A stretch of 64,000 nucleotides of DNA from an uncultured Gammaproteobacteria bacterium (GTDB lineage: Bacteria; Patescibacteriota; Microgenomatia; UBA12405; JAHJSD01), in the NCBI GenBank assembly GCA_964428655.1, contig CAYRYE010000001.1, positions 137,328 through 201,327 of the forward strand, read 5' to 3'. Under the pieces are notes generated by a model, which was given only the letters and a program-made list of their open reading frames with translations, had not been told where the DNA came from and ran no database searches. The translations under genes were made by a program, and so were the position numbers. This document shows positions 1 to 64,000 of this stretch, piece by piece (positions within the stretch are counted from its first letter, which is position 1; each line of letters begins with the position of its first letter).

Positions 1-44
1 ACCCTGCCCTCGTTCTACTTCTTTTTATCCTAGGAGGGTGGGAG

Positions 45-731
45 TTGAGCGTGAAGGTTTTAGAGATACCTGAGTATCTTTTTGTAGCGCCTTCACGGCT
101 CGTGATGGTTCTGATTAAAAACCATCCGGTTTACCTCCGGCATTTGCAAATTACGCTCGAGGAGGCGGGAGTCGGATTCACAGTGGGGACACTCCTAGCT
201 TTGGCCGGAGCAGTGATTCTGGTGCACTTTCCCCGTTTTAAGCAGGGTGTTCTTCCCTGGGCCATTGCTGCGCAAACCACCCCAGTGGTGGTTTATGCCA
301 CTTATCTATTAATACTCTTTGGTTCAGGGGTGATTGCAAAAATGATCATCGCTGGCATTCTCTCGTTTTTCGCCACTCTTATTGTGGCAACGAGGGGATT
401 GTCGGAGATCGATCAGGCCCTGCTTGACGCCATGAGTTTGGAGACATCGAGTCGCTTGACCATCCTCTGGAAATTGCGCTTTCCTCTGAGCGCTCCCTAC
501 ATAGTAAGCGCGCTCAAGGTTGCCGCCACTAGCGCTATTCTTGGCGCAGTGGTTGGTGAGTGGGTCAGTGGCGGTGGCCAGGGCATTGGTCACTTGCTAT
601 TAATCTACAAAGCACAACTCAGGACTCCAGAACTGTTGGGGGCAGCAACGGTTGTTATAGCAGCAAGCACCAGTAGCTATGGCATAATTACGCTCCTTGA
701 GCGACTCGTCGTTCGTTGGGACTATCGATGA
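45..731 (+). CDS. ABC transporter permease (binding-protein-dependent inner-membrane component, NitT/TauT/SsuC-like). TTG start at 45 preceded by GGAGG; the reading frame stays open to the window start, so the true N-terminus may lie upstream.
   Basis: Hydrophobic polytopic protein with an EAA-loop-like segment (EIDQALLDAMSLETSSRLTILWKLRFPLSAPYIV) typical of ABC permeases. GGAGG at 33-37 sits 7 nt before the TTG. Local GC is higher than the rest of the window. Confidence 0.55.
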   Translation: MSVKVLEIPEYLFVAPSRLVMVLIKNHPVYLRHLQITLEEAGVGFTVGTLLALAGAVILVHFPRFKQGVLPWAIAAQTTPVVVYATYLLILFGSGVIAKMIIAGILSFFATLIVATRGLSEIDQALLDAMSLETSSRLTILWKLRFPLSAPYIVSALKVAATSAILGAVVGEWVSGGGQGIGHLLLIYKAQLRTPELLGAATVVIAASTSSYGIITLLERLVVRWDYR

Positions 732-972
732 CTCTGGAGTAGAGTATTTCTGCACTTTTTGTGCTGATTGCTCTGCTCCGGGGTTTGTCGTTATTAATAG
801 GGATAAAGGTGAAATTATGGCTGAAAGAATAATTCAACAAAGAACCGCTGCTACGGTTACAAAACGTCATGTGTTTCATGGTTGTACTTTATTCACAGTA
901 GAAACTCCAAACGGAGTAAAATTTGGAGATGTAGCAGGTTGGTGTTTAGAGAGTAGGAGTAGTCGTCATCCT

Positions 973-1014
973 CCGGGAGCCAGAGTGACTCTAGTTCCGG
1001 GAGCCAGAGTGACT
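973..1014. promoter_or_regulatory. Tandem direct repeat (19-bp unit tccgggagccagagtgact, twice, 23-bp period) about 60 bp upstream of gap. Candidate SorC/CggR-type operator.
   Basis: The sequence tCCGGGAGccagagTGACtctagtTCCGGGAGccagagTGACt read directly. Its architecture, CGGGAG-N6-TGAC-N8-CGGGAG-N6-TGAC, resembles the CggR operator (CGGGAC-N6-TGTC direct repeats) that precedes gapA in Bacillus. Confidence 0.3.
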
Positions 1015-1034
1015 AGGGTTTTGTGATCATTGTA

Positions 1035-1064
1035 TTGACAATGAAAAGCTTTAAGTTGTAATCT
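1035..1064 (+). promoter_or_regulatory. Sigma-70-like promoter upstream of gap (TTGACA, 18 nt, TAATCT).
   Basis: TTGACA at 1035-1040 and TAATCT at 1059-1064; the gap ATG is at 1074. Confidence 0.35.
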
Positions 1065-1073
1065 GGAATTAGA

Positions 1074-2108
1074 ATGGCGGAGAAAAAGATAAAAGTGGCT
1101 ATTAATGGTTTTGGCAGGATCGGACGAGCAGCGGCTCGAGCCTGGTGGGATAATTATCGAGACAAGATTGAATTAGTGGTAATAAATACTTCAGGCTCTA
1201 TGAACGTTTCTGGCTGGGCTCATCTTTTAAAATATGATTCAGTTTACGGCCGCTTCCCGGCTAAAATTGAGTCAATTGATCCCCGAAAAGCTAAAGAAAT
1301 CGGCATAATTGTTGCTGGAGGTACGGAAATAGCAATTTTAGCAGAGCGGAATCCTAAAAAAATTCCCTGGAAGAATTATAATGTTAATGTCGTTTTAGAG
1401 TGCACTGGTGTTTTTGCCGATCTTTCCGCTAAGGATCATTTTAGAGGAAGAGTTCAAAAAGTTATTATTTCTGCTCCGCCGAAAGATGGGTCTATTCCGA
1501 TTTTTCTTTTTGGTGTTAATGAAGACCGGTACAAAGGGCAAAACCTAATTAGCATAGGATCTTGTACTACTAATTGTGTTGCTCCAATTGTCAAATTGAT
1601 TGATCAAAAATTAGGTTTTGAGGAGTGTATTATGACTACGATCCATGCCTATACTGCCAACCAAAATGTTGTTGACGGTTCTCATAAAGATTTGCGTAGA
1701 GCTAGAGCGGCGGCAATCAATATTGTTCCCACTGGGACAGGAGCGGCTAAAGCAGTTGAGGCGGCTTATCCAGAAATTAAGGGCCGGTTTGCCGCTAGTG
1801 CTATTCGGGTGCCGGTTGTTTGCGGCTCTTACGCTGAATTTGTTTTCAAATTAAAGAAAAAAACTACTGTTGACCAAGTTAATCAAATTTTTGAACAAGC
1901 GGCGGCTGGTAAATTAGTAGGGTTTTTGAAGGTTTCTTATGAGCCTTTGGTTTCTTCTGATATCATTGGTAACTCGGCTTCAGCAATTGTTGATTTATCA
2001 ATGACTGAAGTTCTTTCCGAAGATATGCTCAAGGTAACTGCTTGGTATGATAATGAGTATGGCTATTCTTGCCGGCTGCTTGAGATGGCGGTTGAAATTC
2101 TAGGTTAG
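1074..2108 (+). CDS. gap: Glyceraldehyde-3-phosphate dehydrogenase (type I).
   Basis: N-terminal INGFGRIGR NAD-binding motif and catalytic SCTTNC segment; 344 aa, canonical length. Confidence 0.95.
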   Translation: MAEKKIKVAINGFGRIGRAAARAWWDNYRDKIELVVINTSGSMNVSGWAHLLKYDSVYGRFPAKIESIDPRKAKEIGIIVAGGTEIAILAERNPKKIPWKNYNVNVVLECTGVFADLSAKDHFRGRVQKVIISAPPKDGSIPIFLFGVNEDRYKGQNLISIGSCTTNCVAPIVKLIDQKLGFEECIMTTIHAYTANQNVVDGSHKDLRRARAAAINIVPTGTGAAKAVEAAYPEIKGRFAASAIRVPVVCGSYAEFVFKLKKKTTVDQVNQIFEQAAAGKLVGFLKVSYEPLVSSDIIGNSASAIVDLSMTEVLSEDMLKVTAWYDNEYGYSCRLLEMAVEILG

Positions 2109-2111
2109 TTT

Positions 2112-2426
2112 TTAAATAGTTGGTTTCTTTTCAAATTCGCCCTCAAATTCATCAAAGTTCACATATTTTTGGGAGATAATTTTTACCTTCTCAACTTTTG
2201 AAAAAGGTGATCCCCGCCACAACCAATTAATCATCTTTTTTACCTTTGGCTTTGGTCCAAGCATAGTCACTTCAACTTGACCATTTTGTCTATTTCTTAC
2301 CCAGCCAGAGATTTTTAGTTTTTTGGCTTTTCTAATAGTATGCCACCTGTAAAGGACTCTTTGGACTCGGCCGGAGATAAAAGTGTGAATCTTAACAAGA
2401 TTTTTAGTTTTTCTTTTCATATTCAT
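2112..2426 (-). CDS. acyP: Acylphosphatase.
   Basis: Matches both acylphosphatase signatures (GRVQRVLYRW... and GWVRNRQNGQVEV). The true start is probably a downstream Met, giving about 90 aa. Confidence 0.7.
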   Translation of the reverse strand: MNMKRKTKNLVKIHTFISGRVQRVLYRWHTIRKAKKLKISGWVRNRQNGQVEVTMLGPKPKVKKMINWLWRGSPFSKVEKVKIISQKYVNFDEFEGEFEKKPTI

Positions 2427-2586
2427 ATATTACCGCAGTGTTATCTTTGTAAATCAATTGCCAAGGATAGGTTTTGTTTTTTTCTAGTTCAAGGTCCAAA
2501 AAAGTTCCTTTAGCAATGAAAAGACAATCAGCTCCATATTTTTTTAGTTTATCATTAAATTTATTTTTGGCTTGAATAATTTCCAA
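2404..2586 (-). CDS. Small hypothetical protein (60 aa).
   Basis: ORF fills the gap between acyP and the upstream membrane protein; no recognisable motif. Confidence 0.2.
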   Translation of the reverse strand: MEIIQAKNKFNDKLKKYGADCLFIAKGTFLDLELEKNKTYPWQLIYKDNTAVIYEYEKKN

Positions 2587-3893
2587 GTAGATTGTGTAGG
2601 GGCTTTTTTCTTTAGGAGTGGATTCATCCCTCCTGAGGAGTCCTTTGCGGCTGAATTGGAGGGCCAGGTTGGCATTCGGCCATCAACAAAAGTCTTTCTT
2701 TCCGGTAAATGCCAGGCCAAATAACCGCCCCATTCATAAGCATTAAAGATTTGTTGGCAAGTTTCAGGAGACTTTGTTTTTAAATACTCAACAGCGTCAC
2801 AAGGAAGAGTCCACTTGCTTAATTCACAGATTGACGACCATCCTTTGCTTAGATCAGGAAGATTTTTTAAACGCCAAACCATTATTCCCAAAAGAAAAAA
2901 GACCATAAATCCTTTTACTGACAATTGGAAAAGTTTTAATTTTTTAAATCTAATTTTTGGCAAAGAAAAGCTGGCAGCCAAGAAATGAATTGAAGCAAGA
3001 CCGAAAAGAGGAAGATGACGTCTGGCTTTAAAAGCAAGATAAGTGAAAAATAACCAGCTTAAAATTAAAAAAAGCGATTTTTCTCTTTTGAAAAACTCAA
3101 GACTTATTTTTTTAGAAATAAAGTTTAAAACAACAATGGCAATAACGATAAAAAGAAAAAAGAGACCAGTATTATTAGGGGGCACCCATTCGGCAATAAG
3201 TTTGTTAAGTGGATACCAGGAGTGACGAAGAACTTCTGAATAAATCCGCCAGCCAAAGGGATTAAACAAAGCGGCTAAAGCAGTAACAAAAGCGATTATC
3301 ACTATATTTAAAGCCTCTTTCTTGTTTTTTTGACAAAGTTTTTCAAAGCCATAAAAAATAAGAAGAATTAATCCTAGCAGGAAGCCGCCATGGAGGTTGG
3401 CCCACAAGGTAAAAAGAGCTGTTAAACCAACAATTTGAATTAAGGAAAATTTTTCTTTAGTTAAAACGAGATAGAAAATATAAGAAACACCAAGAAGGCT
3501 AAATAATTGGCTTCGATAGCCAAGGTTAGTTACTGGATTGCTTATTAGAATAATGAATAAAGATCCCATTGTGGGCCAAAGGAATTTTTTCTGGTAGGTT
3601 TTAAAAAGGAAGAAAAAAACACCAGTAATAATTAAGCCGGTTAAAATTGTCAGTCCCCAGAAACCCAGATATTGATAAATAACAAAACTGGTTAATTGAT
3701 AAAGAGAGTAAGAGTGAGCCCATTGATAATCAGAAAGAAAAAAACCGATTTGGTTGGTTTTCCAAGCAGACCGGGTTTCAAAGATATGTTTGCCATAACG
3801 AAGGCGCCAACCCAAGTCAGTATCAATGGGAGGGAGTAAATAAACGAAAAAAATAGTAGTTAATAACAAAACTTTCAGCCACTTATTTTTCAT
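2544..3893 (-). CDS. Polytopic integral membrane protein of unknown function (449 aa, more than 10 predicted TM segments); possibly glycosyltransferase-related.
   Basis: Hydrophobic periodicity throughout and AT-rich codon usage like neighbouring genes; no diagnostic motif recognised. Confidence 0.55.
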   Translation of the reverse strand: MKNKWLKVLLLTTIFFVYLLPPIDTDLGWRLRYGKHIFETRSAWKTNQIGFFLSDYQWAHSYSLYQLTSFVIYQYLGFWGLTILTGLIITGVFFFLFKTYQKKFLWPTMGSLFIILISNPVTNLGYRSQLFSLLGVSYIFYLVLTKEKFSLIQIVGLTALFTLWANLHGGFLLGLILLIFYGFEKLCQKNKKEALNIVIIAFVTALAALFNPFGWRIYSEVLRHSWYPLNKLIAEWVPPNNTGLFFLFIVIAIVVLNFISKKISLEFFKREKSLFLILSWLFFTYLAFKARRHLPLFGLASIHFLAASFSLPKIRFKKLKLFQLSVKGFMVFFLLGIMVWRLKNLPDLSKGWSSICELSKWTLPCDAVEYLKTKSPETCQQIFNAYEWGGYLAWHLPERKTFVDGRMPTWPSNSAAKDSSGGMNPLLKKKAPTQSTWKLFKPKINLMIN

Positions 3894-4909
3894 AATTTTA
3901 TTGATTCGTCAATTTGAGGTTGGCAGCACTCCCGCATAAAAACCGGAATCAAATCAACTTTTGAAATTTGATGATTATTGATTGTGATTAAAGCAATTGC
4001 TCCGGTTCTGGTTTCCTGGCTCCACATTTGGTCAAAAACAAAGTTGCCTAGAGAGTAGAGAATAGGTTTGTCTTTATAATACTCGATGGGCTGTAAAACA
4101 TGAGGGTGATGGCCAATAATTAAATTAGCGCCGCTATCAATAGCCAGTCGAGCCAAATATTTTTGCCTTTCAGTAGGCTTTTTTTGGTATTCAACTCCCC
4201 AATGAAGATTAACAATAACAAGACCTGATTCACGCTTTGCTTTTTTAATTTTCCCAATTAGATTGCTCTCATCAATACGTCGCACAATATCATCAAAGCC
4301 AAGGAGGGCAATCCTTGATCCATTAATTGTTTTGTAACTAACTTTTTCAAGACCAAAATAGCCAATTTGATGCTCTTTTAGTGTTTCAATAGTTTGTCGA
4401 ATTCCATCTGACCCAAAATTAGCAATGTGGTTATTGGCCAGATTTAATAAATCAAAACCAGCAAGAGCCAAACCCTTGGCATTTTCAACATTGCCGCAAA
4501 ATTTCATTCCGGTTCTGGCTAAGGGACAGTCTTTAATTAATGGCCCTTCAAGATTGCCAATTGTTAAGTCAACTTTCTTTAGAAATTCAACTGTTTTTTG
4601 AAAAGGAAAAGTAGGGTCATTTCTTTGTTGAATTTGCCAATTGACCTCACGGCTTAAACTGATATCGCCAACAGCGGCAATGGTAATCTCTTTGGGAATT
4701 GGAGCATTAGTGGTGGTTGGCTCAGCAGTTATTATTGCCTGACTTGGTTGTTTTTCTTCTTTAGTTTCTTTGAGAACAAAAGACCAAACAAAAAAATTGA
4801 CAAAAACGAGGGCGGCAACTGGTTTCCAGTAAGGCCAGAATTTTTTCACTGAGTATATAATATCAGTATGGCTCAATTTTTGGTTGGTACCTCTGGATTT
4901 TCTTAACAA
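3890..4909 (-). CDS. CapA/PgsA-family metallophosphoesterase (poly-gamma-glutamate synthesis-like), with N-terminal membrane anchor.
   Basis: Motifs VGDISLSREVN, NNHIANFG and HWGVEY...GHHPHVLQP...LGNFVFDQ typical of the CapA calcineurin-like family. Confidence 0.75.
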   Translation of the reverse strand: MLRKSRGTNQKLSHTDIIYSVKKFWPYWKPVAALVFVNFFVWSFVLKETKEEKQPSQAIITAEPTTTNAPIPKEITIAAVGDISLSREVNWQIQQRNDPTFPFQKTVEFLKKVDLTIGNLEGPLIKDCPLARTGMKFCGNVENAKGLALAGFDLLNLANNHIANFGSDGIRQTIETLKEHQIGYFGLEKVSYKTINGSRIALLGFDDIVRRIDESNLIGKIKKAKRESGLVIVNLHWGVEYQKKPTERQKYLARLAIDSGANLIIGHHPHVLQPIEYYKDKPILYSLGNFVFDQMWSQETRTGAIALITINNHQISKVDLIPVFMRECCQPQIDESIKL

Positions 4910-5023
4910 GGATTGGATTGGTAAATCTTATCCTGAGGATTTGCCTTCTAATCAATGGCTTGAATATTATTCCCGGCATGCTTTTACTGTTGAGAACGCG
5001 AGGGAGATGATAGAATTACTAAG

Positions 5024-5578
5024 ATGAGCGAAATTAGGAGAGTAGCCATCTTTGGTTATTCAGAGGCTAAGCCTGATGAGCAAGATTATAAAGATGCTCA
5101 CCAAACAGCCTATTTATTGGCTAAAGAGGGATTTGAGATTATCAACGGCGGTGGTCCGGGGATTATGAAAGCGACTTCTGAAGGAGCAAGAGCCGCTGGC
5201 GGCAAAACAATTGGGGTTGCTTTTGAAGCTAAAGGAATGACTAATTTTGAAGGCCGTGATCCAACTAATATTTTGGACGAGGAGATCGTGGTGTCTAATT
5301 ATCTGGAGCGGACATTAAGGCTTTTAGAATTAGGTGATGTTTATGTCTTTTTTAATGGCGGCACAGGAACAATTTCTGAATTTGGCATGGCCTGGGGATT
5401 GGCGAGATTGTTTTTTGGCCAACATAAACCATTAATTTTGTTTGGCAGCTGGTGGCATGAAATTTTGGAAGCTTTTGGCAGAAATATGCGTTTGCGGAAA
5501 AAAGAACTTCAAGTTTATCGGATCGTTAACACTCCTGAAGAAGTGGTTGAAGAAATAATTGAGTTGATTGGTAAGTAA
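5024..5578 (+). CDS. LOG-family protein (TIGR00730 Rossmann-fold nucleotide-binding; cytokinin-riboside-5'-monophosphate phosphoribohydrolase-like).
   Basis: INGGGPGIMKA and GGTGT motifs; 184 aa. Confidence 0.75.
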   Translation: MSEIRRVAIFGYSEAKPDEQDYKDAHQTAYLLAKEGFEIINGGGPGIMKATSEGARAAGGKTIGVAFEAKGMTNFEGRDPTNILDEEIVVSNYLERTLRLLELGDVYVFFNGGTGTISEFGMAWGLARLFFGQHKPLILFGSWWHEILEAFGRNMRLRKKELQVYRIVNTPEEVVEEIIELIGK

Positions 5579-8180
5579 GAATATGAGAGTGAAACAGACA
5601 ATTGGTCTTTCTTCAAAAGAGGCGGCAAAAAAGCTGGAAAAATATGGCTTCAATGAGATTGAAAAAAAGCGGGAGTTTCTCTGGGCTCGATTAGTTTTTG
5701 ATCAGTTTAAATCTCCCTTAATTTACATTTTGCTTCTGGCTGGTATTATTTCTTTGATTTTGACCGAATGGACTGATGCCTTGGTCATTTTTCTGGCGGT
5801 GGTGGTTAACACATCTTTAGGATTTTTTCAGGAATTCAAGGCAGAGGGGGCTTTAATTGCCCTTCAGAAATTAATTGTTCCTCACGCCCTAGTAATAAGA
5901 GGTAAAAAAAGGAAACGAATTGAAGCGGCTTATCTGGTTCCCGGCGACCTGGTGATTTTAAAAATGGGTGACAGAGTTCCGGCCGACGGAATTTTAATTA
6001 AAGCGAAGAATCTTTATTTCAATGAGGCGATTTTGACTGGTGAGTCGGAGGCGGTAGAAAAAAAAGTTTTAGCCAAGAAAGAAATCTCCTCCCTGCTTAA
6101 AGGTATGGTACGAGGCTATAGTAGTAAAAAAAGCGCTTTTATGGGAACAACAGTGGTTTCAGGAAAAGGCAGAATTTTGGTTACCGGCACAGGAAAAAAT
6201 ACAAGAATTGGTCAGTTGGCAATAAAGCTAAAAGAAACAGTTAGTGAAGAAACTCCCCTGAAAATTCAAATTACTAAGCTTGCCAGAACCTTGACTTTAA
6301 TTATTGGCTCTATCTGCCTGATAATTTTTGTCGAAGGAGTTTTAAAAGGGAGAGATTTGGTGGAAATGTTTATTTTGGCGGTGGCGTTAGCAGTGGCAGC
6401 GATTCCGGAAGGATTAGCCATTTCAGTAACAATGGTCTTAACTTTGGGAATGGAGCGAATTTTGAAAAAAAAGGGCTTGGTGAGGAAATTGTTGGCGGCT
6501 GAAACCTTGGGTTCGGTTGATGTTATTTGCTTGGACAAAACTGGAACTTTAACTGAGGGTAAGGTGAGAGTAGCCAAGATTGATGTGGTTAACAAACAAC
6601 TGGCGGCTTCGGTGGCTGTTTTTTGCAATAATTTAATCAATCCATTGGGAATAGCTTTGTGGGATTGGGGCAAGAAAAATTTAAAACTGGACGGTACTTT
6701 GCCTGCCTGTTTACCAGTGGATGGACTTGGCGATCGAGGCGAGGAGTTTAGAATTGATGAAATTCCTTTTTCTTCAAAAAGAAAAATTACTGCTGTCCTG
6801 TGTAGAAAGGGAAAAAATAAAGGGGTTTTTTATCTCTCTGGAGCGCCGGAAGTGGTTTTGGAATTAAGCGGGCTCAGCAAGAAAGAAAAATTAAAATGGG
6901 AGGATAACTTAAATCGCCATACTGGGAAAGGATTTCGGGCGATTGGATTAAGTTTTTTGGAAGGTGATTTAGAAAAACTGAAGGAGAAATTTAATCTTCT
7001 AAGAAATAAATTACTTGAATATGATGGTCAGTTGGCCCGTGAGATTAATTTGGGAACTAATTGGTTGGGCTTAGTTCTTTTTGAAGATCCAGTAAGAGAA
7101 GGGGTTAAGAAGACTCTTGATCTAGCTCAAAAAGCGGGAATAGAAATTAAGGTTATCACTGGGGATTATCAAAATACGGCAGTGGCAGTTTTAAACCGGC
7201 TAGGCTTAGTGAGAGGTGCGTTGAAAGCAAAACAGGTGATGGAGGGGGGAGAGGTGAAAAGAATTGGTGAGGAAGAATTAAGCCGCAGAATTGAGGAAAT
7301 AATTCTTTTTTACCGGACTACGCCGGAGCAAAAAACCAAAATTGTTGCCGCCTTGCAAAAAAATGGCCGCACAGTGGCAATGATGGGTGACGGAGTTAAC
7401 GATGCTTTGGCTTTGAAAAAAGCGGATATTGGTATTGTTGTTGGTGAAGCAAGCGAGGTGGCCAAAGAAACAGCCGATATGGTTTTGCTGGATTCCAGTT
7501 TTTCCACCGTTATTGCTGCCATAAAAGAAGGAAGGGCGATTTTTGAAAATATAAAAAAAGTGGTTTTGTATCTTTTATCAAGCAGTTTTTCAGAATTGAT
7601 TCTTATCGGTGGTAGTTTGCTATTTGGTTTTCCTTTGCCTATTTTACCGGCTCAAATTCTTTGGGTTAACTTGATTGAAGACGGTTTGCCCGGTTTAGCT
7701 CTGGCTTTTGAGAAAACTGATAAGGGATTGATGCAAAAGAAGCCAAGAGTTAAGAAGGCGCCAATTTTAGACAAAGAGGTCAAAACAATGATTTTTGTTA
7801 TTAGCTTGGTAACAGACTTAATATTATTGAGCCTTTGTTGGTTTTTATTAAAAATTGGCTGTCCTTTGGATAAGTTAAGAACGATTATTTTTGCTGTCTT
7901 AGCTGCTGATTCTTTACTTTTTGTTTTTTCTTGTAAGAACTTGAGGAAGAATCTTTGGCAGATAAATGTTTTTTCCAATAAACTTCTGAATCTTTCAGTA
8001 ATTTTAGGTTTTGTAATGCTTTTACTGGTAATTTATCTTCGGCCGCTGAATTTAGTTTTTAAAACAGTTCCTTTAAAGCCAGAGATTCTGATTGCTGTTT
8101 TGCTTTTGGGGGGAGTTGATATTTTCGGTATTGAGGTAATAAAATTGAAGTTCAGAAAAAAGAGGTTGAAACGCAAGTGA
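5568..8180 (+). CDS. P-type cation-transporting ATPase (P2-type, Ca2+/Mg2+-like). The likely true start is the Met at 5583.
   Basis: DKTGTLT phosphorylation motif, TGES-like actuator region (TGESEAVEK), and MMGDGVNDALALKKADIGI hinge motif; 10 TM segments. Confidence 0.9.
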   Translation: MVSKNMRVKQTIGLSSKEAAKKLEKYGFNEIEKKREFLWARLVFDQFKSPLIYILLLAGIISLILTEWTDALVIFLAVVVNTSLGFFQEFKAEGALIALQKLIVPHALVIRGKKRKRIEAAYLVPGDLVILKMGDRVPADGILIKAKNLYFNEAILTGESEAVEKKVLAKKEISSLLKGMVRGYSSKKSAFMGTTVVSGKGRILVTGTGKNTRIGQLAIKLKETVSEETPLKIQITKLARTLTLIIGSICLIIFVEGVLKGRDLVEMFILAVALAVAAIPEGLAISVTMVLTLGMERILKKKGLVRKLLAAETLGSVDVICLDKTGTLTEGKVRVAKIDVVNKQLAASVAVFCNNLINPLGIALWDWGKKNLKLDGTLPACLPVDGLGDRGEEFRIDEIPFSSKRKITAVLCRKGKNKGVFYLSGAPEVVLELSGLSKKEKLKWEDNLNRHTGKGFRAIGLSFLEGDLEKLKEKFNLLRNKLLEYDGQLAREINLGTNWLGLVLFEDPVREGVKKTLDLAQKAGIEIKVITGDYQNTAVAVLNRLGLVRGALKAKQVMEGGEVKRIGEEELSRRIEEIILFYRTTPEQKTKIVAALQKNGRTVAMMGDGVNDALALKKADIGIVVGEASEVAKETADMVLLDSSFSTVIAAIKEGRAIFENIKKVVLYLLSSSFSELILIGGSLLFGFPLPILPAQILWVNLIEDGLPGLALAFEKTDKGLMQKKPRVKKAPILDKEVKTMIFVISLVTDLILLSLCWFLLKIGCPLDKLRTIIFAVLAADSLLFVFSCKNLRKNLWQINVFSNKLLNLSVILGFVMLLLVIYLRPLNLVFKTVPLKPEILIAVLLLGGVDIFGIEVIKLKFRKKRLKRK

Positions 8181-8231
8181 TTAGAAAATTATGAAGAATT
8201 GCGAGTTTATAAAATTACCCCGGTTAGCCTC

Positions 8232-8260
8232 TTGACAAACCTTAGTTTTGGGTATATATT
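8232..8260 (+). promoter_or_regulatory. Sigma-70-like promoter (TTGACA, 17 nt, TATATT) placing the TSS at or next to the ATG of the DUF134 gene, implying a leaderless transcript.
   Basis: TTGACA at 8232-8237 and TATATT at 8255-8260; the ATG at 8267 has no Shine-Dalgarno upstream. Confidence 0.35.
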
Positions 8261-8266
8261 CATAAT

Positions 8267-8758
8267 ATGCCAAGACCAAAAAGATTTAGAAGAGTTCGTT
8301 TCTTGCCGGAAATAACATATTTTAAACCCAATGGCGTTCCATTAAAGTGGCTTGGAAAAGTATCCCTTTCTCTTGATGAATTAGAGGCTTTAAGATTGGC
8401 AGATTTTGAAGATCAAGATCAGGTAAAAGCGGCCAAGAAAATGAAGATTTCCCAGAGCACTTTTCAAAGGATTTTAGCCTCAGCACGAAAAAAAACCGCC
8501 GAAGCATTAGTAGTTGGCAAAGCAATACAAGTGAAAGGAGGTGAGATAAATATGCCAAGACCAAGGCGAGGACGAGGAGCCGGTTTGGGTGTTGGTGGCG
8601 GCAGGGGTCGAATGGGTGGCCAGTTTGCTGCTGGTCCTGGTGGGTTTTGTGTCTGCACTGATCCTAAGTGTAAACATAAAATACCTCATCAAGTTGGAGT
8701 CCCTTGCTATCAAGTTAAATGCCCAAAATGTGATTCGTCCATGATTAGAAAAAGATAG
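8267..8758 (+). CDS. Two-domain protein: N-terminal DUF134 (UPF0251, predicted DNA-binding) fused to a Gly/Arg-rich segment plus a Cys-rich zinc ribbon (DUF5320-like).
   Basis: Residues 1-95 match the DUF134 pattern ([10 protein letters not shown]...FKP.G.P...[15 protein letters not shown]...[29 protein letters not shown]). Residues 96-163 restart with [20 protein letters not shown]... and end with [10 protein letters not shown]...CYQVKCPKC. An internal AAGGAGG (8535-8541) precedes an in-frame ATG at 8552. Confidence 0.7.
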
Positions 8759-8790
8759 ATAATAATTAACTGTTAGAGTTTTTTAAGGAG

Positions 8791-9171
8791 GTGAAAAAAA
8801 TGAAAGTTTGTATTAGTCTTAGCGGCAAGACCCTTGATTCTTTAATCGATTTTAGGTTTGGCCGTTGTCCTTATTTTTTGGTAGTCAACCTAAAGGACAA
8901 GAATAAAGTTAAAGTGGTTAAAAACTCAGCTACTAAAGCTTTTAGGGGTGCAGGGATTAGTGCCGCCCAACTGGTTGCCGATTTGGGAGTAGGCGTAGTT
9001 ATTACTGGCAATATTGGGCCTAACGCCTTTTCAGTTTTACAGTCAGTCGGTGTTAAGATTTTTCAAGGAGCCAATATAACGGCTAAAGAAGCAATAGAAA
9101 AATTTAAAAAGAATGAGTTATTGGAAATAACAGCTGCAACCGGTTCAGGTAGCTGCAGCCAAGAAAAATGA
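8791..9171 (+). CDS. Dinitrogenase FeMo-cofactor-binding-domain protein (NifX/NafY/NifB-C-terminal-like, Nitro_FeMo-Co family).
   Basis: FGRCPYFLVV...GISAAQLVADLGVGVVITGNIGPNAFSVLQSVGVKIF matches the family; 126 aa. Confidence 0.75.
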   Translation: MKKMKVCISLSGKTLDSLIDFRFGRCPYFLVVNLKDKNKVKVVKNSATKAFRGAGISAAQLVADLGVGVVITGNIGPNAFSVLQSVGVKIFQGANITAKEAIEKFKKNELLEITAATGSGSCSQEK

Positions 9172-9174
9172 AAA

Positions 9175-10035
9175 TTGATGAATCAATTTAATAAAATCGC
9201 TGTTACTGGTGGTAAAGGCGGTGTTGGTAAATCAACAGTTTCTGTTTTGTTGGCCTCCCAATTATCAAAAAATGCGAGAGTAGTATTGGTTGACGCTGAT
9301 GTAGAATGTCCCAATGATTACTTTTTAATTGGTGAGAAGCTTAGTACCCAGGTTGAGAAAATTTGGGCCAAGTTTCCAATTTTGGTTAAGAAGAGATGCC
9401 AGCGTTGTGGTTTATGCGCCTTGAAATGTCGTTTTAATGCTGTTTTCGCACCTCAAAATAAATATCCCACCTTTGTTCATAAACTTTGCGCTAATTGCGG
9501 TTTATGCTGGCATATTTGTCCTGAAAAAGCAATTAGAGCGAAAAAGAAACAAACAGGAGAAATTTTTGAAAATAAAGTTAGTAAAAACTTGACCTTAATT
9601 ACCGGTAGGACAATAGGAGTGTTAGATGAATCCGGACCTGTTGTTAATGCTTTAAAAAATTATGCTTTAAATAAGGCCAAAAAATTAAAAGCAAAAATAG
9701 TTTTATTTGACACTGCTCCTGGCACCCATTGCAGTGTTATTCAGGCCCTTCTGGGTCTTGATTTTGCTTTTGTAGTTACCGAGCCAACTCCTTTAGGAGC
9801 CCATGATTTAAAACTGATTTTAGAGGTTTTGCAAAGAATTGGCGTCCCTAGCAAGGTAGTTCTCAACCAAGCTGATTTAGGTGATAGAAATTTAGTGGCT
9901 AAAATTACAAATAGGCTTAATACTGAAATTATTGGAGAAATACCATATTCTCGAGAAATTGTTAATTTGTATTCTCAGGGCAAACTTTTAGATTTTAAAG
10001 CTGCTCGAATTGAAAAATGGTTAAAGAAAAAGTAA
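9175..10035 (+). CDS. MinD/ParA-superfamily P-loop ATPase with inserted 4Fe-4S ferredoxin domain (COG1149-like).
   Basis: Deviant Walker A (TGGKGGVGKST) and two CxxCxxC-type clusters (CQRCGLCALKC, CANCGLCWHICP). Confidence 0.8.
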   Translation: MMNQFNKIAVTGGKGGVGKSTVSVLLASQLSKNARVVLVDADVECPNDYFLIGEKLSTQVEKIWAKFPILVKKRCQRCGLCALKCRFNAVFAPQNKYPTFVHKLCANCGLCWHICPEKAIRAKKKQTGEIFENKVSKNLTLITGRTIGVLDESGPVVNALKNYALNKAKKLKAKIVLFDTAPGTHCSVIQALLGLDFAFVVTEPTPLGAHDLKLILEVLQRIGVPSKVVLNQADLGDRNLVAKITNRLNTEIIGEIPYSREIVNLYSQGKLLDFKAARIEKWLKKK

Positions 10036-10907
10036 AAATTGCTGTTGCTTCCGGCAAAGGCGGGGTTGGTAAATCAATGTTTGCCTCTTGTTTGGCAATT
10101 CTTTTTGCTCAAGAAAAGAAAATAATTGCTGTTGACGCTGATGTTGATGCTCCCAATTTAGACATTTGGTTGGGAAAAGTGAAAAAATGGGATCAGATAA
10201 AAAAAATTTCTGTTTCTGAAAAAGCGATTGTTGTTAGGCAAAAACTCTCACTGTCCAAAGAGTGTTTAGATGTTTGCCAATTTGGCGCCTTAAGTGTAAA
10301 AAACAATAAACTAGCAGTCAATTCCTTTCTTTGTGAAGGTTGCGGCGCTTGCCAGATTGTTTGCCCCTCAGGAGCAATTGAGATGAAAGCGGTTATTAAT
10401 GGTGAAATTCGGATCAAAAGAAACCTTTTTAATTTTCCTTTGATTTCTGCCCAACTTTATCCTGGTGAAACTGGTTCTGGAAAAATTGTTGATGAAATTA
10501 AGCAAGAGGCAGAAAAATTTGACTATGATTTAATGATTATTGATGTTCCGGCCGGAACTGGCTGTCCAGTTATTGCTGCTTTGAAAGATGCCAATCTTGC
10601 CATTTTAATAACTGAACCAATGCCAGCTGCCTTTAGTGATCTGAGAAGAACATTGACTGTTGTCAAATCGTTTAATTTGGACTGGAAAGTGGTTCTTAAT
10701 AAGTGGGACATTAATCTCAAAGTGAGTGAGCGGATCATTGATTGGGCCGGCAATAGGTTTTTGGGCAAAATTAGCTATGATAAAAAAATTTTTCAAGCAA
10801 TTTCCCAATTAAAGCCAATAATGAAAACTAATTTGCCGGTTAAAAAGGAAATCGAAAAGATTTTTCAAGAGTTATCATTGAGTTTTAAGAGGAAAGGAGT
10901 AAAATAG
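10017..10907 (+). CDS. Second MinD/ParA-like ATPase with 4Fe-4S ferredoxin domain (paralog of the preceding gene).
   Basis: ASGKGGVGKSM Walker A; CLDVCQFGAL and CEGCGACQIVCP cluster motifs. Confidence 0.8.
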   Translation: MVKEKVKIAVASGKGGVGKSMFASCLAILFAQEKKIIAVDADVDAPNLDIWLGKVKKWDQIKKISVSEKAIVVRQKLSLSKECLDVCQFGALSVKNNKLAVNSFLCEGCGACQIVCPSGAIEMKAVINGEIRIKRNLFNFPLISAQLYPGETGSGKIVDEIKQEAEKFDYDLMIIDVPAGTGCPVIAALKDANLAILITEPMPAAFSDLRRTLTVVKSFNLDWKVVLNKWDINLKVSERIIDWAGNRFLGKISYDKKIFQAISQLKPIMKTNLPVKKEIEKIFQELSLSFKRKGVK

Positions 10908-10911
10908 CTTT

Positions 10912-12063
10912 GTGACTTTTCCAGTTAGAAAATTGCTTCACTGTTTTTTTAGTTTGTTTTTGTTTTTATCTTTAGCAATCCCTGTTTTTGCCAACCAAGA
11001 TTCAAAAGCAGTTATTTATTTTTTCTGGGGTCAAGGCTGTCCTCACTGCGCCAGGGAAGAAGTTTTTCTAAATGAATTGGCAAAGAAATATTCTAATCTA
11101 GAAATAAAAAGTTTTGAAACTACTCACAGCAGAGAAAACATTGAAATTGCTGAAGAGTTTAGAAAAAAATTAAATATTAAAAATCCAGGCATTCCTTTAG
11201 CTATCATTGAAGATAAATATTTTATTGGTTATTTAAGTGATGAAACAACGGGAAAGGAAATAGAAGCAATTGTTAAAAAAAGCTTGGGTATTTCTGACCA
11301 AGAGAAATTGGCTTTAAACAGAATTAACTTGCCTTTTTTAGGAGAAGTTAATATTAAGGATTTTTCACTTCCTCTCCTTTCTGTTGCTTTAGGGTTTTTG
11401 GACGGCTTTAATCCTTGTGCTATGTGGACCTTGGTTTTTCTTATTAGTCTTCTTTTGGGAATGAGAGATAGAAAAAGAATGTGGATTTTAGGAAGCGCTT
11501 TTATTGTTGCTTCTGCCTTTGTTTATTTTATTATTATGGCCGCTTGGTTAAATCTCTTTTTGTTTCTAGGATTTATTGTTTGGATCAGAATCATAATTGG
11601 TTTAGTGGCTTTAGGGACCGGCGGTTACAATATTCGTGAGTTTTTTATCAACAAACAGGGCGCTTGCAAAGTAACTGGCAGTAAAAAAAGGAAGGCAGTT
11701 TTTGACAAACTTCGTCAAATTACCCAAAAAAAGGAGTTTTTTCTGGCCTTAATTGGTATTATTCTTTTGGCTTTTGCTGTTAATATGGTTGAATTAGTTT
11801 GTTCTGCCGGGTTGCCGGCTGTTTTTACTCAGATTTTAGTAATCAATAATCTTCCGAAATTACAATATTATCTTTATCTTCTTCTCTATATTTTTTTCTT
11901 TATGATTGATGATCTTTTTATTTTTTTTGTGGCCATGACAACTTTAAAAATGTTTGGTATTGAAGGAAAATATGCTCGGTATTCTCGCCTGATTGGCGGC
12001 TTAATGATGTTGGTTATTGGTATTCTTATGCTTTTCAAGCCAGAATTTTTAATGCTTGGCTAA
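10912..12063 (+). CDS. Thioredoxin-fold domain (CPHC) fused to a DsbD/CcdA-like polytopic membrane domain; signal peptide/anchor at the N-terminus.
   Basis: FFWGQGCPHCAREE thioredoxin motif; the TM domain has two conserved Cys in NPCAMW and LVCSAGLP contexts. Confidence 0.55.
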   Translation: MTFPVRKLLHCFFSLFLFLSLAIPVFANQDSKAVIYFFWGQGCPHCAREEVFLNELAKKYSNLEIKSFETTHSRENIEIAEEFRKKLNIKNPGIPLAIIEDKYFIGYLSDETTGKEIEAIVKKSLGISDQEKLALNRINLPFLGEVNIKDFSLPLLSVALGFLDGFNPCAMWTLVFLISLLLGMRDRKRMWILGSAFIVASAFVYFIIMAAWLNLFLFLGFIVWIRIIIGLVALGTGGYNIREFFINKQGACKVTGSKKRKAVFDKLRQITQKKEFFLALIGIILLAFAVNMVELVCSAGLPAVFTQILVINNLPKLQYYLYLLLYIFFFMIDDLFIFFVAMTTLKMFGIEGKYARYSRLIGGLMMLVIGILMLFKPEFLMLG

Positions 12064-12081
12064 AAAGAGAACTAGCTTCTA

Positions 12082-12110
12082 TTGAACCTTGGGTAGACTA
12101 ATGATAAAAT
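12082..12110 (+). promoter_or_regulatory. Promoter for the tRNA-Val/Ile pair (TTGAAC, 17 nt, TAAAAT).
   Basis: TTGAAC at 12082-12087 and TAAAAT at 12105-12110, 12 nt before the tRNA 5' end. Confidence 0.4.
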
Positions 12111-12122
12111 TACTTTACTTTT

Positions 12123-12195
12123 GGGCGGTTAGCTCAGTTGGTAGAGTACCCGCTTGACGTGCGGAAGGTCAGAGGTTCGAGTCCTCTACCGCCCA
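12123..12195 (+). tRNA. tRNA-Val (anticodon GAC).
   Basis: Cloverleaf folded by hand: acceptor gggcggt/accgccc, T-arm agagg-ttcgagt-cctct, anticodon loop ttGACgt; no encoded CCA. Confidence 0.85.
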
Positions 12196-12230
12196 CTGCA
12201 CTCCGCCCGTAGTTTTGACACTAGGTAAGA

Positions 12231-12304
12231 GGGCACATAGCTCAGTTGGTTAGAGTGTCGTCCTGATAAGACGAAGGTCCCTGGTTCGAGTCCAGGTGTG
12301 CCCA
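12231..12304 (+). tRNA. tRNA-Ile (anticodon GAT).
   Basis: Acceptor gggcaca/tgtgccc, anticodon stem tcgtc/gacga, loop ctGATaa, T-arm cctgg-ttcgagt-ccagg. Confidence 0.85.
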
Positions 12305-12484
12305 CAAGATTTATTCTTCGTTTGGTGAGTAACTTGTGAGCTTGTCCTGAGGAACGAAAGGAGTCTTGCTCAGGAGCCAGTTAGAAAAAGCTAATTTTAT
12401 CAAGGTTGCCTAAGGTTGCACCAAGCGTCCAGTCTTTTTTATTCTCTAAGCGCCGAGAAAATAGATCTAAATATTTGTACTTGT

Positions 12485-12988
12485 TTAATAATATTGAATT
12501 TTGTCTAATCCTTCTTTAACACCAAGCCTTAACAGTCTGGCAAAGACCGTTGGATCTAAAGCATAAACAATAGCAAAAGAACTGGCGAAGATGATTACTG
12601 CCAGCCACCTGGTATATCGACCGCGGGTGCGGGTAAAAAGAACTGCTGACAAAGCAGCCATTACTGTCGGGGCAACAACCTTAATATCACCTAAGGGAAT
12701 AGCGTGACCGGCAATATATCGTTGTTCAGTACCTAAAAAACTGGCTAAATCAAAGCTGACATTGCCTAAAATAAATACAATCTCCAAGATAAAAACTATG
12801 AGCAACCCCCAAGAGGCACTCTTGGTTGATACTCCTTCGGTGCGATAAACTTCATAAAGAATAGTGGGAAGAAGAAAAAGCATTGTCATGAGCGGGTTTA
12901 GGGTATTAAGACCCCAAAGGACACCTACAGCTGCTAAAAAAGTAAGTCCTAAACAAATTGGCGTAGCGTATTGATAGGGTTTGGCCAT
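12485..12988 (-). CDS. Small polytopic membrane protein (167 aa, about 5 TM); possibly an ECF-type substrate-capture component or QueT-like transporter.
   Basis: Hydrophobic profile only; no diagnostic motif. Confidence 0.45.
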   Translation of the reverse strand: MAKPYQYATPICLGLTFLAAVGVLWGLNTLNPLMTMLFLLPTILYEVYRTEGVSTKSASWGLLIVFILEIVFILGNVSFDLASFLGTEQRYIAGHAIPLGDIKVVAPTVMAALSAVLFTRTRGRYTRWLAVIIFASSFAIVYALDPTVFARLLRLGVKEGLDKIQYY

Positions 12989-13086
12989 TTTGGCAATCTG
13001 CTTTTAATTAAATTCAGACTAACACCTTTTTTAATTGGCTACAAGGTTTTCTTTTAGAGCCTAGACTACTGTCTTAAGCGTACTTC

Positions 13087-13812
13087 TTGAGGTTTGCTCT
13101 AAATTTGTATTCTGATAAAATCTGCTATTGGATGTATAATGTTGTTTTTTTTGTTTTATTACTAATAACACCTTGGTTTTGGCGTATAGTAAAAATTAAT
13201 GTTTGGATCGCCCTTTTTGTTTTACTTGCTTTTTTAGCTGTGCTTTATTCAAGAAAATTTAGCAAGCTAGGATTCTTCTCAGTGTTTTTTATGATTATTC
13301 TTCTCGTTTTTCAACTGAAAACGACAAGGAAAACTGACTTTTTTTATCTGGATAATGATCAACAAAGAGTCCAACAAGTGAGATTGAGCGAATATCCTCC
13401 GATAAAGATAGATCTGGGGGGAAAGACAATTTGGTTGCCGGTGGGCTATTGGCTTGAAGGACGCCCAGAATCGATTGCCTTTTATCGAGCGAAACAGAAC
13501 TTTTTTGAGCTTGTTGATTCTAATTTGTATTTCTTTGCTAACCATCCCCGGGAAAGAGTAGGAGTTGAGGAATTTGAGAAGCTTCCTTATATTTTCCTAC
13601 CTTTCTTTATCGCCGGTTTACTTGTTCAGGCCAATAAAAAAAACTGGTGGCACTACTTATGTTTTCTAATCTTGCCGGTACTTATTTTGACCTTCTGGGG
13701 TAATGTCAGCGCGTTGGGACCTTTTTTACTGTTCCCATTTCTTATAATCTCTGTTTTTGACGGTTTTTGTTTTTTAATTTTGAAAAGAAGAGATGGAAGT
13801 AGAAAAAAATAA
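13087..13812 (+). CDS. Hypothetical membrane protein (the likely true start is an internal Met near 13133).
   Basis: Several TM segments and a coding-like frame that abuts the downstream GT-C gene. Confidence 0.45.
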   Translation: MRFALNLYSDKICYWMYNVVFFVLLLITPWFWRIVKINVWIALFVLLAFLAVLYSRKFSKLGFFSVFFMIILLVFQLKTTRKTDFFYLDNDQQRVQQVRLSEYPPIKIDLGGKTIWLPVGYWLEGRPESIAFYRAKQNFFELVDSNLYFFANHPRERVGVEEFEKLPYIFLPFFIAGLLVQANKKNWWHYLCFLILPVLILTFWGNVSALGPFLLFPFLIISVFDGFCFLILKRRDGSRKK

Positions 13813-15469
13813 AATATTGAACCTTGTATCTCCGGGTCTGTTAATAATTGCGGCTATTTTATTGTTCACTTATAAATTAGATAAAATACCACCGGGCCTA
13901 TATGTTGATGAAGCCAATATTGGCTATAACGCCTATTCAATTCTTAAAACGGGTAAAGATGAGTATGGCAAGAGCTTTCCGGTTTTATTTAGATTGTTCG
14001 GTTCTTATACCCCTGGTTTATTTATTTACTGTTTAGTTCCTTTTATCCGGTTGTTTGGATTAAAAGTTTGGACAATTAGACTATTATCTGTGTTTTCCGG
14101 GGTGCTACTGACGATACTTGTCTTTTTGTTTCTCAAATCAATAAAAAAAAGAAACAGATTGCTGCCTTTATTAGGAGCCCTTCTTTTTATTATTTCTCCC
14201 TGGACAGTCTTTTACAGTCGACTGGGTTATGAGGTAACTTTCGCTTTTGCTCTTTATAGTTTGGGTGTTTATTGGCTTTGGCTGGGGTTAAAAAGACCAA
14301 AATATATAATATTGGGGTTGATCACCCTCTCTTTTTCCGCTTATGGTGCGCATGCACAAAGGTATTTGGCTCCTCTTTTCATCCTTTCTTTTATGGTGAT
14401 TTTCAGTAAAAAGATTTTTAAAAAAAGCTATAAGAAATGGCTTTTGGCTGGTTTTCTTCTGGCATTTTTTATCCAAATCCCCCAGATTCTTCTTATTAAT
14501 ACTCCTGCATTTTGGAATAAGGGAGATATGTTTTATTCCGAGCGAGTTATCAGCTGGAGTCAGGACTGTTTAAGCGGCATTCCACCTTTTTTGGCTGTGC
14601 CGATTGCTTTTGGACGAGAATTGTTATCTCAATGGTTTGCTTATTACTCACCTCGATCACTCTTTTTTTTGCCTGACCCCGATTTACAAAGATCATTACC
14701 GGAGCTATCTGTTTTTTATGACTGGATGATAGTTTCTTATATTTTTGGTTTATTTATACTTTGGAAAGAGAGAAAAGAAGATTGGGCTAAATGTGTTTTC
14801 CTGTTGTTTTTTCTGGCTCCTCTTCCCACTGCTTTTGTGGGTGATCCTTTTTCTACTCAGCGAGCTTTGGCTCTTCTTTTTCCTATGATAATTATCATTT
14901 CCTTGGGGACTAATAAATTAATTTTTCACCTACAAAAATGTTGGTTAAGAGTAATTGTTCTGGGTGCATTAGTGGGTTATTCATTAATTTTTCTGTGGAG
15001 AAGTTATTTTGTTCTTTTTCCTCAAGAAAGAGCTGTAATATGGGGCCAGGGATATGAACAGTTGGCTGCAATTATCAAAAATAATCCTGATCAAAAATAT
15101 GTAATTGATCAGTTTAGAATGAAGCCTGTTTATATAGAGTTGCTTTTTTATTGGCAATACCCTCCGGGTAAATTACATAAAGAAGTTGATCAGGAAATTC
15201 TTAAGAATTATTACGGGTTAACAAAATTTAGTCCTTACTATAATATTGCCAATGTAGAAATAAGACCTATTGTTTGGGGAAACGATATATACAACGAGCA
15301 GATTTTAGTTGGCGATGAATTGTCAATATCTCCAGAACAAGCGATTGAACATTTTTTGAAAGAAACATTTGAAATAAAAGATCCGTTAGGTAATTTGATA
15401 TTCCGTGGTTATCTTACCAATCCGAAATTAAAGTGTGAGATTAACCCTCAAAACATCGAGTGTCAATAA
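13793..15469 (+). CDS. GT-C-fold membrane glycosyltransferase (ArnT / PMT_2 family).
   Basis: After TM1, the first loop YVDEANIGYNAYSILKTGKDEYGKSFPVLFRLFGSYTPGLFIY carries the DE acidic motif typical of ArnT/PMT-like enzymes; 558 aa, polytopic. Confidence 0.7.
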   Translation: MEVEKNKILNLVSPGLLIIAAILLFTYKLDKIPPGLYVDEANIGYNAYSILKTGKDEYGKSFPVLFRLFGSYTPGLFIYCLVPFIRLFGLKVWTIRLLSVFSGVLLTILVFLFLKSIKKRNRLLPLLGALLFIISPWTVFYSRLGYEVTFAFALYSLGVYWLWLGLKRPKYIILGLITLSFSAYGAHAQRYLAPLFILSFMVIFSKKIFKKSYKKWLLAGFLLAFFIQIPQILLINTPAFWNKGDMFYSERVISWSQDCLSGIPPFLAVPIAFGRELLSQWFAYYSPRSLFFLPDPDLQRSLPELSVFYDWMIVSYIFGLFILWKERKEDWAKCVFLLFFLAPLPTAFVGDPFSTQRALALLFPMIIIISLGTNKLIFHLQKCWLRVIVLGALVGYSLIFLWRSYFVLFPQERAVIWGQGYEQLAAIIKNNPDQKYVIDQFRMKPVYIELLFYWQYPPGKLHKEVDQEILKNYYGLTKFSPYYNIANVEIRPIVWGNDIYNEQILVGDELSISPEQAIEHFLKETFEIKDPLGNLIFRGYLTNPKLKCEINPQNIECQ

Positions 15470-15561
15470 GACTGTTAAATAAAAAGATACCCAGGACACC
15501 TGAAAGTGTGTTTATCTAGCTGTGTTAAAATTAACCATTGGTAGAATTATGATTACGAGTT

Positions 15562-16359
15562 ATGGATACGTTGTCGCAAGCAGAATACGAAAAAGGTGTT
15601 AATCTCGAGAGGAAGATCTTTTATTGTGTATTGGAAGAAATACAGTCTCATATATTTATTACACCGGATTCTCTGGAATATCGGGATTATCTAAGAGGTT
15701 GGATGGGAAAGGTTCGTCAAAATGAAGAGTTGAAAGAAGCGGTTTTTTTTCCTGTTGGATCCGTTGCCGCGGGGATGGTAAAAGAAGCTCAGGGCAGTGA
15801 TGTTGATGGCAATATTTTTTATAGTTGTAGTGAAGAACAATTTCCTAAAATTCAAGAGTTAATATTCAAAATTGAACCTCCTGAGGAGTATCAGCCTTTC
15901 TTTGTTTTTTCAAGGATAGATAATTATTTTGAAGATTTGGCTGAAGATATGAGGAGTGCCATTGCCGTTGACAGTCCTTATAGGCTTCGAGGGATAGCAA
16001 TGCTTTTTGCTCCAAGTTTGTCGGAACAGGCAAATAGAATGGAAAGGGAAAGAGTTGACGGGTGGCGAAAAAAAGCTTTGTCTTTGATAAATTCTTTGCC
16101 AGAAGATCAGAAAAAGGAAGCGTGGGAATTAATAACTCGTTTTTTGGAACAACAATTTGTCCATTATGAGGAAAGTGAAGGAGGAAATACGGGAAAAAGA
16201 AAAAAGAGGGTTGATGAGCGGATTGATGAGGTTGTAGAACAGAGATTCCCTGGGAATGGGGAAAAACAAAAAAGAGCGAAATCTTTTATTAAGACAAAGA
16301 GAAAAAGTTTCAAATATCTTTCATTTCAAGAAATGAAACGAGCGTATAATATTGTTTAA
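15562..16359 (+). CDS. Hypothetical soluble protein (265 aa, charged C-terminus).
   Basis: Clean ORF with codon usage like its neighbours; no family recognised. Confidence 0.45.
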   Translation: MDTLSQAEYEKGVNLERKIFYCVLEEIQSHIFITPDSLEYRDYLRGWMGKVRQNEELKEAVFFPVGSVAAGMVKEAQGSDVDGNIFYSCSEEQFPKIQELIFKIEPPEEYQPFFVFSRIDNYFEDLAEDMRSAIAVDSPYRLRGIAMLFAPSLSEQANRMERERVDGWRKKALSLINSLPEDQKKEAWELITRFLEQQFVHYEESEGGNTGKRKKRVDERIDEVVEQRFPGNGEKQKRAKSFIKTKRKSFKYLSFQEMKRAYNIV

Positions 16360-16406
16360 GTTTTTTCGAAGTGGAAGGTGTCTGCTAAAAAAGATATTAG
16401 TCTTGC

Positions 16407-17300
16407 TTGAATAGACGGGATTTGTTATATTTGAAGCAGAGAATGACAAAAAGAGGCTTGTTTGTATTAATTGCCGCCGTAGGTGTAATTGGTTTGCTTG
16501 TTTTTATCTTTACTGATGGATTGAGTAGTAAAAAAGCTGCTGTCCAGCTAAATGCTTATCCCAAGTCAACTGTTTATATCGACGGTAAGCAGGCGGGAAC
16601 CACTCCTTATGACAACGACGACATTAAATCAGGAGAGGTGGTATTAAAACTGGTTCCTGAGGCTGACTTTTCCGCTTCTTGGGAAAGAAAGTTAACTTTG
16701 AATCCGGAAACGCAAACAGTAATTAATTGGCAGTTTGATGCTAATTCTGACTATGAAGCTGGGGAGCTTCTTTATTTAGAAAAGACTAGTTTTAAAGACA
16801 AAGCTGGTTTAATAGTCAGCTGTTCTCCTGATTCTTGTTCGGTTACGGTTGATGGCCAAATGAGAGGTTTTGCCCCCTTGAATTTAGAAGATATTGGCGA
16901 GGGAAGTCATAAGATTTTGATTTCTCTGCCAGGGTATAAAACTAAAGAAATTATGGCCCGAGCCGTTAATCATTATCGCCTTGTAGCCGAGGTTAAATTA
17001 GCAAAAGAAACTGTTTCTGAGGAAGAGTTAACTGAAGAAGATGAAGAAGATAAGGAAGGGGAGAAAACCAGCGAGGAAAAAGAAGAAGAGATAGAGAGGC
17101 CTTATGTCCTTATTAAAGACACTCCAACTGGGTGGCTTCGAGTTCGGATGGGACCGGCAACAACGGCTACTGAAGCGGCCAAAGTTAATCCGGGAGAAAA
17201 ATTCCCTCTTTTAGGCCAAGAATCCGGTTGGTACGAGATTAGTTACGAGGATGAAAAAGAAGGTTGGATATCAGGCCGCTATGCCGAGAAATTCGAGTGA
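16407..17300 (+). CDS. Membrane-anchored protein with two PEGA-like domains, an acidic linker and a C-terminal bacterial SH3 (SH3b)-like domain.
   Basis: N-terminal TM; VYIDGKQAGTTPYDNDDIKSGEVVLKL and VTVDGQMRGFAPLNLEDIGEGSHKILISLPGYK resemble PEGA repeats; the C-terminal GWLRVRMGP...GWYEISYEDEKEGWISGRY resembles SH3b. Confidence 0.45.
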   Translation: MNRRDLLYLKQRMTKRGLFVLIAAVGVIGLLVFIFTDGLSSKKAAVQLNAYPKSTVYIDGKQAGTTPYDNDDIKSGEVVLKLVPEADFSASWERKLTLNPETQTVINWQFDANSDYEAGELLYLEKTSFKDKAGLIVSCSPDSCSVTVDGQMRGFAPLNLEDIGEGSHKILISLPGYKTKEIMARAVNHYRLVAEVKLAKETVSEEELTEEDEEDKEGEKTSEEKEEEIERPYVLIKDTPTGWLRVRMGPATTATEAAKVNPGEKFPLLGQESGWYEISYEDEKEGWISGRYAEKFE

Positions 17301-18328
17301 TTTTTCCTAATAATTCTTTTTAAACTGATAATTAGTATTGCCATCCCGGCAATTACCATCATAAAGGCCCATAATTTTTGTTTGCTGTTAAGGTTAAGCA
17401 CGATTACTCCCAAAATGGCTGAGAAGGCGCAATAAATAATAGCTACAGCCGGTTTTGACACTCCCACTTTCAGGAGTAGGTGATGGAGATGTTCAGCGTC
17501 TCCCCAGACAGGAATCTTTCCTCGCCGGAGTCTTCTGACGACTGCCCAAATACCGTCAACCATCGGTATTCCCAAGGTGAGGATAACAGTGGCTAATTTA
17601 GCTCCGGAAAGGATAGCCAGAGTGGCCAGAAATAATCCGGCCAGGCTTTTGCCGCTATATCCAGGCATAATTTTCTGAGGGTAGAAATTAAAAGGCAAGA
17701 ATCCCAGGTAGGCTCCGGTGACCGCGCCTGCCAGAATGACGACTGGCCATTGGGTTATATCTTGAGCAAATCTTAGGCTGAGCAAACCAATAACGAAGCT
17801 GGTAATAGCAACAAAACCAGGTAGTTGACCGTCAACCCCGGCTGACCAGCCGACTACATTCATGCACCAGACAATCCAAACCAAAGTGAGCAAATCACTT
17901 AATTTGAAAAACCCCAGATTTGTTTCCAGTTGTAAAATCCCCCCAAGGGGGTCAGTGATGAATTTTATACTAATGCCGGAGTTAATAATTATTAGGGCAG
18001 AGATGATATTAGTTATTAGCCGGATGTAGGGGTTGATTTCAAAAATGTCGTCTAGGGCGCCAAAAACTAAAGTGATAAAAGCGGCCAGAAGGATGGCTTT
18101 TAAGTGAGGGTCAACAGTGAGGAACATAAGGGCGGTAATGAAAACAGCCATAAAAATACTAATGCCCCCGCCTCGGGGTATAGGTTGATTATGAATATTT
18201 TTGGGGTGTTGTTTTTTTCGAGGGTCATCCAGCCAGCCCATTTTTTTGAAGATAAAGATGGTAATCGGTGTCATTGTCAAAGAGATTAAGAAAGAAATAG
18301 CCAACGGTTTAAATAGGAGAGCGTTCAT
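17279..18328 (-). CDS. Polyprenyl-phosphate phospho-sugar transferase, glycosyltransferase family 4 (MraY/WecA-like).
   Basis: DD motif (GALDDIFEI) and the PMVDGIWAVV...GDAEHLHHLL segment typical of MraY/WecA; 349 aa with 10-11 TM. Confidence 0.7.
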   Translation of the reverse strand: MNALLFKPLAISFLISLTMTPITIFIFKKMGWLDDPRKKQHPKNIHNQPIPRGGGISIFMAVFITALMFLTVDPHLKAILLAAFITLVFGALDDIFEINPYIRLITNIISALIIINSGISIKFITDPLGGILQLETNLGFFKLSDLLTLVWIVWCMNVVGWSAGVDGQLPGFVAITSFVIGLLSLRFAQDITQWPVVILAGAVTGAYLGFLPFNFYPQKIMPGYSGKSLAGLFLATLAILSGAKLATVILTLGIPMVDGIWAVVRRLRRGKIPVWGDAEHLHHLLLKVGVSKPAVAIIYCAFSAILGVIVLNLNSKQKLWAFMMVIAGMAILIISLKRIIRKNHSNFSA

Positions 18329-18334
18329 ATTATT

Positions 18335-18727
18335 TTAAGTTGCTAGAATGATAATCTTAACTAAAGTTATAGTTGAAAATAGAGCAACAATGGTGCTACC
18401 CCAAACAAGACAGATACTGGAGAATTTTTTCTTTTCAAAAAAGAAGGTTGCCAGAAAGATGTTGGTTAGCATGAATAGGAGAGAAATACTCGGCAGGACA
18501 AAAAGTGATTGAGGAGGCGTTAGCTGGGACTCACCCCAAGGCTGACTGTAATATAAAGGAACTTGAGGAGGAAGGCGGGGGAAAGAAAAGAAGATTAATC
18601 CTGCTTGAATCACGATTAAGATGATGGTTAATTGAATAGCTCGGAGGATTGATTTATCTATCCAAAGATGACCGAGATTGGTTAGAAAGGAAATTAAAGT
18701 TTTGCTGGATGACTTGATGACGGGCAT
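18335..18727 (-). CDS. Small membrane protein, hypothetical (130 aa).
   Basis: 3-4 TM segments; sits between the GT2 and the MraY-like gene. Confidence 0.4.
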   Translation of the reverse strand: MPVIKSSSKTLISFLTNLGHLWIDKSILRAIQLTIILIVIQAGLIFFSFPRLPPQVPLYYSQPWGESQLTPPQSLFVLPSISLLFMLTNIFLATFFFEKKKFSSICLVWGSTIVALFSTITLVKIIILAT

Positions 18728-18730
18728 GGG

Positions 18731-20242
18731 CTAGTATTTTTTTGTTACCCGGTATTCTAAACGTTTTCCAAAAAGGAGTCTAGTTTGAGCATCTAGACCT
18801 GGCAGAACAGCCATGAATAAAGTAGCGACCGGCATCAGCAGCCATTGAAGGAGATAGGGGAGTTTCTGAAAGAAAGAAGGCTTTTCTTTAGTTTCTGGCT
18901 TGAGTCGCTTGTCAAGAATAATAATTATGAACAGCGAGAAGAGGCAAGTGGTTAAAATCAGTCTGGAGAATTTTGGTAGATTATAGCCAAAGGAGGTTTG
19001 GAAAAATTTGGGATTTAATAAAGGAGGCAAGATTGCCCCAAGTGTAAGAATAAACCAATTTGTTGACCAAATTAAATGCGTTTTGAGAAGCTTATAAATC
19101 CGTAAAAACTTGACTAAAAAAGGAATCTCTGGATGTTTCATGGCTTGCTCTATAGCGTAAGGAATGTCAGTGGCTCCCCAAGCATGACGCTGACACTGAA
19201 GGTATCTATTTTTCAAAGCCTCAAGATAGGTTTCCCCTTCCGGAGCATCAATATTGGTGGGAATGAATATTGGATTAACTGACACTTTGCCTTTTTTGGC
19301 AAAGAAAGACTGTAGAAATATATGCCAGTCTTCAGGAATAATATCGATATCCCAGTAGCCAACCTCATCAAGTAATTTTAGAGATAGAGAATAAGCAGAA
19401 TAGTTAAACAAAAGTCTTTCAAATTCCTGTAAATTGGCGACATGAATGATGTTGCCAATAATGCCGACAATTCTGATTGGAGCCGGAACCCGATCAATAT
19501 TGTTGTTCCAGAAAATAGGCGATTGCCAAAAGCGTAAATGTCTGTTTTTATCTTTAGCAAAATAGTATGTTAAAGCAGCAAAATATTTGGTGTTAAAACA
19601 AGTGTCGGCGTCACAACTGGTAATAGTTAAGTAGTTAATATCCCAGCCCAGTTGATCGACTAATAATTTCTTTACTTTTTTTGCCGCCCAAGCTTCGTTT
19701 GAAGCTTTGCCTATGATTTCTCCTGGTATGTTGGCTGGATGATAAGTGGCCAAAATTTTCCCAAATTTATTTTCATATTTCTTAATTAGAATTTTGGCTC
19801 GTTGACGATGGCCCTTGGCTCTTTTTTCCATGGCTAAAACAACCACTAACCTTTGGGGACTAATGATTTTTTGTTTGGCCAAGCAATCAAGGTTTGAAGA
19901 AAGCGTTTCAATAGATTCGTTAACATTTGGAATAATGATGATGTGGTTAATTTTTTCCCAAGTCAGCCAGTCCTTTTGCCCCCTTTTTTCTTTTTGCCAT
20001 TTTTTATACCAGTTAGTTTTTCTTGCCGCTTTTATTTTAAGATAGCCTTTAATGCCCAGAATGGCCGCTTCGAAAGATTGATAGAGCCAGAAGATTAGAA
20101 AGGCAATAACAAAATAACCAACTGCTTTAGGGATTAAGAATGATCCCCAAATCAGAAAAAAGATGATGTTCCAAGCGGCTAATCCGGGAACCATTTCCAA
20201 AAAGCGATAGAATCGACGTTTCTTTGATTTTCTCGTAGTCAT
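18731..20242 (-). CDS. Membrane-embedded GT2-family processive glycosyltransferase (cellulose/chitin/hyaluronan-synthase-like).
   Basis: TSCDADT (D,D,D35 region) and LQCQRHAWGATD (Q-x-x-R-W motif), flanked by N- and C-terminal TM clusters. Confidence 0.65.
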   Translation of the reverse strand: MTTRKSKKRRFYRFLEMVPGLAAWNIIFFLIWGSFLIPKAVGYFVIAFLIFWLYQSFEAAILGIKGYLKIKAARKTNWYKKWQKEKRGQKDWLTWEKINHIIIIPNVNESIETLSSNLDCLAKQKIISPQRLVVVLAMEKRAKGHRQRAKILIKKYENKFGKILATYHPANIPGEIIGKASNEAWAAKKVKKLLVDQLGWDINYLTITSCDADTCFNTKYFAALTYYFAKDKNRHLRFWQSPIFWNNNIDRVPAPIRIVGIIGNIIHVANLQEFERLLFNYSAYSLSLKLLDEVGYWDIDIIPEDWHIFLQSFFAKKGKVSVNPIFIPTNIDAPEGETYLEALKNRYLQCQRHAWGATDIPYAIEQAMKHPEIPFLVKFLRIYKLLKTHLIWSTNWFILTLGAILPPLLNPKFFQTSFGYNLPKFSRLILTTCLFSLFIIIILDKRLKPETKEKPSFFQKLPYLLQWLLMPVATLFMAVLPGLDAQTRLLFGKRLEYRVTKKY

Positions 20243-20275
20243 CGGTGATATTTTATCATTTTTGCCTCAATTTAA

Positions 20276-21742
20276 CTATTCGTAAGTTTGGTTGAGCAGG
20301 TATATTGAGTCAGATATGTCTTGGATAGAAAAAGAATGGTAATTTTTTGATAAGTGTTGATCTAATTCCGGCCAGATTCTTTTTTCATCTTTGAGCTTGA
20401 TAATGATTTTAGGCTTGGTTTTTTTAATGGCTTCTAATGTTTCCTGAAAGCCATTGAAGTCATAAATGTGGTAGTTGACTGTGTATCGCCCTGGCGGCAA
20501 TCGTTTTGAAATGGCGTAGATGCAGGCGCCGTCTCCCCAGACAAAAACCCGGTTGTTTTCAGGAGAATGCCATTTTATAAAACGAGCTAATTTGTAATCA
20601 CTAGCTGTTTTCTCGCCCCAGTAATTTAAGTATTGTTTTTTGTTAATTTTCCCGGCGGCATAGGAGACAAAGTTTCTATAGTAAGGCAGGATGGGGTACC
20701 ACCAGAAGTTAAAATAGAGATAAGAGGCTAAAAGGATTCCGATGGCACTGCTGGTTAATACAAAATTGAAAACTGTTTTCTTATCAATGGTCAAAGCGAT
20801 TAATATTGCCAAACTAGGGGCAATTTCGATTAAATAATGGGGATAAGGACGTTCTGACAAAAGAGCGCCGAATAATCCCCAAATAAACCAGATACCAAAG
20901 AATGATAAATTAGAAGGGATTTTCTTTCGAAAGATAAAAAACATAAAAGAGAAAATTATTAATAAAGAGAATCTGACAAACAATCCCAAGTTACTGCCTT
21001 GCCAGGAAGAAAGATAACCAATGTTTTGAAGTAGGGCAGAGCGAACATAAGGCGTAAATGCTCCCTTAAGGCTGTAGTAAAATATGGTCAGCAAAATAGG
21101 CGAGAAAAAGCCGGCAATAATTCCCCAAAACCTTTTGTTTCTAAGTATTCTTATTAATGATTTAAATTGAAGTTTCTTCATGGAGATAATGTACAAAGCA
21201 AAAAGGATGCCGACTAAGTCGAATAGAATGGGTATTTTGAATAAGAAACCGATTGAGAAAAGGAAGCCGATCAATCCACCAAAAAGAAAAGTTTTTTTCT
21301 GAGGATATTGGAATAGCAGATAAACAGCCAGGCTAGCCGGCATAATCATAAACATTTCACCATTAGCAGTTCGACCTTCAAAGATTAAATAAAGAAGAGT
21401 AAAGACTATTCCGCCGGCTAAAGGAGCAATTCTGTTTTTGGTAATTCTTTTAATTAATTGATAAATGATTCCTAAATGGACTAAGTTACATATAATGGCA
21501 ATTGCTCGGAACCAAGAGAGACGGCCATTAGCAATAGCGGCAGTTAAGTATAAAAGGGGGGGTTTGTTGTCGTGGATATCCCGGTAAAAAGTTAAACCCT
21601 TGCGGAAAGCGTTGCCTAGGGTTAGATAAATACATTCATCACCATAAGAAATGGGTTCGAAAAGACTGGGGATCCAGAGAATAAGATTTATTAATAATAA
21701 AATGGCTAGTTTTTTATCAAGTTTCATTTTTCCTTGATCCAA
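20276..21742 (-). CDS. GT-C-fold membrane glycosyltransferase (ArnT/PMT_2-like).
   Basis: First loop GDECIYLTLGNAFRKGLTFYRDIHDNKPPLLYL; 488 aa, polytopic. Confidence 0.6.
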   Translation of the reverse strand: MDQGKMKLDKKLAILLLINLILWIPSLFEPISYGDECIYLTLGNAFRKGLTFYRDIHDNKPPLLYLTAAIANGRLSWFRAIAIICNLVHLGIIYQLIKRITKNRIAPLAGGIVFTLLYLIFEGRTANGEMFMIMPASLAVYLLFQYPQKKTFLFGGLIGFLFSIGFLFKIPILFDLVGILFALYIISMKKLQFKSLIRILRNKRFWGIIAGFFSPILLTIFYYSLKGAFTPYVRSALLQNIGYLSSWQGSNLGLFVRFSLLIIFSFMFFIFRKKIPSNLSFFGIWFIWGLFGALLSERPYPHYLIEIAPSLAILIALTIDKKTVFNFVLTSSAIGILLASYLYFNFWWYPILPYYRNFVSYAAGKINKKQYLNYWGEKTASDYKLARFIKWHSPENNRVFVWGDGACIYAISKRLPPGRYTVNYHIYDFNGFQETLEAIKKTKPKIIIKLKDEKRIWPELDQHLSKNYHSFSIQDISDSIYLLNQTYE

Positions 21743-23022
21743 ACAAAATAGAGTGAGTCTATTTTGTGGTAGCGGTCTATTTGATAGTTGTCAATTTTCA
21801 TAGAATCAGGATGTTCACTGCTGACTAAAGCAATTTCCTGGTTTTCAGGTAGTTGATAAACAACATCTTTTTCTGTCATCTGCGCGGTGCCGACATAAAA
21901 AGGCAATGGCCCGCCAGGTGAGTAAATTGGTGCTTTGATGCCGTAATATTTTGTTTCCCATAAATGATGAGCGGCCCCATTATAATTGGCGATAAAAATG
22001 TTTTCGGAAACATTTTCTTTAATCCAGGTAGTAAACCCACGAAACGGCTTTTTAAAAGGATGCAGAAAATAGTTGCTGCTGATAAGAAAGAAAAGAAAAG
22101 AAATAGGGATAATTAAGAAATAGCCGATTTTCCTAACTTGAGAAGCTAGCAAAAGCATAATTGGTGGGACGCAGTAAAGCAGATAGCGTTCATAAAAGAT
22201 AGACATTTTGGTTTGTGAAATAAGAAAAGTCAAAATTGGCGGCAAAATAGCCCAAGAAAGCAAAAGGAAATCAGTTTTGAGGTTTTTTCGGCGCCATTTT
22301 CTTAGGGCTAAAATTATGCCCGCCAAAATCGGAATCTTGGTTTGAATTTGGAAAACAGTTCGGTGGGTAAGAAAATTTCTGAAAGTTCCCAAAAGATGTT
22401 TTAGTTTGGGATTTCCCAGCCAGAAACCAGTTGAAACAAGGGTTGTCTGAAGATAAAGAGGATAGAGCCAGGGGATATAAAGAATGCCAATGACTAAATA
22501 AGGCTGGATGGTTTTCCAGAGATTTTGCTCTTTACACTGCAAGCCAAAAATTAATTGCCAGAGAAATTGGCTGAAAATAGGGAAAAAAGCAAAATGATGT
22601 GAATAAAGAGCGGCGGCGGCGGAAAGAATGTAGCCCCAGTTGTTTTTTTTAATAAGAAAATAAAAAGAAAGGGTGACGAAAAACAAGAGACAAAAATACA
22701 TCCGGCCCTCAAGCGCATAGGGGAATAAAAAGGGATTGAAGAAAGATAGAATAGCTGCTAGAGCTCCTGTTTTTTTATCAAAAAGTTTTTTACCGATTAG
22801 ATAAATAATAAAAACCGTTCCTAAATAAAAAAGAAGGGATAAACTGCGGATAGCGATTTCAGAAGAGCCGAAAATCTTAAACCAAAACCACATAATGATG
22901 TACATTAAAGGCGGCGAAGTATCCTTGGCAACGATTTTAATCATTGGCCAAAATGGTTCTTGGGCTAAAACTGCGCTGAATGCCTCATCTCCCCAAAGGC
23001 TGCAATTAAAGAGCGTGTTCAT
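21724..23022 (-). CDS. GT-C-fold membrane glycosyltransferase (ArnT/PMT_2-like).
   Basis: WGDEAFSAVLAQEPFWPMIKIVAKDTSPPLMYII first-loop motif; 432 aa, polytopic. Confidence 0.6.
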   Translation of the reverse strand: MNTLFNCSLWGDEAFSAVLAQEPFWPMIKIVAKDTSPPLMYIIMWFWFKIFGSSEIAIRSLSLLFYLGTVFIIYLIGKKLFDKKTGALAAILSFFNPFLFPYALEGRMYFCLLFFVTLSFYFLIKKNNWGYILSAAAALYSHHFAFFPIFSQFLWQLIFGLQCKEQNLWKTIQPYLVIGILYIPWLYPLYLQTTLVSTGFWLGNPKLKHLLGTFRNFLTHRTVFQIQTKIPILAGIILALRKWRRKNLKTDFLLLSWAILPPILTFLISQTKMSIFYERYLLYCVPPIMLLLASQVRKIGYFLIIPISFLFFLISSNYFLHPFKKPFRGFTTWIKENVSENIFIANYNGAAHHLWETKYYGIKAPIYSPGGPLPFYVGTAQMTEKDVVYQLPENQEIALVSSEHPDSMKIDNYQIDRYHKIDSLYFVWIKEK

Positions 23023-23042
23023 CCTTGGCTTAGTTTAGCATA

Positions 23043-23282
23043 TTATGAAGTTGCAGATAATTTAGATAGCTTGCTTTTAAGCCGGGCCGCTTTGTTTTTG
23101 TGGAAGATATTTCTTTTGACTGCTTTGTCCAGAGCAGAATAAACCTCTTTGAGGTTTTCCTTAGTGGGTTTTTTCTTAAAGGCTTGAATTACTTGCTTGA
23201 CTTTTGACTTAATCCGACGATTAAATACCGCCTTTTTTCTTGATTGTTTTAATGCTTTTTTGGCTGATTTAGTAATTGGCAT
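23043..23282 (-). CDS. rpsT: 30S ribosomal protein S20.
   Basis: MPITKSAKKALKQSRKKAVFNRRIKSKVK...LDKAVKRNIFHKNKAARLKSKLSKL is typical S20. Confidence 0.85.
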   Translation of the reverse strand: MPITKSAKKALKQSRKKAVFNRRIKSKVKQVIQAFKKKPTKENLKEVYSALDKAVKRNIFHKNKAARLKSKLSKLSATS

Positions 23283-23309
23283 AAAGATTCGTTTGATTTT
23301 AACACCTGA

Positions 23310-23338
23310 TTGCTAGGATGACAAGGAGTTGGTATACT
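23310..23338 (+). promoter_or_regulatory. Promoter with extended -10 (TTGCTA, 17 nt, TGg TATACT) upstream of murJ.
   Basis: TTGCTA at 23310-23315 and TGGTATACT at 23330-23338. Confidence 0.4.
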
Positions 23339-23342
23339 CCGA

Positions 23343-25031
23343 TTGGTAATGCACAGATTTCTTTTTCCCAGATTTAGAATAAAAGCGATTTTTGAGAACG
23401 GTTCAAGAATTTTTTCACGCCGTCAGTCTAGTATTTTCTCCGCAGCTGCAATTTTGGCAGTGGCTTTTGGTATTTCAGCTCTATTAGGTATTTTTAGAGA
23501 CCGCTTGCTATATGCTAAATTTTATGCTTGTTGCGCCGATCAACTTGATGCTTATAACGCTGCTTTTCGACTTCCGGACATTATTTTTAGACTTTTGGTA
23601 ACAGGGGCTCTTTCGGCTGCTTTTATTCCTGTTTTTAGTGAGCAAATTTCCAAGAGCAAGGAAAAAGCTTACCGGATGGTTTCTTCAGTAATCAATATTC
23701 TCTTTTTAGCTTTTTTGAGCTTGTCAATTATTGTAATTGTTTTTGCCTATCCTCTTTCTCGCCTGATCGCTTCTGGTTTTAGCGGTGACCAGATTTTACT
23801 TATGAGTTTGATAACCAGAATAATGGTTTCTGCTCAGATATTTTTTTTGTTAAGTAGTTTTTTAACTGGCATCCTGCAGACCTATCAGCGCTTTTTGATT
23901 CCCGCCCTGGCGCCCGTTGTTTATAACTTAGGGATTATTTTGGGTATTCAACTGTTAGCACCACGTTGGGGGATTTTTGGTCCTGCCATTGGGGTAGTGA
24001 TTGGTTCAGCTCTGCACTTCTTAATTCAGTTGCCTTTAGTTTTATCATTGGGCTTCAGGTACTCGTTTTCATTCTCTTTTCGACTCCTTGGGGTGAGGAA
24101 GATTTTAAGACTGATGCCGCCAAGGACATTAGCCTTGGGTCTAAGCGAAATTGAGGCTACGCTCTCTCTTTTTCTAGCCAGTAGTTTGCCAACGGGGAGT
24201 CTTTCCTTGTTTTACTTAGGGCAGCGCTTAACTCAATTTTTTTCACGCATTTTTGGAGTGACTATCGGCCAGGCTTGCTTGCCGGTCTTATCAAAAGAAG
24301 CCAGCAAACATCGCCTTGACAGGTTTCGAAAGACGCTTTTGGGTTCCCTACTTCAAGCTCTTTATTTGGCTTTTCCAGCAGCAAGTATTTTCTTGATTTT
24401 AAGAGTGCCGATCGTACGATTGGCTTATGGTTCAAAAGATTTTCCTTGGCAGGCAACAATTGCCACAGGGCGAATTGTTGCCTGTTTCGCTCCATTAGTC
24501 ATTTTTAATGTCATTAACGACATTTTAATAAGGGGGTTTCATGCTCTTCAGGATACAAAGACACCCCTGTTGGCATCTTTTATTTCCCTGATCAGTGTTC
24601 TGGCGGCGGCCTTATTTGCTATTTTTAAATTAGGGTTGGGCATTCATGGTTTGGCAGTGGCAATTACTTTGGCGGGATTAATTCGAGCTCTAGTTCTAGC
24701 AGTTTTGTTAATTAAAAAAGCTGAAATTAGAGATTTAGCAACGGATTTTTTCTCGCCGATTTTAAAGATGTTCTTTTCCAGTATTGTTTTGGTATTGACT
24801 AGTTGGATTTTGCTTAGAACGCTAGATCGTTATGTTTTTGATACAACCCGGATTGCGGGCCTAATAGGTTTGGCCGGAATTAGTTTTGTAGTGGGAGTCT
24901 TTGTTTATTTTGTGTTCACTTTGGCTTTAAGTTTAAAAGAAGCCCAAGTTATCTTAAAGCTGATGAGACGAATTGTGGTTTGGCCGGAATCAGCTCCGCA
25001 ATTAACAGAACTTCCTCCATTACCAGAATAG
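23343..25031 (+). CDS. murJ: Lipid II flippase MurJ (MviN).
   Basis: DAYNAAFRLPDIIFRLLVTGALSAAFIPVFSE and the overall 14-TM architecture; the start codon is uncertain (TTG at 23343 or a downstream Met). Confidence 0.85.
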   Translation: MVMHRFLFPRFRIKAIFENGSRIFSRRQSSIFSAAAILAVAFGISALLGIFRDRLLYAKFYACCADQLDAYNAAFRLPDIIFRLLVTGALSAAFIPVFSEQISKSKEKAYRMVSSVINILFLAFLSLSIIVIVFAYPLSRLIASGFSGDQILLMSLITRIMVSAQIFFLLSSFLTGILQTYQRFLIPALAPVVYNLGIILGIQLLAPRWGIFGPAIGVVIGSALHFLIQLPLVLSLGFRYSFSFSFRLLGVRKILRLMPPRTLALGLSEIEATLSLFLASSLPTGSLSLFYLGQRLTQFFSRIFGVTIGQACLPVLSKEASKHRLDRFRKTLLGSLLQALYLAFPAASIFLILRVPIVRLAYGSKDFPWQATIATGRIVACFAPLVIFNVINDILIRGFHALQDTKTPLLASFISLISVLAAALFAIFKLGLGIHGLAVAITLAGLIRALVLAVLLIKKAEIRDLATDFFSPILKMFFSSIVLVLTSWILLRTLDRYVFDTTRIAGLIGLAGISFVVGVFVYFVFTLALSLKEAQVILKLMRRIVVWPESAPQLTELPPLPE

Positions 25032-25074
25032 CTTTTTTTGACACTCTTTTTGAAGTTTAATATACTGGATTAGA

Positions 25075-25650
25075 ATGGCTGAACGCGAAATTTCCTTGCT
25101 GCCTAAAGAAAAGTGGGAAGGGACTGTTATTGGGAGGTTGATGAATTGGGTTTTCTCAGTGGGAAGATACATTATTATCTTCACAGAACTGATTGTTGTT
25201 GGCGCTTTTATATCTAGATTTTGGTTGGACAGAACGAACTCTGATTTATCGGAAGAGGTTAGACAGCAAGAGGCAATTTTAGCTAGTACTAGTGATTTTG
25301 AGAAGGAGTTTACGCTTTTTCAGTCAAGACTGAAGACAATTGCTACTGCCTTAAAAGAACCGAGCGATCCTTTATTATCTTTGGAACTAATTGTTGATAG
25401 CCTTCCCGCTGATGCGGTTCTTGTGAAATACGGTTTTTCAGGAGGGGAGAAGAACGAGGCATCGGTGCTGGCCTTGATTTTTTCCGAGTCTAGTCTGGTA
25501 GAATTTGTAGATAATCTTTTGAGTGAAAGTGAAGTCTCTTCGGTTAGGATTGGGACAATTGAAAGAAGCCAGGGAATGGCTGGAATGAAGATTCAGTTTT
25601 TAATTAGTTTCCGGAGGCCTGGTGCCAATGAAAAAACAGACAATAGCTAA
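25075..25650 (+). CDS. PilN-like type IV pilus assembly protein (bitopic).
   Basis: N-terminal EISLLPKE (INLLP-like motif), a single TM, then a coiled-coil/periplasmic domain. Confidence 0.5.
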   Translation: MAEREISLLPKEKWEGTVIGRLMNWVFSVGRYIIIFTELIVVGAFISRFWLDRTNSDLSEEVRQQEAILASTSDFEKEFTLFQSRLKTIATALKEPSDPLLSLELIVDSLPADAVLVKYGFSGGEKNEASVLALIFSESSLVEFVDNLLSESEVSSVRIGTIERSQGMAGMKIQFLISFRRPGANEKTDNS

Positions 25651-26290
25651 GCTTTTCAATAACTATCAAAAAGGATTAACAAAGGCGATTGAGAAGTATC
25701 AAGAACAAGAGGAAGCGTGGCGCTACACAGAGGTAGCCTTGACCCTGTTTACAGTGGCCTTTTTTGTTTTGTTCGCAATCAGACCGGCGGTAGTTACAAT
25801 TTCTAGTTTAGTTGGTGAGATTAAAGAAAAAGAGACAATCAGCTTGAAAATGAGAGGAAAAATAAATGCAATTATTGCTGCTCAAGAAGAATATGCCTTG
25901 GTCCAAGAAAAAGCAGATTTAATTGACAGTTTTTTACCGGTCTCTTTTAATATCAGTCAAGGTTTGACGCAAGTCATTGGCAGTGCAAATCAAAGCCAAG
26001 TAAGCTTGGGAGGAATCAGTCTCGCCGGAGTATCGCTGATTGGCGAAGAGGAAGTCAAAAAAGAGAAAGAAAAAAAGGAGGAGAATGAAAATCTCTCTGA
26101 ATTAAACTTTAGCTTTAGCAGCAAGGGAGACTATTTTAACTTAAAGCAGGTTGTTAAGATGATAGTGGAAACTAGGCGCTGGATAGACTTGACTCAGTAT
26201 CAAATTACTAAGAGCCAGAAAGAAGAGGAGCCCTTAAGCCTGACAATTAATGGAAGGTTATTCTATTGGAATGACAATGAAGAAAAGTAA
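25622..26290 (+). CDS. PilO-like pilus assembly protein (bitopic).
   Basis: Cytoplasmic N-terminus, one TM, coiled coil and a C-terminal domain; overlaps and follows the pilN-like gene. Confidence 0.4.
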   Translation: MPMKKQTIAKLFNNYQKGLTKAIEKYQEQEEAWRYTEVALTLFTVAFFVLFAIRPAVVTISSLVGEIKEKETISLKMRGKINAIIAAQEEYALVQEKADLIDSFLPVSFNISQGLTQVIGSANQSQVSLGGISLAGVSLIGEEEVKKEKEKKEENENLSELNFSFSSKGDYFNLKQVVKMIVETRRWIDLTQYQITKSQKEEEPLSLTINGRLFYWNDNEEK

Positions 26291-26591
26291 TAAAATACCC
26301 AAAAGATTAGTTTGGCTGGCGGTTCTAACTCTTTTAACTGCTTTAATTTGGGTGGCTCTTGATAGCTATCATCAATTGGTTGAAAAAGATCAGCTGAAGA
26401 AATTTAACAAGTTAATCAAGATACTTAATACTGAATTAGAGACTGATATTTTGACCGAGATCGAGGCCAGGAAGGAGTATCAGATTGATGAGATAAAGGA
26501 GTATTTTTTACCTACTCCGACTGCTACTGAACTGGAGAAAATTAGTAGTCCCAGTGCGATATCCACAGAATCAGGAGAGATTAGTGAATAA
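26250..26591 (+). CDS. Small bitopic membrane protein, hypothetical.
   Basis: A single TM (LVWLAVLTLLTALIWVAL) followed by a coiled-coil segment. Confidence 0.35.
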   Translation: MEGYSIGMTMKKSNKIPKRLVWLAVLTLLTALIWVALDSYHQLVEKDQLKKFNKLIKILNTELETDILTEIEARKEYQIDEIKEYFLPTPTATELEKISSPSAISTESGEISE

Positions 26592-27957
26592 AGAGAAAAG
26601 AATACCTACTTTTTTAGGAATAGGCCTTGTTTTGGCTCTGGTAGCCGCCTTGCTTCTTGTAAGGCGGGTGGTTGTTTTTCGGTCTGGGGCCAGTGGAGAA
26701 ACTGTTCCGAAAGAGGTTAAACTAACTAATATCACTAGTGGTTCTTTCGTTGTTTCCTGGCTGACGACAAAAAAGACTAGCGGTTTATTAGGCTTGTTGG
26801 ATAACGGCCAAGAAAGATTATTTCCCGACACTCGAGATAAAACTGGGGAGTTAGCTAAATTTACCACCCACTATATTGTAGTGGATGGGTTGGAGGGTGA
26901 TAGTCAATATGAATTTATTATTATTTCCGGCGGTCAGAAATTTTATGATTCCAGAGAAAACCCTTACCGGGCACATACCGCTAAATCGATTTCGGGAGAA
27001 TTGCCGAAAGCAAATTTGGCATCAGGAGTAGTTAAAACCCTTGATGGCGCATCAGCCAAGGGAGCAATTGCTTATGTTGCTATTGATGGAATTGCGCCTC
27101 TCTCCTCCTTGGTAACTAGTCAAGGGAATTGGGTTATTTCTCTAGCGAAAGCATTTTCTTCGGATTTGAGCCAATTAGCTAATTATCAAGAAGGACATAT
27201 ACTGGAGGAGATTTATGTTCAGGGTGGAGAGATGGGAGTAGCCACGGCCTTGGTTTACACGGAAGATGATGATCCGGTTTCCACAATTACTCTAGGCAGT
27301 CAGTATGATTTTACAGACAAAAATGGTTCCTCAGCCATAGTCGTTCCCACCTCAACGGCAGAATCAAAGTTAGCAGTCGGAGAAGAATGGGAATCATTAA
27401 GTCGTCCTTTTGAGATTATTAATCCCAATGATGGAGAGATGATTAATTTTCCCAGGCCAGAAATTTTTGGTTTTGGTCCCCGGGGAGGTAAAGTTAAAAT
27501 AGTTTTAAAGTCGCCAGTTACTCATGAGGCCGAAGTTGAAATTGATGATCTTGGTAACTGGCGTTGGTCTCCACCTCAAAACTTAATTCCTGGGTCTCAT
27601 ACTTTGAGGATTAAATATACTGATCCTGATACTGGCGAGGAGGAAGATTTTATCCGCACTTTTGTTTTGGCGGCTAGCATTGATGAAGACCAGCCATCAT
27701 TCAGCTCTACTCCTTCGGGGGCAACTGCTACTTTAACGCCGACTTTAACACCTACGGTAGTGCCGACAGCAACTATTGTCTTGTCTCCAACAGCGAGCCC
27801 AACAGCTATTTTAACGGTCACAGCGACTCCACCGCCAAGAACTAGTCAGCCCTCAACTGAATCTGGTGTTCCTGAAAGTGGCTTCTGGGAACCAACCTTT
27901 ATTTTCATCAGTGGAAGTGTTATTTTATTTTTAGTATTGGCTTTAGGCTGGATTTAG
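26554..27957 (+). CDS. Large surface protein: N-terminal TM, FN3-like/beta-rich ectodomain, Thr/Pro-rich stalk and C-terminal TM anchor.
   Basis: N-terminal TM; VKLTNITSGSFVVSWLT (FN3-like strand); [23 protein letters not shown] linker; C-terminal hydrophobic tail. Confidence 0.5.
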   Translation: MRYPQNQERLVNKEKRIPTFLGIGLVLALVAALLLVRRVVVFRSGASGETVPKEVKLTNITSGSFVVSWLTTKKTSGLLGLLDNGQERLFPDTRDKTGELAKFTTHYIVVDGLEGDSQYEFIIISGGQKFYDSRENPYRAHTAKSISGELPKANLASGVVKTLDGASAKGAIAYVAIDGIAPLSSLVTSQGNWVISLAKAFSSDLSQLANYQEGHILEEIYVQGGEMGVATALVYTEDDDPVSTITLGSQYDFTDKNGSSAIVVPTSTAESKLAVGEEWESLSRPFEIINPNDGEMINFPRPEIFGFGPRGGKVKIVLKSPVTHEAEVEIDDLGNWRWSPPQNLIPGSHTLRIKYTDPDTGEEEDFIRTFVLAASIDEDQPSFSSTPSGATATLTPTLTPTVVPTATIVLSPTASPTAILTVTATPPPRTSQPSTESGVPESGFWEPTFIFISGSVILFLVLALGWI

Positions 27958-28007
27958 TATTTGACATTAGTGGCTTTAGTCAATTAAACTGGTTTTAGGA
28001 GATTTTT

Positions 28008-29096
28008 ATGGTTAGAAAAAAACACTTTCTTTTTTTAATTGTTTCTCTTTTTCTCTTGTCAGCTTCTTTAATTGGAGGAATCGTTCTGGTTAAACAAAGA
28101 CAGGAGACAAGAAAAGGAGCTACATGTAACTGCGGCGGCGTGGTGACTCCTTGTGGAACCGAACATTGTAATACCCAAGAATGTAATAAATACAAGTGTA
28201 CTCCTAGCGGTTGGGAAAAAGTCTGTGATAATTGCTGTGGAAATTGTAGTGAACCCCAATGTGGAAATGGTACATGTGATCCTGGTGAAAATTGTGACAA
28301 TTGTCGTCAAGATTGTGAAGTTGATGGCGATTGTAGTGGAGGTGGACCGAGGAATTGCGACCCTGCCTGCGGAATTAATCAGATTTGTTGTAATGGGGTT
28401 TGTTTTGATGGTAGTACATGCGAGGGAAAAGAAACCGGTTCAGCTGATTGCTCTATTGAGGGTCATTCTTTCAAAGTTAAGTGCACTGATATTAGTGGAG
28501 GGGTAACTGGTCATTGGGCAGGTTGCAGCACTGATGAAGAATATGAAACTCTTGCCCAATGTAAGGCTAGCCAAACAGGTGTTGGTTGCGCTACTCATAA
28601 TTTCAGTGTTAATTGTGATGGTCAATGGCATACTGTTGGTAGTTGGTCGCCGAAACCCTGTACTTTTTATCAGGAAGATTTAAATGTTTATTATCCTGGC
28701 GGCACCTTAGCTTGTGGTCGGGCAAAAGTTGATTGTTGGAATGGCGATTGGTCGATTTGTGTTGCACCAACTCCAACTCCAACACCTACGCCTACACCCA
28801 CTCCGACACCGGTTTTTTCTTGTGAGTGTTTAATCCTAGAGATGTATGATTTGGATTGGGAGTTAATTACTGATTACTCTTCCCTTTTGCCGGAAACTGA
28901 AGTTTACCTTGCTGTGACTGGCGAAACTGATCATCCCGGCGGTTTAACTCGGGCGAGATTTAGGATCAATAACGGTGATTGGCAAGAGACAACTGATCGT
29001 CATAACAACAGTTTTTATATAGAGTTTGAGATTCCTGATTATGGAAGTTATTCAGTAGAGGCTCAAGTTTTCAACCCTGATTTGGGTTGGTGGTAA
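28008..29096 (+). CDS. Secreted/anchored cysteine-rich repeat protein with a (TP)n linker and a C-terminal beta-rich domain.
   Basis: Signal anchor, then dense Cys repeats (QCGNGTCDPGENCDNCRQDC, similar to myxobacterial Cys-rich repeats), then a PTPTPTPTPTPTPTP linker. Confidence 0.55.
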   Translation: MVRKKHFLFLIVSLFLLSASLIGGIVLVKQRQETRKGATCNCGGVVTPCGTEHCNTQECNKYKCTPSGWEKVCDNCCGNCSEPQCGNGTCDPGENCDNCRQDCEVDGDCSGGGPRNCDPACGINQICCNGVCFDGSTCEGKETGSADCSIEGHSFKVKCTDISGGVTGHWAGCSTDEEYETLAQCKASQTGVGCATHNFSVNCDGQWHTVGSWSPKPCTFYQEDLNVYYPGGTLACGRAKVDCWNGDWSICVAPTPTPTPTPTPTPTPVFSCECLILEMYDLDWELITDYSSLLPETEVYLAVTGETDHPGGLTRARFRINNGDWQETTDRHNNSFYIEFEIPDYGSYSVEAQVFNPDLGWW

Positions 29097-29109
29097 GTTT
29101 ATTTTTAAA

Positions 29110-29778
29110 ATGGAACTTTTAGAATCTCCCAAGCCTAAAGAGGAGATAGAACCAGCTAAACTAGCAGAAAAGAAAATTGAAAGGGTCAAGAAACCTTCAA
29201 AGTGGGGAATATTGATTGTTTTGTTTTCAACCGTATTATTAGGGGTGATAGCAGTTGCTAGTGCCATTAGGCTCTATCAACTAAGGGAAAAACCAATTGC
29301 GCCTACTGCTCCTGAAAAAACGCCGGCTCAAGAAATTACGCCGACTCCAACCCCAGTTCCTGCTTGTTTTTTAAGTTTTTCCATTTCTAGTCCCACTCCC
29401 ACGGCAACATTGACACCATCACTAACGCCAACTGGAACTTTAACACCGACATTGACTCCAACCGCAACTCCATCATCAACGCCAACACTGACTCCCACGG
29501 CAACATTGACACCATCACTAACGCCAACTGGAACTTTAACACCGACATTGACTCCAACCGTAACTCCCACACCAACCAGCACTCTCACTCCTGTCCCCAC
29601 ATCTACCCCAGCGCCTACTAATACTCCGGTTCCGACTGGTGTTCTGGTGCCAACTAATACTCCAATGCCAACCCCGACTCGAGTCGAACTGCTTGAAGTT
29701 GGAGTTACCTTTCCTTCACATTTATTAATTCTTTTGGGTTCAGTCATTGGTCTTGGGGGTTTACTACTTCTCTTTTAA
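29110..29778 (+). CDS. Bitopic surface protein consisting mostly of a Thr/Pro-rich repeat stalk with TM helices at both ends.
   Basis: N-terminal TM ([20 protein letters not shown]), TPTLTPT repeats encoded by a 96-bp tandem DNA repeat, and a C-terminal TM. Confidence 0.5.
29395..29570. repeat. 96-bp tandem direct repeat (about 1.8 copies) encoding the Thr/Pro-rich stalk.
   Basis: actcccacggcaacattgacaccatcactaacgccaactggaactttaacaccgacattgactccaacc recurs with a 96-bp period (29395 and 29491). Confidence 0.8.
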
Positions 29779-29787
29779 CTTGTTTGA

Positions 29788-31056
29788 ATGAGAGTTGGCA
29801 TTGTTGGCGGGGGAATAACAGGCCTAGTAATTGCTCATGAAATTGTTAAAAGGGGAAATGAGATCTTTCTCTTTGAGTCTGGGGAGAAACTGGGAGGATT
29901 AGCTAGAACTTTTAAAAAACAAAATTGGCACTGGCCCCTGGAAGAATTTTTTCACCACTTCTTTATCTTTGATGATCAAGTTAAAAATTTTCTAAAAGAG
30001 CTAGGTTTAGAAAATGAATTATTTTATAGAGATGTTAAGACTTCTATTTATTTTGAGGGAAGTATTTACCCCTTTGATTCTGTTTCCGACTTTTTAAGCT
30101 TCCCTCATTTGGGCTCGCTAGACAAGTTAAGAATGGGTTTGGCTATTTTTGTCTTGCGTCAATTACCATTTTTACCTATTTTTGAGAAATATACGGCGTT
30201 GGATTTATTTCCCAAACTAATTGGTGCTTCAGGCTGGGACACTGTTTGGGGAAGATTGATGGAAGGTAAGTTTGGCGGTTTTAGCAATAAAGTTTCTTTT
30301 TCTTGGCTTTGGGCTCGGGTTAAGATGAGAAGCAAAAGTTTAGGCTATTTGAACGGTGGTTGTCAAAAGATTTTCGAGGAGTTAAGAAAAGGACTAAAGT
30401 CCAAAGGAAAGATATTTATTTGCAGTCCAGTTAGTAAAATTAGCCCTTTGAAACCAGGGTGGAAGATCAAAACTGGGAATAAAGAGGTTTTAGTGGATAA
30501 GGTTGTTTTGGCGATTCCCCTTTCCCAGGCTCTTGATCTAACTCAGCAACTTATCACCAAGGAAGAATTAGATCAGTGGAGAAAGTTGGAAACAATTGGG
30601 GCTTTGGTTTTGGTTCTGAGAATGAAAAACAAGTTTTTGTCTGGCGGGACCTATTGGCTCAATATCCTTGAGAAAGAATTTCCATTTGTTGCTTTAGTTG
30701 AGCATACTAATTTTGTAAATCCGGAGAATTACGGTAATGAATATCTGGTTTATGTGGGGGGATACTATGACCCAGACAACCCTTTATTTAATTGGTCTAA
30801 GAAAAAAATCTTAAGTCATTTTTCTCCCTATTTAAGACGCCTAAATCCCTCATTTGAAAAATTTTTAATCGATTTTGATGTTTTTTCTTCTCTATGCGCT
30901 CAGCCGATTATTCCAACAAACTATTCTCGGATAGCTCCTTCCTTAGAGCTTGTTCCCGGGAGTGTTTTTTGGGCTACGGCTAATCATATTTATCCTTGGG
31001 ACAGAGGGATGAATTTTTCTATTAAACTGGCCAAAGAAGTTGCCAAACTTGTCTAA
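29788..31056 (+). CDS. FAD/NAD(P)-binding Rossmann-fold oxidoreductase (protoporphyrinogen-oxidase / amine-oxidase / UDP-galactopyranose-mutase-like).
   Basis: N-terminal VGIVGGGITGLVIAHEI...FESGEKLGGLART dinucleotide-binding motif; 422 aa. Confidence 0.65.
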   Translation: MRVGIVGGGITGLVIAHEIVKRGNEIFLFESGEKLGGLARTFKKQNWHWPLEEFFHHFFIFDDQVKNFLKELGLENELFYRDVKTSIYFEGSIYPFDSVSDFLSFPHLGSLDKLRMGLAIFVLRQLPFLPIFEKYTALDLFPKLIGASGWDTVWGRLMEGKFGGFSNKVSFSWLWARVKMRSKSLGYLNGGCQKIFEELRKGLKSKGKIFICSPVSKISPLKPGWKIKTGNKEVLVDKVVLAIPLSQALDLTQQLITKEELDQWRKLETIGALVLVLRMKNKFLSGGTYWLNILEKEFPFVALVEHTNFVNPENYGNEYLVYVGGYYDPDNPLFNWSKKKILSHFSPYLRRLNPSFEKFLIDFDVFSSLCAQPIIPTNYSRIAPSLELVPGSVFWATANHIYPWDRGMNFSIKLAKEVAKLV

Positions 31057-31081
31057 TTCTGGTTCCTCCTTTACAATGTGA

Positions 31082-32014
31082 TTGATGGCAAAAACCAAAA
31101 ACTTTCTGAAAGGAATTCTTAAATCAATGCGTCCAGTTCAATGGACTAAAAATTTGGCTGTTTTTGCAACAGTTATCTTTAACGGTAAACTGTTTGAATC
31201 CCCTTTTTTTAGCAAAAGCCTTTTGGCTTTTATTGCTTTCTGCGCTCTTTCTTCATCTTCTTACTTGATTAATGATGTTGTTGATATTCCTTACGATCGC
31301 TTTCACCCTCAGAAAAGAAACAGACCAATTGCTAAAGGCGACATTACTCCTGCTCAGGCGATTTATGTTTCTCTTTTCCTGATGTTTTTGAGTATTGTTT
31401 TATCTTCTTTCTTAAACCTCGGTTTCATTTTACTGCTTCTGATTTTTTTGACTGTTCACTTAACTTATTCATTTTATTTAAAGAAATTTGCTGTTCTAGA
31501 CATTTTAGCGATTTCCTTTTCTTTCATTCTCCGCACTTTGGGTGGAGAAATAGCTACCGGTTATCATTTGCCGGTTTGGTTGATGTTTGCTGTAGTTTTT
31601 TTATCTCTTTTTATTGCTAGTGGTAAAAGAAGAAGTGAATTAGTTGTTGAGGGCTCAAGGACGAGACCGGCTTTGAAAAAGTATGGTAAAGAACTTCTTG
31701 ATTTTTATGGTGCAATTTTTGCTGTTTCTACCTTACTTTCTTATTCTTTATTTGCCTACTTGGTCAAACCACTTGATTTTAGTCATCCCAGGATTAGAGA
31801 TTTCTTGATTAAGAATATGCCTTATCTAATTGGGCGTAAATGGCTGATGATAACAATTTTCCCAGTGATATTTGGGATTATGCGCTACTCCCAGTTGGTT
31901 CTTGAAAAAAAGAGAGGGCAAAGGCCTTCCCAACTTTTGGCCTCTGATATCCCCCTTTTGGCAACGATTCTTGTTTGGGGTTTAATGCTCATCGCAATCG
32001 TTTATGTTTTCTAG
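31082..32014 (+). CDS. UbiA-family prenyltransferase (decaprenyl-phosphate phosphoribosyltransferase-like / polyprenyl-P sugar-phosphate transferase).
   Basis: NDVVDIPYDRFHPQKRNRPIAKGDI (NDxxDxxxD motif) and 8-9 TM segments. Confidence 0.75.
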   Translation: MMAKTKNFLKGILKSMRPVQWTKNLAVFATVIFNGKLFESPFFSKSLLAFIAFCALSSSSYLINDVVDIPYDRFHPQKRNRPIAKGDITPAQAIYVSLFLMFLSIVLSSFLNLGFILLLLIFLTVHLTYSFYLKKFAVLDILAISFSFILRTLGGEIATGYHLPVWLMFAVVFLSLFIASGKRRSELVVEGSRTRPALKKYGKELLDFYGAIFAVSTLLSYSLFAYLVKPLDFSHPRIRDFLIKNMPYLIGRKWLMITIFPVIFGIMRYSQLVLEKKRGQRPSQLLASDIPLLATILVWGLMLIAIVYVF

Positions 32015-33599
32015 TCTTCCTCTTGTTTTCTTTTCAATCATCACTAGGCTTTTTGGACTTCCGTGGGGTGAGAGTTTCTTTTTTCATCCCGACGAGAATA
32101 ACATGGCTTGGGCAGTGGGCAGAGTTTCTTTGTCTAATCTAAACCCTCAGTTTTTTGCCTATGGTCATTTCCCTTTATATTTAGTCTATTTCAGCTATCA
32201 AGTTTTAAGGTTTGTTTTTTCTGGAATGGTCTTTGGGGAGATTACTTTTCCTTTGGCAGTCTATCTTCTTCGTTTTTGGTCAGCGTTCTTTTCCCTTATT
32301 ACTCTTATTATTGGTTGGTTTCTGGCGAAAGAAGTCTTTGGTAAAAAAATATGGGCTAAAATTTATGTTTTGCTTCTCATTTTCACTCCTGGATTAATTC
32401 AAATGGCGCATTTTGGCACTACCGAGTCGGTTTTAGCTTTTACCGCTGTTGGCTTGGCCTATTTTTCCCTCAAATTTGCTAAAACTAAGGAATTACGATA
32501 TTTATTTTTACTCTCTTTGATTTCTGCTGTTGGTTTGGCTTCAAAAGTTAGCGCTGCCCTTTTTCTTCTTTCTCCTGCCTTATCAATTTTAATTTTAGAG
32601 AATGAAGAGAAAAAGATTAAGTTTTTGAAAAAAACTAAGTTCTTGTTATTTTATGGTCTGACTACAATCATGCTCACTTTTACTTTTTCACCTTATACTT
32701 TTTTAGATTGGCAGGAATCTTTAAGAATTCTGAGTTATGAATCTAATGTAGCTCGTGGCATCACATCCATTTTTTACACTCGTCAGTTTATCAATACTAG
32801 ACCAGTTATTTTCCAACTAACCAAAGTTTTCCCTTGGATATTGGGATTGCCAATGTTTGTTTTAATTTTATTCGGCCTAGCGTTCTTTTTTACTCGATTA
32901 ATTAAAAGAAAAATTTCTCTAAATACTAAATACTTAGTACTAAATGCTATTTTTCTTCCTTGGCTTCTTTTTAATGCCTTTCTTTTTACTAAATGGACTC
33001 GGTTTATGACTCCAATCCTGCCATTTTTAGTTTTGTTAGTTGTTTGGCTTTTGCGGGAATTAAAAAAAATTTTAAAAAAGCAGCACTTTTCTATTCTTTT
33101 CTATTCTTTTCTATTCTTTTCTATTCTCCCCGGCATCTTATTTATGAAACTTTATTTTTCTCTTGACATTCGAATCTGGGCCAATAGTTGGATAAACAAG
33201 AATTTACCCAAAGGTTCAGTAATTTTGTATGAGGGTGGGAATATTGTTGATTTGCCTGGAATTGATGGGCAAAAATTCAAAACTGTTAATATTGATTTTT
33301 GCCATCTGGACGAAGACGCTCAAAAAACTGAGGAATTAGAGAAGAAAATTAAAGAGGCGGATTACTTTTTATCTCCCTCGCGCCGGATTTTTACTAATTA
33401 CCCTCGTTTGCCAAATGAGTTTCCAAAGACAGCTCGGTTTTACCAACAGCTTTTTTCCGGAGAATTAGGTTTTGTTCCCATTAAAGAATTTCATCCATTT
33501 GGTTTTTTGGGAGAATTACTTTTAGGATCTGACTTAATTTCCGAAGAAACCTGGACTGTTTTTGATCATCCAACCATTCGTTTGTTTAAAAAAATCTAA
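32004..33599 (+). CDS. GT-C-type membrane glycosyltransferase-like protein (ArnT/PMT_2/DUF2298-like) with an HPDE motif.
   Basis: FFFHPDENNMAWAV after TM1, polytopic, and a C-terminal TVFDHPTIRLFKK shared with the 34462 paralog. Confidence 0.55.
   Translation: MFSSLPLVFFSIITRLFGLPWGESFFFHPDENNMAWAVGRVSLSNLNPQFFAYGHFPLYLVYFSYQVLRFVFSGMVFGEITFPLAVYLLRFWSAFFSLITLIIGWFLAKEVFGKKIWAKIYVLLLIFTPGLIQMAHFGTTESVLAFTAVGLAYFSLKFAKTKELRYLFLLSLISAVGLASKVSAALFLLSPALSILILENEEKKIKFLKKTKFLLFYGLTTIMLTFTFSPYTFLDWQESLRILSYESNVARGITSIFYTRQFINTRPVIFQLTKVFPWILGLPMFVLILFGLAFFFTRLIKRKISLNTKYLVLNAIFLPWLLFNAFLFTKWTRFMTPILPFLVLLVVWLLRELKKILKKQHFSILFYSFLFFSILPGILFMKLYFSLDIRIWANSWINKNLPKGSVILYEGGNIVDLPGIDGQKFKTVNIDFCHLDEDAQKTEELEKKIKEADYFLSPSRRIFTNYPRLPNEFPKTARFYQQLFSGELGFVPIKEFHPFGFLGELLLGSDLISEETWTVFDHPTIRLFKKI
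33087..33126. repeat. Decanucleotide tandem repeat (ttttctattc, 4 copies) inside the GT-C gene.
   Basis: Read directly; encodes FSILFYSFLFFSIL. Confidence 0.85.
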
Positions 33600-33616
33600 G
33601 ATGGTAGAATAATGAG

Positions 33617-33830
33617 ATGTCTCTTTTTGGTGGTCCGATTACTCCGGAACTGCAAAGTGCACTTGCGTTGCATCATGCGGGTGCATTTGAACGGGGAAAG
33701 AGGAGTTTTCCCGTTGCCGAGGAAAGGTCTGAAAAACTAACACCTAGAAAACCAACAAAAAAGAGATGTCTTTTTAAGCCTAGGGTTAGGCAAGGTGGAC
33801 AAGAACCGGCTACTCCGCGGACATAATTTA
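33617..33830 (+). ncRNA. Candidate structured noncoding RNA or leader (GC-enriched intergenic block; the 69-aa Arg/Pro-rich ORF here is probably spurious).
   Basis: About 50% GC in a roughly 36% GC context; hairpins (aacgggg...ccccgtt; gtgcac...gtgcat); flanking agagatgtct direct repeats; the ORF composition is atypical. Confidence 0.2.
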
Positions 33831-33837
33831 TCCTTAT

Positions 33838-34473
33838 CTAAAACAAACTTTCTTGTTTTATTTCCTTTTTTTGCTTATCAATAGGTGCTTTTTCTTTAAT
33901 TTCTTTTGTTTGTTTTATAATCTCTGGGATCTTAAGGAAGTCTTCTTTTAATTGTTGCATGACATTGCCGTTTCTTAAACCAGCGGCAGGATGATACATA
34001 GGAATTATTAACAGTTCCACTCCTTGCCAAAGAATTTTTCTTGGTTGGCTGTGAACTTTCGAGATGTAAACACTGGGAATAAAGTAGTTCATGGCAAACC
34101 GGCCCAGAGTGATAACCACTTTTGGTTTAATGATTAAAAGTTGTTGTTTTAAATGAGGAGTACAAGCGTCAATTTCAGCTGGAAGCGGGTCGCGATTATT
34201 GGGCGGCCGGTGTTTTAAGATGTTGCCAATAAAGACATTTTCACGCTTGATATTGATTGTTGCTAATAGTTGGTCAAGTAAATTTCCGGCCGCGCCGCAG
34301 AAGGGAATTCCTTTTTGATCTTCCCAGTAGCCTGGGGCTTCGCCAATAAAGACAATTTCTGCGTTTGGATTAGGCCCGCCCGGAACAGAATTGGTAGCCG
34401 TTTTATAAAGAGGGCATTTTTGGCAATTTTTAACTTGTTCAGCAGTTTTTGCTAATTCCTCTTGGTTAGACAT
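33838..34473 (-). CDS. udg: Uracil-DNA glycosylase, family 4 (Fe-S containing).
   Basis: CQKCPLYKT...GEAPGYWEDQKGIPFCGAAGNLLDQLL...HPAAGLRN motifs. Confidence 0.8.
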   Translation of the reverse strand: MSNQEELAKTAEQVKNCQKCPLYKTATNSVPGGPNPNAEIVFIGEAPGYWEDQKGIPFCGAAGNLLDQLLATINIKRENVFIGNILKHRPPNNRDPLPAEIDACTPHLKQQLLIIKPKVVITLGRFAMNYFIPSVYISKVHSQPRKILWQGVELLIIPMYHPAAGLRNGNVMQQLKEDFLKIPEIIKQTKEIKEKAPIDKQKKEIKQESLF

Positions 34474-36165
34474 ATAATTATGTTAATGAAAAGATTTGCT
34501 TTAAGCAAACAAAAACTGATTCTATTTTTAATTTTGGTCTTTGGATTTGGACTGAGAGTTTATGGTCTCAATTGGGACCAGGGATTTCATTTGCATCCGG
34601 ATGAACGTTTTCTGACCATGGTTGGGACAAAAATTCAGCAGCCTAAAAGCATAAAAGAATATTTTGATACTTCAAAATCGCCTCTTAACCCTTACAACAA
34701 TGGCTACGATTTTTTTGTTTATGGCCCTTTTCCTGTTTTTTTAACGAAATTTATTGCTGGTAATTTTGGCTTGGACAATTACGCCGCCTTTAATCTAGTT
34801 GGTAGGTTCCTTTCAGCCCTCTTTGATGTTGGCATTATTTTTTTGCTTTTTAAAATTTCAAAAAGTATTTGGCCCAGTTTTCTTTATTCATTAATGGTTT
34901 TGCCAATTCAGCTTTCTCATTTTTTTGCGGTTGATATTTTTTTAAACTTTTTTTTAGTTTTGACTTTCTACTCGGCTTTAAATTGCCCAGCGATTCTAAC
35001 AGGTATATTTTTAGGTTTGGCGCTTTCTTGTAAAATTTCTGCCATTTTATTTTTACCAGTAATTGGTTTAATATTTCTTTCCAAGTTTAGATTTGATCTT
35101 AGAAAACTATTTTTTACTACTTGCTACTTACTACTAGCTGCTTTCTTATCTTTTCGGTTTTTTAGCCCCTATTCTTTTTCTGGTCTTTTTAAAATTAACC
35201 CTCAATTTTTAAAGAATTTGAAAACATTGAATTCCTTTAATAATCCAGATGCCTGGTATCCACCAGCAGTTCAATGGATTAAAACTAAACCAATTATTTT
35301 TCCGGTGAAGAATTTATTCTTTTGGGGATTGGGCGTTCCAATGGGAGCGATAATGATTCTATCTACATGTTTATATATCTATAATTCTGTAAAAAGGAAA
35401 ACCATTCAACCACCCGCCTGCAACGCTATGTGTAGCATTGCGGGTGGGTTTAACCATTTAACCATCTCTCTTCTTTGGATTTTCTTTTTATTTTTCTTTC
35501 AGGCTGTTCAGTTTGTTAAAACCATGCGCTACTTCCTACCGCTTTATCCATTTTTGACTTTAATGGCAGGTGATTTTGTTTTAAAACAGTCAAGAAAATT
35601 TAAAATTTTTGTTTTGCCATTTTTGTTTGTTTATCCCCTTGCTTTTATTTCTATTTACTCTCAGCCTCATTCTCGGGTAGCCGCCTCACATTGGATTTTT
35701 GAAAATATTCCTCCAGGGTCAGTTGTTTCTTGTGAGCATTGGGATGACTGTTTGCCTTTAGGAATTGGCGGCAGAAACGCCTCAATTTATCAAACAAAAA
35801 TGCTTTCTCTTTTTGATCAGGATACCGAGGAGAAGTGGCAAGAAATTTCTAGACAGCTAGAAAAAATTGATTATTTAATTCTTTCTTCTAATCGACTTTG
35901 GGATTCAATTCCAAAAGTACCGGAAAGATACCCAGTGACAACAGAATATTACCAAATGCTTTTAAAGGAAGAGTTGGGCTTTAAGAAGATTAAGGAATTT
36001 ACTTCCTATCCTAAATTGGAAATTGGAAATTGGAAATTGGAAATTCGCGACGGAGTTGCAGAAGAAGCATTTACTGTTTATGATCACCCAAAAGTGATGA
36101 TATTTATTAACGAACATGAACCTAATCGAGAAGAGTTTCTTGAACGATTTTATCCCACTCGATAG
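34462..36165 (+). CDS. GT-C-type membrane glycosyltransferase-like protein, paralog of the 32004 gene (HLHPDERF motif).
   Basis: FHLHPDERFLTMVG after TM1; C-terminal TVYDHPKVMIFINE; polytopic, 567 aa. Confidence 0.55.
   Translation: MVRHIIMLMKRFALSKQKLILFLILVFGFGLRVYGLNWDQGFHLHPDERFLTMVGTKIQQPKSIKEYFDTSKSPLNPYNNGYDFFVYGPFPVFLTKFIAGNFGLDNYAAFNLVGRFLSALFDVGIIFLLFKISKSIWPSFLYSLMVLPIQLSHFFAVDIFLNFFLVLTFYSALNCPAILTGIFLGLALSCKISAILFLPVIGLIFLSKFRFDLRKLFFTTCYLLLAAFLSFRFFSPYSFSGLFKINPQFLKNLKTLNSFNNPDAWYPPAVQWIKTKPIIFPVKNLFFWGLGVPMGAIMILSTCLYIYNSVKRKTIQPPACNAMCSIAGGFNHLTISLLWIFFLFFFQAVQFVKTMRYFLPLYPFLTLMAGDFVLKQSRKFKIFVLPFLFVYPLAFISIYSQPHSRVAASHWIFENIPPGSVVSCEHWDDCLPLGIGGRNASIYQTKMLSLFDQDTEEKWQEISRQLEKIDYLILSSNRLWDSIPKVPERYPVTTEYYQMLLKEELGFKKIKEFTSYPKLEIGNWKLEIRDGVAEEAFTVYDHPKVMIFINEHEPNREEFLERFYPTR
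35400..35463. repeat. 36-38-bp GC-rich imperfect palindrome (aaccacccgcctgcaacgcta-tgtg-tagcattgcgggtgggtt) inserted in frame, flanked by aaccattcaacc / aaccatttaacc direct repeats.
   Basis: Read directly. The same AT-rich module (aaccattcagcc-atttaaccatttaaccattcc) occurs uninterrupted at 39133-39166 in the 37772 gene. Confidence 0.7.
36013..36047. repeat. Heptanucleotide tandem repeat (aaattgg, 4 copies plus 1 imperfect) inside the GT-C gene.
   Basis: Read directly; encodes KLEIGNWKLEIR. Confidence 0.85.
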
Positions 36166-37267
36166 AAAATAATTTTTGGTCAAATAACTTTTTTGTCAGG
36201 GGAAGCTTTTTTGCAAAGTGGCCTTTTTCTTTTATTACTTCTATGATCGCTTTTGTTAGCCTTCGATGATTACCAACAGGAATAATTTTTCCCATGCTGG
36301 TTAATCCCACTGGCGTTCTTACTCCCGGTAAATTGCTGGCAACAACTGGGCAACCGCAAAGCATTGCTTCTGGTTGAACGATGCCAAATGTTTCTAGGTT
36401 ATTAGTGCTGGGCAAAACAAGGCAGTCAAAGTTGTAATAATAATTAACTAGTTTTTCATGTGAAATGGGTCCGGTAAGAACAACCCATTTTTGGTATTTT
36501 TTGAACAGTTTTTTTAACCTTTGATAAGTTTTATCGCCAATTACTTGCTTATAAGGGCCAATAAAAACTATTTTGAAGTCCCTAAAAGTGTTTTTAAGTT
36601 TTGGGATTGTTTTTAAAATTAAGTCTATGCCTTTTTCCCAGCCGATCCGACCGACGAATCCAATAATTTTAGTCTCTCTTTTTTTATCAATTGTTTTGGC
36701 TATTTTTTTAATTTCTTTGTTGCTTTTTTTACCAAGGATGATTGGGGGCAAGATAAATTCTGTTTTAGTTAGGAATTTAGAAAGAAACATTGAATGCTGA
36801 GCGTAATCTTTGGTATAAGCAACGATTTTGTCGGCCCAATGATAAACTAAATAGTGAGGAAAATAAGTTAGAAATTTAATAAGTTTCTTAGTAATGCCGG
36901 GAGCATTACCAAACTCGCAATGGTGGACCAAAACAATTGGTTTTCTAAAAATTTTTCCCCAGAGAGCCAACCAAACAGCTTCTAGCTGAGGAAGATGGCA
37001 AATAACTAAATCTGTTTTTAAGACTTCTTTTAATGAGGCAAGAGGAAAGGTGGGCATTAGAATTCCCTTGTTGATCTTTAGCGGAGACCAAATGCGGCGA
37101 ATGTAAATTTTGCCAATCTTTTCTTGCGTGAGGAGATTGTTTTTAAATTTGGAAGTTAAAATAGTTACCTGATCTTTTTTAGCCAAATCCTTAGCTAGTA
37201 CATCAGCATAAATGCTGACACCGCTGATATTAGGAAGATAGTAAGTGAGAGAAATTAAGATTTTCAT
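36122..37267 (-). CDS. Cytosolic glycosyltransferase family 4 (GT-B fold).
   Basis: GRIGWEKGIDLIL and EAMLCGCPVVASNLPGV (EX7E region) motifs. Confidence 0.8.
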   Translation of the reverse strand: MKILISLTYYLPNISGVSIYADVLAKDLAKKDQVTILTSKFKNNLLTQEKIGKIYIRRIWSPLKINKGILMPTFPLASLKEVLKTDLVICHLPQLEAVWLALWGKIFRKPIVLVHHCEFGNAPGITKKLIKFLTYFPHYLVYHWADKIVAYTKDYAQHSMFLSKFLTKTEFILPPIILGKKSNKEIKKIAKTIDKKRETKIIGFVGRIGWEKGIDLILKTIPKLKNTFRDFKIVFIGPYKQVIGDKTYQRLKKLFKKYQKWVVLTGPISHEKLVNYYYNFDCLVLPSTNNLETFGIVQPEAMLCGCPVVASNLPGVRTPVGLTSMGKIIPVGNHRRLTKAIIEVIKEKGHFAKKLPLTKKLFDQKLFSIEWDKIVQETLLD

Positions 37268-37771
37268 TTTTCACTAAAAATAGTTTTGTACCTTTTATTT
37301 TTTCTTTGAGGTAGTTAATTATAATTGGATCGTCATCAAAGAAATAATCAAGTTTTAACTTTTGGACCATTTCCTTTTTAAAAATATGTGGTTGTTGATT
37401 TTGTTGATTAATAATTATTTTTTGGAATAGTTGATTTATTTCGTTTTTTTCTAGCCAAACTTGAGTCCTTTTTTTCAAAAAACTATATCGGCCGGAGATA
37501 ATATAAATTTCGACATTTTTCTTTTTAGCCAGTTTTTTAATTGCCTCAAGATTTTTTCCCAACGGTGGGCGAAGTAATGGATGGTGACTAAGTTTTCTTA
37601 ACCAGATTTCTACCTTTAATTCGGGGAAACGGTATTTTTTTTGACGATTGCCGTGAGAACAGTAAAGCCATTCTAACAAACGCTTGGGCATAAAAAATGG
37701 TTTGCCAATAATAACACCGTCCAAGTCAATGCCAATTTTGATTTTTCGGCCAGAGGCGGACTTTTTAGTCA

Positions 37772-37772
<1 letters not shown>
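37230..37772 (-). CDS. HAD-superfamily hydrolase-like protein (putative phosphatase).
   Basis: N-terminal IGIDLDGVI (DxD motif I); 180 aa. Confidence 0.4.
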
Positions 37773-39910
<2,138 letters not shown>

Positions 39911-41776
39911 GTGAGAGAGAACTTACTTGATGATTTAAATCCGGCCCAGAAAAAAGCGGTCACTTTTGTTGGTGGGCCGGTTTTAGTTTTAGCCGGTGCT
40001 GGCAGCGGCAAGACTAAAGTTTTAACTCAGCGAGCCGCTTGGCTGGTAGCAGCTAGAAAAGCAAAACCCAGCCAGCTTCTTCTTCTGACTTTTACCAACA
40101 AAGCTGCCGGTGAGATGAAAAAGAGGCTGTTGAAGCTTTTGCGATCTGTTTCCAGTTCTGAGAAACCTGCTTCTGGTCTTTTCGCCGGCACTTTCCACTC
40201 TTTTTGCGCTTACATTTTGCGGCGTGACGGGGAAGAGATTGGTATTCCAAGATTATTTGTGATCTATGATGGAGCTGATCAGCTAGCCCTAATCAAAAGT
40301 TTAGTTAAAAAATTTGATTTATCTAGCGAGAGGTTTAAACCAGCTTCAATTAAAGCAATGATTGAGTCAGCCAAAAACAATTTAATTGACCCGGAAACTT
40401 TTTTGGACTCAGCTCGAACTTCTTGGCATCAATCTGTTGGTCTAATCTATCAGAAATACCAAAAGCAGTTGATCAAATCTAATGCTTTGGATTTTAATGA
40501 TTTGCTGCTTTCAGTGGTTAAACTTTTCGAAAACGAACCGAAAATTTTGGAAAAGTATCAGGATCGCTATCGGTTTGTTTTGGTTGATGAATATCAGGAT
40601 ACCAATAGAGCTCAGTATATCTTAACCAGGCTTTTAGCCAAAAAATATCAAAATTTAACTGCCGTTGGTGACATTGCCCAAGCGATTTACGGATGGCGTG
40701 GTGCCGATTACCGAAATTTGATGAGTTTAACCTCTGATTTTCCGAAAATGAGGATAATTAATCTTGAACAAAATTATCGTTCCACTCAGACAATTTTGGA
40801 CGCCGCTAATGCGGTCATTTCCAAGAACGAAAAACACCCGATTTTAAAATTGTTTACCCAAAATGGCCAAGGAGAGGAAGTTATTATTTATCGGGCCAGT
40901 TCCGAGATTGATGAGGCAGAGTTTGTTACTGAAAGGATTAAGCGAGTGGTTGATTTCAGAGGTGTTAATCCAGCCGAGATCGTTGTTTTGTATCGAACCA
41001 ATGCCCAATCACGAACCCTTGAGGAGGCCTTTATTCGCCATGGCTTGCCCTATATTCTTGTTGGCGGTGTCAAGTTTTACGAACGAGCTGAAGTTAAAGA
41101 TGTTTTGTCATTACTTCGGGTTTTTTATAATTCTTTAGACCAAGCCTCTTGGGAGAGGATTGAGAAAAATTTTGGCAAGCGAAGAAAGGAAAAAGTTGAG
41201 GAATTTATTGAAGAAAGTGGAGGAAAGAAATGGAAAACAGAAAAATTGCTTGAAGAAATTCTTGAATTCAGTGGTTATTTAGAAAAATTTGATCCTGTTG
41301 ATAAGAGTGATTACCGTCGTTTAGAGAATATTAAAGAGTTGACTTCAGTGGCAAAACAATTTCCTGATTTGAGTGAATTTTTAGAAAATGTTGCTTTGGT
41401 TCAGCAGGAATATTCAGCTCAAGAAAAGGAAAAAGAGAAATTAGCTGGGGAAGCGGTTAGATTGATGACTCTTCATTCAAGCAAAGGATTGGAATTCGAT
41501 ACGGTTTTTATTATTGGCATAGAAGAGGGTTTATTACCTCACTCAAGAAGCATAGATAATTTAGAACAGCTCGAAGAAGAACGCCGTCTTTGTTATGTGG
41601 GAATGACTCGGGCAAAAAGGCGTTTATTGCTGGTTTATGCCGCCCAAAGGCTTTACTTTGGCAAAATCAGCTGCAACAGTATTTCTAGATTTTTAGAGGA
41701 TATTCCTGATAAATTGATTGCTTGGGAGGAAAGTGAATCTGATTGGAGTGATGACGATTGGGACGAAGAATGGTAG
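39911..41776 (+). CDS. UvrD/PcrA/Rep-family ATP-dependent DNA helicase (GTG start).
   Basis: Walker A AGAGSGKT, helicase motifs through to LHSSKGLEFD and VGMTRAKRRL. Confidence 0.85.
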   Translation: MRENLLDDLNPAQKKAVTFVGGPVLVLAGAGSGKTKVLTQRAAWLVAARKAKPSQLLLLTFTNKAAGEMKKRLLKLLRSVSSSEKPASGLFAGTFHSFCAYILRRDGEEIGIPRLFVIYDGADQLALIKSLVKKFDLSSERFKPASIKAMIESAKNNLIDPETFLDSARTSWHQSVGLIYQKYQKQLIKSNALDFNDLLLSVVKLFENEPKILEKYQDRYRFVLVDEYQDTNRAQYILTRLLAKKYQNLTAVGDIAQAIYGWRGADYRNLMSLTSDFPKMRIINLEQNYRSTQTILDAANAVISKNEKHPILKLFTQNGQGEEVIIYRASSEIDEAEFVTERIKRVVDFRGVNPAEIVVLYRTNAQSRTLEEAFIRHGLPYILVGGVKFYERAEVKDVLSLLRVFYNSLDQASWERIEKNFGKRRKEKVEEFIEESGGKKWKTEKLLEEILEFSGYLEKFDPVDKSDYRRLENIKELTSVAKQFPDLSEFLENVALVQQEYSAQEKEKEKLAGEAVRLMTLHSSKGLEFDTVFIIGIEEGLLPHSRSIDNLEQLEEERRLCYVGMTRAKRRLLLVYAAQRLYFGKISCNSISRFLEDIPDKLIAWEESESDWSDDDWDEEW

Positions 41777-41785
41777 AGTAGAATT

Positions 41786-42841
41786 ATGATAATCCGTAAA
41801 GTTCTTCCTGAAGAAAAAGATACTTACAACGAAGTTGTCGGCCATCCTTTGCAAACTTGGCAATGGGGAGAATTTAAAGAGAAGACTGGGATGAAAGTGG
41901 TTAGATTGGGGATTTTTGACAAAGGAAAAATAATAGACGGAATTCAAGTTCTGTTTCGACAAATCCCAAAGTTGTCTTTGTCTGTTGGCCAAATATTGAA
42001 AGGCAGTTTGCCCAATCAACAGGTAGTTGGAGCCTTGAGTGAGCTGGCTCAGGGGGAAAAAGCAATTTTTATTAAAATAGAACCGGATTATATTGTGCGA
42101 CGTTGGAAGAATGAAAAAGGGAAGATTCAAAAACCGCCAACTAAAGATGAAAAAATTGATTTAACCAAAATTGGTTTGCGACTAGCCAGAAAACCTCTTT
42201 TCGACCCTCATTCCTTTTTACTGGATTTGACCAAAACTGAGGATGAGTTAATGAGTCAGATGCATAGCAAGACCCGGTACAATATTCGGTTAGCCCAAAG
42301 ACACGGTGTTGTTGCTAAAGAGCAGTCTGACAAAGAGGGCTTGGAGATATTTATTAATTTGCTTCAGGAGACTTTAAAACGACAAAAGTTCTATATGCAC
42401 AGTCCGGATTACTTTAGGAAGTTGTGGCAGGTTTTGCATCCAGCGGGGATAGCCCATATTTTATTAGCCAGATATCAGGAAAAAGTGTTAAATGCCTGGA
42501 TGTTATTTATTTGGAAAAATAGGATTTTTTATCCCTATGGAGCTTCTTCTTCAGAGCACCGGGAGTTAATGGCTTCAAATTTGATTTGTTGGGAACTAAT
42601 TAAATTTGGCAAGAATAAAGGCTGTAAGATTTTTGATATGTGGGGCAGCCTGGGTCCTGACGCTGATCAAAATCATTCTTGGTATGGCTTCCATAAATTC
42701 AAACTAGGTTATGGGGGAGAATTAGTTGAATTTGTCAGTAGCCGGGACTTAGTTGTTAATTCTATTCTTTATGAAGGTCTTCAATTTGCTGATTCAATTA
42801 GGTGGAAATTGCTCCGCTTGCGAAGAAAATTCCCTATTTGA
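41786..42841 (+). CDS. FemAB-family peptidyltransferase (peptidoglycan cross-bridge formation, FemX-like).
   Basis: Overall length and the N-terminal region match the FemABX fold; weak motif-level support. Confidence 0.6.
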   Translation: MIIRKVLPEEKDTYNEVVGHPLQTWQWGEFKEKTGMKVVRLGIFDKGKIIDGIQVLFRQIPKLSLSVGQILKGSLPNQQVVGALSELAQGEKAIFIKIEPDYIVRRWKNEKGKIQKPPTKDEKIDLTKIGLRLARKPLFDPHSFLLDLTKTEDELMSQMHSKTRYNIRLAQRHGVVAKEQSDKEGLEIFINLLQETLKRQKFYMHSPDYFRKLWQVLHPAGIAHILLARYQEKVLNAWMLFIWKNRIFYPYGASSSEHRELMASNLICWELIKFGKNKGCKIFDMWGSLGPDADQNHSWYGFHKFKLGYGGELVEFVSSRDLVVNSILYEGLQFADSIRWKLLRLRRKFPI

Positions 42842-42856
42842 TTTGTTTTGTAAATA

Positions 42857-43216
42857 TTATTGTAGTATTGGACGCCTTGTGCCATTTTTTGGCGTTACCA
42901 GTATGGCTTGACGACCAGGAATTACTCTTCCAGTTCTCTCATCTCTTGCTGGCACGCATCTTGCTCTTAGATACCTAGATCTAGTTCTTAAATATCCTGC
43001 AATTTCTGGTGCTGATTTAGATCTGTGGTGGGTTGGGATCAAGGTTGAATCTACGGTTTCTCTTGTTGGGGCAGTACAAAAAAATGTTTCTTTTGATCTT
43101 AATTCATATAGTGGCACTGGAGTCCAATGTTCTCTTTTTGTGGTACCCATATTAGTCTTATCAATAGACTTGTTAACGGTACATCTTATAATATCATGAT
43201 TATAGCATTGGTTCAA
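42857..43216 (-). CDS. Hypothetical ORF in a compositionally atypical segment (may be non-coding).
   Basis: Arg-rich product with no family recognised; GC is about 45-48% here against a roughly 37% background. Confidence 0.2.
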   Translation of the reverse strand: MNQCYNHDIIRCTVNKSIDKTNMGTTKREHWTPVPLYELRSKETFFCTAPTRETVDSTLIPTHHRSKSAPEIAGYLRTRSRYLRARCVPARDERTGRVIPGRQAILVTPKNGTRRPILQ

Positions 43217-43366
43217 TAGTTTTTTTAATAATTAAAGATGGGGTCTATGCCAAAGGTAGCCATTGCCTTTGGTTTGGCTTTGCTTTGTCCTCTTGACCAC
43301 GCAAGTGGAACTAGATGTGTATTCCGTGGTGTTGAGATTCATCCAAATGTGAGATAATAGCGCCAT

Positions 43367-43762
43367 ATGGGACCAGATAGAGCAATAAATTTACGAGGTT
43401 TGCTTGCCGAAAGGACCAGAAGAACAAGAGTTTTTATTCCTATCGGCGGGGATATAAAGACAGGTGAAGGAACTTTACATGGTGTAGATGTAGAGAGAGT
43501 TCCACCAGCAACCGTTTTTATAGGTCAAGAGCCTGTGCGTAGGATTCCTTCCAGAGTAAGATATGGGAAAAGATCAGTAAGAGGAGATAACTCTTTGCTT
43601 ATACAAGAGATTCCAAGGAGAGAAGCTCGTGCTTTAGTGGAAGGAGGCCCGCTGGTAAGGGATCTTTTTACAGGTGAGGTAGTTATTATGCGAGGTAGTA
43701 AGCGGGTTTTAGTGCGTGATAGGACTAGGATTTTAAAGTTATTTGCCGCTGGTGATGAATAA
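43367..43762 (+). CDS. Hypothetical ORF in a compositionally atypical segment (may be non-coding).
   Basis: Arg-rich product with no family recognised; located at the 3' side of tRNA-Glu. Confidence 0.25.
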   Translation: MGPDRAINLRGLLAERTRRTRVFIPIGGDIKTGEGTLHGVDVERVPPATVFIGQEPVRRIPSRVRYGKRSVRGDNSLLIQEIPRREARALVEGGPLVRDLFTGEVVIMRGSKRVLVRDRTRILKLFAAGDE

Positions 43763-43880
43763 TTTCCTTTTTAGGTTTGTTGATAGACTTTCAAACTACT
43801 TCAGGTCAATGGGATAGAGGCTAAGGGGCAGGGATAAAGTTTACCGTAAAATAGACTAGAATTAACACGATCTCTGGTTG

Positions 43881-43953
43881 TGCCCCTACGGGGATTTGAA
43901 CCCCGGTCTTCGCCGTGAGAGGGCGATATCCTAAACCACTAGACGATAGGGGC
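43881..43953 (-). tRNA. tRNA-Glu (anticodon CTC).
   Basis: The minus-strand sequence gcccctatcgtctagtggtttaggatatcgccCTCtcacggcgaagaccggggttcaaatccccgtaggggca aligns along its length with canonical bacterial tRNA-Glu. Confidence 0.85.
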
Positions 43954-43957
43954 TTTT

Positions 43958-44034
43958 TGGTGCGCCCGGAGGGATTCGAACCCCCGACCCACTGCTTAAG
44001 AGGCAGGTGCTCTACCAAACTGAGCTACGGGCGC
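43958..44034 (-). tRNA. tRNA-Lys (anticodon CTT), CCA encoded.
   Basis: Minus-strand sequence gcgcccgtagctcagtttggtagagcacctgcctCTTaagcagtgggtcgggggttcgaatccctccgggcgcacca; a clean cloverleaf. Confidence 0.85.
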
Positions 44035-44056
44035 AGATGAGTATAATTATATCAAA

Positions 44057-46963
44057 TTACTGCCACGCTTCGCAGAGAAGCTTGTATTCACAGTAATTAC
44101 AGGGAAATGGGATACTAGGTTTTGGCGGGAAGGGGCTTTTTTCTATCTCCTCAGCGGCTTTAATCATCTTTTTTCTAAACTCATTTAATTGTTCTTTAGT
44201 TCTTTGACTGGAGAGCTTAATGCAGTTTTGGAGAAAATAGAGACTCAAAATAATTTTCTCTACTGGCCTGTTGAAGCTGAGCTCACTGATGCTAGAAGTT
44301 GCCAGCGCGTAAAGAGTTAGTTGATCATCATGATCGATTGTCTTCTGGTTTGGAATTCTGGCACCAGTTTTGTAGTCGATAATTTCTACTCTTCCATCAG
44401 GAAAAAGATCAGCCCTATCAATTATTCCCCCAACTTTCAGTTTTGGAGTAATTCTAAAAGAAAATGGCTGTTCTAGGGCAATAACATTAATAATAGATTT
44501 ATCTTTTAATTCTTTTTGGTAATAATTTTTGAGAATTTGAACACTTTGTTTTTTAGCTTCTTTTTCATGAGCCTTAGATTTGAATCCTTGTGATTGCCAA
44601 TTTTCTTCAAGTATTTTTAAAAAAGTTTTAAAGTCTAATTTTTCTTTGCTAAGAATTTGTTCTTGATAAAATTCTTTCAAGGTTCTATGGAGAGTGATAC
44701 CAATTGTTTGAGCTGGCGAGGGAGGTGTTGGCAGTCTGATGATGTATTTATATTTATATTGAAGAGGGCAAATATCGAATGCGTTTAGTTGGGAATATGA
44801 AAGATAAGTTACTGGAAAATTAAAAATAGCCGGTTTTTCTTTTTCTTCCTGTTTTTGCCAAGAAAGGAGAGTGAGCTGTATATCACGTGTTGCATGTCGC
44901 ATATTGTGAATTGATTTTTCTCCCAAAGATTCAACAACAAAGGGAGAGATTTTTTTCTCTCTTTTAGCGTCATTGCTGTAGAATTTAGCCCCGGTAAAGT
45001 AGAGATGATCCATGGCTCTGGTCATGCCCACATAAAATAGTCTTCTTTCTTCTTGTTCATGTGGATCGCCTTCAGGCAAAAGCTCTTTGATTAGTGTTTG
45101 GGGGATAGGTATTTGCTCTTGACGCTTTCTGGTAGGAAAGCGTTGATTGACAAGATTAGCCATAAAAACAATCGGGAATTCTAGCCCTTTGGCCGAATGA
45201 ACAGTTAAAATATTGACGGCATCGACTTCAGTCCAATCAGTTTCTGTTGCCAAAGGGCTTTCGCCCAGTTCCAATCGAAGCATAATCCAATCCAGAAGAT
45301 GAAAAACAGAAGCGTTTTCATTATTGGTTTCAAATGATTTGACCTTGTCAAAAAATTTGGCCAGATCAAGGGCTTGCTGATGCTTAGTTTCTGTTTTTGG
45401 ATTGACTATTGATTTTAAAAGACCACTGTCTTCGAGAAAATAGTAGAGAATTTGACCGCCGGTTTCTTTTGACAGCAGCTTGAGGTGACGATGAATGATT
45501 TTCACCAATTTATTTGTTTTATTTTCTACGGTTGTTTCCGGGGAATTTGCTGCCTTTTTCTCGGCAGCTTCAAAGAGAGATAAATTTTCTCTTTTTGCAA
45601 AACTTCGAAGCATGGCTAATTGACGGGCAGAGATTTCTAATTCTGGAATACTAGCGACTTTGAAAAAAGCAATGTCGTCTTGGAGATCAACTAAGGTTTG
45701 CAGATAAGCAATTAGATTTTTAATTTCTGACTTGCGGAATAAATGACCTGGACCCAAGAATTGATATGGAATATTGCTTCTGGCCAAAGCTCTTATAAAT
45801 GGTTCGGAATGGTTATTGGCCCTGACTAAAATGGCAATGTCTTTGTATTGGTATTTTTCTTTAGTCAGTTTTTTTATTTCCTGGGCAACTAAATCGGCCT
45901 CGTTTTCTACCCGATTAGTAAAAAATAGTTTAATTGGCGTTCCTTTAATTGCTCGGGCGCTTTTTAAGTTTTTGGCAATACCTAATTTTACTTCTAAAGT
46001 ATCAGGATCATTGTGTTTAATTAGTTGATGAGATTGATCAAGAATGGTTTGGGTAGAACGGTAATTTAGAATTAGAGAAACAACTTTGCCTTTTTTATAA
46101 TCTTCTTGGAAAGTTAAAACATTAGAAACGGCCGCCCCCCTGAATTTATAGATTGATTGAGAGTCATCGGCAGTAACGGTAAGATTGGGATTTTCTTTGG
46201 GTGGAGCCAGCAATTTTATTAATTCATATTGAGCAATATTAGTGTCTTGAAATTCGTCGACCAAAACAAAGGCAAACTTTTTTTTATACTCTCTTAAAAC
46301 ATTGGATCTTTCTCGTAAAAGCTTAAGCGCATAACTGATGAGATCGGCAAAGTCAAAAGCGCCCTCTCTCTCTTTTAATTCCTGATAAGTTTTAAATGTT
46401 TTGGCCAGCTCAATAGTTTTTTTGGCTTCTAACTTGTCTTCTTTTGTTTTGGCATTTTTTGAAACTTTTTCAGCAAATTGGAGATATTGTTCTGGCGTAA
46501 TATCTTCGTCTCGAAGTCGGGAAAAATGATCAATGATTCCCCCTAAAAACTTGTCTGGAGTAGAAACGGGCCGAAAATATGTCAACTTGAGTTTAAAAAG
46601 CCTTTTTCTTAAAAAAAGAATAGTTTCCGCCTTAGACATTAATTTAAAATTAGGATTAAGACCAATGTGAGAAGCTTCATCTCGTAATAATTGATTGCAA
46701 AAAGAATGAAAAGTGGAAATCCAGAGCTGGCTATATCCTAACGGCAGAGCTTGATCTACTCTTTCTTCCATTTCTCTAGCCGCTTTTTCAGTAAAAGTTA
46801 AAGCTAGTATTTGAGAAGGGGAAAGACCATTTTTGTCAATTAGCCACTTTATTCTTTCAGTGATAACCGTAGTTTTTCCTGTTCCAGCTCCGGCGATAAT
46901 CAACAACGGCCCCTTTTGATATTTAACGGCTTTCTTTTGCTGCTCGTTAAGCTTCATCTTCAA
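44057..46963 (-). CDS. UvrD-family helicase with C-terminal PD-(D/E)xK (RecB-like) nuclease domain (AddA/PcrA-like helicase-nuclease).
   Basis: AGAGTGKTT Walker A and helicase motifs; the C-terminal GGIIDRADL...EIIDYKTG nuclease motif; terminal Cys residues (CNYCEYKLLC). Confidence 0.85.
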   Translation of the reverse strand: MKMKLNEQQKKAVKYQKGPLLIIAGAGTGKTTVITERIKWLIDKNGLSPSQILALTFTEKAAREMEERVDQALPLGYSQLWISTFHSFCNQLLRDEASHIGLNPNFKLMSKAETILFLRKRLFKLKLTYFRPVSTPDKFLGGIIDHFSRLRDEDITPEQYLQFAEKVSKNAKTKEDKLEAKKTIELAKTFKTYQELKEREGAFDFADLISYALKLLRERSNVLREYKKKFAFVLVDEFQDTNIAQYELIKLLAPPKENPNLTVTADDSQSIYKFRGAAVSNVLTFQEDYKKGKVVSLILNYRSTQTILDQSHQLIKHNDPDTLEVKLGIAKNLKSARAIKGTPIKLFFTNRVENEADLVAQEIKKLTKEKYQYKDIAILVRANNHSEPFIRALARSNIPYQFLGPGHLFRKSEIKNLIAYLQTLVDLQDDIAFFKVASIPELEISARQLAMLRSFAKRENLSLFEAAEKKAANSPETTVENKTNKLVKIIHRHLKLLSKETGGQILYYFLEDSGLLKSIVNPKTETKHQQALDLAKFFDKVKSFETNNENASVFHLLDWIMLRLELGESPLATETDWTEVDAVNILTVHSAKGLEFPIVFMANLVNQRFPTRKRQEQIPIPQTLIKELLPEGDPHEQEERRLFYVGMTRAMDHLYFTGAKFYSNDAKREKKISPFVVESLGEKSIHNMRHATRDIQLTLLSWQKQEEKEKPAIFNFPVTYLSYSQLNAFDICPLQYKYKYIIRLPTPPSPAQTIGITLHRTLKEFYQEQILSKEKLDFKTFLKILEENWQSQGFKSKAHEKEAKKQSVQILKNYYQKELKDKSIINVIALEQPFSFRITPKLKVGGIIDRADLFPDGRVEIIDYKTGARIPNQKTIDHDDQLTLYALATSSISELSFNRPVEKIILSLYFLQNCIKLSSQRTKEQLNEFRKKMIKAAEEIEKSPFPPKPSIPFPCNYCEYKLLCEAWQ

Positions 46964-47132
46964 ATTCTATCACGGATAATTTTTTCTCTCAGCAAGAGCG
47001 GCAAAGAATTTTTATCCTATGGATACTTGAGCTCTTGCTGAAAATGGAATATAATCCAGACTAACTATTGATTATTTTAGCTTTCATTTTGCCTAATTTT
47101 TTGTAATTCAAATTGAATGGAGGTGATTAAAA

Positions 47133-47477
47133 ATGCCAGATAAAAATGATAAACAAACAGTTGATGAGCCAGCCGAAGAGATAAAGGCTAAGAAGGCGGG
47201 AGTTGAAGAAGTTGAAACTGAAAAACCCGAAACTGAAGGAGTAAAAGTTGAAGAGACCAAAACAGAAGAAGCTGTTAGCAGTTCGGCTGTGCCGACAGAT
47301 GATACAGCTGCGCCAACAGACGATACGACTGCTACACCAGCAGGCACTGACAAGCTTGGCCGTCAGCTTTATGATGTAAAATGCGCTAAGTGTGGCAAGC
47401 AGACTCAAGTTCCCTTTAAGCCATCTGGAGACAGACCAGTTTATTGCCGAGATTGCTACATGGAGCAAAGAAGATAA
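47133..47477 (+). CDS. Acidic low-complexity protein with C-terminal CxxC...CxxC zinc ribbon (zf-trcl-like).
   Basis: KCAKCGKQTQVPFKPSGDRPVYCRDCY at the C-terminus; the N-terminus is E/K/T-rich. Confidence 0.5.
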   Translation: MPDKNDKQTVDEPAEEIKAKKAGVEEVETEKPETEGVKVEETKTEEAVSSSAVPTDDTAAPTDDTTATPAGTDKLGRQLYDVKCAKCGKQTQVPFKPSGDRPVYCRDCYMEQRR

Positions 47478-47514
47478 AGTATTAAGCCCTCTTTGTTTCA
47501 CTCTATTAATTATT

Positions 47515-47533
47515 GGGAGGTTTCGTACCTCCT
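47515..47533 (+). terminator. Stem-loop (ggaggt-ttcgt-acctcc) downstream of the zinc-ribbon gene; weak intrinsic terminator candidate.
   Basis: 6-7-bp GC-rich stem seen directly; the trailing U-tract is poor. Confidence 0.35.
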
Positions 47534-47642
47534 AGGTGTTTAAAATTAAGTTTATTGTATCTATGTATTCAGTTTTAGCATGGAGAAAAACTTGATTTTC
47601 ACGGTTTTATTGTGTACTTTCTTAATGAAAAGGAGGTAGTTT

Positions 47643-47825
47643 ATGAATGAGGGGTCTTGTGGTTCCGGAGAATCGGCGCCGTCTAGGCCGGTGATAACTT
47701 CTGATTCAAAGCAGACACGAGTAGATAGAAAGATGACGAGAAAACCGGGTGAGTCGTTAGATAAATATAGGAAGAGGATGAATAAGAAGCATAAGAGAAA
47801 AGCGAGAATTTACAGTAGGAAATAA
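47643..47825 (+). CDS. Small basic protein (60 aa), unknown.
   Basis: Strong Shine-Dalgarno AAGGAGG 7 nt upstream of the ATG; Lys/Arg-rich C-terminus. Confidence 0.4.
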   Translation: MNEGSCGSGESAPSRPVITSDSKQTRVDRKMTRKPGESLDKYRKRMNKKHKRKARIYSRK

Positions 47826-47854
47826 GTAGTTTATTGCTAAACAAGGCCTCTTTT

Positions 47855-48388
47855 TTATTTATTTTTTGTTATTTTGGTAATTACTTTTAGGGAAGAATTG
47901 GGGACAAGGTGGATGTTGCCGTCTTTATCCTTAAGGGCAATAGTGCGTAGGCTGATCTTAGTGACCTTTCCGGAAATACTGTTTGCGACTTTGATTTGAT
48001 CTCCAACGTTAAATTGATTTTCAAAAAGCACGAAAAACCCGGCGATTAAATCAGAAGCCAAGCCTTTGGCGCCTATGCCAATTGCCAATCCGAAAATACC
48101 AACTCCGGTTATTAATGGCAGAATATTAAAACCAAGCTCTGACAGTATTAAAAGTACAGAGGTAAAGTTGACGATAATTTTCACAGTGTTAATTAAAAGA
48201 CTGGTGATGGTTTTGACCCGCTGTTTTGTTTGGGCAACAGTTTCAGATTTGCTTTTTCCAACTTTGCGGCGAAGTTTTTTGAGCGAAAAGATAGCAAATC
48301 TCTGTATTACCCACCCGGCAATAATAATAGTTGCTATTTTTAAAATCCTTTGCCAAATAGCAATTGCTGTTTCAATACTAATTCTCAT
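47855..48388 (-). CDS. Small-conductance mechanosensitive channel (MscS family), minimal form.
   Basis: Pore-helix and beta-domain segment GIFGLAIGIGAKGLASDLIAGFFVLFENQFNVGDQIKV...GKVTKISLRTIALKDKDGNIHLVPNS. Confidence 0.8.
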   Translation of the reverse strand: MRISIETAIAIWQRILKIATIIIAGWVIQRFAIFSLKKLRRKVGKSKSETVAQTKQRVKTITSLLINTVKIIVNFTSVLLILSELGFNILPLITGVGIFGLAIGIGAKGLASDLIAGFFVLFENQFNVGDQIKVANSISGKVTKISLRTIALKDKDGNIHLVPNSSLKVITKITKNK

Positions 48389-48462
48389 TTTTTCTTTTGT
48401 TTAAATTTAAGTAAATTGTATCATAGCGCGGGATGTAGAGTTTCCGGTGTGGAAATAAAGCA

Positions 48463-50280
48463 TTAGCGTTTGTAGGCGCTGGCTTGAAGGGTGAACAAAT
48501 TGACATATTTGCCTTTTTGCGTCATTAGTTTTTTATGACTTCCGCTTTCAATTATTTTGCCCTTATCTATGACATAAATTTTGTCGGCATTGCGGACAGT
48601 AGAAAATCTGTGAGAAATCATAATAGCCATTTTGTTTTTTTCAAATTGATGAATTTGTTTGAAGATTTTGTGTTCAGAGGCAGGGTCAATGGCTGAAGTT
48701 GGCTCGTCGAGAATAAGCAATGGCGCATTTCTGAAAAAAGCCCTGCTTAGGGCTATTTTCTGCCATTGGCCGGTAGATAAGTCAGTTCCTCCTTCAAATT
48801 TTTTGGAAAGAATAGTTTTTTCTTTCTTGTCGAGTTTCTTAATAAATTTGCCGGCATCCGATTTGTTAATTGCTAAATTAAACATTTCTTTTTCAAAAGG
48901 CCTGTCAATGTTTCCCAATCTTATGTTTTCCTTAACAGTGTAGGCATAGCGATTAAAATCCTGAAACAAGACGCCGACATTTTTTCGCCAATAATTTAAA
49001 TTTATTTCTTTTAGGTTCTGATCATTGATTAGGATTTTGCCCTTGGAAACATCATAAAACCGAGCGAGTAGTTTAACAATGGTAGTTTTTCCTGCGCCGT
49101 TTTCTCCAATTAAGGCTATTTTCTGATTTGGCTTGATTGTTAAATTAAAGTTTTTAAGAACATATTTTTCGCTGTTAGGATATTTAAACCAGACATCTCG
49201 GAATTCAATTGTAAATGGCAGCTCAACCTTTTTGCCTTTTGTATTTTTGTTTATAATTGGCTTTAGATTTAAAACAGTAAATAAATCTTTAACATAAAGC
49301 AGGTCTTCGAAATTTTGGGACAAATTTTTAAACAACCCTTTGAAGCTTTCACTTAGACTGTTAATTCTACTAATATAAAAATTCAGAGTGCCGATACTGA
49401 TGATGCCGCTAATGGCTTTTATAAAAACGGAACAGAAAATAAACGCATTAATAGTGAAGGCGAAAAGCGAAGTAACAATTCTATTTTTGGACATTTTTTT
49501 AATTTCCTTTTTTTGATGGCCGAAAAATTCCCCGTAGAGTTTTTCAATTCTTTTTAAAAGAGTTTTTTGAATATTGAAGATGTGGATTTCTTGGAGGCAT
49601 TTATCGTTTTGCAGATACCAAGAAGTGTTCCAAAAATCCCTCTTGATTGCTCCCTTTGCTCCATGAATATTCCAAACAGATCGGCTGAACTTTATTCCTA
49701 CTATAAATTCTGGAATTGTAGAGACAAAAATGAGCAGGAAATAAATTGGTCCCAAGCCAACAATAATAATAGTATTGGAAATTACTGAAACTAAATTTTG
49801 TAGCAGCCACATTTGTCTGTTAGCAAAATTAATTGGTCTCCAGGTGTATGTTTCCTTAACTTTGTTGAGAAGATTGTTGAGCCTTGGGTTTTCCCAATGT
49901 TCAAAGTCCAAGGAAGCGAATTTTTCGTTTGTTTTGATGGTTAAAAAGCGGCCAAAGTCCAGATAGGTGACACGGTCGCAATAATCAATAATTCGCCAGG
50001 TGAAGCGACCAATAAGTTCAAGAGCAAAAAAAATAATGATTAGTTTTGCGAAAAAGAAAAAATTAGCCGTGTTTTGCTGTTGGCCTACGCTGATAAGCGC
50101 ATCAATGATAATTTTCAAGATATAAGAATAACCAATTGGGGTTAAGGCAGTAATAATTACTCCAACCATTTTTACCAAAGTGGCACTTTTGTTGGATTGG
50201 TAAGACAGTAAAGCAGTTCTGGTTGAGTAATACCAGTATTCTTTTAATTTGGCTAAATATGTTTTGGTTCTTTTGAGCAT
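48463..50280 (-). CDS. ABC transporter, fused permease/ATP-binding protein (type I exporter, multidrug/lipid-exporter-like).
   Basis: 6-TM N-terminal domain; Walker A GENGAGKTT, signature LSTGQWQKIALSRA, Walker B LLILDEPTSAID. Confidence 0.9.
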   Translation of the reverse strand: MLKRTKTYLAKLKEYWYYSTRTALLSYQSNKSATLVKMVGVIITALTPIGYSYILKIIIDALISVGQQQNTANFFFFAKLIIIFFALELIGRFTWRIIDYCDRVTYLDFGRFLTIKTNEKFASLDFEHWENPRLNNLLNKVKETYTWRPINFANRQMWLLQNLVSVISNTIIIVGLGPIYFLLIFVSTIPEFIVGIKFSRSVWNIHGAKGAIKRDFWNTSWYLQNDKCLQEIHIFNIQKTLLKRIEKLYGEFFGHQKKEIKKMSKNRIVTSLFAFTINAFIFCSVFIKAISGIISIGTLNFYISRINSLSESFKGLFKNLSQNFEDLLYVKDLFTVLNLKPIINKNTKGKKVELPFTIEFRDVWFKYPNSEKYVLKNFNLTIKPNQKIALIGENGAGKTTIVKLLARFYDVSKGKILINDQNLKEINLNYWRKNVGVLFQDFNRYAYTVKENIRLGNIDRPFEKEMFNLAINKSDAGKFIKKLDKKEKTILSKKFEGGTDLSTGQWQKIALSRAFFRNAPLLILDEPTSAIDPASEHKIFKQIHQFEKNKMAIMISHRFSTVRNADKIYVIDKGKIIESGSHKKLMTQKGKYVNLFTLQASAYKR

Positions 50281-50290
50281 TTGCTTATTT

Positions 50291-50392
50291 ATCTTTTTCT
50301 GGTTCTGGTAATGAAGCAGTGATGGTTATTTTTTGACCTAAAAGATTAAAAGAAGACATAACATTGTTCATTTGGTTATAGGCGTTGTTGAG
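50291..50392. repeat. Direct repeat copy A (about 100 bp), duplicating the 3' end of rmuC.
   Basis: Identical to 51070-51168 apart from 1 substitution and a 3-nt homopolymer indel. It still encodes ...GQKITITASLPEPEKDK followed by a stop. Confidence 0.9.
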
Positions 50393-50443
50393 CAGGAAGA
50401 TTATTAATAAACTCATTTTGTTCTATATCCTGGGGTTCCTAAA

Positions 50444-51019
50444 TTACTCTTTTATTCCTCTTGTTTGCTTTCTTCTTCTCTTTCTATCTTTTTCCTCTAG
50501 TTTTTCAAATTTTCTTGGTGAAAGGACAACTATTGTTTCTCCACCTATTTCTTGTTTCTCTTGGCAAGAGCCTGTCCCGTCTGTGCTTGCGCATTTATTT
50601 GCTGGTCTTTTAAAGGAGCAAGAAGCAAATCTCACAGGTCCATTTTCAGTGCGAACGGGGGAAGTAATCATAAGAAATCCCCTTTTTCCTCTTTGACATC
50701 TTTTTGAACTTATTATTCTTCCCTCAAACTCATCCTTTTTTAATTCGGCCAATATTTGCCCTACTTTGCTTTTTCCAACTATAATAGATTCTCCGTTTTT
50801 CCCTTGTATTCCTTGGCAATCTCCTCCTTTTCTGCACAGTGGCGGTGATAGTACAACACCCCCATCTTGCTGCTCTCTACAAGTAGCAATACAGAAAGTT
50901 GGCCCTCTTTTACGTAGTAGCCTTTCTTCGGGAAATACGGCATAATGCACGTCTAGTTGTTGTCCTCTGCGAGTACAAAAACTTTTTACTCCTAAGTATG
51001 TTCTATACTCTCTTCTCAT
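50444..51019 (-). CDS. Cysteine-rich, Arg/Lys-rich hypothetical protein (191 aa) carried on the inserted segment.
   Basis: Higher GC than the flanks, 9 Cys, and an ATGA start/stop overlap with the rmuC stop; no family recognised. Confidence 0.4.
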   Translation of the reverse strand: MRREYRTYLGVKSFCTRRGQQLDVHYAVFPEERLLRKRGPTFCIATCREQQDGGVVLSPPLCRKGGDCQGIQGKNGESIIVGKSKVGQILAELKKDEFEGRIISSKRCQRGKRGFLMITSPVRTENGPVRFASCSFKRPANKCASTDGTGSCQEKQEIGGETIVVLSPRKFEKLEEKDRKRRRKQTRGIKE

Positions 51020-52044
51020 ACCCTATAATAACATTTTTTATTTTTAAGTAAAGTTTCTAGTTTTTTTTTATCTTCTGGTTCTGGTAATGAAGCAGTGATG
51101 GTTATTTTTTGACCTAAAAGATTAAAAGAAGACATAACATTGTTCATTTGGTTATAGGCATTGTTGAGATGTTTGTTTAGAGTGGAGAGGTATGTTTCCA
51201 CATTTTCGTAGTCTTTTTTAAGAGCTTGAATAGTTCTTATAATTTGGCGGGCCCTTATTTCAATTTTTTGACCTTCGAAGCTCATTAAAATAGCTTTTAA
51301 ATAGGCATAGAAAGTGGCTGGAGAAACAGGTAGGACTTTTTTGTCATGGGCAAAATCCAGCAACTTCGGGTCAGAATTAATTACTTCGTAGTAGATTGCT
51401 TCTGAAGGTATGTACATCAGGGCATAATCCAGAGTTCCTTCTTCGGTAAGAATATATTTTTTCGAAATATCTCTGATATGTTTTTTAACGTCTTTTAAAA
51501 ATATTCGGCGGTAGGCTTCTTTTTCTTTCTCGTTTTCGGCGGCGTTGAGTTTTTTAAAGTTTTCCATTGGAAATTTGGAATCAATAGGAATAATGCCGGC
51601 CGTTGTTTTTACGGCAGCATCAACAATCGCTCCGCTTTTAAAAGTATACTGAAGGTGAAAAGAACTTTTGGGTAAGGTTTGGCCTAAAAGTTCTTTGAGA
51701 ACTTGTTCGCCAATGTTGCCTCTTAGTTTTGGTGAAGAAAGGAATTCTTGGAGTTGCTTCATTGACCGGCCGATCTCGCTCATCTCGCCAATATTTTTTT
51801 GGACATCACCGATAACTTTGGCGGCATTGTCCAATCTTTCATTAAGAGATTGAGTGCTTTGGTGGAGTACTTGAGCAATGTTTTTGTTTGTTTGTTCAAT
51901 GGTTTGTTGATTGCTTTTTAACCATTCAATAAGAGTGTTGTCAGGCTTAATTTTTTCCTGAATAGATTCAATTTGTTTTTTAAACCAAAAGAAAAGGATA
52001 ATGAAAGCAAAAATAATGGTTCCTAAAACTAAAATGGAATTCAT
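51016..52044 (-). CDS. rmuC: DNA recombination protein RmuC.
   Basis: N-terminal TM, long coiled coil and the C-terminal YALMYIPSEAIYYEV region typical of RmuC. The last 18 aa are encoded by the inserted segment. Confidence 0.75.
   Translation of the reverse strand: MNSILVLGTIIFAFIILFFWFKKQIESIQEKIKPDNTLIEWLKSNQQTIEQTNKNIAQVLHQSTQSLNERLDNAAKVIGDVQKNIGEMSEIGRSMKQLQEFLSSPKLRGNIGEQVLKELLGQTLPKSSFHLQYTFKSGAIVDAAVKTTAGIIPIDSKFPMENFKKLNAAENEKEKEAYRRIFLKDVKKHIRDISKKYILTEEGTLDYALMYIPSEAIYYEVINSDPKLLDFAHDKKVLPVSPATFYAYLKAILMSFEGQKIEIRARQIIRTIQALKKDYENVETYLSTLNKHLNNAYNQMNNVMSSFNLLGQKITITASLPEPEDKKKLETLLKNKKCYYRV
51070..51168. repeat. Direct repeat copy B (within the rmuC coding sequence).
   Basis: See copy A. 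Confidence 0.9.
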
Positions 52045-52092
52045 CCTAAAGATATTTTAAAATAATAGGTGATAGATTTCAAAGTTTAAGAG

Positions 52093-52452
52093 ATGAGGAA
52101 AAAGAGATTAAGATTTAAAAGAAAGACTAAAAAGGATATTTTATCCTGGTTATTTAGACTTTTTATTTTTTTTCTTTGGTTGATTTTGGGCTTGCTAGTC
52201 TATTTTGTTCCCCCCAGGAATTGGTGGATTATAACGGCATTTTTCTTTCTTTTCTTTTCATCGGTTTTGTTAATAATTTTTGAATTGTTCAAAGTTTGGC
52301 GTTTGGCTTTTTTAATTGCCGGTTTTGCCACTGCTCTGTTATTGCTTCAGTTTTTTCGCCAGTTTCATTGGTTAAATCTGATTCTTTTAATTGCTTTTTG
52401 TTTAGCAGTTTTGCTTCACTGGCGGAGATTTGACCAGTCAGGCTGGTCTTGA
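52093..52452 (+). CDS. Small membrane protein, hypothetical (119 aa, 3 TM).
   Basis: Hydrophobic profile only. Confidence 0.4.
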   Translation: MRKKRLRFKRKTKKDILSWLFRLFIFFLWLILGLLVYFVPPRNWWIITAFFFLFFSSVLLIIFELFKVWRLAFLIAGFATALLLLQFFRQFHWLNLILLIAFCLAVLLHWRRFDQSGWS

Positions 52453-52485
52453 CAGAATTTAGCACTCGTGTTATTCTCCTGCTAA
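52449..52485 (+). promoter_or_regulatory. hrcA operon promoter (TTGACA, 17 nt, TATTCT) overlapping a CIRCE-like inverted repeat (TTAGCACTC-N9-tccTGCTAA).
   Basis: TTGACA at 52449-52454; -10 at 52472-52477; CIRCE left half perfect, right half 6/9 identical; immediately upstream of hrcA. Confidence 0.6.
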
Positions 52486-52497
52486 GGAAATTAAACC

Positions 52498-53232
52498 ATG
52501 GCTCAACTAACCGATCGTCAAATTATTATCATAAAAGCAATTATTGAAGAGTTTATTGAAACAGCTAAGCCAGTGGGTAGCGAGACAATAGAGAAAAAGT
52601 ATAGCTTGGGTGTTTCTCCGGCAACGATTAGGAACGAAATGAGTAAATTAACTCAAATCGGATACTTGAAAAAACCCCATGCTTCAGCCGGGAGGTTGCC
52701 TACTTCTATGGGATTGAAGTATTATGTTAAGAGTTTGATGGTGCCCAAAAAGTTATCAGTAGCGGAGGAAGTGGGTGTTAAAGAAAAAATTTGGGATCAT
52801 CGGACTGATTTTGATAGGCTGTTAAAAGAGGTCACTAAAGAGCTTTCCCATCGAACCCAAACTTTGGCTTTATCAACCACGCGTCAAGGTAATTTTCATA
52901 TTTATGGTTTGTCAAGGCTGCTTGATTATCAGGAATTTTTTGATATTGACGTTGCTAAAACAGTTCTTTCGCTAATGGATAAAGTCGATTACTGGTTACG
53001 AATTGTAGAAAGAGCTTTTGCTGGCGGCAGTGAAGAGCCCTTTTATCTTATGCTTGGCGAGGAGCTGGGTGAGGAGTTTTTAGAATCTTGTAGTTTTGTT
53101 TACCAAACCTATCAAGTTGGTCCCCAACAAGGCATTATTGGTGTAATTGGACCCTCAAGGTTGTGCTATAGCGAAGTGGTGCCTTTAGTTGACTATGTTG
53201 CCAGCTTGATTTCAGAGTTAGGAAAAGTTTAA
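52498..53232 (+). CDS. hrcA: Heat-inducible transcription repressor HrcA (short form).
   Basis: N-terminal winged-helix signature ...PVGSETIEKKYSLGVSPATIRNEMSKL... Confidence 0.85.
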   Translation: MAQLTDRQIIIIKAIIEEFIETAKPVGSETIEKKYSLGVSPATIRNEMSKLTQIGYLKKPHASAGRLPTSMGLKYYVKSLMVPKKLSVAEEVGVKEKIWDHRTDFDRLLKEVTKELSHRTQTLALSTTRQGNFHIYGLSRLLDYQEFFDIDVAKTVLSLMDKVDYWLRIVERAFAGGSEEPFYLMLGEELGEEFLESCSFVYQTYQVGPQQGIIGVIGPSRLCYSEVVPLVDYVASLISELGKV

Positions 53233-53249
53233 AATCTTTCTTTTGAACT

Positions 53250-53702
53250 ATGACTAGAAAGAAAATTAAAGGGAATAAAGACATCAAAAATTTAGTCAAA
53301 AAAGCAGAGGAGCTGGAAGATAAATTAAAGAGGGCTCTGGCAGATTATCATAATTTATCCCGCAGGGTTGAGGAAAAAAAGTGTAATTGGCAAGAGGTGG
53401 CTTCTGCTAGAATAATTGATAAGTTATTAGACGTTTATAATGATTTATGTCGGGCCAGAGGTCAGCTGAAAAACAAGGGTTTAGCTATGGCAATTAATCA
53501 GTTTTGGGCCGTTCTGGAAAGTGAGGGAGTGGGAGAAATAAAAACTGACGGAGAAACATTTGATCCGGAAACAATGGATTGTATTCAAGTAGTCAAGGGA
53601 TTAGAAAACAGAGTTGTCGAAACAGTAATTAAAGGTTATAGTTTAAACGAGTGTGTTATTAGACCCGCTAAAGTTAAAGTAGGAAGGGGAGATAGAAAAT
53701 GA
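53250..53702 (+). CDS. grpE: Nucleotide exchange factor GrpE.
   Basis: Coiled-coil N-terminus with [19 protein letters not shown]; operon position between hrcA and dnaK. Confidence 0.75.
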
Positions 53703-55606
53703 GCAAAATAATCGGTATTGATTTAGGGACTACTAATTCTTGTGTGGCAGTGATGGAAGCAGGCAAGCCAAAAGTGATTCCTACTTCAGAAGGAGGGAAT
53801 CTTATTCCTTCAGTGGTAGAACCCGAAAAAGGATTGGTGGGAGATTTGGCCAGAAGGCAAATGATTTTGAACCCAAAAAATACGATCTATGCTATTAAGA
53901 GGTTGATGGGGAGAAGAGCGACTGATTCTGAAGTTGGGAAGGCTAAAAAGATGGTCCTTTATGAAATTGCAGCCGGCAAGGATAATATGGTAACAGTAAA
54001 AGCGGCTGACAAAACTTATACTCCTCAGGAAATCTCAGCTAAGATCTTGCAAAAAGCCAAGACAGACGCTGAAGCCTACTTAGGGGAAAAAGTAGAAGAA
54101 GCGGTTATTACTGTTCCGGCCTATTTTGATGATTCTCAGAGGCAGGCCACAAAACAAGCAGGCGAAATTGCAGGATTAAAGGTGGCCAGGATTGTCAATG
54201 AGCCAACAGCGGCCGCCCTGGCTTATGGTTTGGACAAGAAAAAAGGGGAAACAATTGCTATTTATGATTTGGGTGGGGGCACTTTTGATGTTTCCATTCT
54301 TGAAATTGGTGACGGTGTTTTTGAGGTTAAGGCGACTAATGGAGATACTTTCCTTGGTGGTGAAGATTTTGACCAAAGGATTATTAATTGGATTTTGGAC
54401 GAATTCAAAAAGCAACAGAACATTGACTTGAAGGAAGATCTTCAAGCGATGCAAAGGATAAAAGAAGCTGCAGAGAAAGCTAAGATTGAGCTTTCTTCAA
54501 CTCAAGAGACAGAAATCAACTTGCCCTTTATTACTCAGAAAGAAAATCAACCTCTCCATATTCAATTGAAACTTTCCCGGTCTCGGCTAGAGCAAATGAC
54601 TGATGATTTGGTCAAGAGGACAATGGGCCCGGTTAAAAAGTGTTTGGAAGATGCCAAGTTAAAAACTTCGGCTATTGATGAAGTAATTTTAGTCGGCGGG
54701 CAAACAAGAATGCCAAAGATACAAGCGTTGGTTAAAGAATTTTTTGGCAAAGAGCCGAATAAGTCAGTTAATCCTGATGAAGTAGTTGCCGTTGGGGCGG
54801 CAATCCAGGCGGCTATCATTACCGGTGAAGTCAAGGATATTTTGCTATTAGATGTTACTCCATTAACTTTGGGAATTGAAACTTTAGGTGGAGTGACAAC
54901 GCCTTTAATTGATCGAAACACTACAGTGCCAACCAAAAAATCACAGATATTTTCTACAGCTGCTGATAATCAAACCCAAGTTGAGATTCATGTTCTACAG
55001 GGTGAGCGGCCGATGGCAGTTGATAATAAATCGTTAGGGAGATTTGTTTTAGACGGCATTCCTTTAGCGCCGAGGGGGATACCTCAAATAGAGGTAATAT
55101 TCGATACTGATGCCAATGGTATTTTGACAGTGACGGCTAAAGATAAAGCCACGGGTAAAGAACAGAACATTGTTATCAAGAATGCGACTAGTTTATCTGA
55201 GGAAGAAGTAAAAGGAATGAGGGAAGAAGCAGAGAAATATGCCAAGGAAGATGAGGAGAAGAAAGAAAGAGTTGGTGAAAGAAATAAATTAGATAATACT
55301 GTTTTTTCCGCCGAGAAATTAATTAAAGACGCTAAAGATAAACTGGATAAAAAAGATCAAGAAGGGGTAGAAAAGGCAGTTAGGAAGGCTAAGGATTTAT
55401 TGGCTAAACCAGAGACAAAGAAGGAAGAATATATTAAGGAAACAGAAAGACTGACTAAAATTCTCCAAGAATTGGGAACCAAGATTCATCAGCAAGCTCA
55501 AACTGACTCCCAGCAGCCGGAGACTGAAGGAAAAGGGGATGAAGAGAAGAAGAAAAAAAGGGGAGATGAAGAGAAACCACCAGAAGAAGGAGAGATTGTA
55601 AATTAA
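53699..55606 (+). CDS. dnaK: Molecular chaperone DnaK (Hsp70).
   Basis: [22 protein letters not shown] and [14 protein letters not shown] signatures. Confidence 0.95.
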
Positions 55607-55633
55607 ATTTCTAATTTCTAATTCCTATTTCCT
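55607..55633. repeat. Heptanucleotide repeat (atttcta / attccta / tttccta, about 4 units) in the dnaK-dnaJ spacer.
   Basis: taaatttctaatttctaattcctatttcctATG read directly. Confidence 0.7.
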
Positions 55634-56467
55634 ATGAATCGTGATTATTATGAAACACTTGGTGTTGCCAAAGGTGCTTCCCAAACGGAGATAAAAAAAG
55701 CCTACCGGAAGCTAGCTCTAAAATGGCATCCGGATAAAAACAAATCTTCAGAAGCAGAGGAAAAGTTTAAGGAGATAAACGAAGCCTACGAAGTTATATC
55801 AGATTCAAAAAAAAGGCAGACCTATGATCAATTTGGTCATGCCGCTTTTGAATCGGGAGCCAGCCAAGGATCCTCTGCCTATACTTATAGTACTTTTGGA
55901 TCACCTTTTTCCGCCAGGGGTGGACCAACCTCTGGCTGGGAGTTTTCCAATCCATTTGAAATATTTGAGCAATTCTTTGGCGCCGCTTCTCCTTTTAGGG
56001 GTAGAAGGATACCAACTTATCAAATAAAAATAGATTTTATGGATGCCATAAATGGATTTGAAAAAGAAGTTGAAATTGATGGCAGAAAAAGAAAAGTCAA
56101 AATCCCAGCCGGAATAGCTGACGGTCAAAGAGTCGGGTTTAATGATTTTTATCTTTTAGTTAATATTGGCGAAGACCCGGTTTTTCAAAGAGAAGGCGAT
56201 GATATCTATATAAAAAAAGAGATTCCTTTCAGTTTGGCTGTTTTAGGAGGAACACTTGAAATACCAACAATTAGAGACAAAGTTAAAATACGAATCCGGC
56301 CAGGAACTCAATCAGGAGTAGTGATTCGTTTGCGCGGTAAGGGAGTGAGGTCTCCTAACAGTCGTTTTAATGGTGATCAGTATGTTAGAATTAATGTTAA
56401 AGTGCCAACTAAGTTGAAGCGGGGTCAAAAATCACTTTTAAAGAAACTTTCTGAATTTGGGGATTAA
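55634..56467 (+). CDS. dnaJ: J-domain co-chaperone (DnaJ/CbpA-like, class B: no Cys-rich zinc-finger domain).
   Basis: DYYETLGV...HPDKN J domain, G/F-rich region and C-terminal substrate-binding domains; zero CxxCxGxG repeats. Confidence 0.85.
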
Positions 56468-56495
56468 TAATTAAATTGGGTAAAGGAGGTGATAA

Positions 56496-56933
56496 TTGAT
56501 GAATGAATGGATGAAAAAACTTGATAATTTTTTTCAAGATTTGTTTTTGAAAAAAGCGCCAGGACTTCCTGATAAGGCAAAGGAATGGATTGTCAAGGCA
56601 GTTCCTTGGCTAGCCCTAGTTTTTGGCATTATGGCTATTCCTGGACTCCTGGCCATTTTTGGGTTTGGAGCCATAACCACTCCTTTTTGGGTTTTAAGAG
56701 GTACGCGCTCTTTTGGCTACTTAATTGGTTTTGCCGTTTCTGCAATTCAAGTGGTTTTGCAATTAGTGGCAGTGACATATTTGTTTAAAAAAGTGCAAAA
56801 AGGCTGGCAGTTGCTTTATTGGGCGACTCTTTTGAGTGTTGTCAGCGCCATTTTGCATGTTTCCGGTTTTGGTTTAGTTGGGGCTGGTGTCAGTCTTTAC
56901 CTGCTTTACCAAATAAAGAGTTTTTATAAATAA
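56496..56933 (+). CDS. Small membrane protein, hypothetical (145 aa, 4 TM).
   Basis: Hydrophobic profile; Shine-Dalgarno AAAGGAGGTG upstream. Confidence 0.45.
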   Translation: MMNEWMKKLDNFFQDLFLKKAPGLPDKAKEWIVKAVPWLALVFGIMAIPGLLAIFGFGAITTPFWVLRGTRSFGYLIGFAVSAIQVVLQLVAVTYLFKKVQKGWQLLYWATLLSVVSAILHVSGFGLVGAGVSLYLLYQIKSFYK

Positions 56934-57559
56934 GAGGGTTTGCCGTGGCCGGGGTAGAGCCGAAATCCTGAAAATTTAGAATAGAGTTTTTTTAGAGATT
57001 GCTCTAAAGCATTTGGGGACCCATAAGAAAAGTCGGTTCTGCCGATGCCATCTTTAAAGAGAGTATCGCCGCTAAAAATAATTTTATTTTTCTTGTTATA
57101 GAGGCAGATGCCTCCAGGGCTGTGGCCAGGACTATGGAGTACTATCAAGGCTTCTTTTCCAAGACTTATTTTTTCATTTTCTTTTAAAAATTTGTTTATT
57201 TTTGGTGATTTTTCAATTATTTTTCTTTTCAGCCACCACTTAGCTGATTGATTCATATATTTTAGAATTTCCTCATCTTTTTTGTGAATCAAAAAAGGAA
57301 TTTTAAAAGCCATTTGCAATTCGTTAGCGGCTAAAACATGGTCATAATGACCATGAGTAGCAACAATAGCTACTGGTTTTAAATTTTGCTGAAGGACTTT
57401 TTCACTAATATAATTAGCTTCATCACCGGGATCAATAATCAAACACTTATTAGTTTCTTCACTGATTGCTAAATAGCAGTTAGTTTGCAGCTCACCTACA
57501 ATTAAAGTAATAACTTTCATTATTGTATAATAACACCGAGATTGGGTGTCATTGACCAT
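56924..57559 (-). CDS. MBL-fold metallo-hydrolase (glyoxalase II-like).
   Basis: THGHYDH motif, HSPGHSPGG, and a C-terminal GHG. Confidence 0.8.
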   Translation of the reverse strand: MVNDTQSRCYYTIMKVITLIVGELQTNCYLAISEETNKCLIIDPGDEANYISEKVLQQNLKPVAIVATHGHYDHVLAANELQMAFKIPFLIHKKDEEILKYMNQSAKWWLKRKIIEKSPKINKFLKENEKISLGKEALIVLHSPGHSPGGICLYNKKNKIIFSGDTLFKDGIGRTDFSYGSPNALEQSLKKLYSKFSGFRLYPGHGKPSYL

Positions 57560-57570
57560 TTAGGTTTGAT

Positions 57571-58659
57571 TTGGTAAACTTTCACACGATGATTGACTTG
57601 AAAAAAATACCAAAAACTGAATTCTCGGCCGCTGTAGCCCAAATAGCCGGGGAGAGAAATATTGATGTTGAGGTGGTACTTGAATCAGTTCAGTTAGCTA
57701 TTTTAGCCGCCTTCAAAAGAGATGCTCGAGAGAGAGGCGAGGATGTTGATGAAGAGGCTGATTACAAGGTGAATCTAAACGCGGAGACGGGCGAGACAAA
57801 GATAGCTCTTGTTGGGAAGAATGGTAAGGAAAAAGATGTTACTCCTCCAGGCTTTGGTCGGATTGCCGCTCAAACCGCTAAACAGGTAATTCTTCAGAAA
57901 ATTCGTGAAGCAGAAAAGGATGCCTTGATTTCTCAATTTCAAGCGAGGGTCGGCACCCTAGTTACCGGAGTTGTTTTAAGAGTAGAGGGTCCAAGAGTGA
58001 TTGTTGGTATTGGTAAAGCTGAAACAGTAATGCCAAGGGAGGAACGGATTCATGGTGAGCATTATTTTTCTTCTCAAAGATTGGCCTTTTACCTAAAAGA
58101 AATTATCAATGAGGAAGACCAGAAAATGATTATTGTTTCCAGGGCTGCTCCGGAATTAGTTGTTGAGCTTTTCCGACGTGAAGTTCCTGAAGTCTCATCG
58201 GGAGCAGTTGAGATTAAAGGGATAGCCCGGCGGCCAGGAGAAAGAACTAAAATTGCTGTTTTTTCGACTCAGCCTGGAGTTGATCCGGTTGGTTCTTGTG
58301 TTGGTCAAAAAGGAGTTAGGGTTCAGGCAGTCATTGGGGAATTGAATGATGAGAAAGTAGATGTTATTCCCTTTAACCAAGACCTAAGGCAGTTTATTAT
58401 TTCTGCCCTTTCACCAGCGGATGATATTAAAGTAAGTGAAATTGATGAGAAGAACAGAATAGCGGTAGTTATTGTTGCCGATGACCAATTAGCAATGGCA
58501 ATTGGCGAGGGTGGAGAGAATGTTGGCTTAGCGGGGAACTTAACCGGATATGAGATTAAGATTAAGGGAGAAGCAAAGAAAGAGAAACAAGTAAAGGAGA
58601 AAAAAGGAAAAAAGAAGATAAGTGTTAAAAAAGACTCAGCGAAGTCTGGCAAACCTTGA
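57571..58659 (+). CDS. nusA: Transcription termination/antitermination factor NusA.
   Basis: N-terminal domain, S1 domain (GTLVTGVVLRVEGPRVIVGIGKAE), and two KH domains (GERTKIAVFS...GSCVGQKGVRVQAV). Confidence 0.9.
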   Translation: MVNFHTMIDLKKIPKTEFSAAVAQIAGERNIDVEVVLESVQLAILAAFKRDARERGEDVDEEADYKVNLNAETGETKIALVGKNGKEKDVTPPGFGRIAAQTAKQVILQKIREAEKDALISQFQARVGTLVTGVVLRVEGPRVIVGIGKAETVMPREERIHGEHYFSSQRLAFYLKEIINEEDQKMIIVSRAAPELVVELFRREVPEVSSGAVEIKGIARRPGERTKIAVFSTQPGVDPVGSCVGQKGVRVQAVIGELNDEKVDVIPFNQDLRQFIISALSPADDIKVSEIDEKNRIAVVIVADDQLAMAIGEGGENVGLAGNLTGYEIKIKGEAKKEKQVKEKKGKKKISVKKDSAKSGKP

Positions 58660-60164
58660 GATGGGGGGAAACAAATTTATTTATGACAAAAAAACTTGCA
58701 AAGAAATCGAACACTTTTTTTTCAAGGCCGCCAGTAGTGGCAGTGGTTGGCCATATCGATCATGGCAAAACTACTCTTCTTGATAAGATAAGAGAATCAC
58801 AAATCGCCCCAAGAGAAGCAGGGGGAATTACTCAACATATTGGCGCTTCGCAAATAACGATTAAAACTAAAGACAATAAAGAACGAAAAATTACCTTTAT
58901 TGATACTCCTGGCCACGCTATTTTTACCAAGATGAGAGCCAGAGGGGTTAATACTACCGATTTAGTTATTTTAGTAGTGGCGGCTGACAGCGGAGTTCAA
59001 GAGCAAACCAAGGAAAGCCTTGATCATATTAAAGCAGCCAAAGTATCCTTTCTGGTGGCTATTAATAAGATTGATTTGCCAACGGCCAACCTAGAGAAAA
59101 TTAAGGCTCAGTTAGCAGAAAATGAGGTTATTCCCGAGGATTACGGTGGGGATATAGTCGTTGTTCCTGTTTCAGCAAAAACCGGGCAGGGTATAGATAA
59201 TCTTTTAGAAATGGTGCTTCTGATGGCTGATCTTCAAGAACTGAAAGCAGACCCTACTGGTGAGTTAGGTGGAGTAATTATTGAATCAACCTTGGATTCA
59301 AGACGAGGGCCGCTGGCAACAGTTCTTATAAAGGGCGGCACTCTTAAAACAGGTGATAGTATCTTTGCCGAATCAATTAAAGCCAAGGTTAAAGCAATGA
59401 GAAATTGGTTGGGAAAATCAGTCAGAGAGGCTGTTCCTAGTGATCCAGTCGAAATCTTAGGTTTTAAACAGGTTCCACTGGTGGGAGCTTCAGTGGCCAA
59501 AGAGCCAAAAGAGTTCAAAAGGGAGAAAATTAAGACTATTGACCAGAAAGAGTGCACATTAAAGTTAGTGGTAAAAACTGACGTTGGAGGTAGTCTTGAG
59601 GCACTTTTAGCCAGCCTACCAAATGGAGTCGAAGTGATTCATTCTGGCGTTGGGGAAATTACTGATGGCGACGTATTTTTAGCCCAGACAGGAAGGGCAG
59701 ATATTTTTGGTTTTAATGTAAAAATCGCTTCAGCTGCCAAAAGAGTTGCTAGTCAAAGCGGTGTTAAGGTCTTTCAGGCAAAGATAATCTATGAAGTTTT
59801 GGAGGAAATTGAGAAAAGAATTGAAAAGAAATTAGATCCCTTAAGCGAAAAAGAAATTTTGGGTAAAGCAGAAATTGTTGCTGAATTTAAAATTGATGGA
59901 AAGAGAATTGCTGGTTGTCGGACTACCGAAGGTAAGATTTTTCGCGACGGAAAGGCTCTCTTAATGAGAGGTGAAGAGGTCATTGGTGAAACAGTTGTTG
60001 TTTCAATGAAACATCTTAAAGAAGATATTAAAAAATCAGAGGAGAATCAGGAATTTGGGGCTGTTTTCTCACCACCGCTTGACTTCATTAAGGGAGATGT
60101 TATAATATCCTATAACCATGCAGAATCAAACGCAAGAGAGCAATCGCTTTCAAAAAATCAATAG
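58656..60164 (+). CDS. infB: Translation initiation factor IF-2 (short form lacking the long N-terminal region). The likely start is the ATG at 58682.
   Basis: G domain (VAVVGHIDHGKTTLLD, DTPGHA, NKID) and a C-terminal beta-barrel. Confidence 0.9.
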   Translation: MRWGETNLFMTKKLAKKSNTFFSRPPVVAVVGHIDHGKTTLLDKIRESQIAPREAGGITQHIGASQITIKTKDNKERKITFIDTPGHAIFTKMRARGVNTTDLVILVVAADSGVQEQTKESLDHIKAAKVSFLVAINKIDLPTANLEKIKAQLAENEVIPEDYGGDIVVVPVSAKTGQGIDNLLEMVLLMADLQELKADPTGELGGVIIESTLDSRRGPLATVLIKGGTLKTGDSIFAESIKAKVKAMRNWLGKSVREAVPSDPVEILGFKQVPLVGASVAKEPKEFKREKIKTIDQKECTLKLVVKTDVGGSLEALLASLPNGVEVIHSGVGEITDGDVFLAQTGRADIFGFNVKIASAAKRVASQSGVKVFQAKIIYEVLEEIEKRIEKKLDPLSEKEILGKAEIVAEFKIDGKRIAGCRTTEGKIFRDGKALLMRGEEVIGETVVVSMKHLKEDIKKSEENQEFGAVFSPPLDFIKGDVIISYNHAESNAREQSLSKNQ

Positions 60165-60966
60165 CCTCATTTTAAACAATGAGGATTTCTTAGTGGTGAC
60201 TGACGGCTCTAGTTTTGATTCGGTGGCGTCTGCTACCAGTTTGACCCTGTTGCTTAAATCTTTGGGTAAAAGGGTAACTCTATATTCTCCTAAACCAGTA
60301 AATGCCGCCAATCTTTCCCCTTTAAAAGGGCTTGATAATTTTGTAAATAGGCTGGAGAATAGCAATAACAAGTTGTTAATTACTTTTAATTGTCCGTTGG
60401 CTGATATCGAACGGGTTTCTTCTAGTGACGAGAACGAGAAGCTCAGCCTATCAGTTGAGTTTAAGAAAAATAGTCAAGTTGTTGACGTTTCTCAAGTTAA
60501 AGTAAAGCCAGCTGGTCCAAGTTATTCAGCCGGCTTCTTTATTGGGATTGATTTAGACAACGAGACGGAATTAGCTAGCAAGGGAAGATGGGTTTGGGTT
60601 GCTCAAGCGGGAGCACAAAAGCCCTGGGCAGAAGTTAATGTTATTGAAAAAAAGGCGACTTTGTCCGAATCCATAACCAGTTTTATAAGCCGAAGCGGTT
60701 TTGAAATTCCTATCGAGGTTGCTGATAATCTGTATTGGGGAATTAAAAAAGGGACTAATAATTTTGAGATTGCTGATTCCATTGCTTTGGAAACAGCTGC
60801 CTATTGCTTAAGAGTTAAAGAAGAGGTTGAGAAAAAATTTCAATCTGGGGGGGGAAAAATTCCTCAGGCGCCACTTGAAGCAATAGAAGCTAAGGAAAGT
60901 GGTATTGCCTCGAGTGAGTGGCAAAAGCCGCCCATTTTCACAAGTCCAACCACATCAAAATTGTGA
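60118..60966 (+). CDS. DHH/DHHA1-like (NrnA-like) protein lacking the catalytic DHH motif (degenerate).
   Basis: An NrnA-like N-terminus (FLVVTDGSSFDSVASATSL) but no DHH or GGGH motifs; its position after infB mirrors the infB-rbfA-nrnA synteny of other bacteria. Confidence 0.4.
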   Translation: MQNQTQESNRFQKINSLILNNEDFLVVTDGSSFDSVASATSLTLLLKSLGKRVTLYSPKPVNAANLSPLKGLDNFVNRLENSNNKLLITFNCPLADIERVSSSDENEKLSLSVEFKKNSQVVDVSQVKVKPAGPSYSAGFFIGIDLDNETELASKGRWVWVAQAGAQKPWAEVNVIEKKATLSESITSFISRSGFEIPIEVADNLYWGIKKGTNNFEIADSIALETAAYCLRVKEEVEKKFQSGGGKIPQAPLEAIEAKESGIASSEWQKPPIFTSPTTSKL

Positions 60967-61020
60967 TACAATAATTCCTTGTATTTAACTTGATCCTGGA
61001 TTATCATATTAATATATTGT

Positions 61021-61296
61021 TTGGCTATGCCTTTGACAAAAGAAGAAAAAGCTAAGATAATTAAGAAATTTACCCAAGCAGAAGGTGATACTGGTTCTCC
61101 TGAAATACAAGTGGCCTTACTGACAGCAGAGATTGTTAAGATTCGTGAGCACTTGAAAGAACATAAACATGATGTTCCGGCTAAGAGATCTCTTTTAACT
61201 AAGATAGCGAAGAGAAGAAGATTATTGCGTTATTTGTCTTCTTACAACTTTGATCGGTATCAGGCTTTAATCAAGGTTTTGGGACTAAAGAAATAA
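61021..61296 (+). CDS. rpsO: 30S ribosomal protein S15.
   Basis: GDTGSPEIQVALLTAEIVKIREHLKEHKHDVPAKRSLLTKIAKRRRLLRYL is typical S15. Confidence 0.9.
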   Translation: MAMPLTKEEKAKIIKKFTQAEGDTGSPEIQVALLTAEIVKIREHLKEHKHDVPAKRSLLTKIAKRRRLLRYLSSYNFDRYQALIKVLGLKK

Positions 61297-63443
61297 TGTC
61301 TGGAAAAATAATAAAGAAGATTCTTATTGGAGGAAGAGAGCTGAATTTGGAAATTGGTGATTTAGCTACCCAGGCTAATGCGACGGTTTTGGCTAGGTAC
61401 GGAGAAACAGTGGTTTTAGCTACTGTTGTTTCTACCAAGCCTAGAGATGATTTAGACTATTTTCCCTTGCAAGTTGAATATATCGAGAGGCTTTATGCCG
61501 GCGGTAAGATTAAAGGAAGCCGTTGGGTTAAACGGGAAGGCAGGCCTTCAGAAAAGGCAGTTTTGACAGCTCGATTAGTGGACCGATCAATTAGACCCCT
61601 TTTCCCCGCAGAATTCAAAAATGAAACCCAGGTAATTTTAACTGTTCTTTCAGTTGATCATGAAAACGACCCCATTGTTTTAGCTGGTATTGCCGCTTCA
61701 ACAGCGCTTCATATTTCAGATGTTCCCTGGCAAGGACCAGTGAGTTTTATTCGGGTTGGTTTTTGTGATGGCAAATATGTTATCAATCCCACTAATGGAG
61801 AAAGTGAAGCATCAGAATTGGATTTAATAGTAAGTTATGGCAAGGACGGCGTGGTTATGCTGGAGGGAAAAGCAAAACAGCTGCCGGAAGATAAGTTCTT
61901 CGGAGCGATTGAGTTTGTCCAAGACGAGTCTGAAAGGATTGTCAATTTTATTGAAGAATTAAGGAGGGAAATTGGCAAACCCAAGTTAAGCTTTTCTTTG
62001 TTTAATCCAAAGGCAGTAAAAAAAGTAAAAGATTTGGCTAAAGATAAAATCAAGCAATTAGTTAGTCAGTTGGGTGAGGCAGAAGTTTTTAAAGAACTTG
62101 ATGCCATTATTGAGGAAATAAAAGAGGCTACCGAGGGAATAGGAGTTAATTTAATCAAAGAAGCAGTGGCCAAGTTATTTAAAGAACAATTTAGAAAGAA
62201 AATACTGGAAAACAAGAGAATGGATGGAAGGAAGCTTGATCAGGTTAGGCCTTTGAGAATTGAGGTTGGTGTTTTACCAAGAACTCATGGTTCGGCTATT
62301 TTTCAGAGAGGGGAAACTCAGGTTCTGACAGTAACCACTTTGGGCCCCCTTTCCTTGAAGCAATTAATTGAAAGCCCGGAAGGAGAAGAATCAAAAAAAT
62401 ATATGCATCATTATTTTATGCCCCCGTACTCTGTTGGTCAAACGGGAAGAATTGGCTCACCAAGAAGAAGGGAAATAGGTCACGGTGCTTTGGCGGAAAA
62501 AGCGCTATTATTCGTAGTTCCTTTGGAAGAGAAATTTCCCTACGCTATTCGTTTAGTTTCTGAAATTCTTTCTTCCAATGGTTCAACTTCAATGGCTGGT
62601 GTTTGCGGCTCAACTCTTTCTTTAATGGATGCCGGTGTGCCGATTGTCAATCCTGTTGCCGGTATTTCAGTTGGTCTTGTCAAGGAAAAAGAAAAATTTG
62701 TTTTTCTGACAGATATTGCCGGTTTGGAAGATGTTAATGGTGATATGGATTTCAAGCTGGCAGGAACAAAAAAAGGGATCACTGTGGTTCAAGTTGATAT
62801 TAAACTTAGCGGTTTACCATTATCACTAGTTAAAGAGGCAATTTCTAGAGCCAGAAAGGCAAGATTAGAAATTTTGGAAGAAATGTTAAAAGTCATTGCT
62901 AAACCTCGAGCCAAAGTTTCTCCACATGCGCCTAAAGTGGTTATGCTGCAAATACCAGTTGAGAGTATTGGCAGTTTAATTGGTCCTGGAGGAAAAACAA
63001 TAAAAGGGTTAATAGAAGAAACAGGATGTTTAATTGATGTTGAGGATGATGGTAAAGTAAGCATTACTGGCTCAACTGAAGAATCTGCTGCCAAAGCGTC
63101 TGAGAAGATTGATGGCTTAACCAGAGAGGTAGAGGCTGGTGAAGAATTTGTTGGTACGGTTAAAAGGGTGGAATCATTTGGCGCTTTTGTAGAATTTTTG
63201 CCGGGTAGGGAGGGCATGATTCATGTTTCCAAGATAGGTACAGGTTTTATCAAAGATGTAACCGAGGTTTTAAAAGTTGGTCAAGAAGTTAAAGTTAAAC
63301 TTGATGAAGTTGATGAACGTGGTCGCAACAATCTTTCTCTAATTGAACCGAAAATACAGGGAACAGCACAACCTTCTAGGCCTCCCAGACCACAGCGTTT
63401 TTTTCCAGATAGGAACAAGAGGAGTAGATTTCCATCTTATTGA
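61296..63443 (+). CDS. pnp: Polyribonucleotide nucleotidyltransferase (PNPase).
   Basis: Two RNase PH domains, KH (GPGGKTIKGLIEETG) and S1 (GTVKRVESFGAFVEF) domains; 715 aa. Confidence 0.95.
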   Translation: MSGKIIKKILIGGRELNLEIGDLATQANATVLARYGETVVLATVVSTKPRDDLDYFPLQVEYIERLYAGGKIKGSRWVKREGRPSEKAVLTARLVDRSIRPLFPAEFKNETQVILTVLSVDHENDPIVLAGIAASTALHISDVPWQGPVSFIRVGFCDGKYVINPTNGESEASELDLIVSYGKDGVVMLEGKAKQLPEDKFFGAIEFVQDESERIVNFIEELRREIGKPKLSFSLFNPKAVKKVKDLAKDKIKQLVSQLGEAEVFKELDAIIEEIKEATEGIGVNLIKEAVAKLFKEQFRKKILENKRMDGRKLDQVRPLRIEVGVLPRTHGSAIFQRGETQVLTVTTLGPLSLKQLIESPEGEESKKYMHHYFMPPYSVGQTGRIGSPRRREIGHGALAEKALLFVVPLEEKFPYAIRLVSEILSSNGSTSMAGVCGSTLSLMDAGVPIVNPVAGISVGLVKEKEKFVFLTDIAGLEDVNGDMDFKLAGTKKGITVVQVDIKLSGLPLSLVKEAISRARKARLEILEEMLKVIAKPRAKVSPHAPKVVMLQIPVESIGSLIGPGGKTIKGLIEETGCLIDVEDDGKVSITGSTEESAAKASEKIDGLTREVEAGEEFVGTVKRVESFGAFVEFLPGREGMIHVSKIGTGFIKDVTEVLKVGQEVKVKLDEVDERGRNNLSLIEPKIQGTAQPSRPPRPQRFFPDRNKRSRFPSY

Positions 63444-63477
63444 ACCCTTTGATCTTCTTAGGTAGAATGGTAGAGAT

Positions 63478-64000
63478 ATGGATAAAAAGAAGGTTCAAAT
63501 GGCTTCAGACAAAGATCAGCTTGAGAAATTAGAGGAAAAGATAAAAGGAGCAGGTCTGCCGCCTGAATTAGTTGAGAAAGTAGAGGAAGAGGTCAATCGA
63601 CTCCGATTAGCTAAAGAAGGTTCTTGGTTTTGGCAGGGAATGCAGAGTTTGTGGCATTGGGTCAATTGGATTGTTTCTTTGCCTTGGCAGAATCAAAGCA
63701 AAGATGTTCTTGATCTTGGGCAGGCCAAAGAAGTTCTTGACGAAAACCATCATGGTTTGGATCAGATAAAAGAGAGGATCTTAGAATATATTTCAGTTTT
63801 AACTTTGCAGGAACAAAGAGAGGGTAAGTTAACTCACGCTCCGGTTTTATGCTTTGTTGGTTTAGTGGGAACAGGAAAGACAACTATTGCTAAATCAATC
63901 GCTAAAGCTCTGGAAAGAAAGTTTATTAGAATTCCTTTTGGCGGCTTGGGTGATCCTTTATATTTAAGAGGTCAATCTCGACTTCATCCGGAAGCAGAAC
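63478..64000 (+). CDS. lon: ATP-dependent Lon protease, 5' partial at the window end. It appears to lack the canonical ~200-300-aa N-terminal LON substrate-binding domain.
   Basis: LDEDHYGL-like segment (LDENHHGLDQIKERILEY) and Walker A LVGTGKTTIAKSIAKAL; an in-frame stop sits 15 nt upstream of the ATG at 63478. Confidence 0.8.
   Translation, partial: MDKKKVQMASDKDQLEKLEEKIKGAGLPPELVEKVEEEVNRLRLAKEGSWFWQGMQSLWHWVNWIVSLPWQNQSKDVLDLGQAKEVLDENHHGLDQIKERILEYISVLTLQEQREGKLTHAPVLCFVGLVGTGKTTIAKSIAKALERKFIRIPFGGLGDPLYLRGQSRLHPEAE

What the first reader, a model, noticed from the sequence alone, without database searches (positions are those of the whole stretch)
8267..12063. DUF134 / NifX-like / twin MinD-ferredoxin ATPase cluster plus a Trx-DsbD membrane protein
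Five co-directional, tightly packed genes: a DUF134 DNA-binding-type protein, a Nitro_FeMo-Co (NifX/NafY-like) cofactor-binding domain protein, two paralogous deviant-Walker-A MinD/ParA ATPases that each carry two 4Fe-4S ferredoxin-type Cys clusters, and immediately after them a thioredoxin (CPHC) fused to a DsbD/CcdA-like transmembrane electron-transfer domain. The first four form a module conserved in anaerobic bacteria and archaea whose biochemical role has never been established; it is suspected to be a metallocluster carrier or maturation system. Finding it in what looks like a minimal-genome, nitrogenase-free organism, next to a membrane thiol-disulfide relay, suggests a core Fe-S/metallocofactor trafficking function rather than anything nitrogenase-related.
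Basis: partly seen in the sequence, partly recalled or inferred. Interest (0 to 1): 0.65.

Follow-up and report, generated by a model that had tools for sequence, protein, structure and literature searches.

The report
ORP-type metal-sulfur operon in CPR bacterium
This is a real five-gene operon from an ultra-small (CPR/Patescibacteria) bacterium: a compact version of the poorly understood 'orange-protein' iron-sulfur ATPase module of anaerobes, followed by a membrane thiol-relay protein. The gene set is widely conserved and already known in outline, but its function is still unproven.

Summary
All five genes are present at the stated coordinates and form one tight + strand operon. The domain calls hold, with two corrections. 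ATPase 2 keeps only 6 of the 8 ferredoxin cysteines. The DUF134 protein carries an extra, unnamed Cys6His C-terminal domain. Genes 1-4 are a minimal version of the ORP (orange protein) gene cluster of Desulfovibrio and archaea, so the module is known but functionally unresolved. Among 80 ATPase-anchored loci from CPR bacteria, DPANN and other archaea and a few other anaerobic bacteria, a NifX-like gene is nearby in 71 and a second ATPase in 64. DUF134 is nearby in 38, and a metal-transporter (CDF)-NifX fusion, which this window lacks, in 23. Gene 5 is a secreted CPHC thioredoxin fold fused to a six-helix membrane domain. That domain has no direct Pfam or PDB match but links to DsbD through intermediate sequences (E 4e-18, then 8e-7). 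Gene 5 lies near the module in 18 of 42 CPR/DPANN loci and 0 of 38 others. Anchored on gene 5 instead, its usual neighbour is DUF134, not the ATPases. Best reading: an ATP-driven metal-sulfur carrier module with a Cys-rich DUF134 regulator and a co-regulated thiol relay. It is a new variant of a known kind, of moderate interest.

The parts
8232..8260 (+). Sigma-70-like promoter match, TTGACA-17 nt-TATATT. It ends 6 nt before the ATG of gene 1, which would give a leaderless or very short leader.
   Evidence: 11 of 12 matches, the best in the region. This is a consensus match only. The total number of sites found is not above the shuffled expectation.
8267..8758 (+). Gene 1, 163 aa. DUF134 (sigma-70 region-4-like helix-turn-helix) domain at residues 3-95, a Gly/Arg-rich linker at 97-126, and an unnamed Cys6His zinc-ribbon-like domain (C128, C130, C135, H141, C147, C152, C155; nt 8648-8755).
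   Evidence: DUF134 E 1.9e-27; weak sigma70-ECF hit. (the fusion is common in CPR and the Cys/His positions are at least 90% conserved). (no Pfam family for the tail). (737 clusters; fusions with NifX, CDF, PDZ and rhodanese).
8800..9171 (+). Gene 2, 123 aa. Single-domain Nitro_FeMo-Co (NifX-fold) protein of the orange protein / MTH1175 type, without a cationic tail. The ATG at 8800 follows GGAGGTG and is preferred over the GTG at 8791.
   Evidence: PF02579 E 5.6e-23. (PDB 1EO1 MTH1175 E 1.7e-21; 2WFB D. gigas ORP E 7.9e-19; 1RDU). (independent gene call of 123 aa)..
9178..10035 (+). Gene 3, ATPase 1, 285 aa. Deviant Walker A P-loop (GKGGVGKS) with an inserted 2x[4Fe-4S] ferredoxin domain (8 Cys, nt 9397-9519). 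It also has Cys in 'ECPN' (switch I region, nt 9307) and in 'GTHC' (switch II region, nt 9730).
   Evidence: No solved structure has this architecture.
10017..10907 (+). Gene 4, ATPase 2, 296 aa. Paralogue of gene 3 (32% identity) with the same P-loop and switch II Cys (GTGC, nt 10563). The ferredoxin insert keeps only 6 of 8 Cys (C83, C87; C106, C109, C112, C116). It has a C-terminal amphipathic extension.
   Evidence: (pattern ALSCCCCCC is unique among 70 class-2 sequences).
10912..12063 (+). Gene 5, 383 aa. Signal-peptide-like N-terminus (residues 1-28, ...PVFA|NQ) and an exported thioredoxin fold with CPHC (C43, C46) and cis-Pro (GIP, P95). This is followed by a six-helix membrane domain of the DsbD/CcdA-SfLAP (LysE) superfamily with Cys at the breaks of TM1 (FNPC, C169) and TM4 (ELVCSAGLP, C297). 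An invariant Cys252 lies in the basic TM3-TM4 loop.
   Evidence: invariant residues; AF2, pLDDT 79 and 74; hhalign chain E 4.2e-18 and 8.1e-7; direct E 0.084; CPHC in 72 of 80 homologues.

Best explanation
The region is one operon of a CPR bacterium that encodes a stripped-down ORP-type (orange protein complex-like) metal-sulfur handling module plus a co-regulated membrane thiol relay.

Shown here:
- Gene 2 is a small NifX-fold carrier of the orange protein / MTH1175 type.
- Genes 3 and 4 are a paralogous pair of SIMIBI-class ATPases with the deviant Walker A motif. By family knowledge this motif drives ATP-dependent dimerisation. Each carries an inserted ferredoxin domain and a conserved switch II cysteine.
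- Gene 1 is a helix-turn-helix protein (DUF134) fused to a Cys6His module. Elsewhere that module is fused again and again to NifX domains, CDF metal transporters and a rhodanese.
- Gene 5 is an exported CPHC thioredoxin fold on a divergent DsbD-superfamily membrane domain that keeps both intramembrane cysteines.

Inferred:
- The two ATPases form an ATP-gated heterodimer. Its Fe-S centres pass electrons or clusters to, or take them from, an inorganic metal-sulfur species held on the NifX-like protein. That species could be an Fe-S or thioferrate-like cluster, or a Mo/W/Cu-sulfide cluster as in orange protein. The module would then act in metal-sulfur storage, mobilisation or delivery, by analogy with NifH/NifX, Mrp/NBP35 and IssA.
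- The DUF134-Cys6His protein is the operon's regulator and senses metal or cluster status through its Cys domain.
- Gene 5 carries reducing equivalents from the cytoplasm to an external CPHC domain, as DsbD/CcdA do. It shares the DUF134 regulator rather than being a physical subunit of the ATPase complex.
For: - Domain identities.
- Operon packing and promoter-like site.
- Conservation around 80 ATPase-anchored loci from CPR, DPANN, methanogens, Thermoplasmata, Asgard, Thermoproteota and a few other anaerobic bacteria: NifX-like gene in 71, second ATPase in 64 (adjacent in 48), DUF134 in 38, DUF5320 in 32, CDF transporter in 30 (23 fused to a NifX domain, 6 to the Cys domain).
- The order DUF134(-Cys), NifX, ATPase, ATPase recurs in at least 12 loci across CPR, DPANN and methanogens.
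- The Cys6His domain co-occurs in single polypeptides with Nitro_FeMo-Co in 7 of 10 long proteins tested, once together with rhodanese.
- Fe-S ligands and the switch II Cys are conserved.
- Literature: Orp3-Orp4-Orp8 co-purify and receive Fe-S clusters from MrpORP (PMC6345978). Orange protein binds a Mo-Cu-S cluster (PMC6345978, citing Bursakov 2004). The NifX-domain protein IssA stores thioferrate (PMC5524996).
- DsbD relationship. Conserved TM1/TM4 Cys and broken helices.
- Trx-membrane gene near the module in 18 of 42 CPR/DPANN loci against about 2 expected.
- A Trx-ferredoxin:thioredoxin-reductase fusion sits in the same cluster in 5 CPR loci. It would be a plausible cytoplasmic electron donor.
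Against: - There is no biochemical evidence for any CPR member.
- Even for the Desulfovibrio ORP complex the role is 'still unclear', and the only phenotype reported is morphological, suggesting cell division (PMC8359166).
- This window lacks the Mrp/NBP35 partner, the CDF-NifX fusion and DUF5320 that accompany the module elsewhere.
- Its NifX-like protein has no IssA-type cationic tail.
- ATPase 2 has lost two cluster ligands.
- The Cys6His domain may simply bind structural zinc; only weak zinc-ribbon similarities were found.
- DsbD similarity is not significant directly (hhalign E 0.084). There were no Pfam, PDB or Foldseek hits.
- Most Trx-membrane genes are not next to the ATPases (2 of 25).
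- DNA binding by DUF134 is predicted only.
Confidence: 0.5

Rival explanations
1. Cell-division or positioning system. The two MinD-family ATPases act as a redox-sensitive spatial regulator, as proposed for the Desulfovibrio ORP complex. The NifX-like protein and Fe-S clusters serve only as redox sensors.
For: - The P-loop region is most similar to MinD, FlhG and FleN.
- The ORP literature links loss of orp expression to morphological defects and reports polar localisation of MrpORP (PMC8359166, PMC6345978).
- The ATPase 2 class has a conserved C-terminal amphipathic stretch that could be a membrane-targeting helix.
Against: - Similarity to MinD is confined to about the first 55 residues.
- No MinC/MinE or ParB partners are in the cluster.
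- The conserved neighbours are metal transporters (CDF), NifX domains and Cys-rich modules, not division genes.
- The division link in Desulfovibrio is itself described as a hypothesis.
Confidence: 0.12
2. Metal or sulfide stress-defence regulon. DUF134 controls a set of detoxification genes. NifX-like proteins and ATPases sequester toxic metal sulfides, and CDF (in relatives) exports the metal. The CPHC-Trx/DsbD-like protein protects envelope thiols, like ScsB/ScsC in copper tolerance. There would be no role in building cofactors.
For: - CDF efflux transporters are fused to NifX or Cys domains, and Znu-like ABC genes sit in the same clusters.
- The profile of the Trx domain hits DsbA and ScsC-type copper-resistance proteins in PDB.
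- Orange protein binds a Mo-Cu sulfide cluster (PMC6345978).
- DUF134 is the neighbour shared by both gene sets.
Against: - The window itself has no CDF.
- The module is kept in very small genomes, which suggests a housekeeping rather than an accessory role.
- IssA-type NifX proteins can reconstitute ferredoxin clusters (PMC5524996, PMC8351635).
- MrpORP transfers clusters to Orp3/4 (PMC6345978), which points to supply rather than disposal.
Confidence: 0.2
3. Gene 5 is functionally independent. It is a general envelope thiol-disulfide oxidoreductase of CPR/DPANN cells that happens to sit at the end of this operon, and the five-gene unit is not one system.
For: - The family is very large (more than 5,400 clusters).
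- It usually lies away from the ATPases. Only 2 of 25 loci with 5 kb on both sides have one, and 1 of 25 has a NifX gene.
Against: - There is a 4-nt gap to ATPase 2 in the window.
- In the complete Nealsonbacteria genome, ATPase 2, DUF134 and Trx-membrane overlap start to stop.
- The gene lies near the module in 18 of 42 CPR/DPANN loci against about 2 expected by chance.
- DUF134 is directly upstream in 12 of 46 loci.
Confidence: 0.3

Closest known systems
ORP (orange protein) complex and orp operons of Desulfovibrio vulgaris Hildenborough / D. gigas (Orp3, Orp4, Orp8, plus Orp5, Orp7, Orp9 = MrpORP)
   Same: - A single-domain Nitro_FeMo-Co protein, with E 7.9e-19 to the D. gigas ORP structure 2WFB.
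- Two paralogous MinD-type ATPases with ferredoxin-type [4Fe-4S] motifs, as described for Orp3/Orp4 in PMC6345978.
- Anaerobe-restricted, and clustered with a small Cys-rich protein.
- A DUF134 gene accompanies the NifX and ATPase genes in a Desulfobulbaceae locus (L073) that was found by ATPase similarity; whether that locus is a canonical orp cluster was not tested.
   Different: - No MrpORP (Mrp/NBP35 + NifX domain) and no sigma-54 activator OrpR next to the cluster.
- One co-directional operon with a sigma-70-like promoter, instead of two divergent sigma-54 operons.
- DUF134 is fused to the Cys6His domain.
- ATPase 2 has 6 of 8 Cys.
- A Trx-DsbD-like gene is appended.
- Direct comparison with the DVU2103-2109 sequences could not be made.
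IssA (Pyrococcus furiosus PF2025), thioferrate iron-sulfur storage protein
   Same: NifX-fold (IPR003731) domain protein in a nitrogenase-free anaerobe. Relatives of the window cluster carry Gly/Arg/aromatic cationic tails on NifX-like and DUF5320 proteins, like the IssA tail described in PMC5524996.
   Different: The window's NifX-like protein ends in ...TAATGSGSCSQEK and has no cationic tail. In this operon the Gly/Arg-rich stretch sits in the DUF134 fusion instead. No storage particles have been shown.
DsbD / CcdA / ScsB membrane thiol-disulfide electron transporters (with partners such as ScsC, ResA, CcmG)
   Same: Six-helix domain with Cys in TM1 (x-P-C) and TM4, both at helix breaks. It is preceded by an extracytoplasmic domain, as in DsbD. 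There is a profile-profile chain to proteobacterial DsbD. A thioredoxin-fold partner is fused on the outside.
   Different: - The Trx domain is N-terminal rather than C-terminal, and there is no immunoglobulin-like alpha domain.
- The active site is the DsbA-type CPHC.
- The TM4 motif is CSAGLP rather than PCxxP.
- There is an extra invariant Cys in the cytoplasmic loop.
- No direct hit to Pfam DsbD_TM or DsbD_2. The closest relatives that Pfam does recognise score for DsbD_TM, DsbD_2 or SfLAP.
NifH / NifX-NafY and Mrp-NBP35 (ApbC) Fe-S ATPase-carrier pairs
   Same: - SIMIBI ATPases with the deviant Walker A motif.
- A cysteine in the switch II region (GTHC/GTGC, compare NifH Cys132, from established knowledge).
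- They work with NifX-fold cluster carriers.
- Weak NCBIfam hits to MrpORP and ApbC.
   Different: There are no nif genes. The Fe-S clusters lie in an inserted ferredoxin domain rather than only at the dimer interface, and there is no CxxC Mrp motif. Scores are far below the family cut-offs.
MinD/ParA partition ATPases
   Same: Deviant Walker A motif and overall P-loop family.
   Different: The inserted ferredoxin domain with 8 or 6 Cys, no partner genes, and scores far below the MinD equivalog cut-offs (37-59 bits against 200-212 required).

Membership tests
ORP (orange protein) gene cluster | Single-domain Nitro_FeMo-Co protein homologous to orange protein (Orp8) | tested here: met
   PF02579 E 5.6e-23. 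PDB 2WFB (D. gigas ORP) E 7.9e-19 over residues 2-106; 1EO1 E 1.7e-21.
ORP (orange protein) gene cluster | Two paralogous MinD-type ATPases, each with two [4Fe-4S] ferredoxin motifs (Orp3/Orp4) | tested here: inconclusive
   The architecture is met for both genes. ATPase 1 has 8 Cys, whereas ATPase 2 has only 6.
ORP (orange protein) gene cluster | MrpORP (Mrp/NBP35 + NifX domain, Orp9) in the cluster | tested here: not met
   Only two P-loop ATPase ORFs of this type and one NifX ORF are present in the 64-kb window. MrpORP NCBIfam scores are 35-56 bits against the 450 required.
ORP (orange protein) gene cluster | Sigma-54 promoters and the cognate activator OrpR between divergent operons | tested here: not met
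   All five genes are co-directional. The flanks are a P-type ATPase and tRNA genes. The best promoter match is sigma-70-like.
ORP (orange protein) gene cluster | Physical Orp3-Orp4-Orp8 complex; Mo-Cu-S cluster on the NifX-fold protein | not testable with these tools
   Requires anaerobic purification and metal analysis.
DsbD/CcdA superfamily (Pfam DsbD_TM, DsbD_2; LysE clan) | Direct significant sequence or profile match to DsbD family models | tested here: not met
   No DsbD hit for the window protein or for 36 close homologues, even at E up to 10. No CcdA/DsbD match in the PDB profile search. hhalign against seven proteobacterial DsbD TM domains gives E 0.084, with TM1-TM2 only aligned.
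DsbD/CcdA superfamily (Pfam DsbD_TM, DsbD_2; LysE clan) | Homology through intermediate sequences | tested here: met
   - Window family against Trx-membrane proteins of L030, L032, L024, L016, L074 and L057: hhalign E 4.2e-18 over 220 columns.
- Those proteins against DsbD TM: E 8.1e-7 over 195 columns, with both Cys aligned.
- The same proteins hit Pfam DsbD_TM, DsbD_2 or SfLAP at E 1e-9 to 5e-5, and L016 is above the SfLAP cut-off.
- E. coli DsbD TM phmmer hits L030 and L032.
DsbD/CcdA superfamily (Pfam DsbD_TM, DsbD_2; LysE clan) | Six TM helices with redox cysteines in TM1 and TM4 next to proline | tested here: met
   C169 (FNPC) and C297 (ELVCSAGLP) are invariant in 36 and 42 sequences. 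The AF2 models show six helices, with TM1 and TM4 interrupted at these Cys.
DsbD/CcdA superfamily (Pfam DsbD_TM, DsbD_2; LysE clan) | Fold match to a solved CcdA/DsbD structure | tested here: inconclusive
Thioredoxin-fold thiol-disulfide oxidoreductase (DsbA/Grx-like) | CxxC active site, cis-Pro loop, Trx fold, export signal | tested here: met
   - CPHC is invariant, and P95 in GIP is invariant.
- AF2 shows a beta-alpha-beta-alpha-beta-beta-alpha fold, and Foldseek gives thioredoxin hits with probability 1.0.
- The profile hits DsbA and Grx in PDB at E 1e-4.
- The N-terminal signal-like segment is read from the sequence.
MinD/ParA partition ATPases | Equivalog-level similarity and partner genes (MinC/E, ParB) | tested here: not met
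   MinD models score 37-59 bits against the 200-212 required, and matches cover only about the first 55 residues. No partner genes lie in the operon.
IssA (thioferrate storage) | NifX domain plus a long cationic, aromatic, Gly-rich C-terminal tail | tested here: not met
   The window protein is 123 aa and has no such tail. Relatives such as L014 8278-8697 do have Gly/Arg tails.
NifX/NafY nitrogenase cofactor carriers | nif gene context (nifB, nifEN, nifHDK) | tested here: not met
   No nif genes lie in the operon or the window. Only the two COG1149-type ATPases match the P-loop profile.
DUF134 (PF02001 / UPF0251) | Match above the Pfam gathering score | tested here: met
   96.1 bits against 27 required, residues 3-95. 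Homologues also hit Sigma70_r4 models.

The most novel reading that the evidence does not exclude
In CPR bacteria and DPANN archaea, several parts form one dedicated pathway for acquiring, storing and delivering metal-sulfide (Fe-S) units, replacing or supplementing canonical Fe-S biogenesis in these ultra-small, quinone-less symbionts. The parts are the COG1149 Fe-S ATPase pair, NifX-fold carriers, the unnamed Cys6His module, CDF-NifX transporters and the exported CPHC-Trx/DsbD-like protein. Low-potential electrons would flow from the ferredoxin-domain ATPases, through Trx-FTR fusions where these are present, to the DsbD-like membrane domain and on to an external thiol that handles environmental iron sulfide or polysulfide. 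The DUF134-Cys6His protein would act as the cluster-sensing master regulator.
Probability: 0.12. Interest if true: 0.8.

Novelty: new variant of a known kind. Interest (0 to 1): 0.45.

Why it matters
The COG1149 / NifX-like / DUF134 module is one of the most widely conserved gene sets of anaerobic archaea and bacteria that still has no assigned function. Its retention in CPR and DPANN genomes of roughly 0.5-1 Mb argues that it does something basic.

The comparative picture assembled here ties the module to metal and sulfur handling. It includes CDF-NifX fusions, a promiscuous Cys6His domain fused to NifX, CDF, rhodanese and DUF134, and a CPR/DPANN-specific DsbD-like relay sharing the DUF134 neighbour. 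It also gives concrete, testable parts: a candidate regulator with a candidate sensor domain, and a five-gene minimal set suitable for heterologous reconstitution.

The work also shows that a very large (more than 5,400 clusters), unannotated CPR membrane protein family is a divergent DsbD relative with a DsbA-type active site. That bears on how organisms without quinones manage envelope thiols.

Tried and rejected
2. My first-pass neighbourhood HMMs were built from full-length ORFs and confused DUF134 with the Cys tail. I redid them with domain-specific profiles.
3. I considered that the roughly 410-aa 'Cys+NifX' neighbour was MrpORP. It is a CDF transporter with a NifX domain.
4. I looked for further module genes in the window (DUF5320, CDF-NifX, Trx-FTR, extra NifX or ATPase) and found none.
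5. Literature searches for DUF134, DUF5320, COG1149 or COG1342 in CPR returned nothing relevant. The founding ORP paper (PMC3133258) is not held. I therefore could not verify my recollection that Orp7 is a DUF134 protein or that Orp5/Dde_3197 resembles the Cys6His domain.
6. No Pfam family fits the Cys6His domain. Only sub-threshold zinc-ribbon and HypA similarities appeared.
7. The ordinary MinD/ParA reading was rejected on scores and on the ferredoxin insert.
8. The nitrogenase-related reading was rejected on context.

Full report
**Observation.** An independent gene call exists on an identical public contig (Logan SRR3095939; the same proteins also occur on a 548-kb NCBI contig). It gives the same genes, with ATG starts at 8800 and 9178 for genes 2 and 3. 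Spacing is 41 nt, 6 nt, a 19-nt overlap and 4 nt. The best sigma-70-like match in the region, TTGACA-17-TATATT, ends 6 nt before the first ATG (a consensus match only). tRNA-Val and tRNA-Ile follow gene 5. Upstream lie a LOG/SLOG-family gene and a P-type cation ATPase.

**Domain checks.**
- Gene 1 is DUF134 (E 1.9e-27, residues 3-95).
- Gene 2 is Nitro_FeMo-Co (E 5.6e-23).
- Genes 3 and 4 combine CbiA/ParA P-loop hits with 4Fe-4S ferredoxin hits.
- Gene 5 gives only a weak Redoxin hit.
- The ATPases are paralogues (32% identity), and both have GKGGVGKS.
- ATPase 1 has two complete CxxCxxCxxxC motifs, a Cys in 'ECPN' and a Cys in 'GTHC'.
- ATPase 2 has Leu-Ser where the first two cysteines of motif 1 should be. 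It keeps 6 of 8 ligands, enough for one complete cluster site by ferredoxin rules.
- In a table of 150 related ATPases, 55 of 70 class-2 proteins keep all eight Cys, and the window's pattern is unique.
- No solved structure has this P-loop-plus-inserted-ferredoxin architecture.

**An unreported part of gene 1.** After DUF134 comes a Gly/Arg-rich linker and a 36-residue segment with six Cys and one His (C128, C130, C135, H141, C147, C152, C155). These positions are at least 90% conserved in 20 fusion homologues.
- In the complete Nealsonbacteria genome CP179888 (L014) the same segment is a stand-alone 97-aa protein and DUF134 is a separate gene.
- The segment has no Pfam family.
- An exhaustive search found it in 737 clusters at 50% identity. 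Most are 55-110-aa proteins. Others are C-terminal fusions or tandem copies in long proteins.
- Seven of ten long examples also contain Nitro_FeMo-Co domains, with PDZ domains or, in one case, a rhodanese.
- In the fetched loci it is also fused to CDF transporters and to a NifX domain.

**What genes 1-4 are.** The gene 2 protein matches MTH1175 (1EO1, E 1.7e-21) and the Desulfovibrio gigas orange protein (2WFB, E 7.9e-19). The literature describes the ORP complex of D. vulgaris as follows (PMC6345978):
- Orp3 and Orp4 are similar to each other (41% similarity), each with two [4Fe-4S] ferredoxin motifs.
- Orp8 is the orange protein homologue, with a Mo-Cu-S cluster.
- Orp5 is a small Fe-S protein homologue.
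- Orp9 is MrpORP.
- Orp3-Orp4-Orp8 co-purify and receive Fe-S clusters from MrpORP in vitro.

The operons are switched on only at very low redox potential. The role 'is however still unclear', with cell division as a hypothesis (PMC8359166). Genes 1-4 are thus a compact relative of a named, partly characterised but functionally unresolved system. The window lacks MrpORP and the sigma-54 activator.

**Conservation.** A scan of one genome per species with an ATPase profile returned 80 loci: 21 CPR, 21 DPANN, 34 other archaea (methanogens, Thermoplasmata, Thermococci, Thermoproteota, Bathyarchaeota, Asgard) and 4 other bacteria. The group labels are my assignments from the record titles. Domain-specific HMMs gave these counts within about 10 kb:

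| Feature | Loci (of 80) |
|---|---|
| NifX-like gene | 71 |
| Second full-length ATPase | 64 (adjacent in 48) |
| DUF134 | 38 |
| Cys6His domain | 30 (13 as DUF134 fusions) |
| DUF5320 | 32 |
| CDF transporter | 30 (23 fused to a NifX domain, 6 to the Cys domain) |

The order DUF134(-Cys), NifX, ATPase, ATPase recurs in CPR, DPANN and methanogen loci. In a Desulfobulbaceae locus found by ATPase similarity, DUF134 lies beside the NifX and ATPase genes; I did not test whether this is a canonical orp cluster. The window has no further copies and no CDF-NifX, DUF5320 or Trx-FTR gene, so it is a reduced version.

**Gene 5.** More than 5,400 clusters match it, and the hits that carry a name are CPR. 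Invariant residues are C43-P-H-C46, P95, C169 in FNPC, C252 and C297 in ELxCSAGLP.
- AlphaFold models (pLDDT 79 and 74) show an N-terminal helix, a thioredoxin fold and six membrane helices. The first and fourth helices are interrupted at C169 and C297.
- The N-terminus reads as a signal peptide, and the TM3-TM4 loop is basic. The Trx domain is therefore outside and C252 inside (inference from the positive-inside rule).
- CPHC, the DsbA dipeptide, is present in 72 of 80 metagenomic homologues.
- Pfam, NCBIfam, the PDB profile search and Foldseek recognise only the Trx part.
- Direct hhalign against seven proteobacterial DsbD membrane domains aligns the TM1 'x-P-C' region but is not significant (E 0.084).
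- Trx-membrane proteins sit beside the same module in other CPR/DPANN loci (L030, L032, L024, L016, L074, L057). They match the window family at E 4.2e-18 over 220 columns. They match DsbD at E 8.1e-7 over 195 columns, with both cysteines aligned. They also hit Pfam DsbD_TM, DsbD_2 or SfLAP.
The protein is not a recognisable member of the curated families.

**Is gene 5 part of the system?** Anchored on the ATPase, a Trx-membrane ORF lies in 18 of 42 CPR/DPANN loci and 0 of 38 others. About 2 would be expected by chance, assuming two copies per 0.6-Mb genome (P about 5e-14). In L014 the ATPase 2, DUF134 and Trx-membrane genes overlap start to stop. Anchored on gene 5 in metagenomes, only 2 of 25 loci with 5 kb on both sides contain such an ATPase. 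In contrast, 12 of 46 loci have DUF134 directly upstream on the same strand, and 10 of those have DUF5320 before it. The common denominator is DUF134. This fits a shared regulator better than a shared complex. Five CPR loci also carry a thioredoxin-ferredoxin:thioredoxin-reductase fusion in the cluster, a plausible cytoplasmic donor for a reductive DsbD-type relay.

**Mechanism proposed.**
- Shown: the domain content, the conserved ligands, the operon structure, the conserved neighbourhood and the domain fusions.
- From established family knowledge: deviant Walker A ATPases act as ATP-sandwich dimers, NifX-fold proteins bind inorganic metal-sulfur clusters non-covalently, and DsbD/CcdA move electrons across the membrane through the TM1/TM4 cysteine pair.
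- Inferred: the gene 3 and 4 proteins form an ATP-gated heterodimer that exchanges electrons or clusters with a metal-sulfur species on the gene 2 protein. The gene 1 protein regulates the operon and senses metal or cluster status through its Cys6His domain. The gene 5 protein exports reducing power to its CPHC domain under the same regulator.
- I rate the overall reading at about 0.5. The homology statements are much firmer than the function.

**Rivals.**
- A MinD-like division role, as hypothesised for Desulfovibrio, with some support from an amphipathic C-terminus in the ATPase 2 class.
- A metal or sulfide stress regulon of the ScsB/ScsC type.
- Functional independence of gene 5.

**Novelty and score.** The four-gene core is known as the ORP cluster, also catalogued as the COG1149 / COG1433 / COG1342 neighbourhood. 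The COG numbers and the assignment of DUF134 to Orp7 come from my own recollection and could not be checked, because PMC3133258 is not held. The parts that differ from the described ORP system are:
- the CPR form, with the DUF134-Cys6His fusion;
- a degenerate second ATPase;
- no Mrp partner;
- an appended divergent DsbD-like protein.

The accessible literature says nothing about DUF134 or DUF5320 in this context. I rate it a new variant of a known kind, interest 0.45.

Noticed in passing
window 8648-8755; P0362-P0511; L013 5998-6588; L030 13044-14108: There is an unnamed Cys6His domain with no Pfam family, found in 737 clusters at 50% identity. It occurs alone (55-110 aa), in tandem copies, and fused to DUF134, CDF transporters, NifX domains, PDZ/trypsin proteases and a rhodanese. 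It looks like a family that deserves a name.
   Followed up: partly
L014 8716-9957 and 22 other loci (e.g. L002, L004, L009, L012, L016, L020, L022, L080): A cation-diffusion-facilitator transporter (Cation_efflux + ZT_dimer) is fused to a C-terminal Nitro_FeMo-Co domain. It sits inside the module in CPR, DPANN, methanogens and Bathyarchaeota. It is absent from this window.
   Followed up: partly
window 10845-10904 (C-terminus of ATPase 2) and class-2 ATPases in L007, L009, L014, L017, L030, L032: There is a conserved amphipathic stretch 'KKEIxxIFxxL' (hydrophobic moment 0.7-0.9) at the C-terminus of the second ATPase class only. It might be a MinD-like membrane-targeting helix.
   Followed up: no
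L014 10777-11370; also L005, L009, L010, L027: A thioredoxin fused to the catalytic beta chain of ferredoxin:thioredoxin reductase is encoded inside the cluster in five CPR loci. In L014 a family-4-type uracil-DNA glycosylase and a Znu-like ABC transporter lie next to it.
   Followed up: partly
L083-L162 (metagenome loci anchored on gene 5 homologues): There is a recurrent three-gene unit DUF5320, DUF134, Trx-DsbD-like (10 of 46 loci with enough upstream sequence). DUF5320 has an IssA-tail-like Gly/Arg/aromatic N-terminal half and a coiled-coil C-terminus (L014 7592-7948).
   Followed up: partly
window 12123-12196 and 12231-12305: tRNA-Val(GAC) and tRNA-Ile(GAT) lie 59 nt downstream of gene 5 on the same strand. 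A second tRNA pair (Glu, Lys) lies at 43880-44034 on the minus strand.
   Followed up: no
window 12485-12988 (-), 13087-13812 (+), 13793-15469 (+): Three hydrophobic, polytopic ORFs have no Pfam match at E 0.01. They are typical uncharacterised CPR membrane proteins.
   Followed up: no
window 11665 (Cys252 of gene 5): An invariant cysteine (G-x-C-K-V) lies in the basic, presumably cytoplasmic TM3-TM4 loop. It is specific to the window's subfamily and is absent from the DsbD-recognisable relatives (L030, L032). It could be an extra redox or metal site.
   Followed up: no
window 1-64000: GC skew is positive in almost every 2-kb bin and the cumulative skew rises monotonically. The whole window therefore appears to lie on one replichore, with most genes on the + strand.
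   Followed up: no

Follow-up and report, generated by a model that had tools for sequence, protein, structure and literature searches.

The mycobacterial DPA pathway is made up of the UbiA enzyme Rv3806c, the PAP2 protein Rv3807c, DprE1/DprE2, Rv3789 and the Emb/Aft GT-C glycosyltransferases. In Mycobacterium tuberculosis, Rv3807c lies beside Rv3806c in the order Rv3806c-Rv3807c-AftB, and the GtrA-like Rv3789 adjoins DprE1. The Gtr/Arn layout consists of a GT2 synthase (GtrB or ArnC), a flippase (GtrA or ArnE/F) and a GT-C (GtrC or ArnT), and we know of no described Gtr or Arn system with a flavoenzyme. Beyond Actinobacteria, PRPP-derived polyprenyl-P-pentofuranose donors that feed GT-Cs are documented as widespread (Kelly et al. 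2024, PMC11127046). The "three-component" systems comprise a PPPRS, a phosphatase, a flippase and a GT-C, with auxiliary epimerases, and ORF15, ORF14 and ORF12, with or without ORF13, of Citrobacter youngae O1/O2 are extracytoplasmic pentofuranose glycosylation systems of this kind (PMC11127046). As cited in the same paper, D-arabinofuranosylation of the group IV pilin of Pseudomonas aeruginosa uses a PPPRS, DprE1/E2 homologs and the GT-C TfpW.

Here, we describe a locus from a Microgenomates-type Patescibacterium (CPR), found in a 64-kb stretch of DNA (the window, to which all coordinates refer). Its genes for an FAD-dependent oxidoreductase (FAD), a UbiA-family protein and a GT-C are real, co-oriented and form the head of a conserved cell-surface glycosylation cassette. 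From homology and context, we lean towards placing this cassette, as a CPR representative, among the three-component pentofuranose glycosylation systems; its additional flavoenzyme would be of a kind not previously described.

Results

The oxidoreductase gene (29788..31056, plus strand, 422 aa) is followed after 25 bp by the UbiA gene (31082..32014, plus strand, 310 aa counted from TTG; translation probably starts from the ATG at 31085, and the protein has 309 or 295 aa in public gene calls). The UbiA stop codon, TAG at 32012-32014, lies 11 bp within the ORF of GT-C 1 (32004..33599, plus strand, 531 aa), which begins with ATG at 32004. All three ORFs are present as the initial annotation had claimed, and so are the gap of 25 bp between the first two, the overlap of stop and start codons, and the NDxxDxxxD motif of the UbiA protein. 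No convincing terminators were found in the cassette, and together with the stop/start overlaps this fits an operon.

The order FAD-UbiA-GT-C-UDG(-)-GT-C-GT4(-)-HAD(-)-DUF2298-UvrD, where (-) marks the minus strand, is also present in the relatives L087 and L088. Since their flavoproteins are only ~50% identical to this one, the order is not a chance juxtaposition. FAD and UbiA stay adjacent in relatives with as little as about 48% FAD identity; in L087 and L088 the gap is only ~30-45 bp, and the two members of 17 FAD/UbiA homolog pairs come from contigs listed with the same length. The arrangement FAD-UbiA-GT-C...HAD-DUF2298 is shared by the window, L031, L087 and L088, and the order UbiA-GT-C-GT-C-phosphatase-DUF2298 is syntenic across Microgenomates. 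All six loci reached via more distant UbiA homologs (52-58% identity) contain UbiA-GT-C-GT-C-(SDR, methyltransferase or GT4)-PAP2-DUF2298, and none of these six includes the FAD gene. UbiA was linked to a pair of GT-Cs in 10/10 UbiA-containing cassettes inspected with enough flank. Gene order in CPR is highly syntenic, and guilt by association within the phylum is therefore weakened.

The UbiA protein looks, from its sequence, like a polyprenyl-phosphate 5-phosphoribosyltransferase of the PPPRS/DPPRS type. It matches Pfam PF01040 (2.1e-26), and its NDxxDxxxD motif reads N64-D65-V-V-D68-I-P-Y-D72. NCBIfam DPPRS models gave 1.4e-60, 7.6e-56 and 7.3e-45, compared with 2.9e-16 or weaker for other named UbiA subfamily models; those for quinone, heme O and DGGGP enzymes trailed the DPPRS models by 44 or more orders of magnitude. 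Its score of 204.9 bits lies slightly below the NF008978 cutoff of 207. The closest solved structure in the PDB is Rv3806c (8j8j, 2.1e-34), with a DGGGP synthase at 3.1e-7. Nine of the 11 PRPP-contact residues, whose roles were taken from PMC10994848, are identical, and the other two are conservative changes (Q135 to H and Y157 to F); R17, K23, Y61, N64, D68, K78, R81, Y129 and K134 are invariant among 120 CPR homologs. The equivalents of K28 and Y70, phosphoribose-specific residues that are not conserved across other UbiA enzymes (PMC10994848), are invariant in these homologs.

The oxidoreductase carries a GxGxxG Rossmann motif at its N terminus, and its Pfam matches are Amino_oxidase (6.5e-22) and NAD_binding_8 (6.9e-12). 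Judged by its score of 357.2 bits against NF005560 (PRK07233; cutoff 252), it belongs to this widespread uncharacterised family. The AF2 model (pLDDT 96.5) predicts a fold of the PPO/phytoene-desaturase/MAO type and not the VAO/PCMH fold of DprE1: Foldseek returned PPO 2ivd (E 1.6e-27, TM 0.82) and PDS 5mog (TM 0.83), and UGM did not appear before rank 50. PPO/PDS/MAO flavoproteins have the overall fold in common with the protein (TM 0.78-0.83, Foldseek E to 1.6e-27) but just 15-18% sequence identity, and the genomic context here is envelope glycosylation and not tetrapyrrole or carotenoid synthesis. The protein scored far below the cutoffs of models for PPO (57.8 bits against 517 and 44.2 against 97.85), PDS (26.9 against 569), HpnE (48.5 against 283) and UGM (18 against 303.75, with the GLF domain absent). 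Many of its Arg, Lys, His and Tyr residues are invariant.

Among 80 FAD-family loci, UbiA adjoins FAD in only three, a flippase-like LPG_synthase_TM protein in 33, and a GT-C or DUF2298 without UbiA in about 20. Loci of the Levybacteria type have FAD directly before GT-Cs (-3 to +8 bp), also without UbiA, and in Chloroflexota the FAD and LPG_synthase_TM genes overlap by 4 bp. Fusions of the types LPG_synthase_TM::FAD (P0463) and FAD::GtrA (P0486) occur, and the neighbours of such fusions encode ArnC/PgfS/GtrB-like GT2 synthases, PMT_2 GT-Cs and an AftD-type GT-C. LPG_synthase_TM is also found within a UbiA cassette (L084). Other contexts of the family include PBP2, LytR-CpsA-Psr, PGM/PMM and UDP-glucose dehydrogenase. 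Lipid-linked-sugar machinery is a recurrent neighbour or fusion partner of the FAD family, and the fusion of family members to flippase-like membrane domains favours a substrate that is lipid-linked and not soluble. Because FAD is absent from six UbiA cassettes and UbiA from most FAD loci, the flavoprotein may serve a different donor even here. From these neighbourhoods and fusions, an accessory role in which it acts on polyprenyl-P-linked sugars seems the most probable.

GT-C 1 resembles PMT/ArnT-like glycosyltransferases (PMT_2, 37.2 bits, cutoff 26.1; 4.3e-9). It has an HPDE motif after TM1, which is found in 18 of 21 homologs (NPDE in two more), and the only PDB match of a profile of the 21 homologs was ArnT (5ezm, E 0.006). 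GT-C 2 (34462..36165, plus strand), of a paralogous family, has no Pfam match of its own; it was assigned from its HPDE motif (14/14 homologs), its conserved position after GT-C 1 and the matches to PMT_2 or PMT of orthologous genes in L081, L082 and L084. The DUF2298/chlor_Arch_YYY polytopic membrane protein (37772..39910, plus strand; PF10060 3.7e-104, TIGR03662 3.8e-158) is the constant final member in all cassette classes and may have a GT-C-like role.

A small HAD-superfamily phosphatase (37230..37772, minus strand; DLDG motif, weak Pfam and NCBIfam HAD matches) would be this cassette's only phosphatase candidate for removing the 5-phosphate from polyprenyl-P-ribose-5-P. It is present alongside FAD, in the slot that PAP2 fills in FAD-less cassettes, to which PAP2 is confined. 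Its homologs are CPR-only, none of them fused to UbiA and one fused to a GT4 (P0269), and profile models detected no relation to the characterised PRP phosphatase domain. It may instead act with the GT4 (GT-B) glycosyltransferase, an accessory cassette member (36122..37267, minus strand; Glycos_transf_1 1.6e-29) whose gene shares 38 nt with the HAD gene; the HAD-GT4 pair also occurs in L087, L088 and L063. A MurJ/MOP-superfamily flippase (23343..25031, plus strand; MurJ 4.9e-76, MatE 1.2e-9) opens the syntenic block, in a position conserved in relatives. It may flip the lipid-linked donor or have no role beyond flipping lipid II, and no flippase dedicated to the cassette is evident in the window. 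Three co-oriented genes directly upstream of the cassette (26554..29778, plus strand; their translations include TPTPTPTPTPTPTPTP) encode proteins that are membrane-anchored or secreted and have linkers rich in Pro and Thr, with a weak Big_13 match. Their slot holds variable genes in relatives, and we speculate that they could be acceptor substrates of the PMT-like GT-Cs. PilN/PilO-like genes, like those of the Pro/Thr-rich surface proteins, lie directly upstream of the cassette.

Discussion

In the pathway that we propose, UbiA would move 5-phosphoribose from PRPP onto polyprenyl phosphate at the cytoplasmic face, as its homology and conserved active-site residues suggest. A phosphatase would strip the 5-phosphate to give polyprenyl-P-ribofuranose, and position points to the small HAD protein here and to PAP2, in the same slot, in FAD-less relatives. 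The PRK07233 flavoprotein, by its neighbourhoods and gene fusions a putative separable accessory module of lipid-linked-monosaccharide/GT-C systems, would act on the polyprenyl-P-linked intermediate before flipping, either at the sugar head group or at the lipid beside the phosphate. The donor would then be flipped, with MurJ/MOP as a candidate here; one relative has a flippase-like LPG_synthase_TM protein. Finally, the two PMT/ArnT-like GT-Cs and DUF2298 would pass the pentofuranose to acceptors outside the cytoplasm, for which the Pro/Thr-rich surface proteins of the adjoining upstream genes are possible candidates.

The C. youngae-type system likewise has a UbiA-family, PRPP-dependent polyprenyl-P-ribose synthase beside its GT-C(s) and a phosphatase in the cluster, and the counterpart of its ORF13-type auxiliary epimerase is a GalE-like SDR in the relatives L082 and L014. 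However, its phosphatase is a fused PRP domain and not a separate small HAD (or PAP2, as in relatives), the GT-Cs here are PMT/ArnT-like and number two plus DUF2298, the window cluster lacks a dedicated MATE flippase gene, and the host is a CPR bacterium without LPS O antigen. The extra PPO-fold flavoenzyme is in no described three-component system. The mycobacterial DPA pathway contains the nearest solved structure to UbiA (Rv3806c, with conserved PRPP contacts) and also an FAD enzyme, and the adjacency of UbiA, PAP2 and GT-C in FAD-less relatives mirrors Rv3806c-Rv3807c-AftB; in the window, though, the FAD fold is not that of DprE1, DprE2 is absent, the GT-Cs are not Emb/Aft by Pfam and the donor product is not assigned as arabinose. 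In the P. aeruginosa pilin system, as cited in PMC11127046, a PRPP-derived lipid-linked pentofuranose O-glycosylates a surface protein; the window cassette lies directly downstream of PilN/PilO-like and Pro/Thr-rich protein genes, but no pilin gene was identified beside it and homologs of the DprE1/E2 proteins cited for that system are absent. The Gtr/Arn layout is matched by the FAD-family loci L093 (GT-C-like protein, PgfS/ArnC-like GT2, LPG_synthase_TM::FAD) and L089 (small GT2, two SDRs, FAD::GtrA, large membrane protein), and ArnT is the only PDB match of GT-C 1, but the synthase in the window is a putative UbiA/PPPRS and not a GT2.

The interpretation given in the initial annotation is partly supported. 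It had likened UbiA to Rv3806c/DPPR synthase, and by NCBIfam, PDB and contact residues the protein does group with decaprenyl/polyprenyl-phosphate phosphoribosyltransferases, and not with quinone or heme O prenyltransferases or DGGGP synthases. It had also set the flavoprotein apart from DprE1 in fold, which Foldseek on the AF2 model bears out. Of the proposed polyprenyl-P-pentose route feeding the GT-Cs, the UbiA identity and the GT-C linkage stand, but the coupling of FAD to UbiA fares poorly across the FAD family (3/80 loci). A PPO/phytoene-type enzyme with an unrelated neighbourhood had been named as counter-evidence: the fold is PPO/PDS-like and the family does have another conserved neighbourhood, yet that neighbourhood is also lipid-linked-sugar machinery. 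The 64-kb window contains no DprE2-like or other SDR reductase, which speaks against the FAD-dependent epimerase system that had been drawn from mycobacteria. Nor is the pathway any longer unusual outside Actinobacteria, because the cassette matches the widespread systems described in 2024 by Kelly et al. (PMC11127046).

It is very improbable that UbiA is simply a prenyltransferase of the common aromatic or lipid kinds (quinone, heme O or ether-lipid) in a cluster unrelated to sugar donors. It does fall in Pfam UbiA, and some homologs are labelled 4-hydroxybenzoate polyprenyltransferase in the source annotation, but it fits the quinone, heme O and DGGGP models far worse than the DPPRS models, the phosphoribose-specific residues are invariant in its homologs, and its partners are a conserved GT-C and PAP2. 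The flavoprotein leaves more room for other readings. It could be unrelated to UbiA, serving another envelope pathway, making another donor for the same GT-Cs or acting as a UGM-like nucleotide-sugar mutase, with adjacency reflecting cassette synteny only. Most cassettes have FAD and UbiA apart, with lineages apparently retaining one or the other; FAD co-varies with HAD, PAP2 occurring only in FAD-less cassettes; the family has the PBP2, LytR-CpsA-Psr, PGM/PMM and UDP-glucose dehydrogenase contexts; and UGM is detectable as a structural relative (Foldseek rank 50). We nevertheless find this doubtful, as FAD-UbiA adjacency persists to about 48% FAD identity, the UGM model and GLF domain fail to match, and the flippase-like fusions argue for a lipid-linked substrate.

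The flavoprotein is also unlikely to be a non-orthologous DprE1 analogue that oxidises the 2'-OH of polyprenyl-P-ribose and so yields the arabinofuranose epimer, a DPA-like donor for the GT-Cs. In the PPO/MAO-type flavoprotein superfamily, oxidation is mostly of C-N or C-C bonds and not of sugar hydroxyls, and alcohol oxidation would be atypical. The fold counts against this reading too, as do the window's lack of any SDR reductase, DprE2-like or otherwise, the 77/80 FAD loci without adjacent UbiA and the pairing of FAD elsewhere with GT2 (hexose-type) synthases. In its favour, the FAD gene directly neighbours UbiA in the same orientation both in the window and on no fewer than 17 related contigs, the FAD::GtrA fusion recalls the GtrA-like Rv3789 that adjoins DprE1 in M. 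tuberculosis, one family member adjoins an AftD-type GT-C, and the invariant Arg, Lys, His and Tyr residues would suit a phospho-sugar head group. Known systems also have auxiliary epimerase genes beside PPPRS genes (PMC11127046). Quite unlikely as well is a role in modifying the polyprenyl carrier, by which saturation, desaturation or isomerisation of an isoprene near the phosphate would give a dedicated carrier pool for GT-C donors. A lipid-directed enzyme would be expected to accompany UbiA, GT2, GtrA, LPG_synthase_TM and GT-C whatever the sugar route, as FAD does, and the nearest folds and weak family matches are isoprenoid/tetrapyrrole enzymes (PDS, CrtI, HpnE, PPO); however, a limited literature search turned up no bacterial precedent, and so many invariant charged or polar residues are unusual for a purely hydrocarbon-directed desaturase.

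An accessory enzyme of polyprenyl-P-linked sugars is the reading of the flavoprotein that we prefer. The UbiA/GT-C part of the cassette represents a known kind of system, and it is the flavoenzyme that provides the novel lead.

Results

A UbiA-family protein encoded with GT-C proteins

Three co-oriented genes are at issue here: an FAD oxidoreductase gene (29788-31056, + strand; 422 aa; Pfam Amino_oxidase 6.5e-22, NAD_binding_8 6.9e-12), a UbiA gene (31082-32014, +; 310 aa from a TTG start; Pfam UbiA PF01040, 2.1e-26) and a first GT-C gene, GT-C 1 (32004-33599, +; 531 aa), whose product matches Pfam PMT_2 above the gathering score (4.3e-9; 37.2 bits against a cutoff of 26.1). The FAD and UbiA genes are separated by 25 bp, and the UbiA stop codon (TAG, 32012-32014) falls within the GT-C 1 reading frame, which opens with an ATG at 32004, giving an overlap of 11 bp. 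The next possible UbiA start is an ATG at 31085, and public gene calls are 309 or 295 aa. The UbiA protein carries N64-D65-x-x-D68-x-x-x-D72. The initial annotation had described these reading frames, their positions and spacing and the NDxxDxxxD motif, all of which were confirmed from the ORF list, Pfam and an alignment. GC content is low (about 35-45%), and the source names of homologs indicate a Patescibacterium of the Microgenomates type. A promoter and terminator scan gave counts near those of shuffled controls, with no convincing internal terminator.

The UbiA protein has the membrane fold of its superfamily (PF01040, 93.1 bits against a cutoff of 34.2). The NCBIfam decaprenyl-phosphate phosphoribosyltransferase models match it at 1.4e-60, 7.6e-56 and 7.3e-45 and the HAD-UbiA fusion-protein model at 1.6e-47, with the quinone, heme O, chlorophyll and DGGGP models of the same collection all at 2.9e-16 or worse. 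Against the curated equivalog cutoffs it scores 204.9 bits versus 207 (NF008978) and 189.7 versus 234 (NF008977). Close homologs are named decaprenyl-phosphate phosphoribosyltransferase by NCBI, and in the PDB Mycobacterium tuberculosis Rv3806c (8j8j, 2.1e-34) ranks ahead of DGGGP synthase (3.1e-7) and UbiA (3.3e-3).

The residues that bind PRPP in Rv3806c were compared in an alignment of the window UbiA protein, Rv3806c residues 11-238 and 120 homologs from Patescibacteria (CPR). In Rv3806c the diphosphate is contacted by R22, K87, R90, K143 and Y138, Mg2+ and the ribose by N73 and D77, ribose O3 by Q135 and the 5-phosphate by K28, Y70 and Y157, and the sites binding phosphoribose are not conserved across other UbiA enzymes (PMC10994848). 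The Mg2+/diphosphate motif N-D-x-x-D-x-x-x-D, which comprises N73, D77 and D81 in Rv3806c (PMC10994848) and N247, D248, D251 and D255 in ORF15 (PMC11127046), is present as N64, D65, D68 and D72, invariant across the 120 CPR homologs. The pyrophosphate K/R cluster and Y138 are retained as R17, K78, R81, K134 and Y129, again invariant in all 120. Among the phosphoribose-specific contacts, K23 and Y61 (for K28 and Y70) are identical and invariant, with H126 in place of Q135 and F148 in place of Y157. The invariant positions of the alignment are, in order, R, K, Y, N, three D, K, R, Y and K. Position 157 (Rv3806c numbering) is Phe in every aligned homolog, as it also is in some mycobacteria (PMC10994848). 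The Q135 equivalent is Gln in 67 and His in 53 of the CPR homologs, the window clade having His126 (about 31457-31459 of the window) and most other homologs Gln; the His/Gln difference does not strictly track the FAD gene, as one related locus, L084, combines His with an FAD-less cassette. By homology, we conclude that the window UbiA protein is a predicted PRPP-dependent polyprenyl-phosphate phosphoribosyltransferase.

For the GT-C proteins, an [H/N]PDE motif lies directly after TM1 in 20 of 21 homologs of GT-C 1 and in all 14 homologs of the second GT-C protein (GT-C 2, 34462-36165, +). A PDB search with a profile of the 21 GT-C 1 homologs returned ArnT (5ezm, E 0.006) as its sole match. GT-C 1 is a polytopic membrane protein whose first extracytoplasmic loop bears an acidic motif, and its assignment as a GT-C draws on the Pfam family model, this motif and the weak ArnT profile match. 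Between the two GT-C genes sits a family-4-type uracil-DNA glycosylase gene (UDG; 33838-34473, -; 3.2e-33), which shares 12 nt with the beginning of GT-C 2, an insertion kept in two close relatives. Just upstream of the cassette, a minus-strand envelope block (17279-23022, -) encodes a Glycos_transf_4 (WecA/MraY-like) protein, a 503-aa GT2 and two further PMT_2 GT-Cs (20276-21742 and 21724-23022, both -), so that five GT-C-like proteins are encoded in this neighbourhood.

The cassette in related genomes

Six loci (L081-L086) obtained through UbiA homologs at 52-58% identity share a common order: MurJ, a PilN/PilO-like gene, a small gene, a Big_13/fn3 surface protein and UbiA, followed by a PMT/PMT_2 GT-C, a PMT_2 GT-C, variable accessory genes, a PAP2 phosphatase, DUF2298, UvrD and FemAB. 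Among these accessory genes, L082 carries a GalE-like SDR and L084 carries DUF362 with LPG_synthase_TM; methyltransferases and a GT4 also occur. The FAD gene is absent from all six. Two closer relatives, L087 and L088, match the window exactly (FAD, UbiA, GT-C, UDG on the minus strand, GT-C, GT4 and HAD on the minus strand, DUF2298, UvrD). The linkage of UbiA to GT-C is kept in every UbiA-containing cassette with enough flank (10/10); PAP2 is confined to the FAD-less cassettes (6/6) and the small HAD to the FAD-bearing ones. The arrangement in these FAD-less relatives, where UbiA stands next to PAP2 and GT-C, resembles the M. tuberculosis gene order Rv3806c-Rv3807c-AftB.

The window HAD phosphatase (37230-37772, -) shows no match to the HAD portion of the fusion model NF006088, and among its homologs no HAD-UbiA fusion was found, the only fusion being one of HAD with GT4 (P0269). 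Because the HAD and GT4 genes (36122-37772, -) overlap by 38 nt and this one fusion homolog exists, the data suggest that HAD may partner GT4, following a sugar-phosphate synthase/phosphatase logic, rather than UbiA. The only flippase candidate in the window is a MurJ/MOP protein (23343-25031, +), whose gene lies upstream of FAD at a distance of 4.8 kb. In the FAD-less cassette of L084, DUF362 and a flippase-like LPG_synthase_TM gene (13276-15411 of that locus) lie between the GT-Cs and PAP2, a tie between a UbiA cassette and the gene that accompanies the FAD family in Chloroflexota (see below).

Directly upstream of the FAD gene and co-oriented with it are three genes for membrane-anchored or secreted proteins (26554-27957, 28008-29096 and 29110-29778, all +), a slot occupied by variable genes in relatives. 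These proteins have long Pro/Thr-rich stretches (e.g. TPTPTPTPTPTPTPTP), and one is also Cys-rich. Pro/Thr-rich linkers of this sort are typically O-glycosylated by PMT-like GT-Cs.

Several other features of the region were observed. DUF2298/chlor_Arch_YYY (37772-39910, +; TIGR03662, 3.8e-158) is the constant terminal gene in all cassette variants, and some Chloroflexota loci (L035, L045 and L074) have it close to FAD as well; a literature search on it turned up nothing useful. The genes after MurJ (25075-26591, +) are PilN/PilO-like through their orthologs only (PilN 5.9e-6 and PilO 1.3e-5 in L039 and L031), with no Pfam match for the window copies, and no pilin gene was recognised beside the cassette. 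Farther away (9175-10907, +), two tandem paralogs code for P-loop ATPases of the MinD/ParA type into which 4Fe-4S ferredoxin domains are inserted (CbiA plus Fer4). A number of the loci compared (L001, L010, L015, L021, L028, L065 and others) show Microgenomates gene content and synteny although labelled "uncultured Gammaproteobacteria bacterium" (binchicken MAGs), and these labels are probably wrong.

The FAD protein and its family

The FAD protein belongs to the uncharacterised NCBIfam family NF005560/PRK07233 (357.2 bits against a cutoff of 252, residues 1-421 of 422), and in a profile comparison with PDB sequences the uncharacterised PF1083 (3nrn) comes nearest. Its invariant residues include H56, H57, D62, R115, K161, R177, R181, Y289, W290, Y322, Y326, Q372 and R406. 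A confident AF2 model (68 sequences; pLDDT 96.5) was compared with the PDB by Foldseek, where protoporphyrinogen oxidases (PPO) ranked top (E 1.6e-27, TM 0.82), followed by phytoene desaturase (PDS; TM 0.83) and monoamine oxidases (MAO). The best 50 structural neighbours are all PPO, PDS, MAO, LAAO or UDP-galactopyranose mutase (UGM), at 13-18% identity. Pfam finds Amino_oxidase and NAD_binding_8 Rossmann domains instead of a VAO/PCMH (DprE1-type) domain. The initial annotation had held that the fold differs from that of DprE1, which agrees with both lines of evidence, and had proposed a structural comparison with Glf and DprE1: UGM appears only at rank 50, and no VAO/DprE1-type fold occurs among those best 50. 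Scores against curated cutoffs led us to reject identity as PPO/HemY (57.8 versus 517 and 44.2 versus 97.85 bits), HpnE (48.5 versus 283), phytoene desaturase/CrtI (PDS, 26.9 versus 569) and UGM (18 versus 303.75); CrtD also fell below its cutoff.

A profile search of 1.84 billion representatives returned 1560 family members at E<=1e-30, and a scan of species-representative genomes gave 80 FAD-family loci of about 20 kb each, from Patescibacteria and Chloroflexota. UbiA adjoins FAD in three of the 80 (L031, L054 and L065). In loci of the Levybacteria type, FAD lies immediately next to a GT-C pair (-3 to +8 bp), followed by SDR, HAD and DUF2298, and UbiA was not found within roughly 20 kb per locus. 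In 33 of the 80, labelled Chloroflexota, an LPG_synthase_TM "flippase-like" gene (4.8e-58; TIGR00374) precedes FAD, often with a 4-bp overlap. UDP-glucose dehydrogenase is nearby in 13/80, mostly directly downstream, and the further contexts (PBP2, LytR-CpsA-Psr, PGM/PMM, FemAB-like) are likewise envelope-related.

Unusually long family members are fusions, joining FAD to an N-terminal LPG_synthase_TM (P0463), to a C-terminal GtrA_DPMS_TM (P0486) or methyltransferase (P0354), or to an unannotated N-terminal 400-aa polytopic domain (P0441). The LPG_synthase_TM::FAD fusion follows a PMT_2-like membrane protein and a PgfS/ArnC-like GT2 (4.1e-84 and 2.9e-44) in L093; a polysaccharide cluster, L089, contains a small ArnC/AglJ-like GT2, two SDRs, FAD::GtrA and a large membrane protein; and L091 has an AftD-type GT-C, a PMT_2 GT-C, membrane::FAD and a GT2. 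Judged by these fusion contexts, the FAD family recurs in the arrangement of synthase, flippase and GT-C that lipid-linked monosaccharide systems have, with a GT2 or, in the window clade, UbiA as the synthase. In L091 and L092, the context of P0441, the fusion is flanked on one side by the PMT_2 GT-C and the AftD-type GT-C (PF11847, 1147 aa) and on the other by the GT2, a ferredoxin and a radical SAM protein, within a large glycan cluster. ORFs resembling GtrA or the P0441 N-terminal domain were not found in 88 loci and the window, at single-sequence sensitivity. Literature searches on PRK07233 and on bacterial PDS-like polyprenol reductases returned nothing relevant.

Discussion

The best-supported reading is that the cassette would be a CPR version of the three-component systems, which experiments have shown to be widespread and to add pentofuranoses outside the cytoplasm (Kelly et al. 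2024, PMC11127046). Such systems comprise a PRPP-using UbiA-family polyprenyl phosphoribose synthase, a HAD phosphoribose phosphatase domain or separate phosphatase, a flippase (MATE in the prototype) and a GT-C; auxiliary epimerases alter the sugar, a GalE-like SDR giving Xylf and DprE1/E2 homologs giving Araf, and candidates have been reported in bacteria (Gram-negative as well as Gram-positive) and a phage (PMC11127046). The window resembles them in that GT-C 1 is encoded, with overlap, beside the predicted synthase; its candidate phosphatase is a separate HAD, with PAP2 in that slot in L081-L086. GalE-like SDRs are confined to some relatives, and no DprE2-like or other SDR was found in 55 ORFs scanned, of 60 ORFs of at least 100 aa in the window. 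For all the cassette proteins, we infer the enzymatic activities: UbiA would make polyprenyl-P-ribose, HAD may act as 5-phosphatase, and the FAD protein would be a separable accessory acting on a polyprenyl-phosphate-linked substrate before flipping, with MurJ/MOP as a candidate flippase and the Pro/Thr-rich proteins as possible acceptors.

The initial annotation had read the three genes as a decaprenyl-phospho-arabinose-like donor module, of which the UbiA/GT-C part, as a lipid-linked pentose donor system, is supported. Its expectation that such a pathway would be unusual outside Actinobacteria no longer holds, since the UbiA protein, GT-C and candidate phosphatase fit the three-component kind (Kelly et al. 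2024, PMC11127046). The remaining part, in which the FAD protein next to UbiA would be a DprE1 analogue giving an arabinose donor, is less likely, because the fold differs, the window lacks a reductase partner (among the 55 ORFs scanned), FAD and UbiA are mostly found apart, and the family elsewhere pairs with GT2-type synthases. Two further explanations of the FAD protein are live rivals, namely that it catalyses a lipid-directed reaction, or that its role is independent of UbiA.

Returning to the sugar-tailoring role, we tentatively propose, as an idea that may well prove wrong, that PRK07233 flavoproteins are a previously unrecognised class that tailors the sugar of polyprenyl-phosphate-linked monosaccharides at the cytoplasmic face (by a non-orthologous DprE1-type oxidation/epimerisation, or by ring/keto conversion), diversifying GT-C donors in Patescibacteria and Chloroflexota; here, UbiA-made polyprenyl-P-ribose would yield a different pentofuranose on surface proteins.

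Patescibacteria are episymbionts with minimal genomes, and to our knowledge almost nothing is known of their surface chemistry. Literature searches for a three-component-type system in these bacteria (CPR with UbiA, DPPRS with Patescibacteria) found none; the UbiA/GT-C module adds a member to the kind described in 2024, from a phylum for which it had not been discussed. The Microgenomates-wide syntenic cassette predicts PRPP-derived pentofuranoses on extracytoplasmic acceptors, a concrete prediction for the envelope. What is novel is the FAD association, which would repay biochemical study: the family is large, has no assigned function and is recurrently fused or coupled to flippase-like, synthase and GT-C proteins of lipid-linked sugars. 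If the FAD protein does tailor such sugars, it would represent a new enzyme type for the diversification of GT-C donors, and the conserved pairing of LPG_synthase_TM with FAD in Chloroflexota would be explained.

Follow-up and report, generated by a model that had tools for sequence, protein, structure and literature searches.

A duplicated rmuC 3' end bounding an orphan gene in a Microgenomates genome, and its possible origin by recent recombinational capture

The rmuC locus and its repeat pair

The locus lies in a 64-kb window (the whole stretch of DNA that was analysed, 64,000 nucleotides) of housekeeping DNA, which includes the hrcA-grpE-dnaK-dnaJ cluster, nusA-infB, pnp, murJ, glycosyltransferase genes and genes for UvrD/AddB-like helicases. 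It is composed of four reading frames, all on the minus strand: rmuC (51016..52044), which codes for a protein of 342 aa; ORF191 (50444..51019), which codes for one of 191 aa; a remnant ORF of 43 codons (50285-50416), with its ATG at 50416 and EKDK as its last residues before the stop; and the gene for an ABC exporter of 605 aa (48463..50280), which starts 4 nt after that stop. These positions (rmuC, ORF191, the remnant ending in EKDK and the start of the exporter) agree with those of the original prediction for this DNA.

The end of rmuC is present twice. Copy B (51061..51168, minus strand) contains the last ~32 conserved codons of rmuC (NNAYNQ...SLPEPE) with a near-perfect core at 51072-51168, and is the in-frame 3' portion of the gene that the prediction had taken it for. 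Copy A (50285..50392, minus strand) is the displaced original 3' end of rmuC (...SLPEPEKDK and a stop) and makes up most of the remnant ORF. A repeat finder reports 50285-50392 and 51061-51168 as a direct repeat of ~105 nt (108 nt at 94% ungapped identity), and in a gapped alignment 50296-50392 and 51072-51168 show 1 substitution in 97 nt, beyond which come a 3-nt indel and GATAAA, so that both methods bear out the direct repeats of ~100 bp that had been described at the rmuC end. No other dispersed direct repeat of 35 nt or more occurs anywhere in the window, and the 3' boundary of this pair falls within 12 nt of the rmuC stop. At the DNA level a single position distinguishes the two copies, while relatives differ from both at 15-25% of positions, which indicates a recent duplication of within-species origin; both copies thus come from the present lineage.

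The insert between the copies has 0.68 kb (679 nt) and a single protein gene, ORF191, whose stop is 51 nt from copy A. This 3' spacer (50393..50443, minus strand) holds the ATG of the remnant ORF (50416) and the only SNP found among contigs (50404). The intervening segment had been described as higher in GC, which does not hold: the insert has 36.9% GC and the window 38.1%, ORF191 itself (39.4%) lies close to the genes of the window (38.4 +/- 3.6%), and a local peak (0.445 at 50800-50999) is the only part that rises above unusually AT-rich flanks. The distinctive feature of the insert is rather its strand skew, the sense strand being much richer in G than in C.

The product of rmuC is a member of the RmuC family (Pfam PF02646, E=4.7e-58; 197 bits against a cutoff of 26), and the gene is intact, with a non-native C-terminal extension of 18 aa. 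The 14 closest RmuC homologs (71-80% identity) are mostly of 324-329 aa, with a range of 314-336, and most of them end in ...LGQKIT(I/T)T(A/T)(S/A)LPEPE followed by 1-3 charged residues and the stop, mostly in the form ...LPEPE(E/K)(D/K/N). The ...SLPEPEKDK ending encoded by copy A is the typical one among these homologs, in agreement with the proposal that this copy is an rmuC end of the original type, and RmuC reconstructed with it has 327 aa, which fits the length typical of the closest relatives. Copy B, on the other hand, is joined to the body of rmuC and lacks a stop, so that RmuC runs on for 18 residues (DKKKLETLLKNKKCYYRV; 51019..51072, minus strand), reading through into the AT-rich leader of ORF191 up to a TGA (51016-51018) that shares nucleotides with the start codon of ORF191. 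The different tail that the insert had been said to give to RmuC was therefore correctly described. In an alignment with the closest RmuC homologs this tail is found in no relative, and it looks harmless. Extensions are also tolerated by the RmuC relatives P0010 and P0011.

At least five independent metagenome assemblies contain contigs with this arrangement, 100% identical in sequence, and contigs of 428 kb, 548 kb and 8.3 kb from independent assemblies span both copies uninterrupted, so that it is not an assembly artefact; ORF191 is 100% identical across all contigs that carry it. Some short contigs do fail at the repeat, as an artefact would lead one to expect: L003-L005 break off within copy B, and in the chimeric 1-kb contig L004 a foreign dnaK is fused to copy A at the ITITAS codons. 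CPR bacteria often have DGRs, whose repeats of ~100 nt lie at the 3' ends of genes, which would also allow the pair to be read as a DGR template and variable repeat. No reverse transcriptase is encoded in the window, however, and the single mismatch between copies A and B is C/T on the sense strand and thus not adenine-specific, for which reasons a DGR was rejected. An origin of the duplication in assembly or in a DGR is, taken together, extremely unlikely.

ORF191, its expression signals and the search for relatives

ORF191 encodes a basic protein of unusual composition (pI 10.0; 9 Cys, 4.7%; 12% Arg; 11% Gly) with three CQxxQxxGExIVV-like motifs (CREQQDGGVVLSP, CQGIQGKNGESIIV and CQEKQEIGGETIVVLSP), which form a weakly significant internal repeat (E=0.007). 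In a codon model trained on 48 genes of the window its frame scores +0.116 bits per codon, while the other five frames score from -0.03 to -0.49 and contain 2-15 stops each. Its GC3 (0.245) is much lower than GC1 (0.474) and GC2 (0.464), which is what a real coding sequence in an AT-rich genome should show, and an open run of 192 codons was reached in 1 of 5000 dinucleotide-preserving shuffles. ORF191 thus has the sequence properties of a genuine coding sequence. An antisense gene or an alternative genetic code was considered and rejected, given that even the best antisense frame is interrupted by one TGA and one TAA and scores negatively in the codon model. The codon score of ORF191 is nevertheless ~2.4 sd below that of the genes of the window, and this low score, together with the odd composition, is compatible with a foreign origin, although it could equally mean that the sequence is decaying.

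The stop of rmuC and the start of ORF191 overlap by 4 nt (ATGA), from which translational coupling had been deduced. A promoter-like site (TTTACT-16-TG-n-TATTAT; 51025..51052, minus strand) has its -10 box ending 5 nt upstream of the ORF191 ATG, in a promoter scan that was overall not above chance. Shine-Dalgarno sequences are rare in this genome (7 of 52 starts), and a -10-like hexamer whose end lies 4-12 nt ahead of the start codon is found in 24% of the genes of the window as against 5% of random positions. This short spacing between -10 box and start suggests that leaderless or short-leader mRNAs are in use in the genome, and the candidate box near the ATG suggests a transcript of the same kind for ORF191. 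The overlap makes coupling possible, but a host-typical -10 box 5 nt upstream of the ATG makes it unneeded; ORF191 is probably expressed from this box, from rmuC read-through with coupling, or from both. The simplest reading of the 18-aa tail of RmuC would be that it is the AT-rich promoter and leader of ORF191 itself, translated after the loss of the rmuC stop, in which case the ATGA overlap would be incidental and not evidence of a functional partnership. Nor does co-occurrence lend support to the idea of a new RmuC partner, since ORF191 is without any homolog.

The searches for such homologs covered a word-indexed set of 5.8 billion proteins, with none found, and an exhaustive HMMER scan of 1.84 billion representatives, with no real one; the sole match in the latter, P0122, was discarded as a translated eukaryote-like tandem repeat. 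No significant match was obtained in Pfam, PHROGs, NCBIfam, PADLOC or PDB, the below-threshold ones including DUF1408 (E=0.062) and phrog_5450 (E=0.12). Neither ORF191 nor the insert DNA matched phage records, plasmid records or viral contigs; no second copy of either exists within the 64-kb window, and no ORF191-like sequence is present in ~95 related loci. A single-sequence AlphaFold model is unreliable (pLDDT 45), and its Foldseek matches in PDB (TM scores of 0.1-0.2) are meaningless and were set aside. With all protein, profile and structure databases negative, ORF191 is indeed of no recognisable family, as had been stated. It resembles the ORFan genes of CPR/Patescibacteria in being a short basic protein without detectable homologs, one among many family-less ORFs of the window, but unlike most of them it is bounded by a clean duplication that both dates and delimits its insertion, which is rarely the case for orphans.

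The charge, the Cys pattern and the repeated beta-strand-like motifs lead us to guess that this small, basic and Cys-rich product is a metal- or nucleic-acid-binding protein with an accessory role, and not a conserved partner of RmuC. That ORF191 is instead non-functional, the insert specifying a non-coding or structured RNA, or being junk DNA in which an ORF arose by chance or is in decay, is quite improbable. The lack of homologs in protein searches, the poor AlphaFold model, the odd amino-acid composition and the low codon score would fit such a view, but the codon signal is specific to one frame, GC3 is depressed and the open run is rarely reached by shuffled sequence. The RNA variant fares no better: Rfam gave 0 matches at E<=1 on both strands of the insert, and there is no excess of folding relative to shuffles (z-scores of -0.47 and +0.06 for the two strands), on which grounds an intron, a riboswitch or a large ncRNA was rejected.

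Comparison with integrative elements

The flanking repeats had been read as attL/attR-like products of a site-specific insertion that carries a replacement for the 3' end of its target. There is a well-described system of this architecture: e14 is inserted at the 3' end of icd in Escherichia coli and supplies a replacement end, the displaced fragment is the icdC pseudogene, and direct repeats flank the element (PMC13626634). The rmuC locus is similar to e14 and phage 21 at icd in that the gene is kept intact through the inserted end, with direct repeats flanking the insert at the gene 3' end and the displaced, icdC-like 3' fragment at the far boundary. The likeness ends with the contents. e14 has ~15 kb and its own integrase and excisionase and is known to excise, whereas the rmuC insert has 0.68 kb, one orphan gene and no recombinase, and shows no evidence of excision or recurrence; its repeat copies are near-identical, while those of e14 have diverged.

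In the 64-kb window, no ORF of at least 110 aa encodes a recombinase, an integrase, a transposase or a phage-like protein, and Pfam at E<=1 detects no recombinase domain in ORF191, so that an integrase is found neither in the insert nor nearby. Among the assembled contigs and loci there was no polymorphism of occupied and empty sites, no circular junction and no repeated use of an att site. Empty-site alleles, expected in related genomes if the insertion were site-specific, are not on record in the collections looked at: an exact look-up of the reconstructed 327-aa RmuC in a collection of 15 billion proteins gave no entry, RmuC is alone in its cluster at 90% identity, and all contigs with the exact ABC exporter share the same occupied arrangement. 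A metagenome scan with the repeat core for an empty site or a circular junction returned only the chimeric 1-kb contig, the rmuC end is not duplicated in any of ~85 related loci, and neither a donor sequence nor a circular form nor a pre-insertion allele was found in these searches. The proposal of a site-specific insertion is thus supported by the architecture, but not by a recombinase, an empty site or recurrence.

Other classes of element were also considered. The ends of the insert carry neither terminal inverted repeats nor a palindromic site. An IS element or MITE was rejected for want of such inverted repeats and of a transposase, the duplication moreover being of ~105 nt and not short, and an integron gene cassette because there is no palindromic attC-type site at either end and no integrase in the window.

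It is unlikely that the insert is a minimal non-autonomous site-specific element, which would have entered as a circle of ~776 bp with a mimic of the rmuC 3' end as attP, generating attL and attR by means of an integrase supplied in trans. The architecture shared with e14 at icd (PMC13626634) and the placing of the repeat boundary at the stop codon speak for it. Against it, no integrase is encoded in the insert or in the surrounding 64 kb, the databases searched have no further instance of ORF191 or of the insert DNA, the rmuC end has not been reused in the ~85 related loci, no empty site was found, and the copies are near-identical over their full length, unlike a short core with diverged arms.

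Decidedly unlikely, too, is an insert that would be the remainder of a larger island or prophage at the rmuC 3' end, in which an internal deletion left one gene and the att-like repeats. It would share the same att-like architecture, and CPR genomes are streamlined and prone to deletion. ORF191 has no PHROG, phage or viral relative, however, and the tight and intact packing of the insert (the ATGA overlap on one side and the short spacer before copy A on the other) would be unusual after a random internal deletion; the near-identical repeats, in addition, imply a recent event that left little time for decay.

A more ambitious version of mobility would treat ORF191 and one repeat copy, 0.78 kb together, as a minimal selfish cassette whose integration targets the rmuC 3' end and repairs its target on insertion. 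In that event, ORF191 would be a new small Cys-rich recombination or integration factor, or else host recombination would be hijacked, and in the circular form a 57-codon mimic of the rmuC tail would be translationally coupled to ORF191. We regard this as highly improbable.

Recombination at the rmuC stop codon

The DNA 3' of rmuC is a rearrangement hot spot in the Microgenomates relatives. In close relatives rmuC is followed by mscS (L088, L092, L093), by a gene for an AddB-like helicase (L086, L095, L096) or by a 5'-nucleotidase gene (L094), and among the related loci the ABC exporter adjoins rmuC only in the present genome, its adjacency being lineage-specific. The closest orthologs of the exporter (71-72% identity) lie elsewhere, between PIG-L and YibE_F genes, and ORF191 has no similarity to that ancestral locus (for example, to a remnant of PIG-L). 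The varied 3' neighbours of rmuC and the lineage-specific position of the exporter place the insertion of ORF191 at a lineage-specific rearrangement junction.

The order of events could in principle be the reverse, with an rmuC with the long tail followed by ORF191 as the older state and the ABC exporter arriving later together with copy A, for example through recombination with a sister strain that has rmuC and the exporter gene side by side. The presence of the exporter beside rmuC in no relative, with its orthologs located elsewhere, would agree with this, the exporter junction being itself derived. The ending typical of the family is nonetheless found in copy A and not in copy B, ORF191 is absent from all relatives, and fewer steps are needed if the junction between the exporter and an rmuC ending in EKDK came first, all of which makes the reversed order very unlikely.

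The reading that we favour, and to which we give about an even chance of being correct, is that an orphan gene was captured at the rmuC stop through a single, recent and lineage-specific recombination in this member of the Microgenomates (CPR), with duplication of the rmuC end. Under it, a segment of ~0.68 kb with one orphan gene and its short AT-rich leader would have entered the chromosome by recombination at the rmuC stop codon, and the insertion would have duplicated the last ~105 nt of the gene. Copy B would have kept rmuC intact at the price of its native stop, so that 18 codons came to be read into the ORF191 leader, up to the TGA that overlaps the ATG, and copy A would be a defunct 3' fragment in which the original sequence survives ahead of the start of the ABC exporter. 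The absence of recombinase and phage genes from 64 kb of housekeeping context is in favour of this capture; the neat preservation of rmuC and the boundary at its stop weigh against it, as they could also be the product of a dedicated integrative element.

As for the route, which we infer from the anatomy of the locus, it would most likely have been a recombination anchored on the ~105 nt of rmuC homology, either as the integration of a small circular intermediate with an rmuC segment by one Campbell-type crossover or as a homology-facilitated illegitimate recombination of incoming DNA in the hot spot 3' of rmuC. Both Campbell-type integration and homology-facilitated illegitimate recombination reportedly take place in natural transformation. 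Published work on the process includes PMC3410848. A Campbell-type crossover with a circle is expected to leave what is seen here, an anchor of ~100 nt beside foreign DNA and a duplication of that anchor, whereas the classical homology-facilitated process with linear DNA replaces sequence and does not duplicate it, so that for rmuC a circular or concatemeric intermediate would have to be assumed.

On the whole, the insert has the look of a scar left by a single recombination event and not of an element that can be shown to be mobile, and the mobile-element and RmuC-partner readings are unsupported. The locus would carry greater weight if ORF191 were active in its own insertion or if the module were found moving, to neither of which anything found here points. 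If it is only a scar, it would provide a datable example of a streamlined CPR genome that gained an orphan gene without harm to its neighbours, in which the duplication marks the exact limits of the insert and shows the event to be recent, and it draws attention to the DNA downstream of rmuC as a site of frequent rearrangement in Microgenomates.

Surroundings of the insert at rmuC and invariance of ORF191

In close relatives, the region that follows rmuC is a hot spot of rearrangement. When window positions 47855-51016 were compared with eight other loci (L086, L088, L092, L094, L095 and L097-L099), the close relatives were found to carry mscS, an addB-like helicase gene or a 5'-nucleotidase gene downstream of rmuC. 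The ABC exporter gene (48463-50280, minus strand) adjoins rmuC only in this genome among the loci compared, and its orthologs are flanked by PIG-L and YibE_F genes.

The sequence of ORF191, the orphan gene of the insert (50444-51019, minus strand), is invariant among the contigs that cover the locus. Their sole polymorphism is found at position 50404 (on the sense strand, the window has A and the metagenome contig L005 has T), within the spacer that separates ORF191 from copy A, the displaced original end of rmuC (50285-50392). A further metagenome contig, 1 kb in length (L004 / L090; Ga0114922_10461495, positions 673-1052), runs from the insert into copy A, where its sequence changes at the ...QKITITAS codons to one that encodes the C-terminal portion of a foreign DnaK (SGLSDEEVNKKVKEAEQYAEEDKK...). 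This join of copy A to dnaK is probably an assembly chimera, formed through a common k-mer of ~24 nt.

A loose cluster of DNA-repair genes is also present in this region, composed of rmuC, a UDG-family glycosylase gene (33838-34473) and two UvrD-type helicase genes less than 7 kb apart (39911-41776, plus strand, and 44057-46963, minus strand), one of which codes for a protein with a C-terminal PD-(D/E)XK nuclease domain (AddB-like).

Other unusual genes in the window

Successive ORFs of 167-558 aa at 10912-16359 and 25075-27957 gave no Pfam match at E<=1e-6, so ORF191 is one of many genes in the window without a recognized family. A gene at 28008-29096 (plus strand), which has the lowest codon score among the window genes (0.054), codes for a protein of 362 aa that has a signal-peptide-like N-terminus, a (TP)n linker and 34 cysteines (9.4%), and this protein bears no relationship to ORF191. 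The ORF at 29110-29778 (plus strand), whose product is predicted to be membrane-anchored, contains a Thr/Pro-rich tandem repeat (29395-29616) with a 12/30-nt periodicity and a higher-order unit of 96 nt with 90% identity.

Translation start signals

Shine-Dalgarno sequences are scarce throughout the window (7 of 52 start codons), and 24% of the genes have a -10-like TAnnnT box that ends 4-12 nt ahead of their start codon, compared with 5% of random positions. Together, these two features suggest that leaderless or short-leader mRNAs are widespread in this CPR genome.
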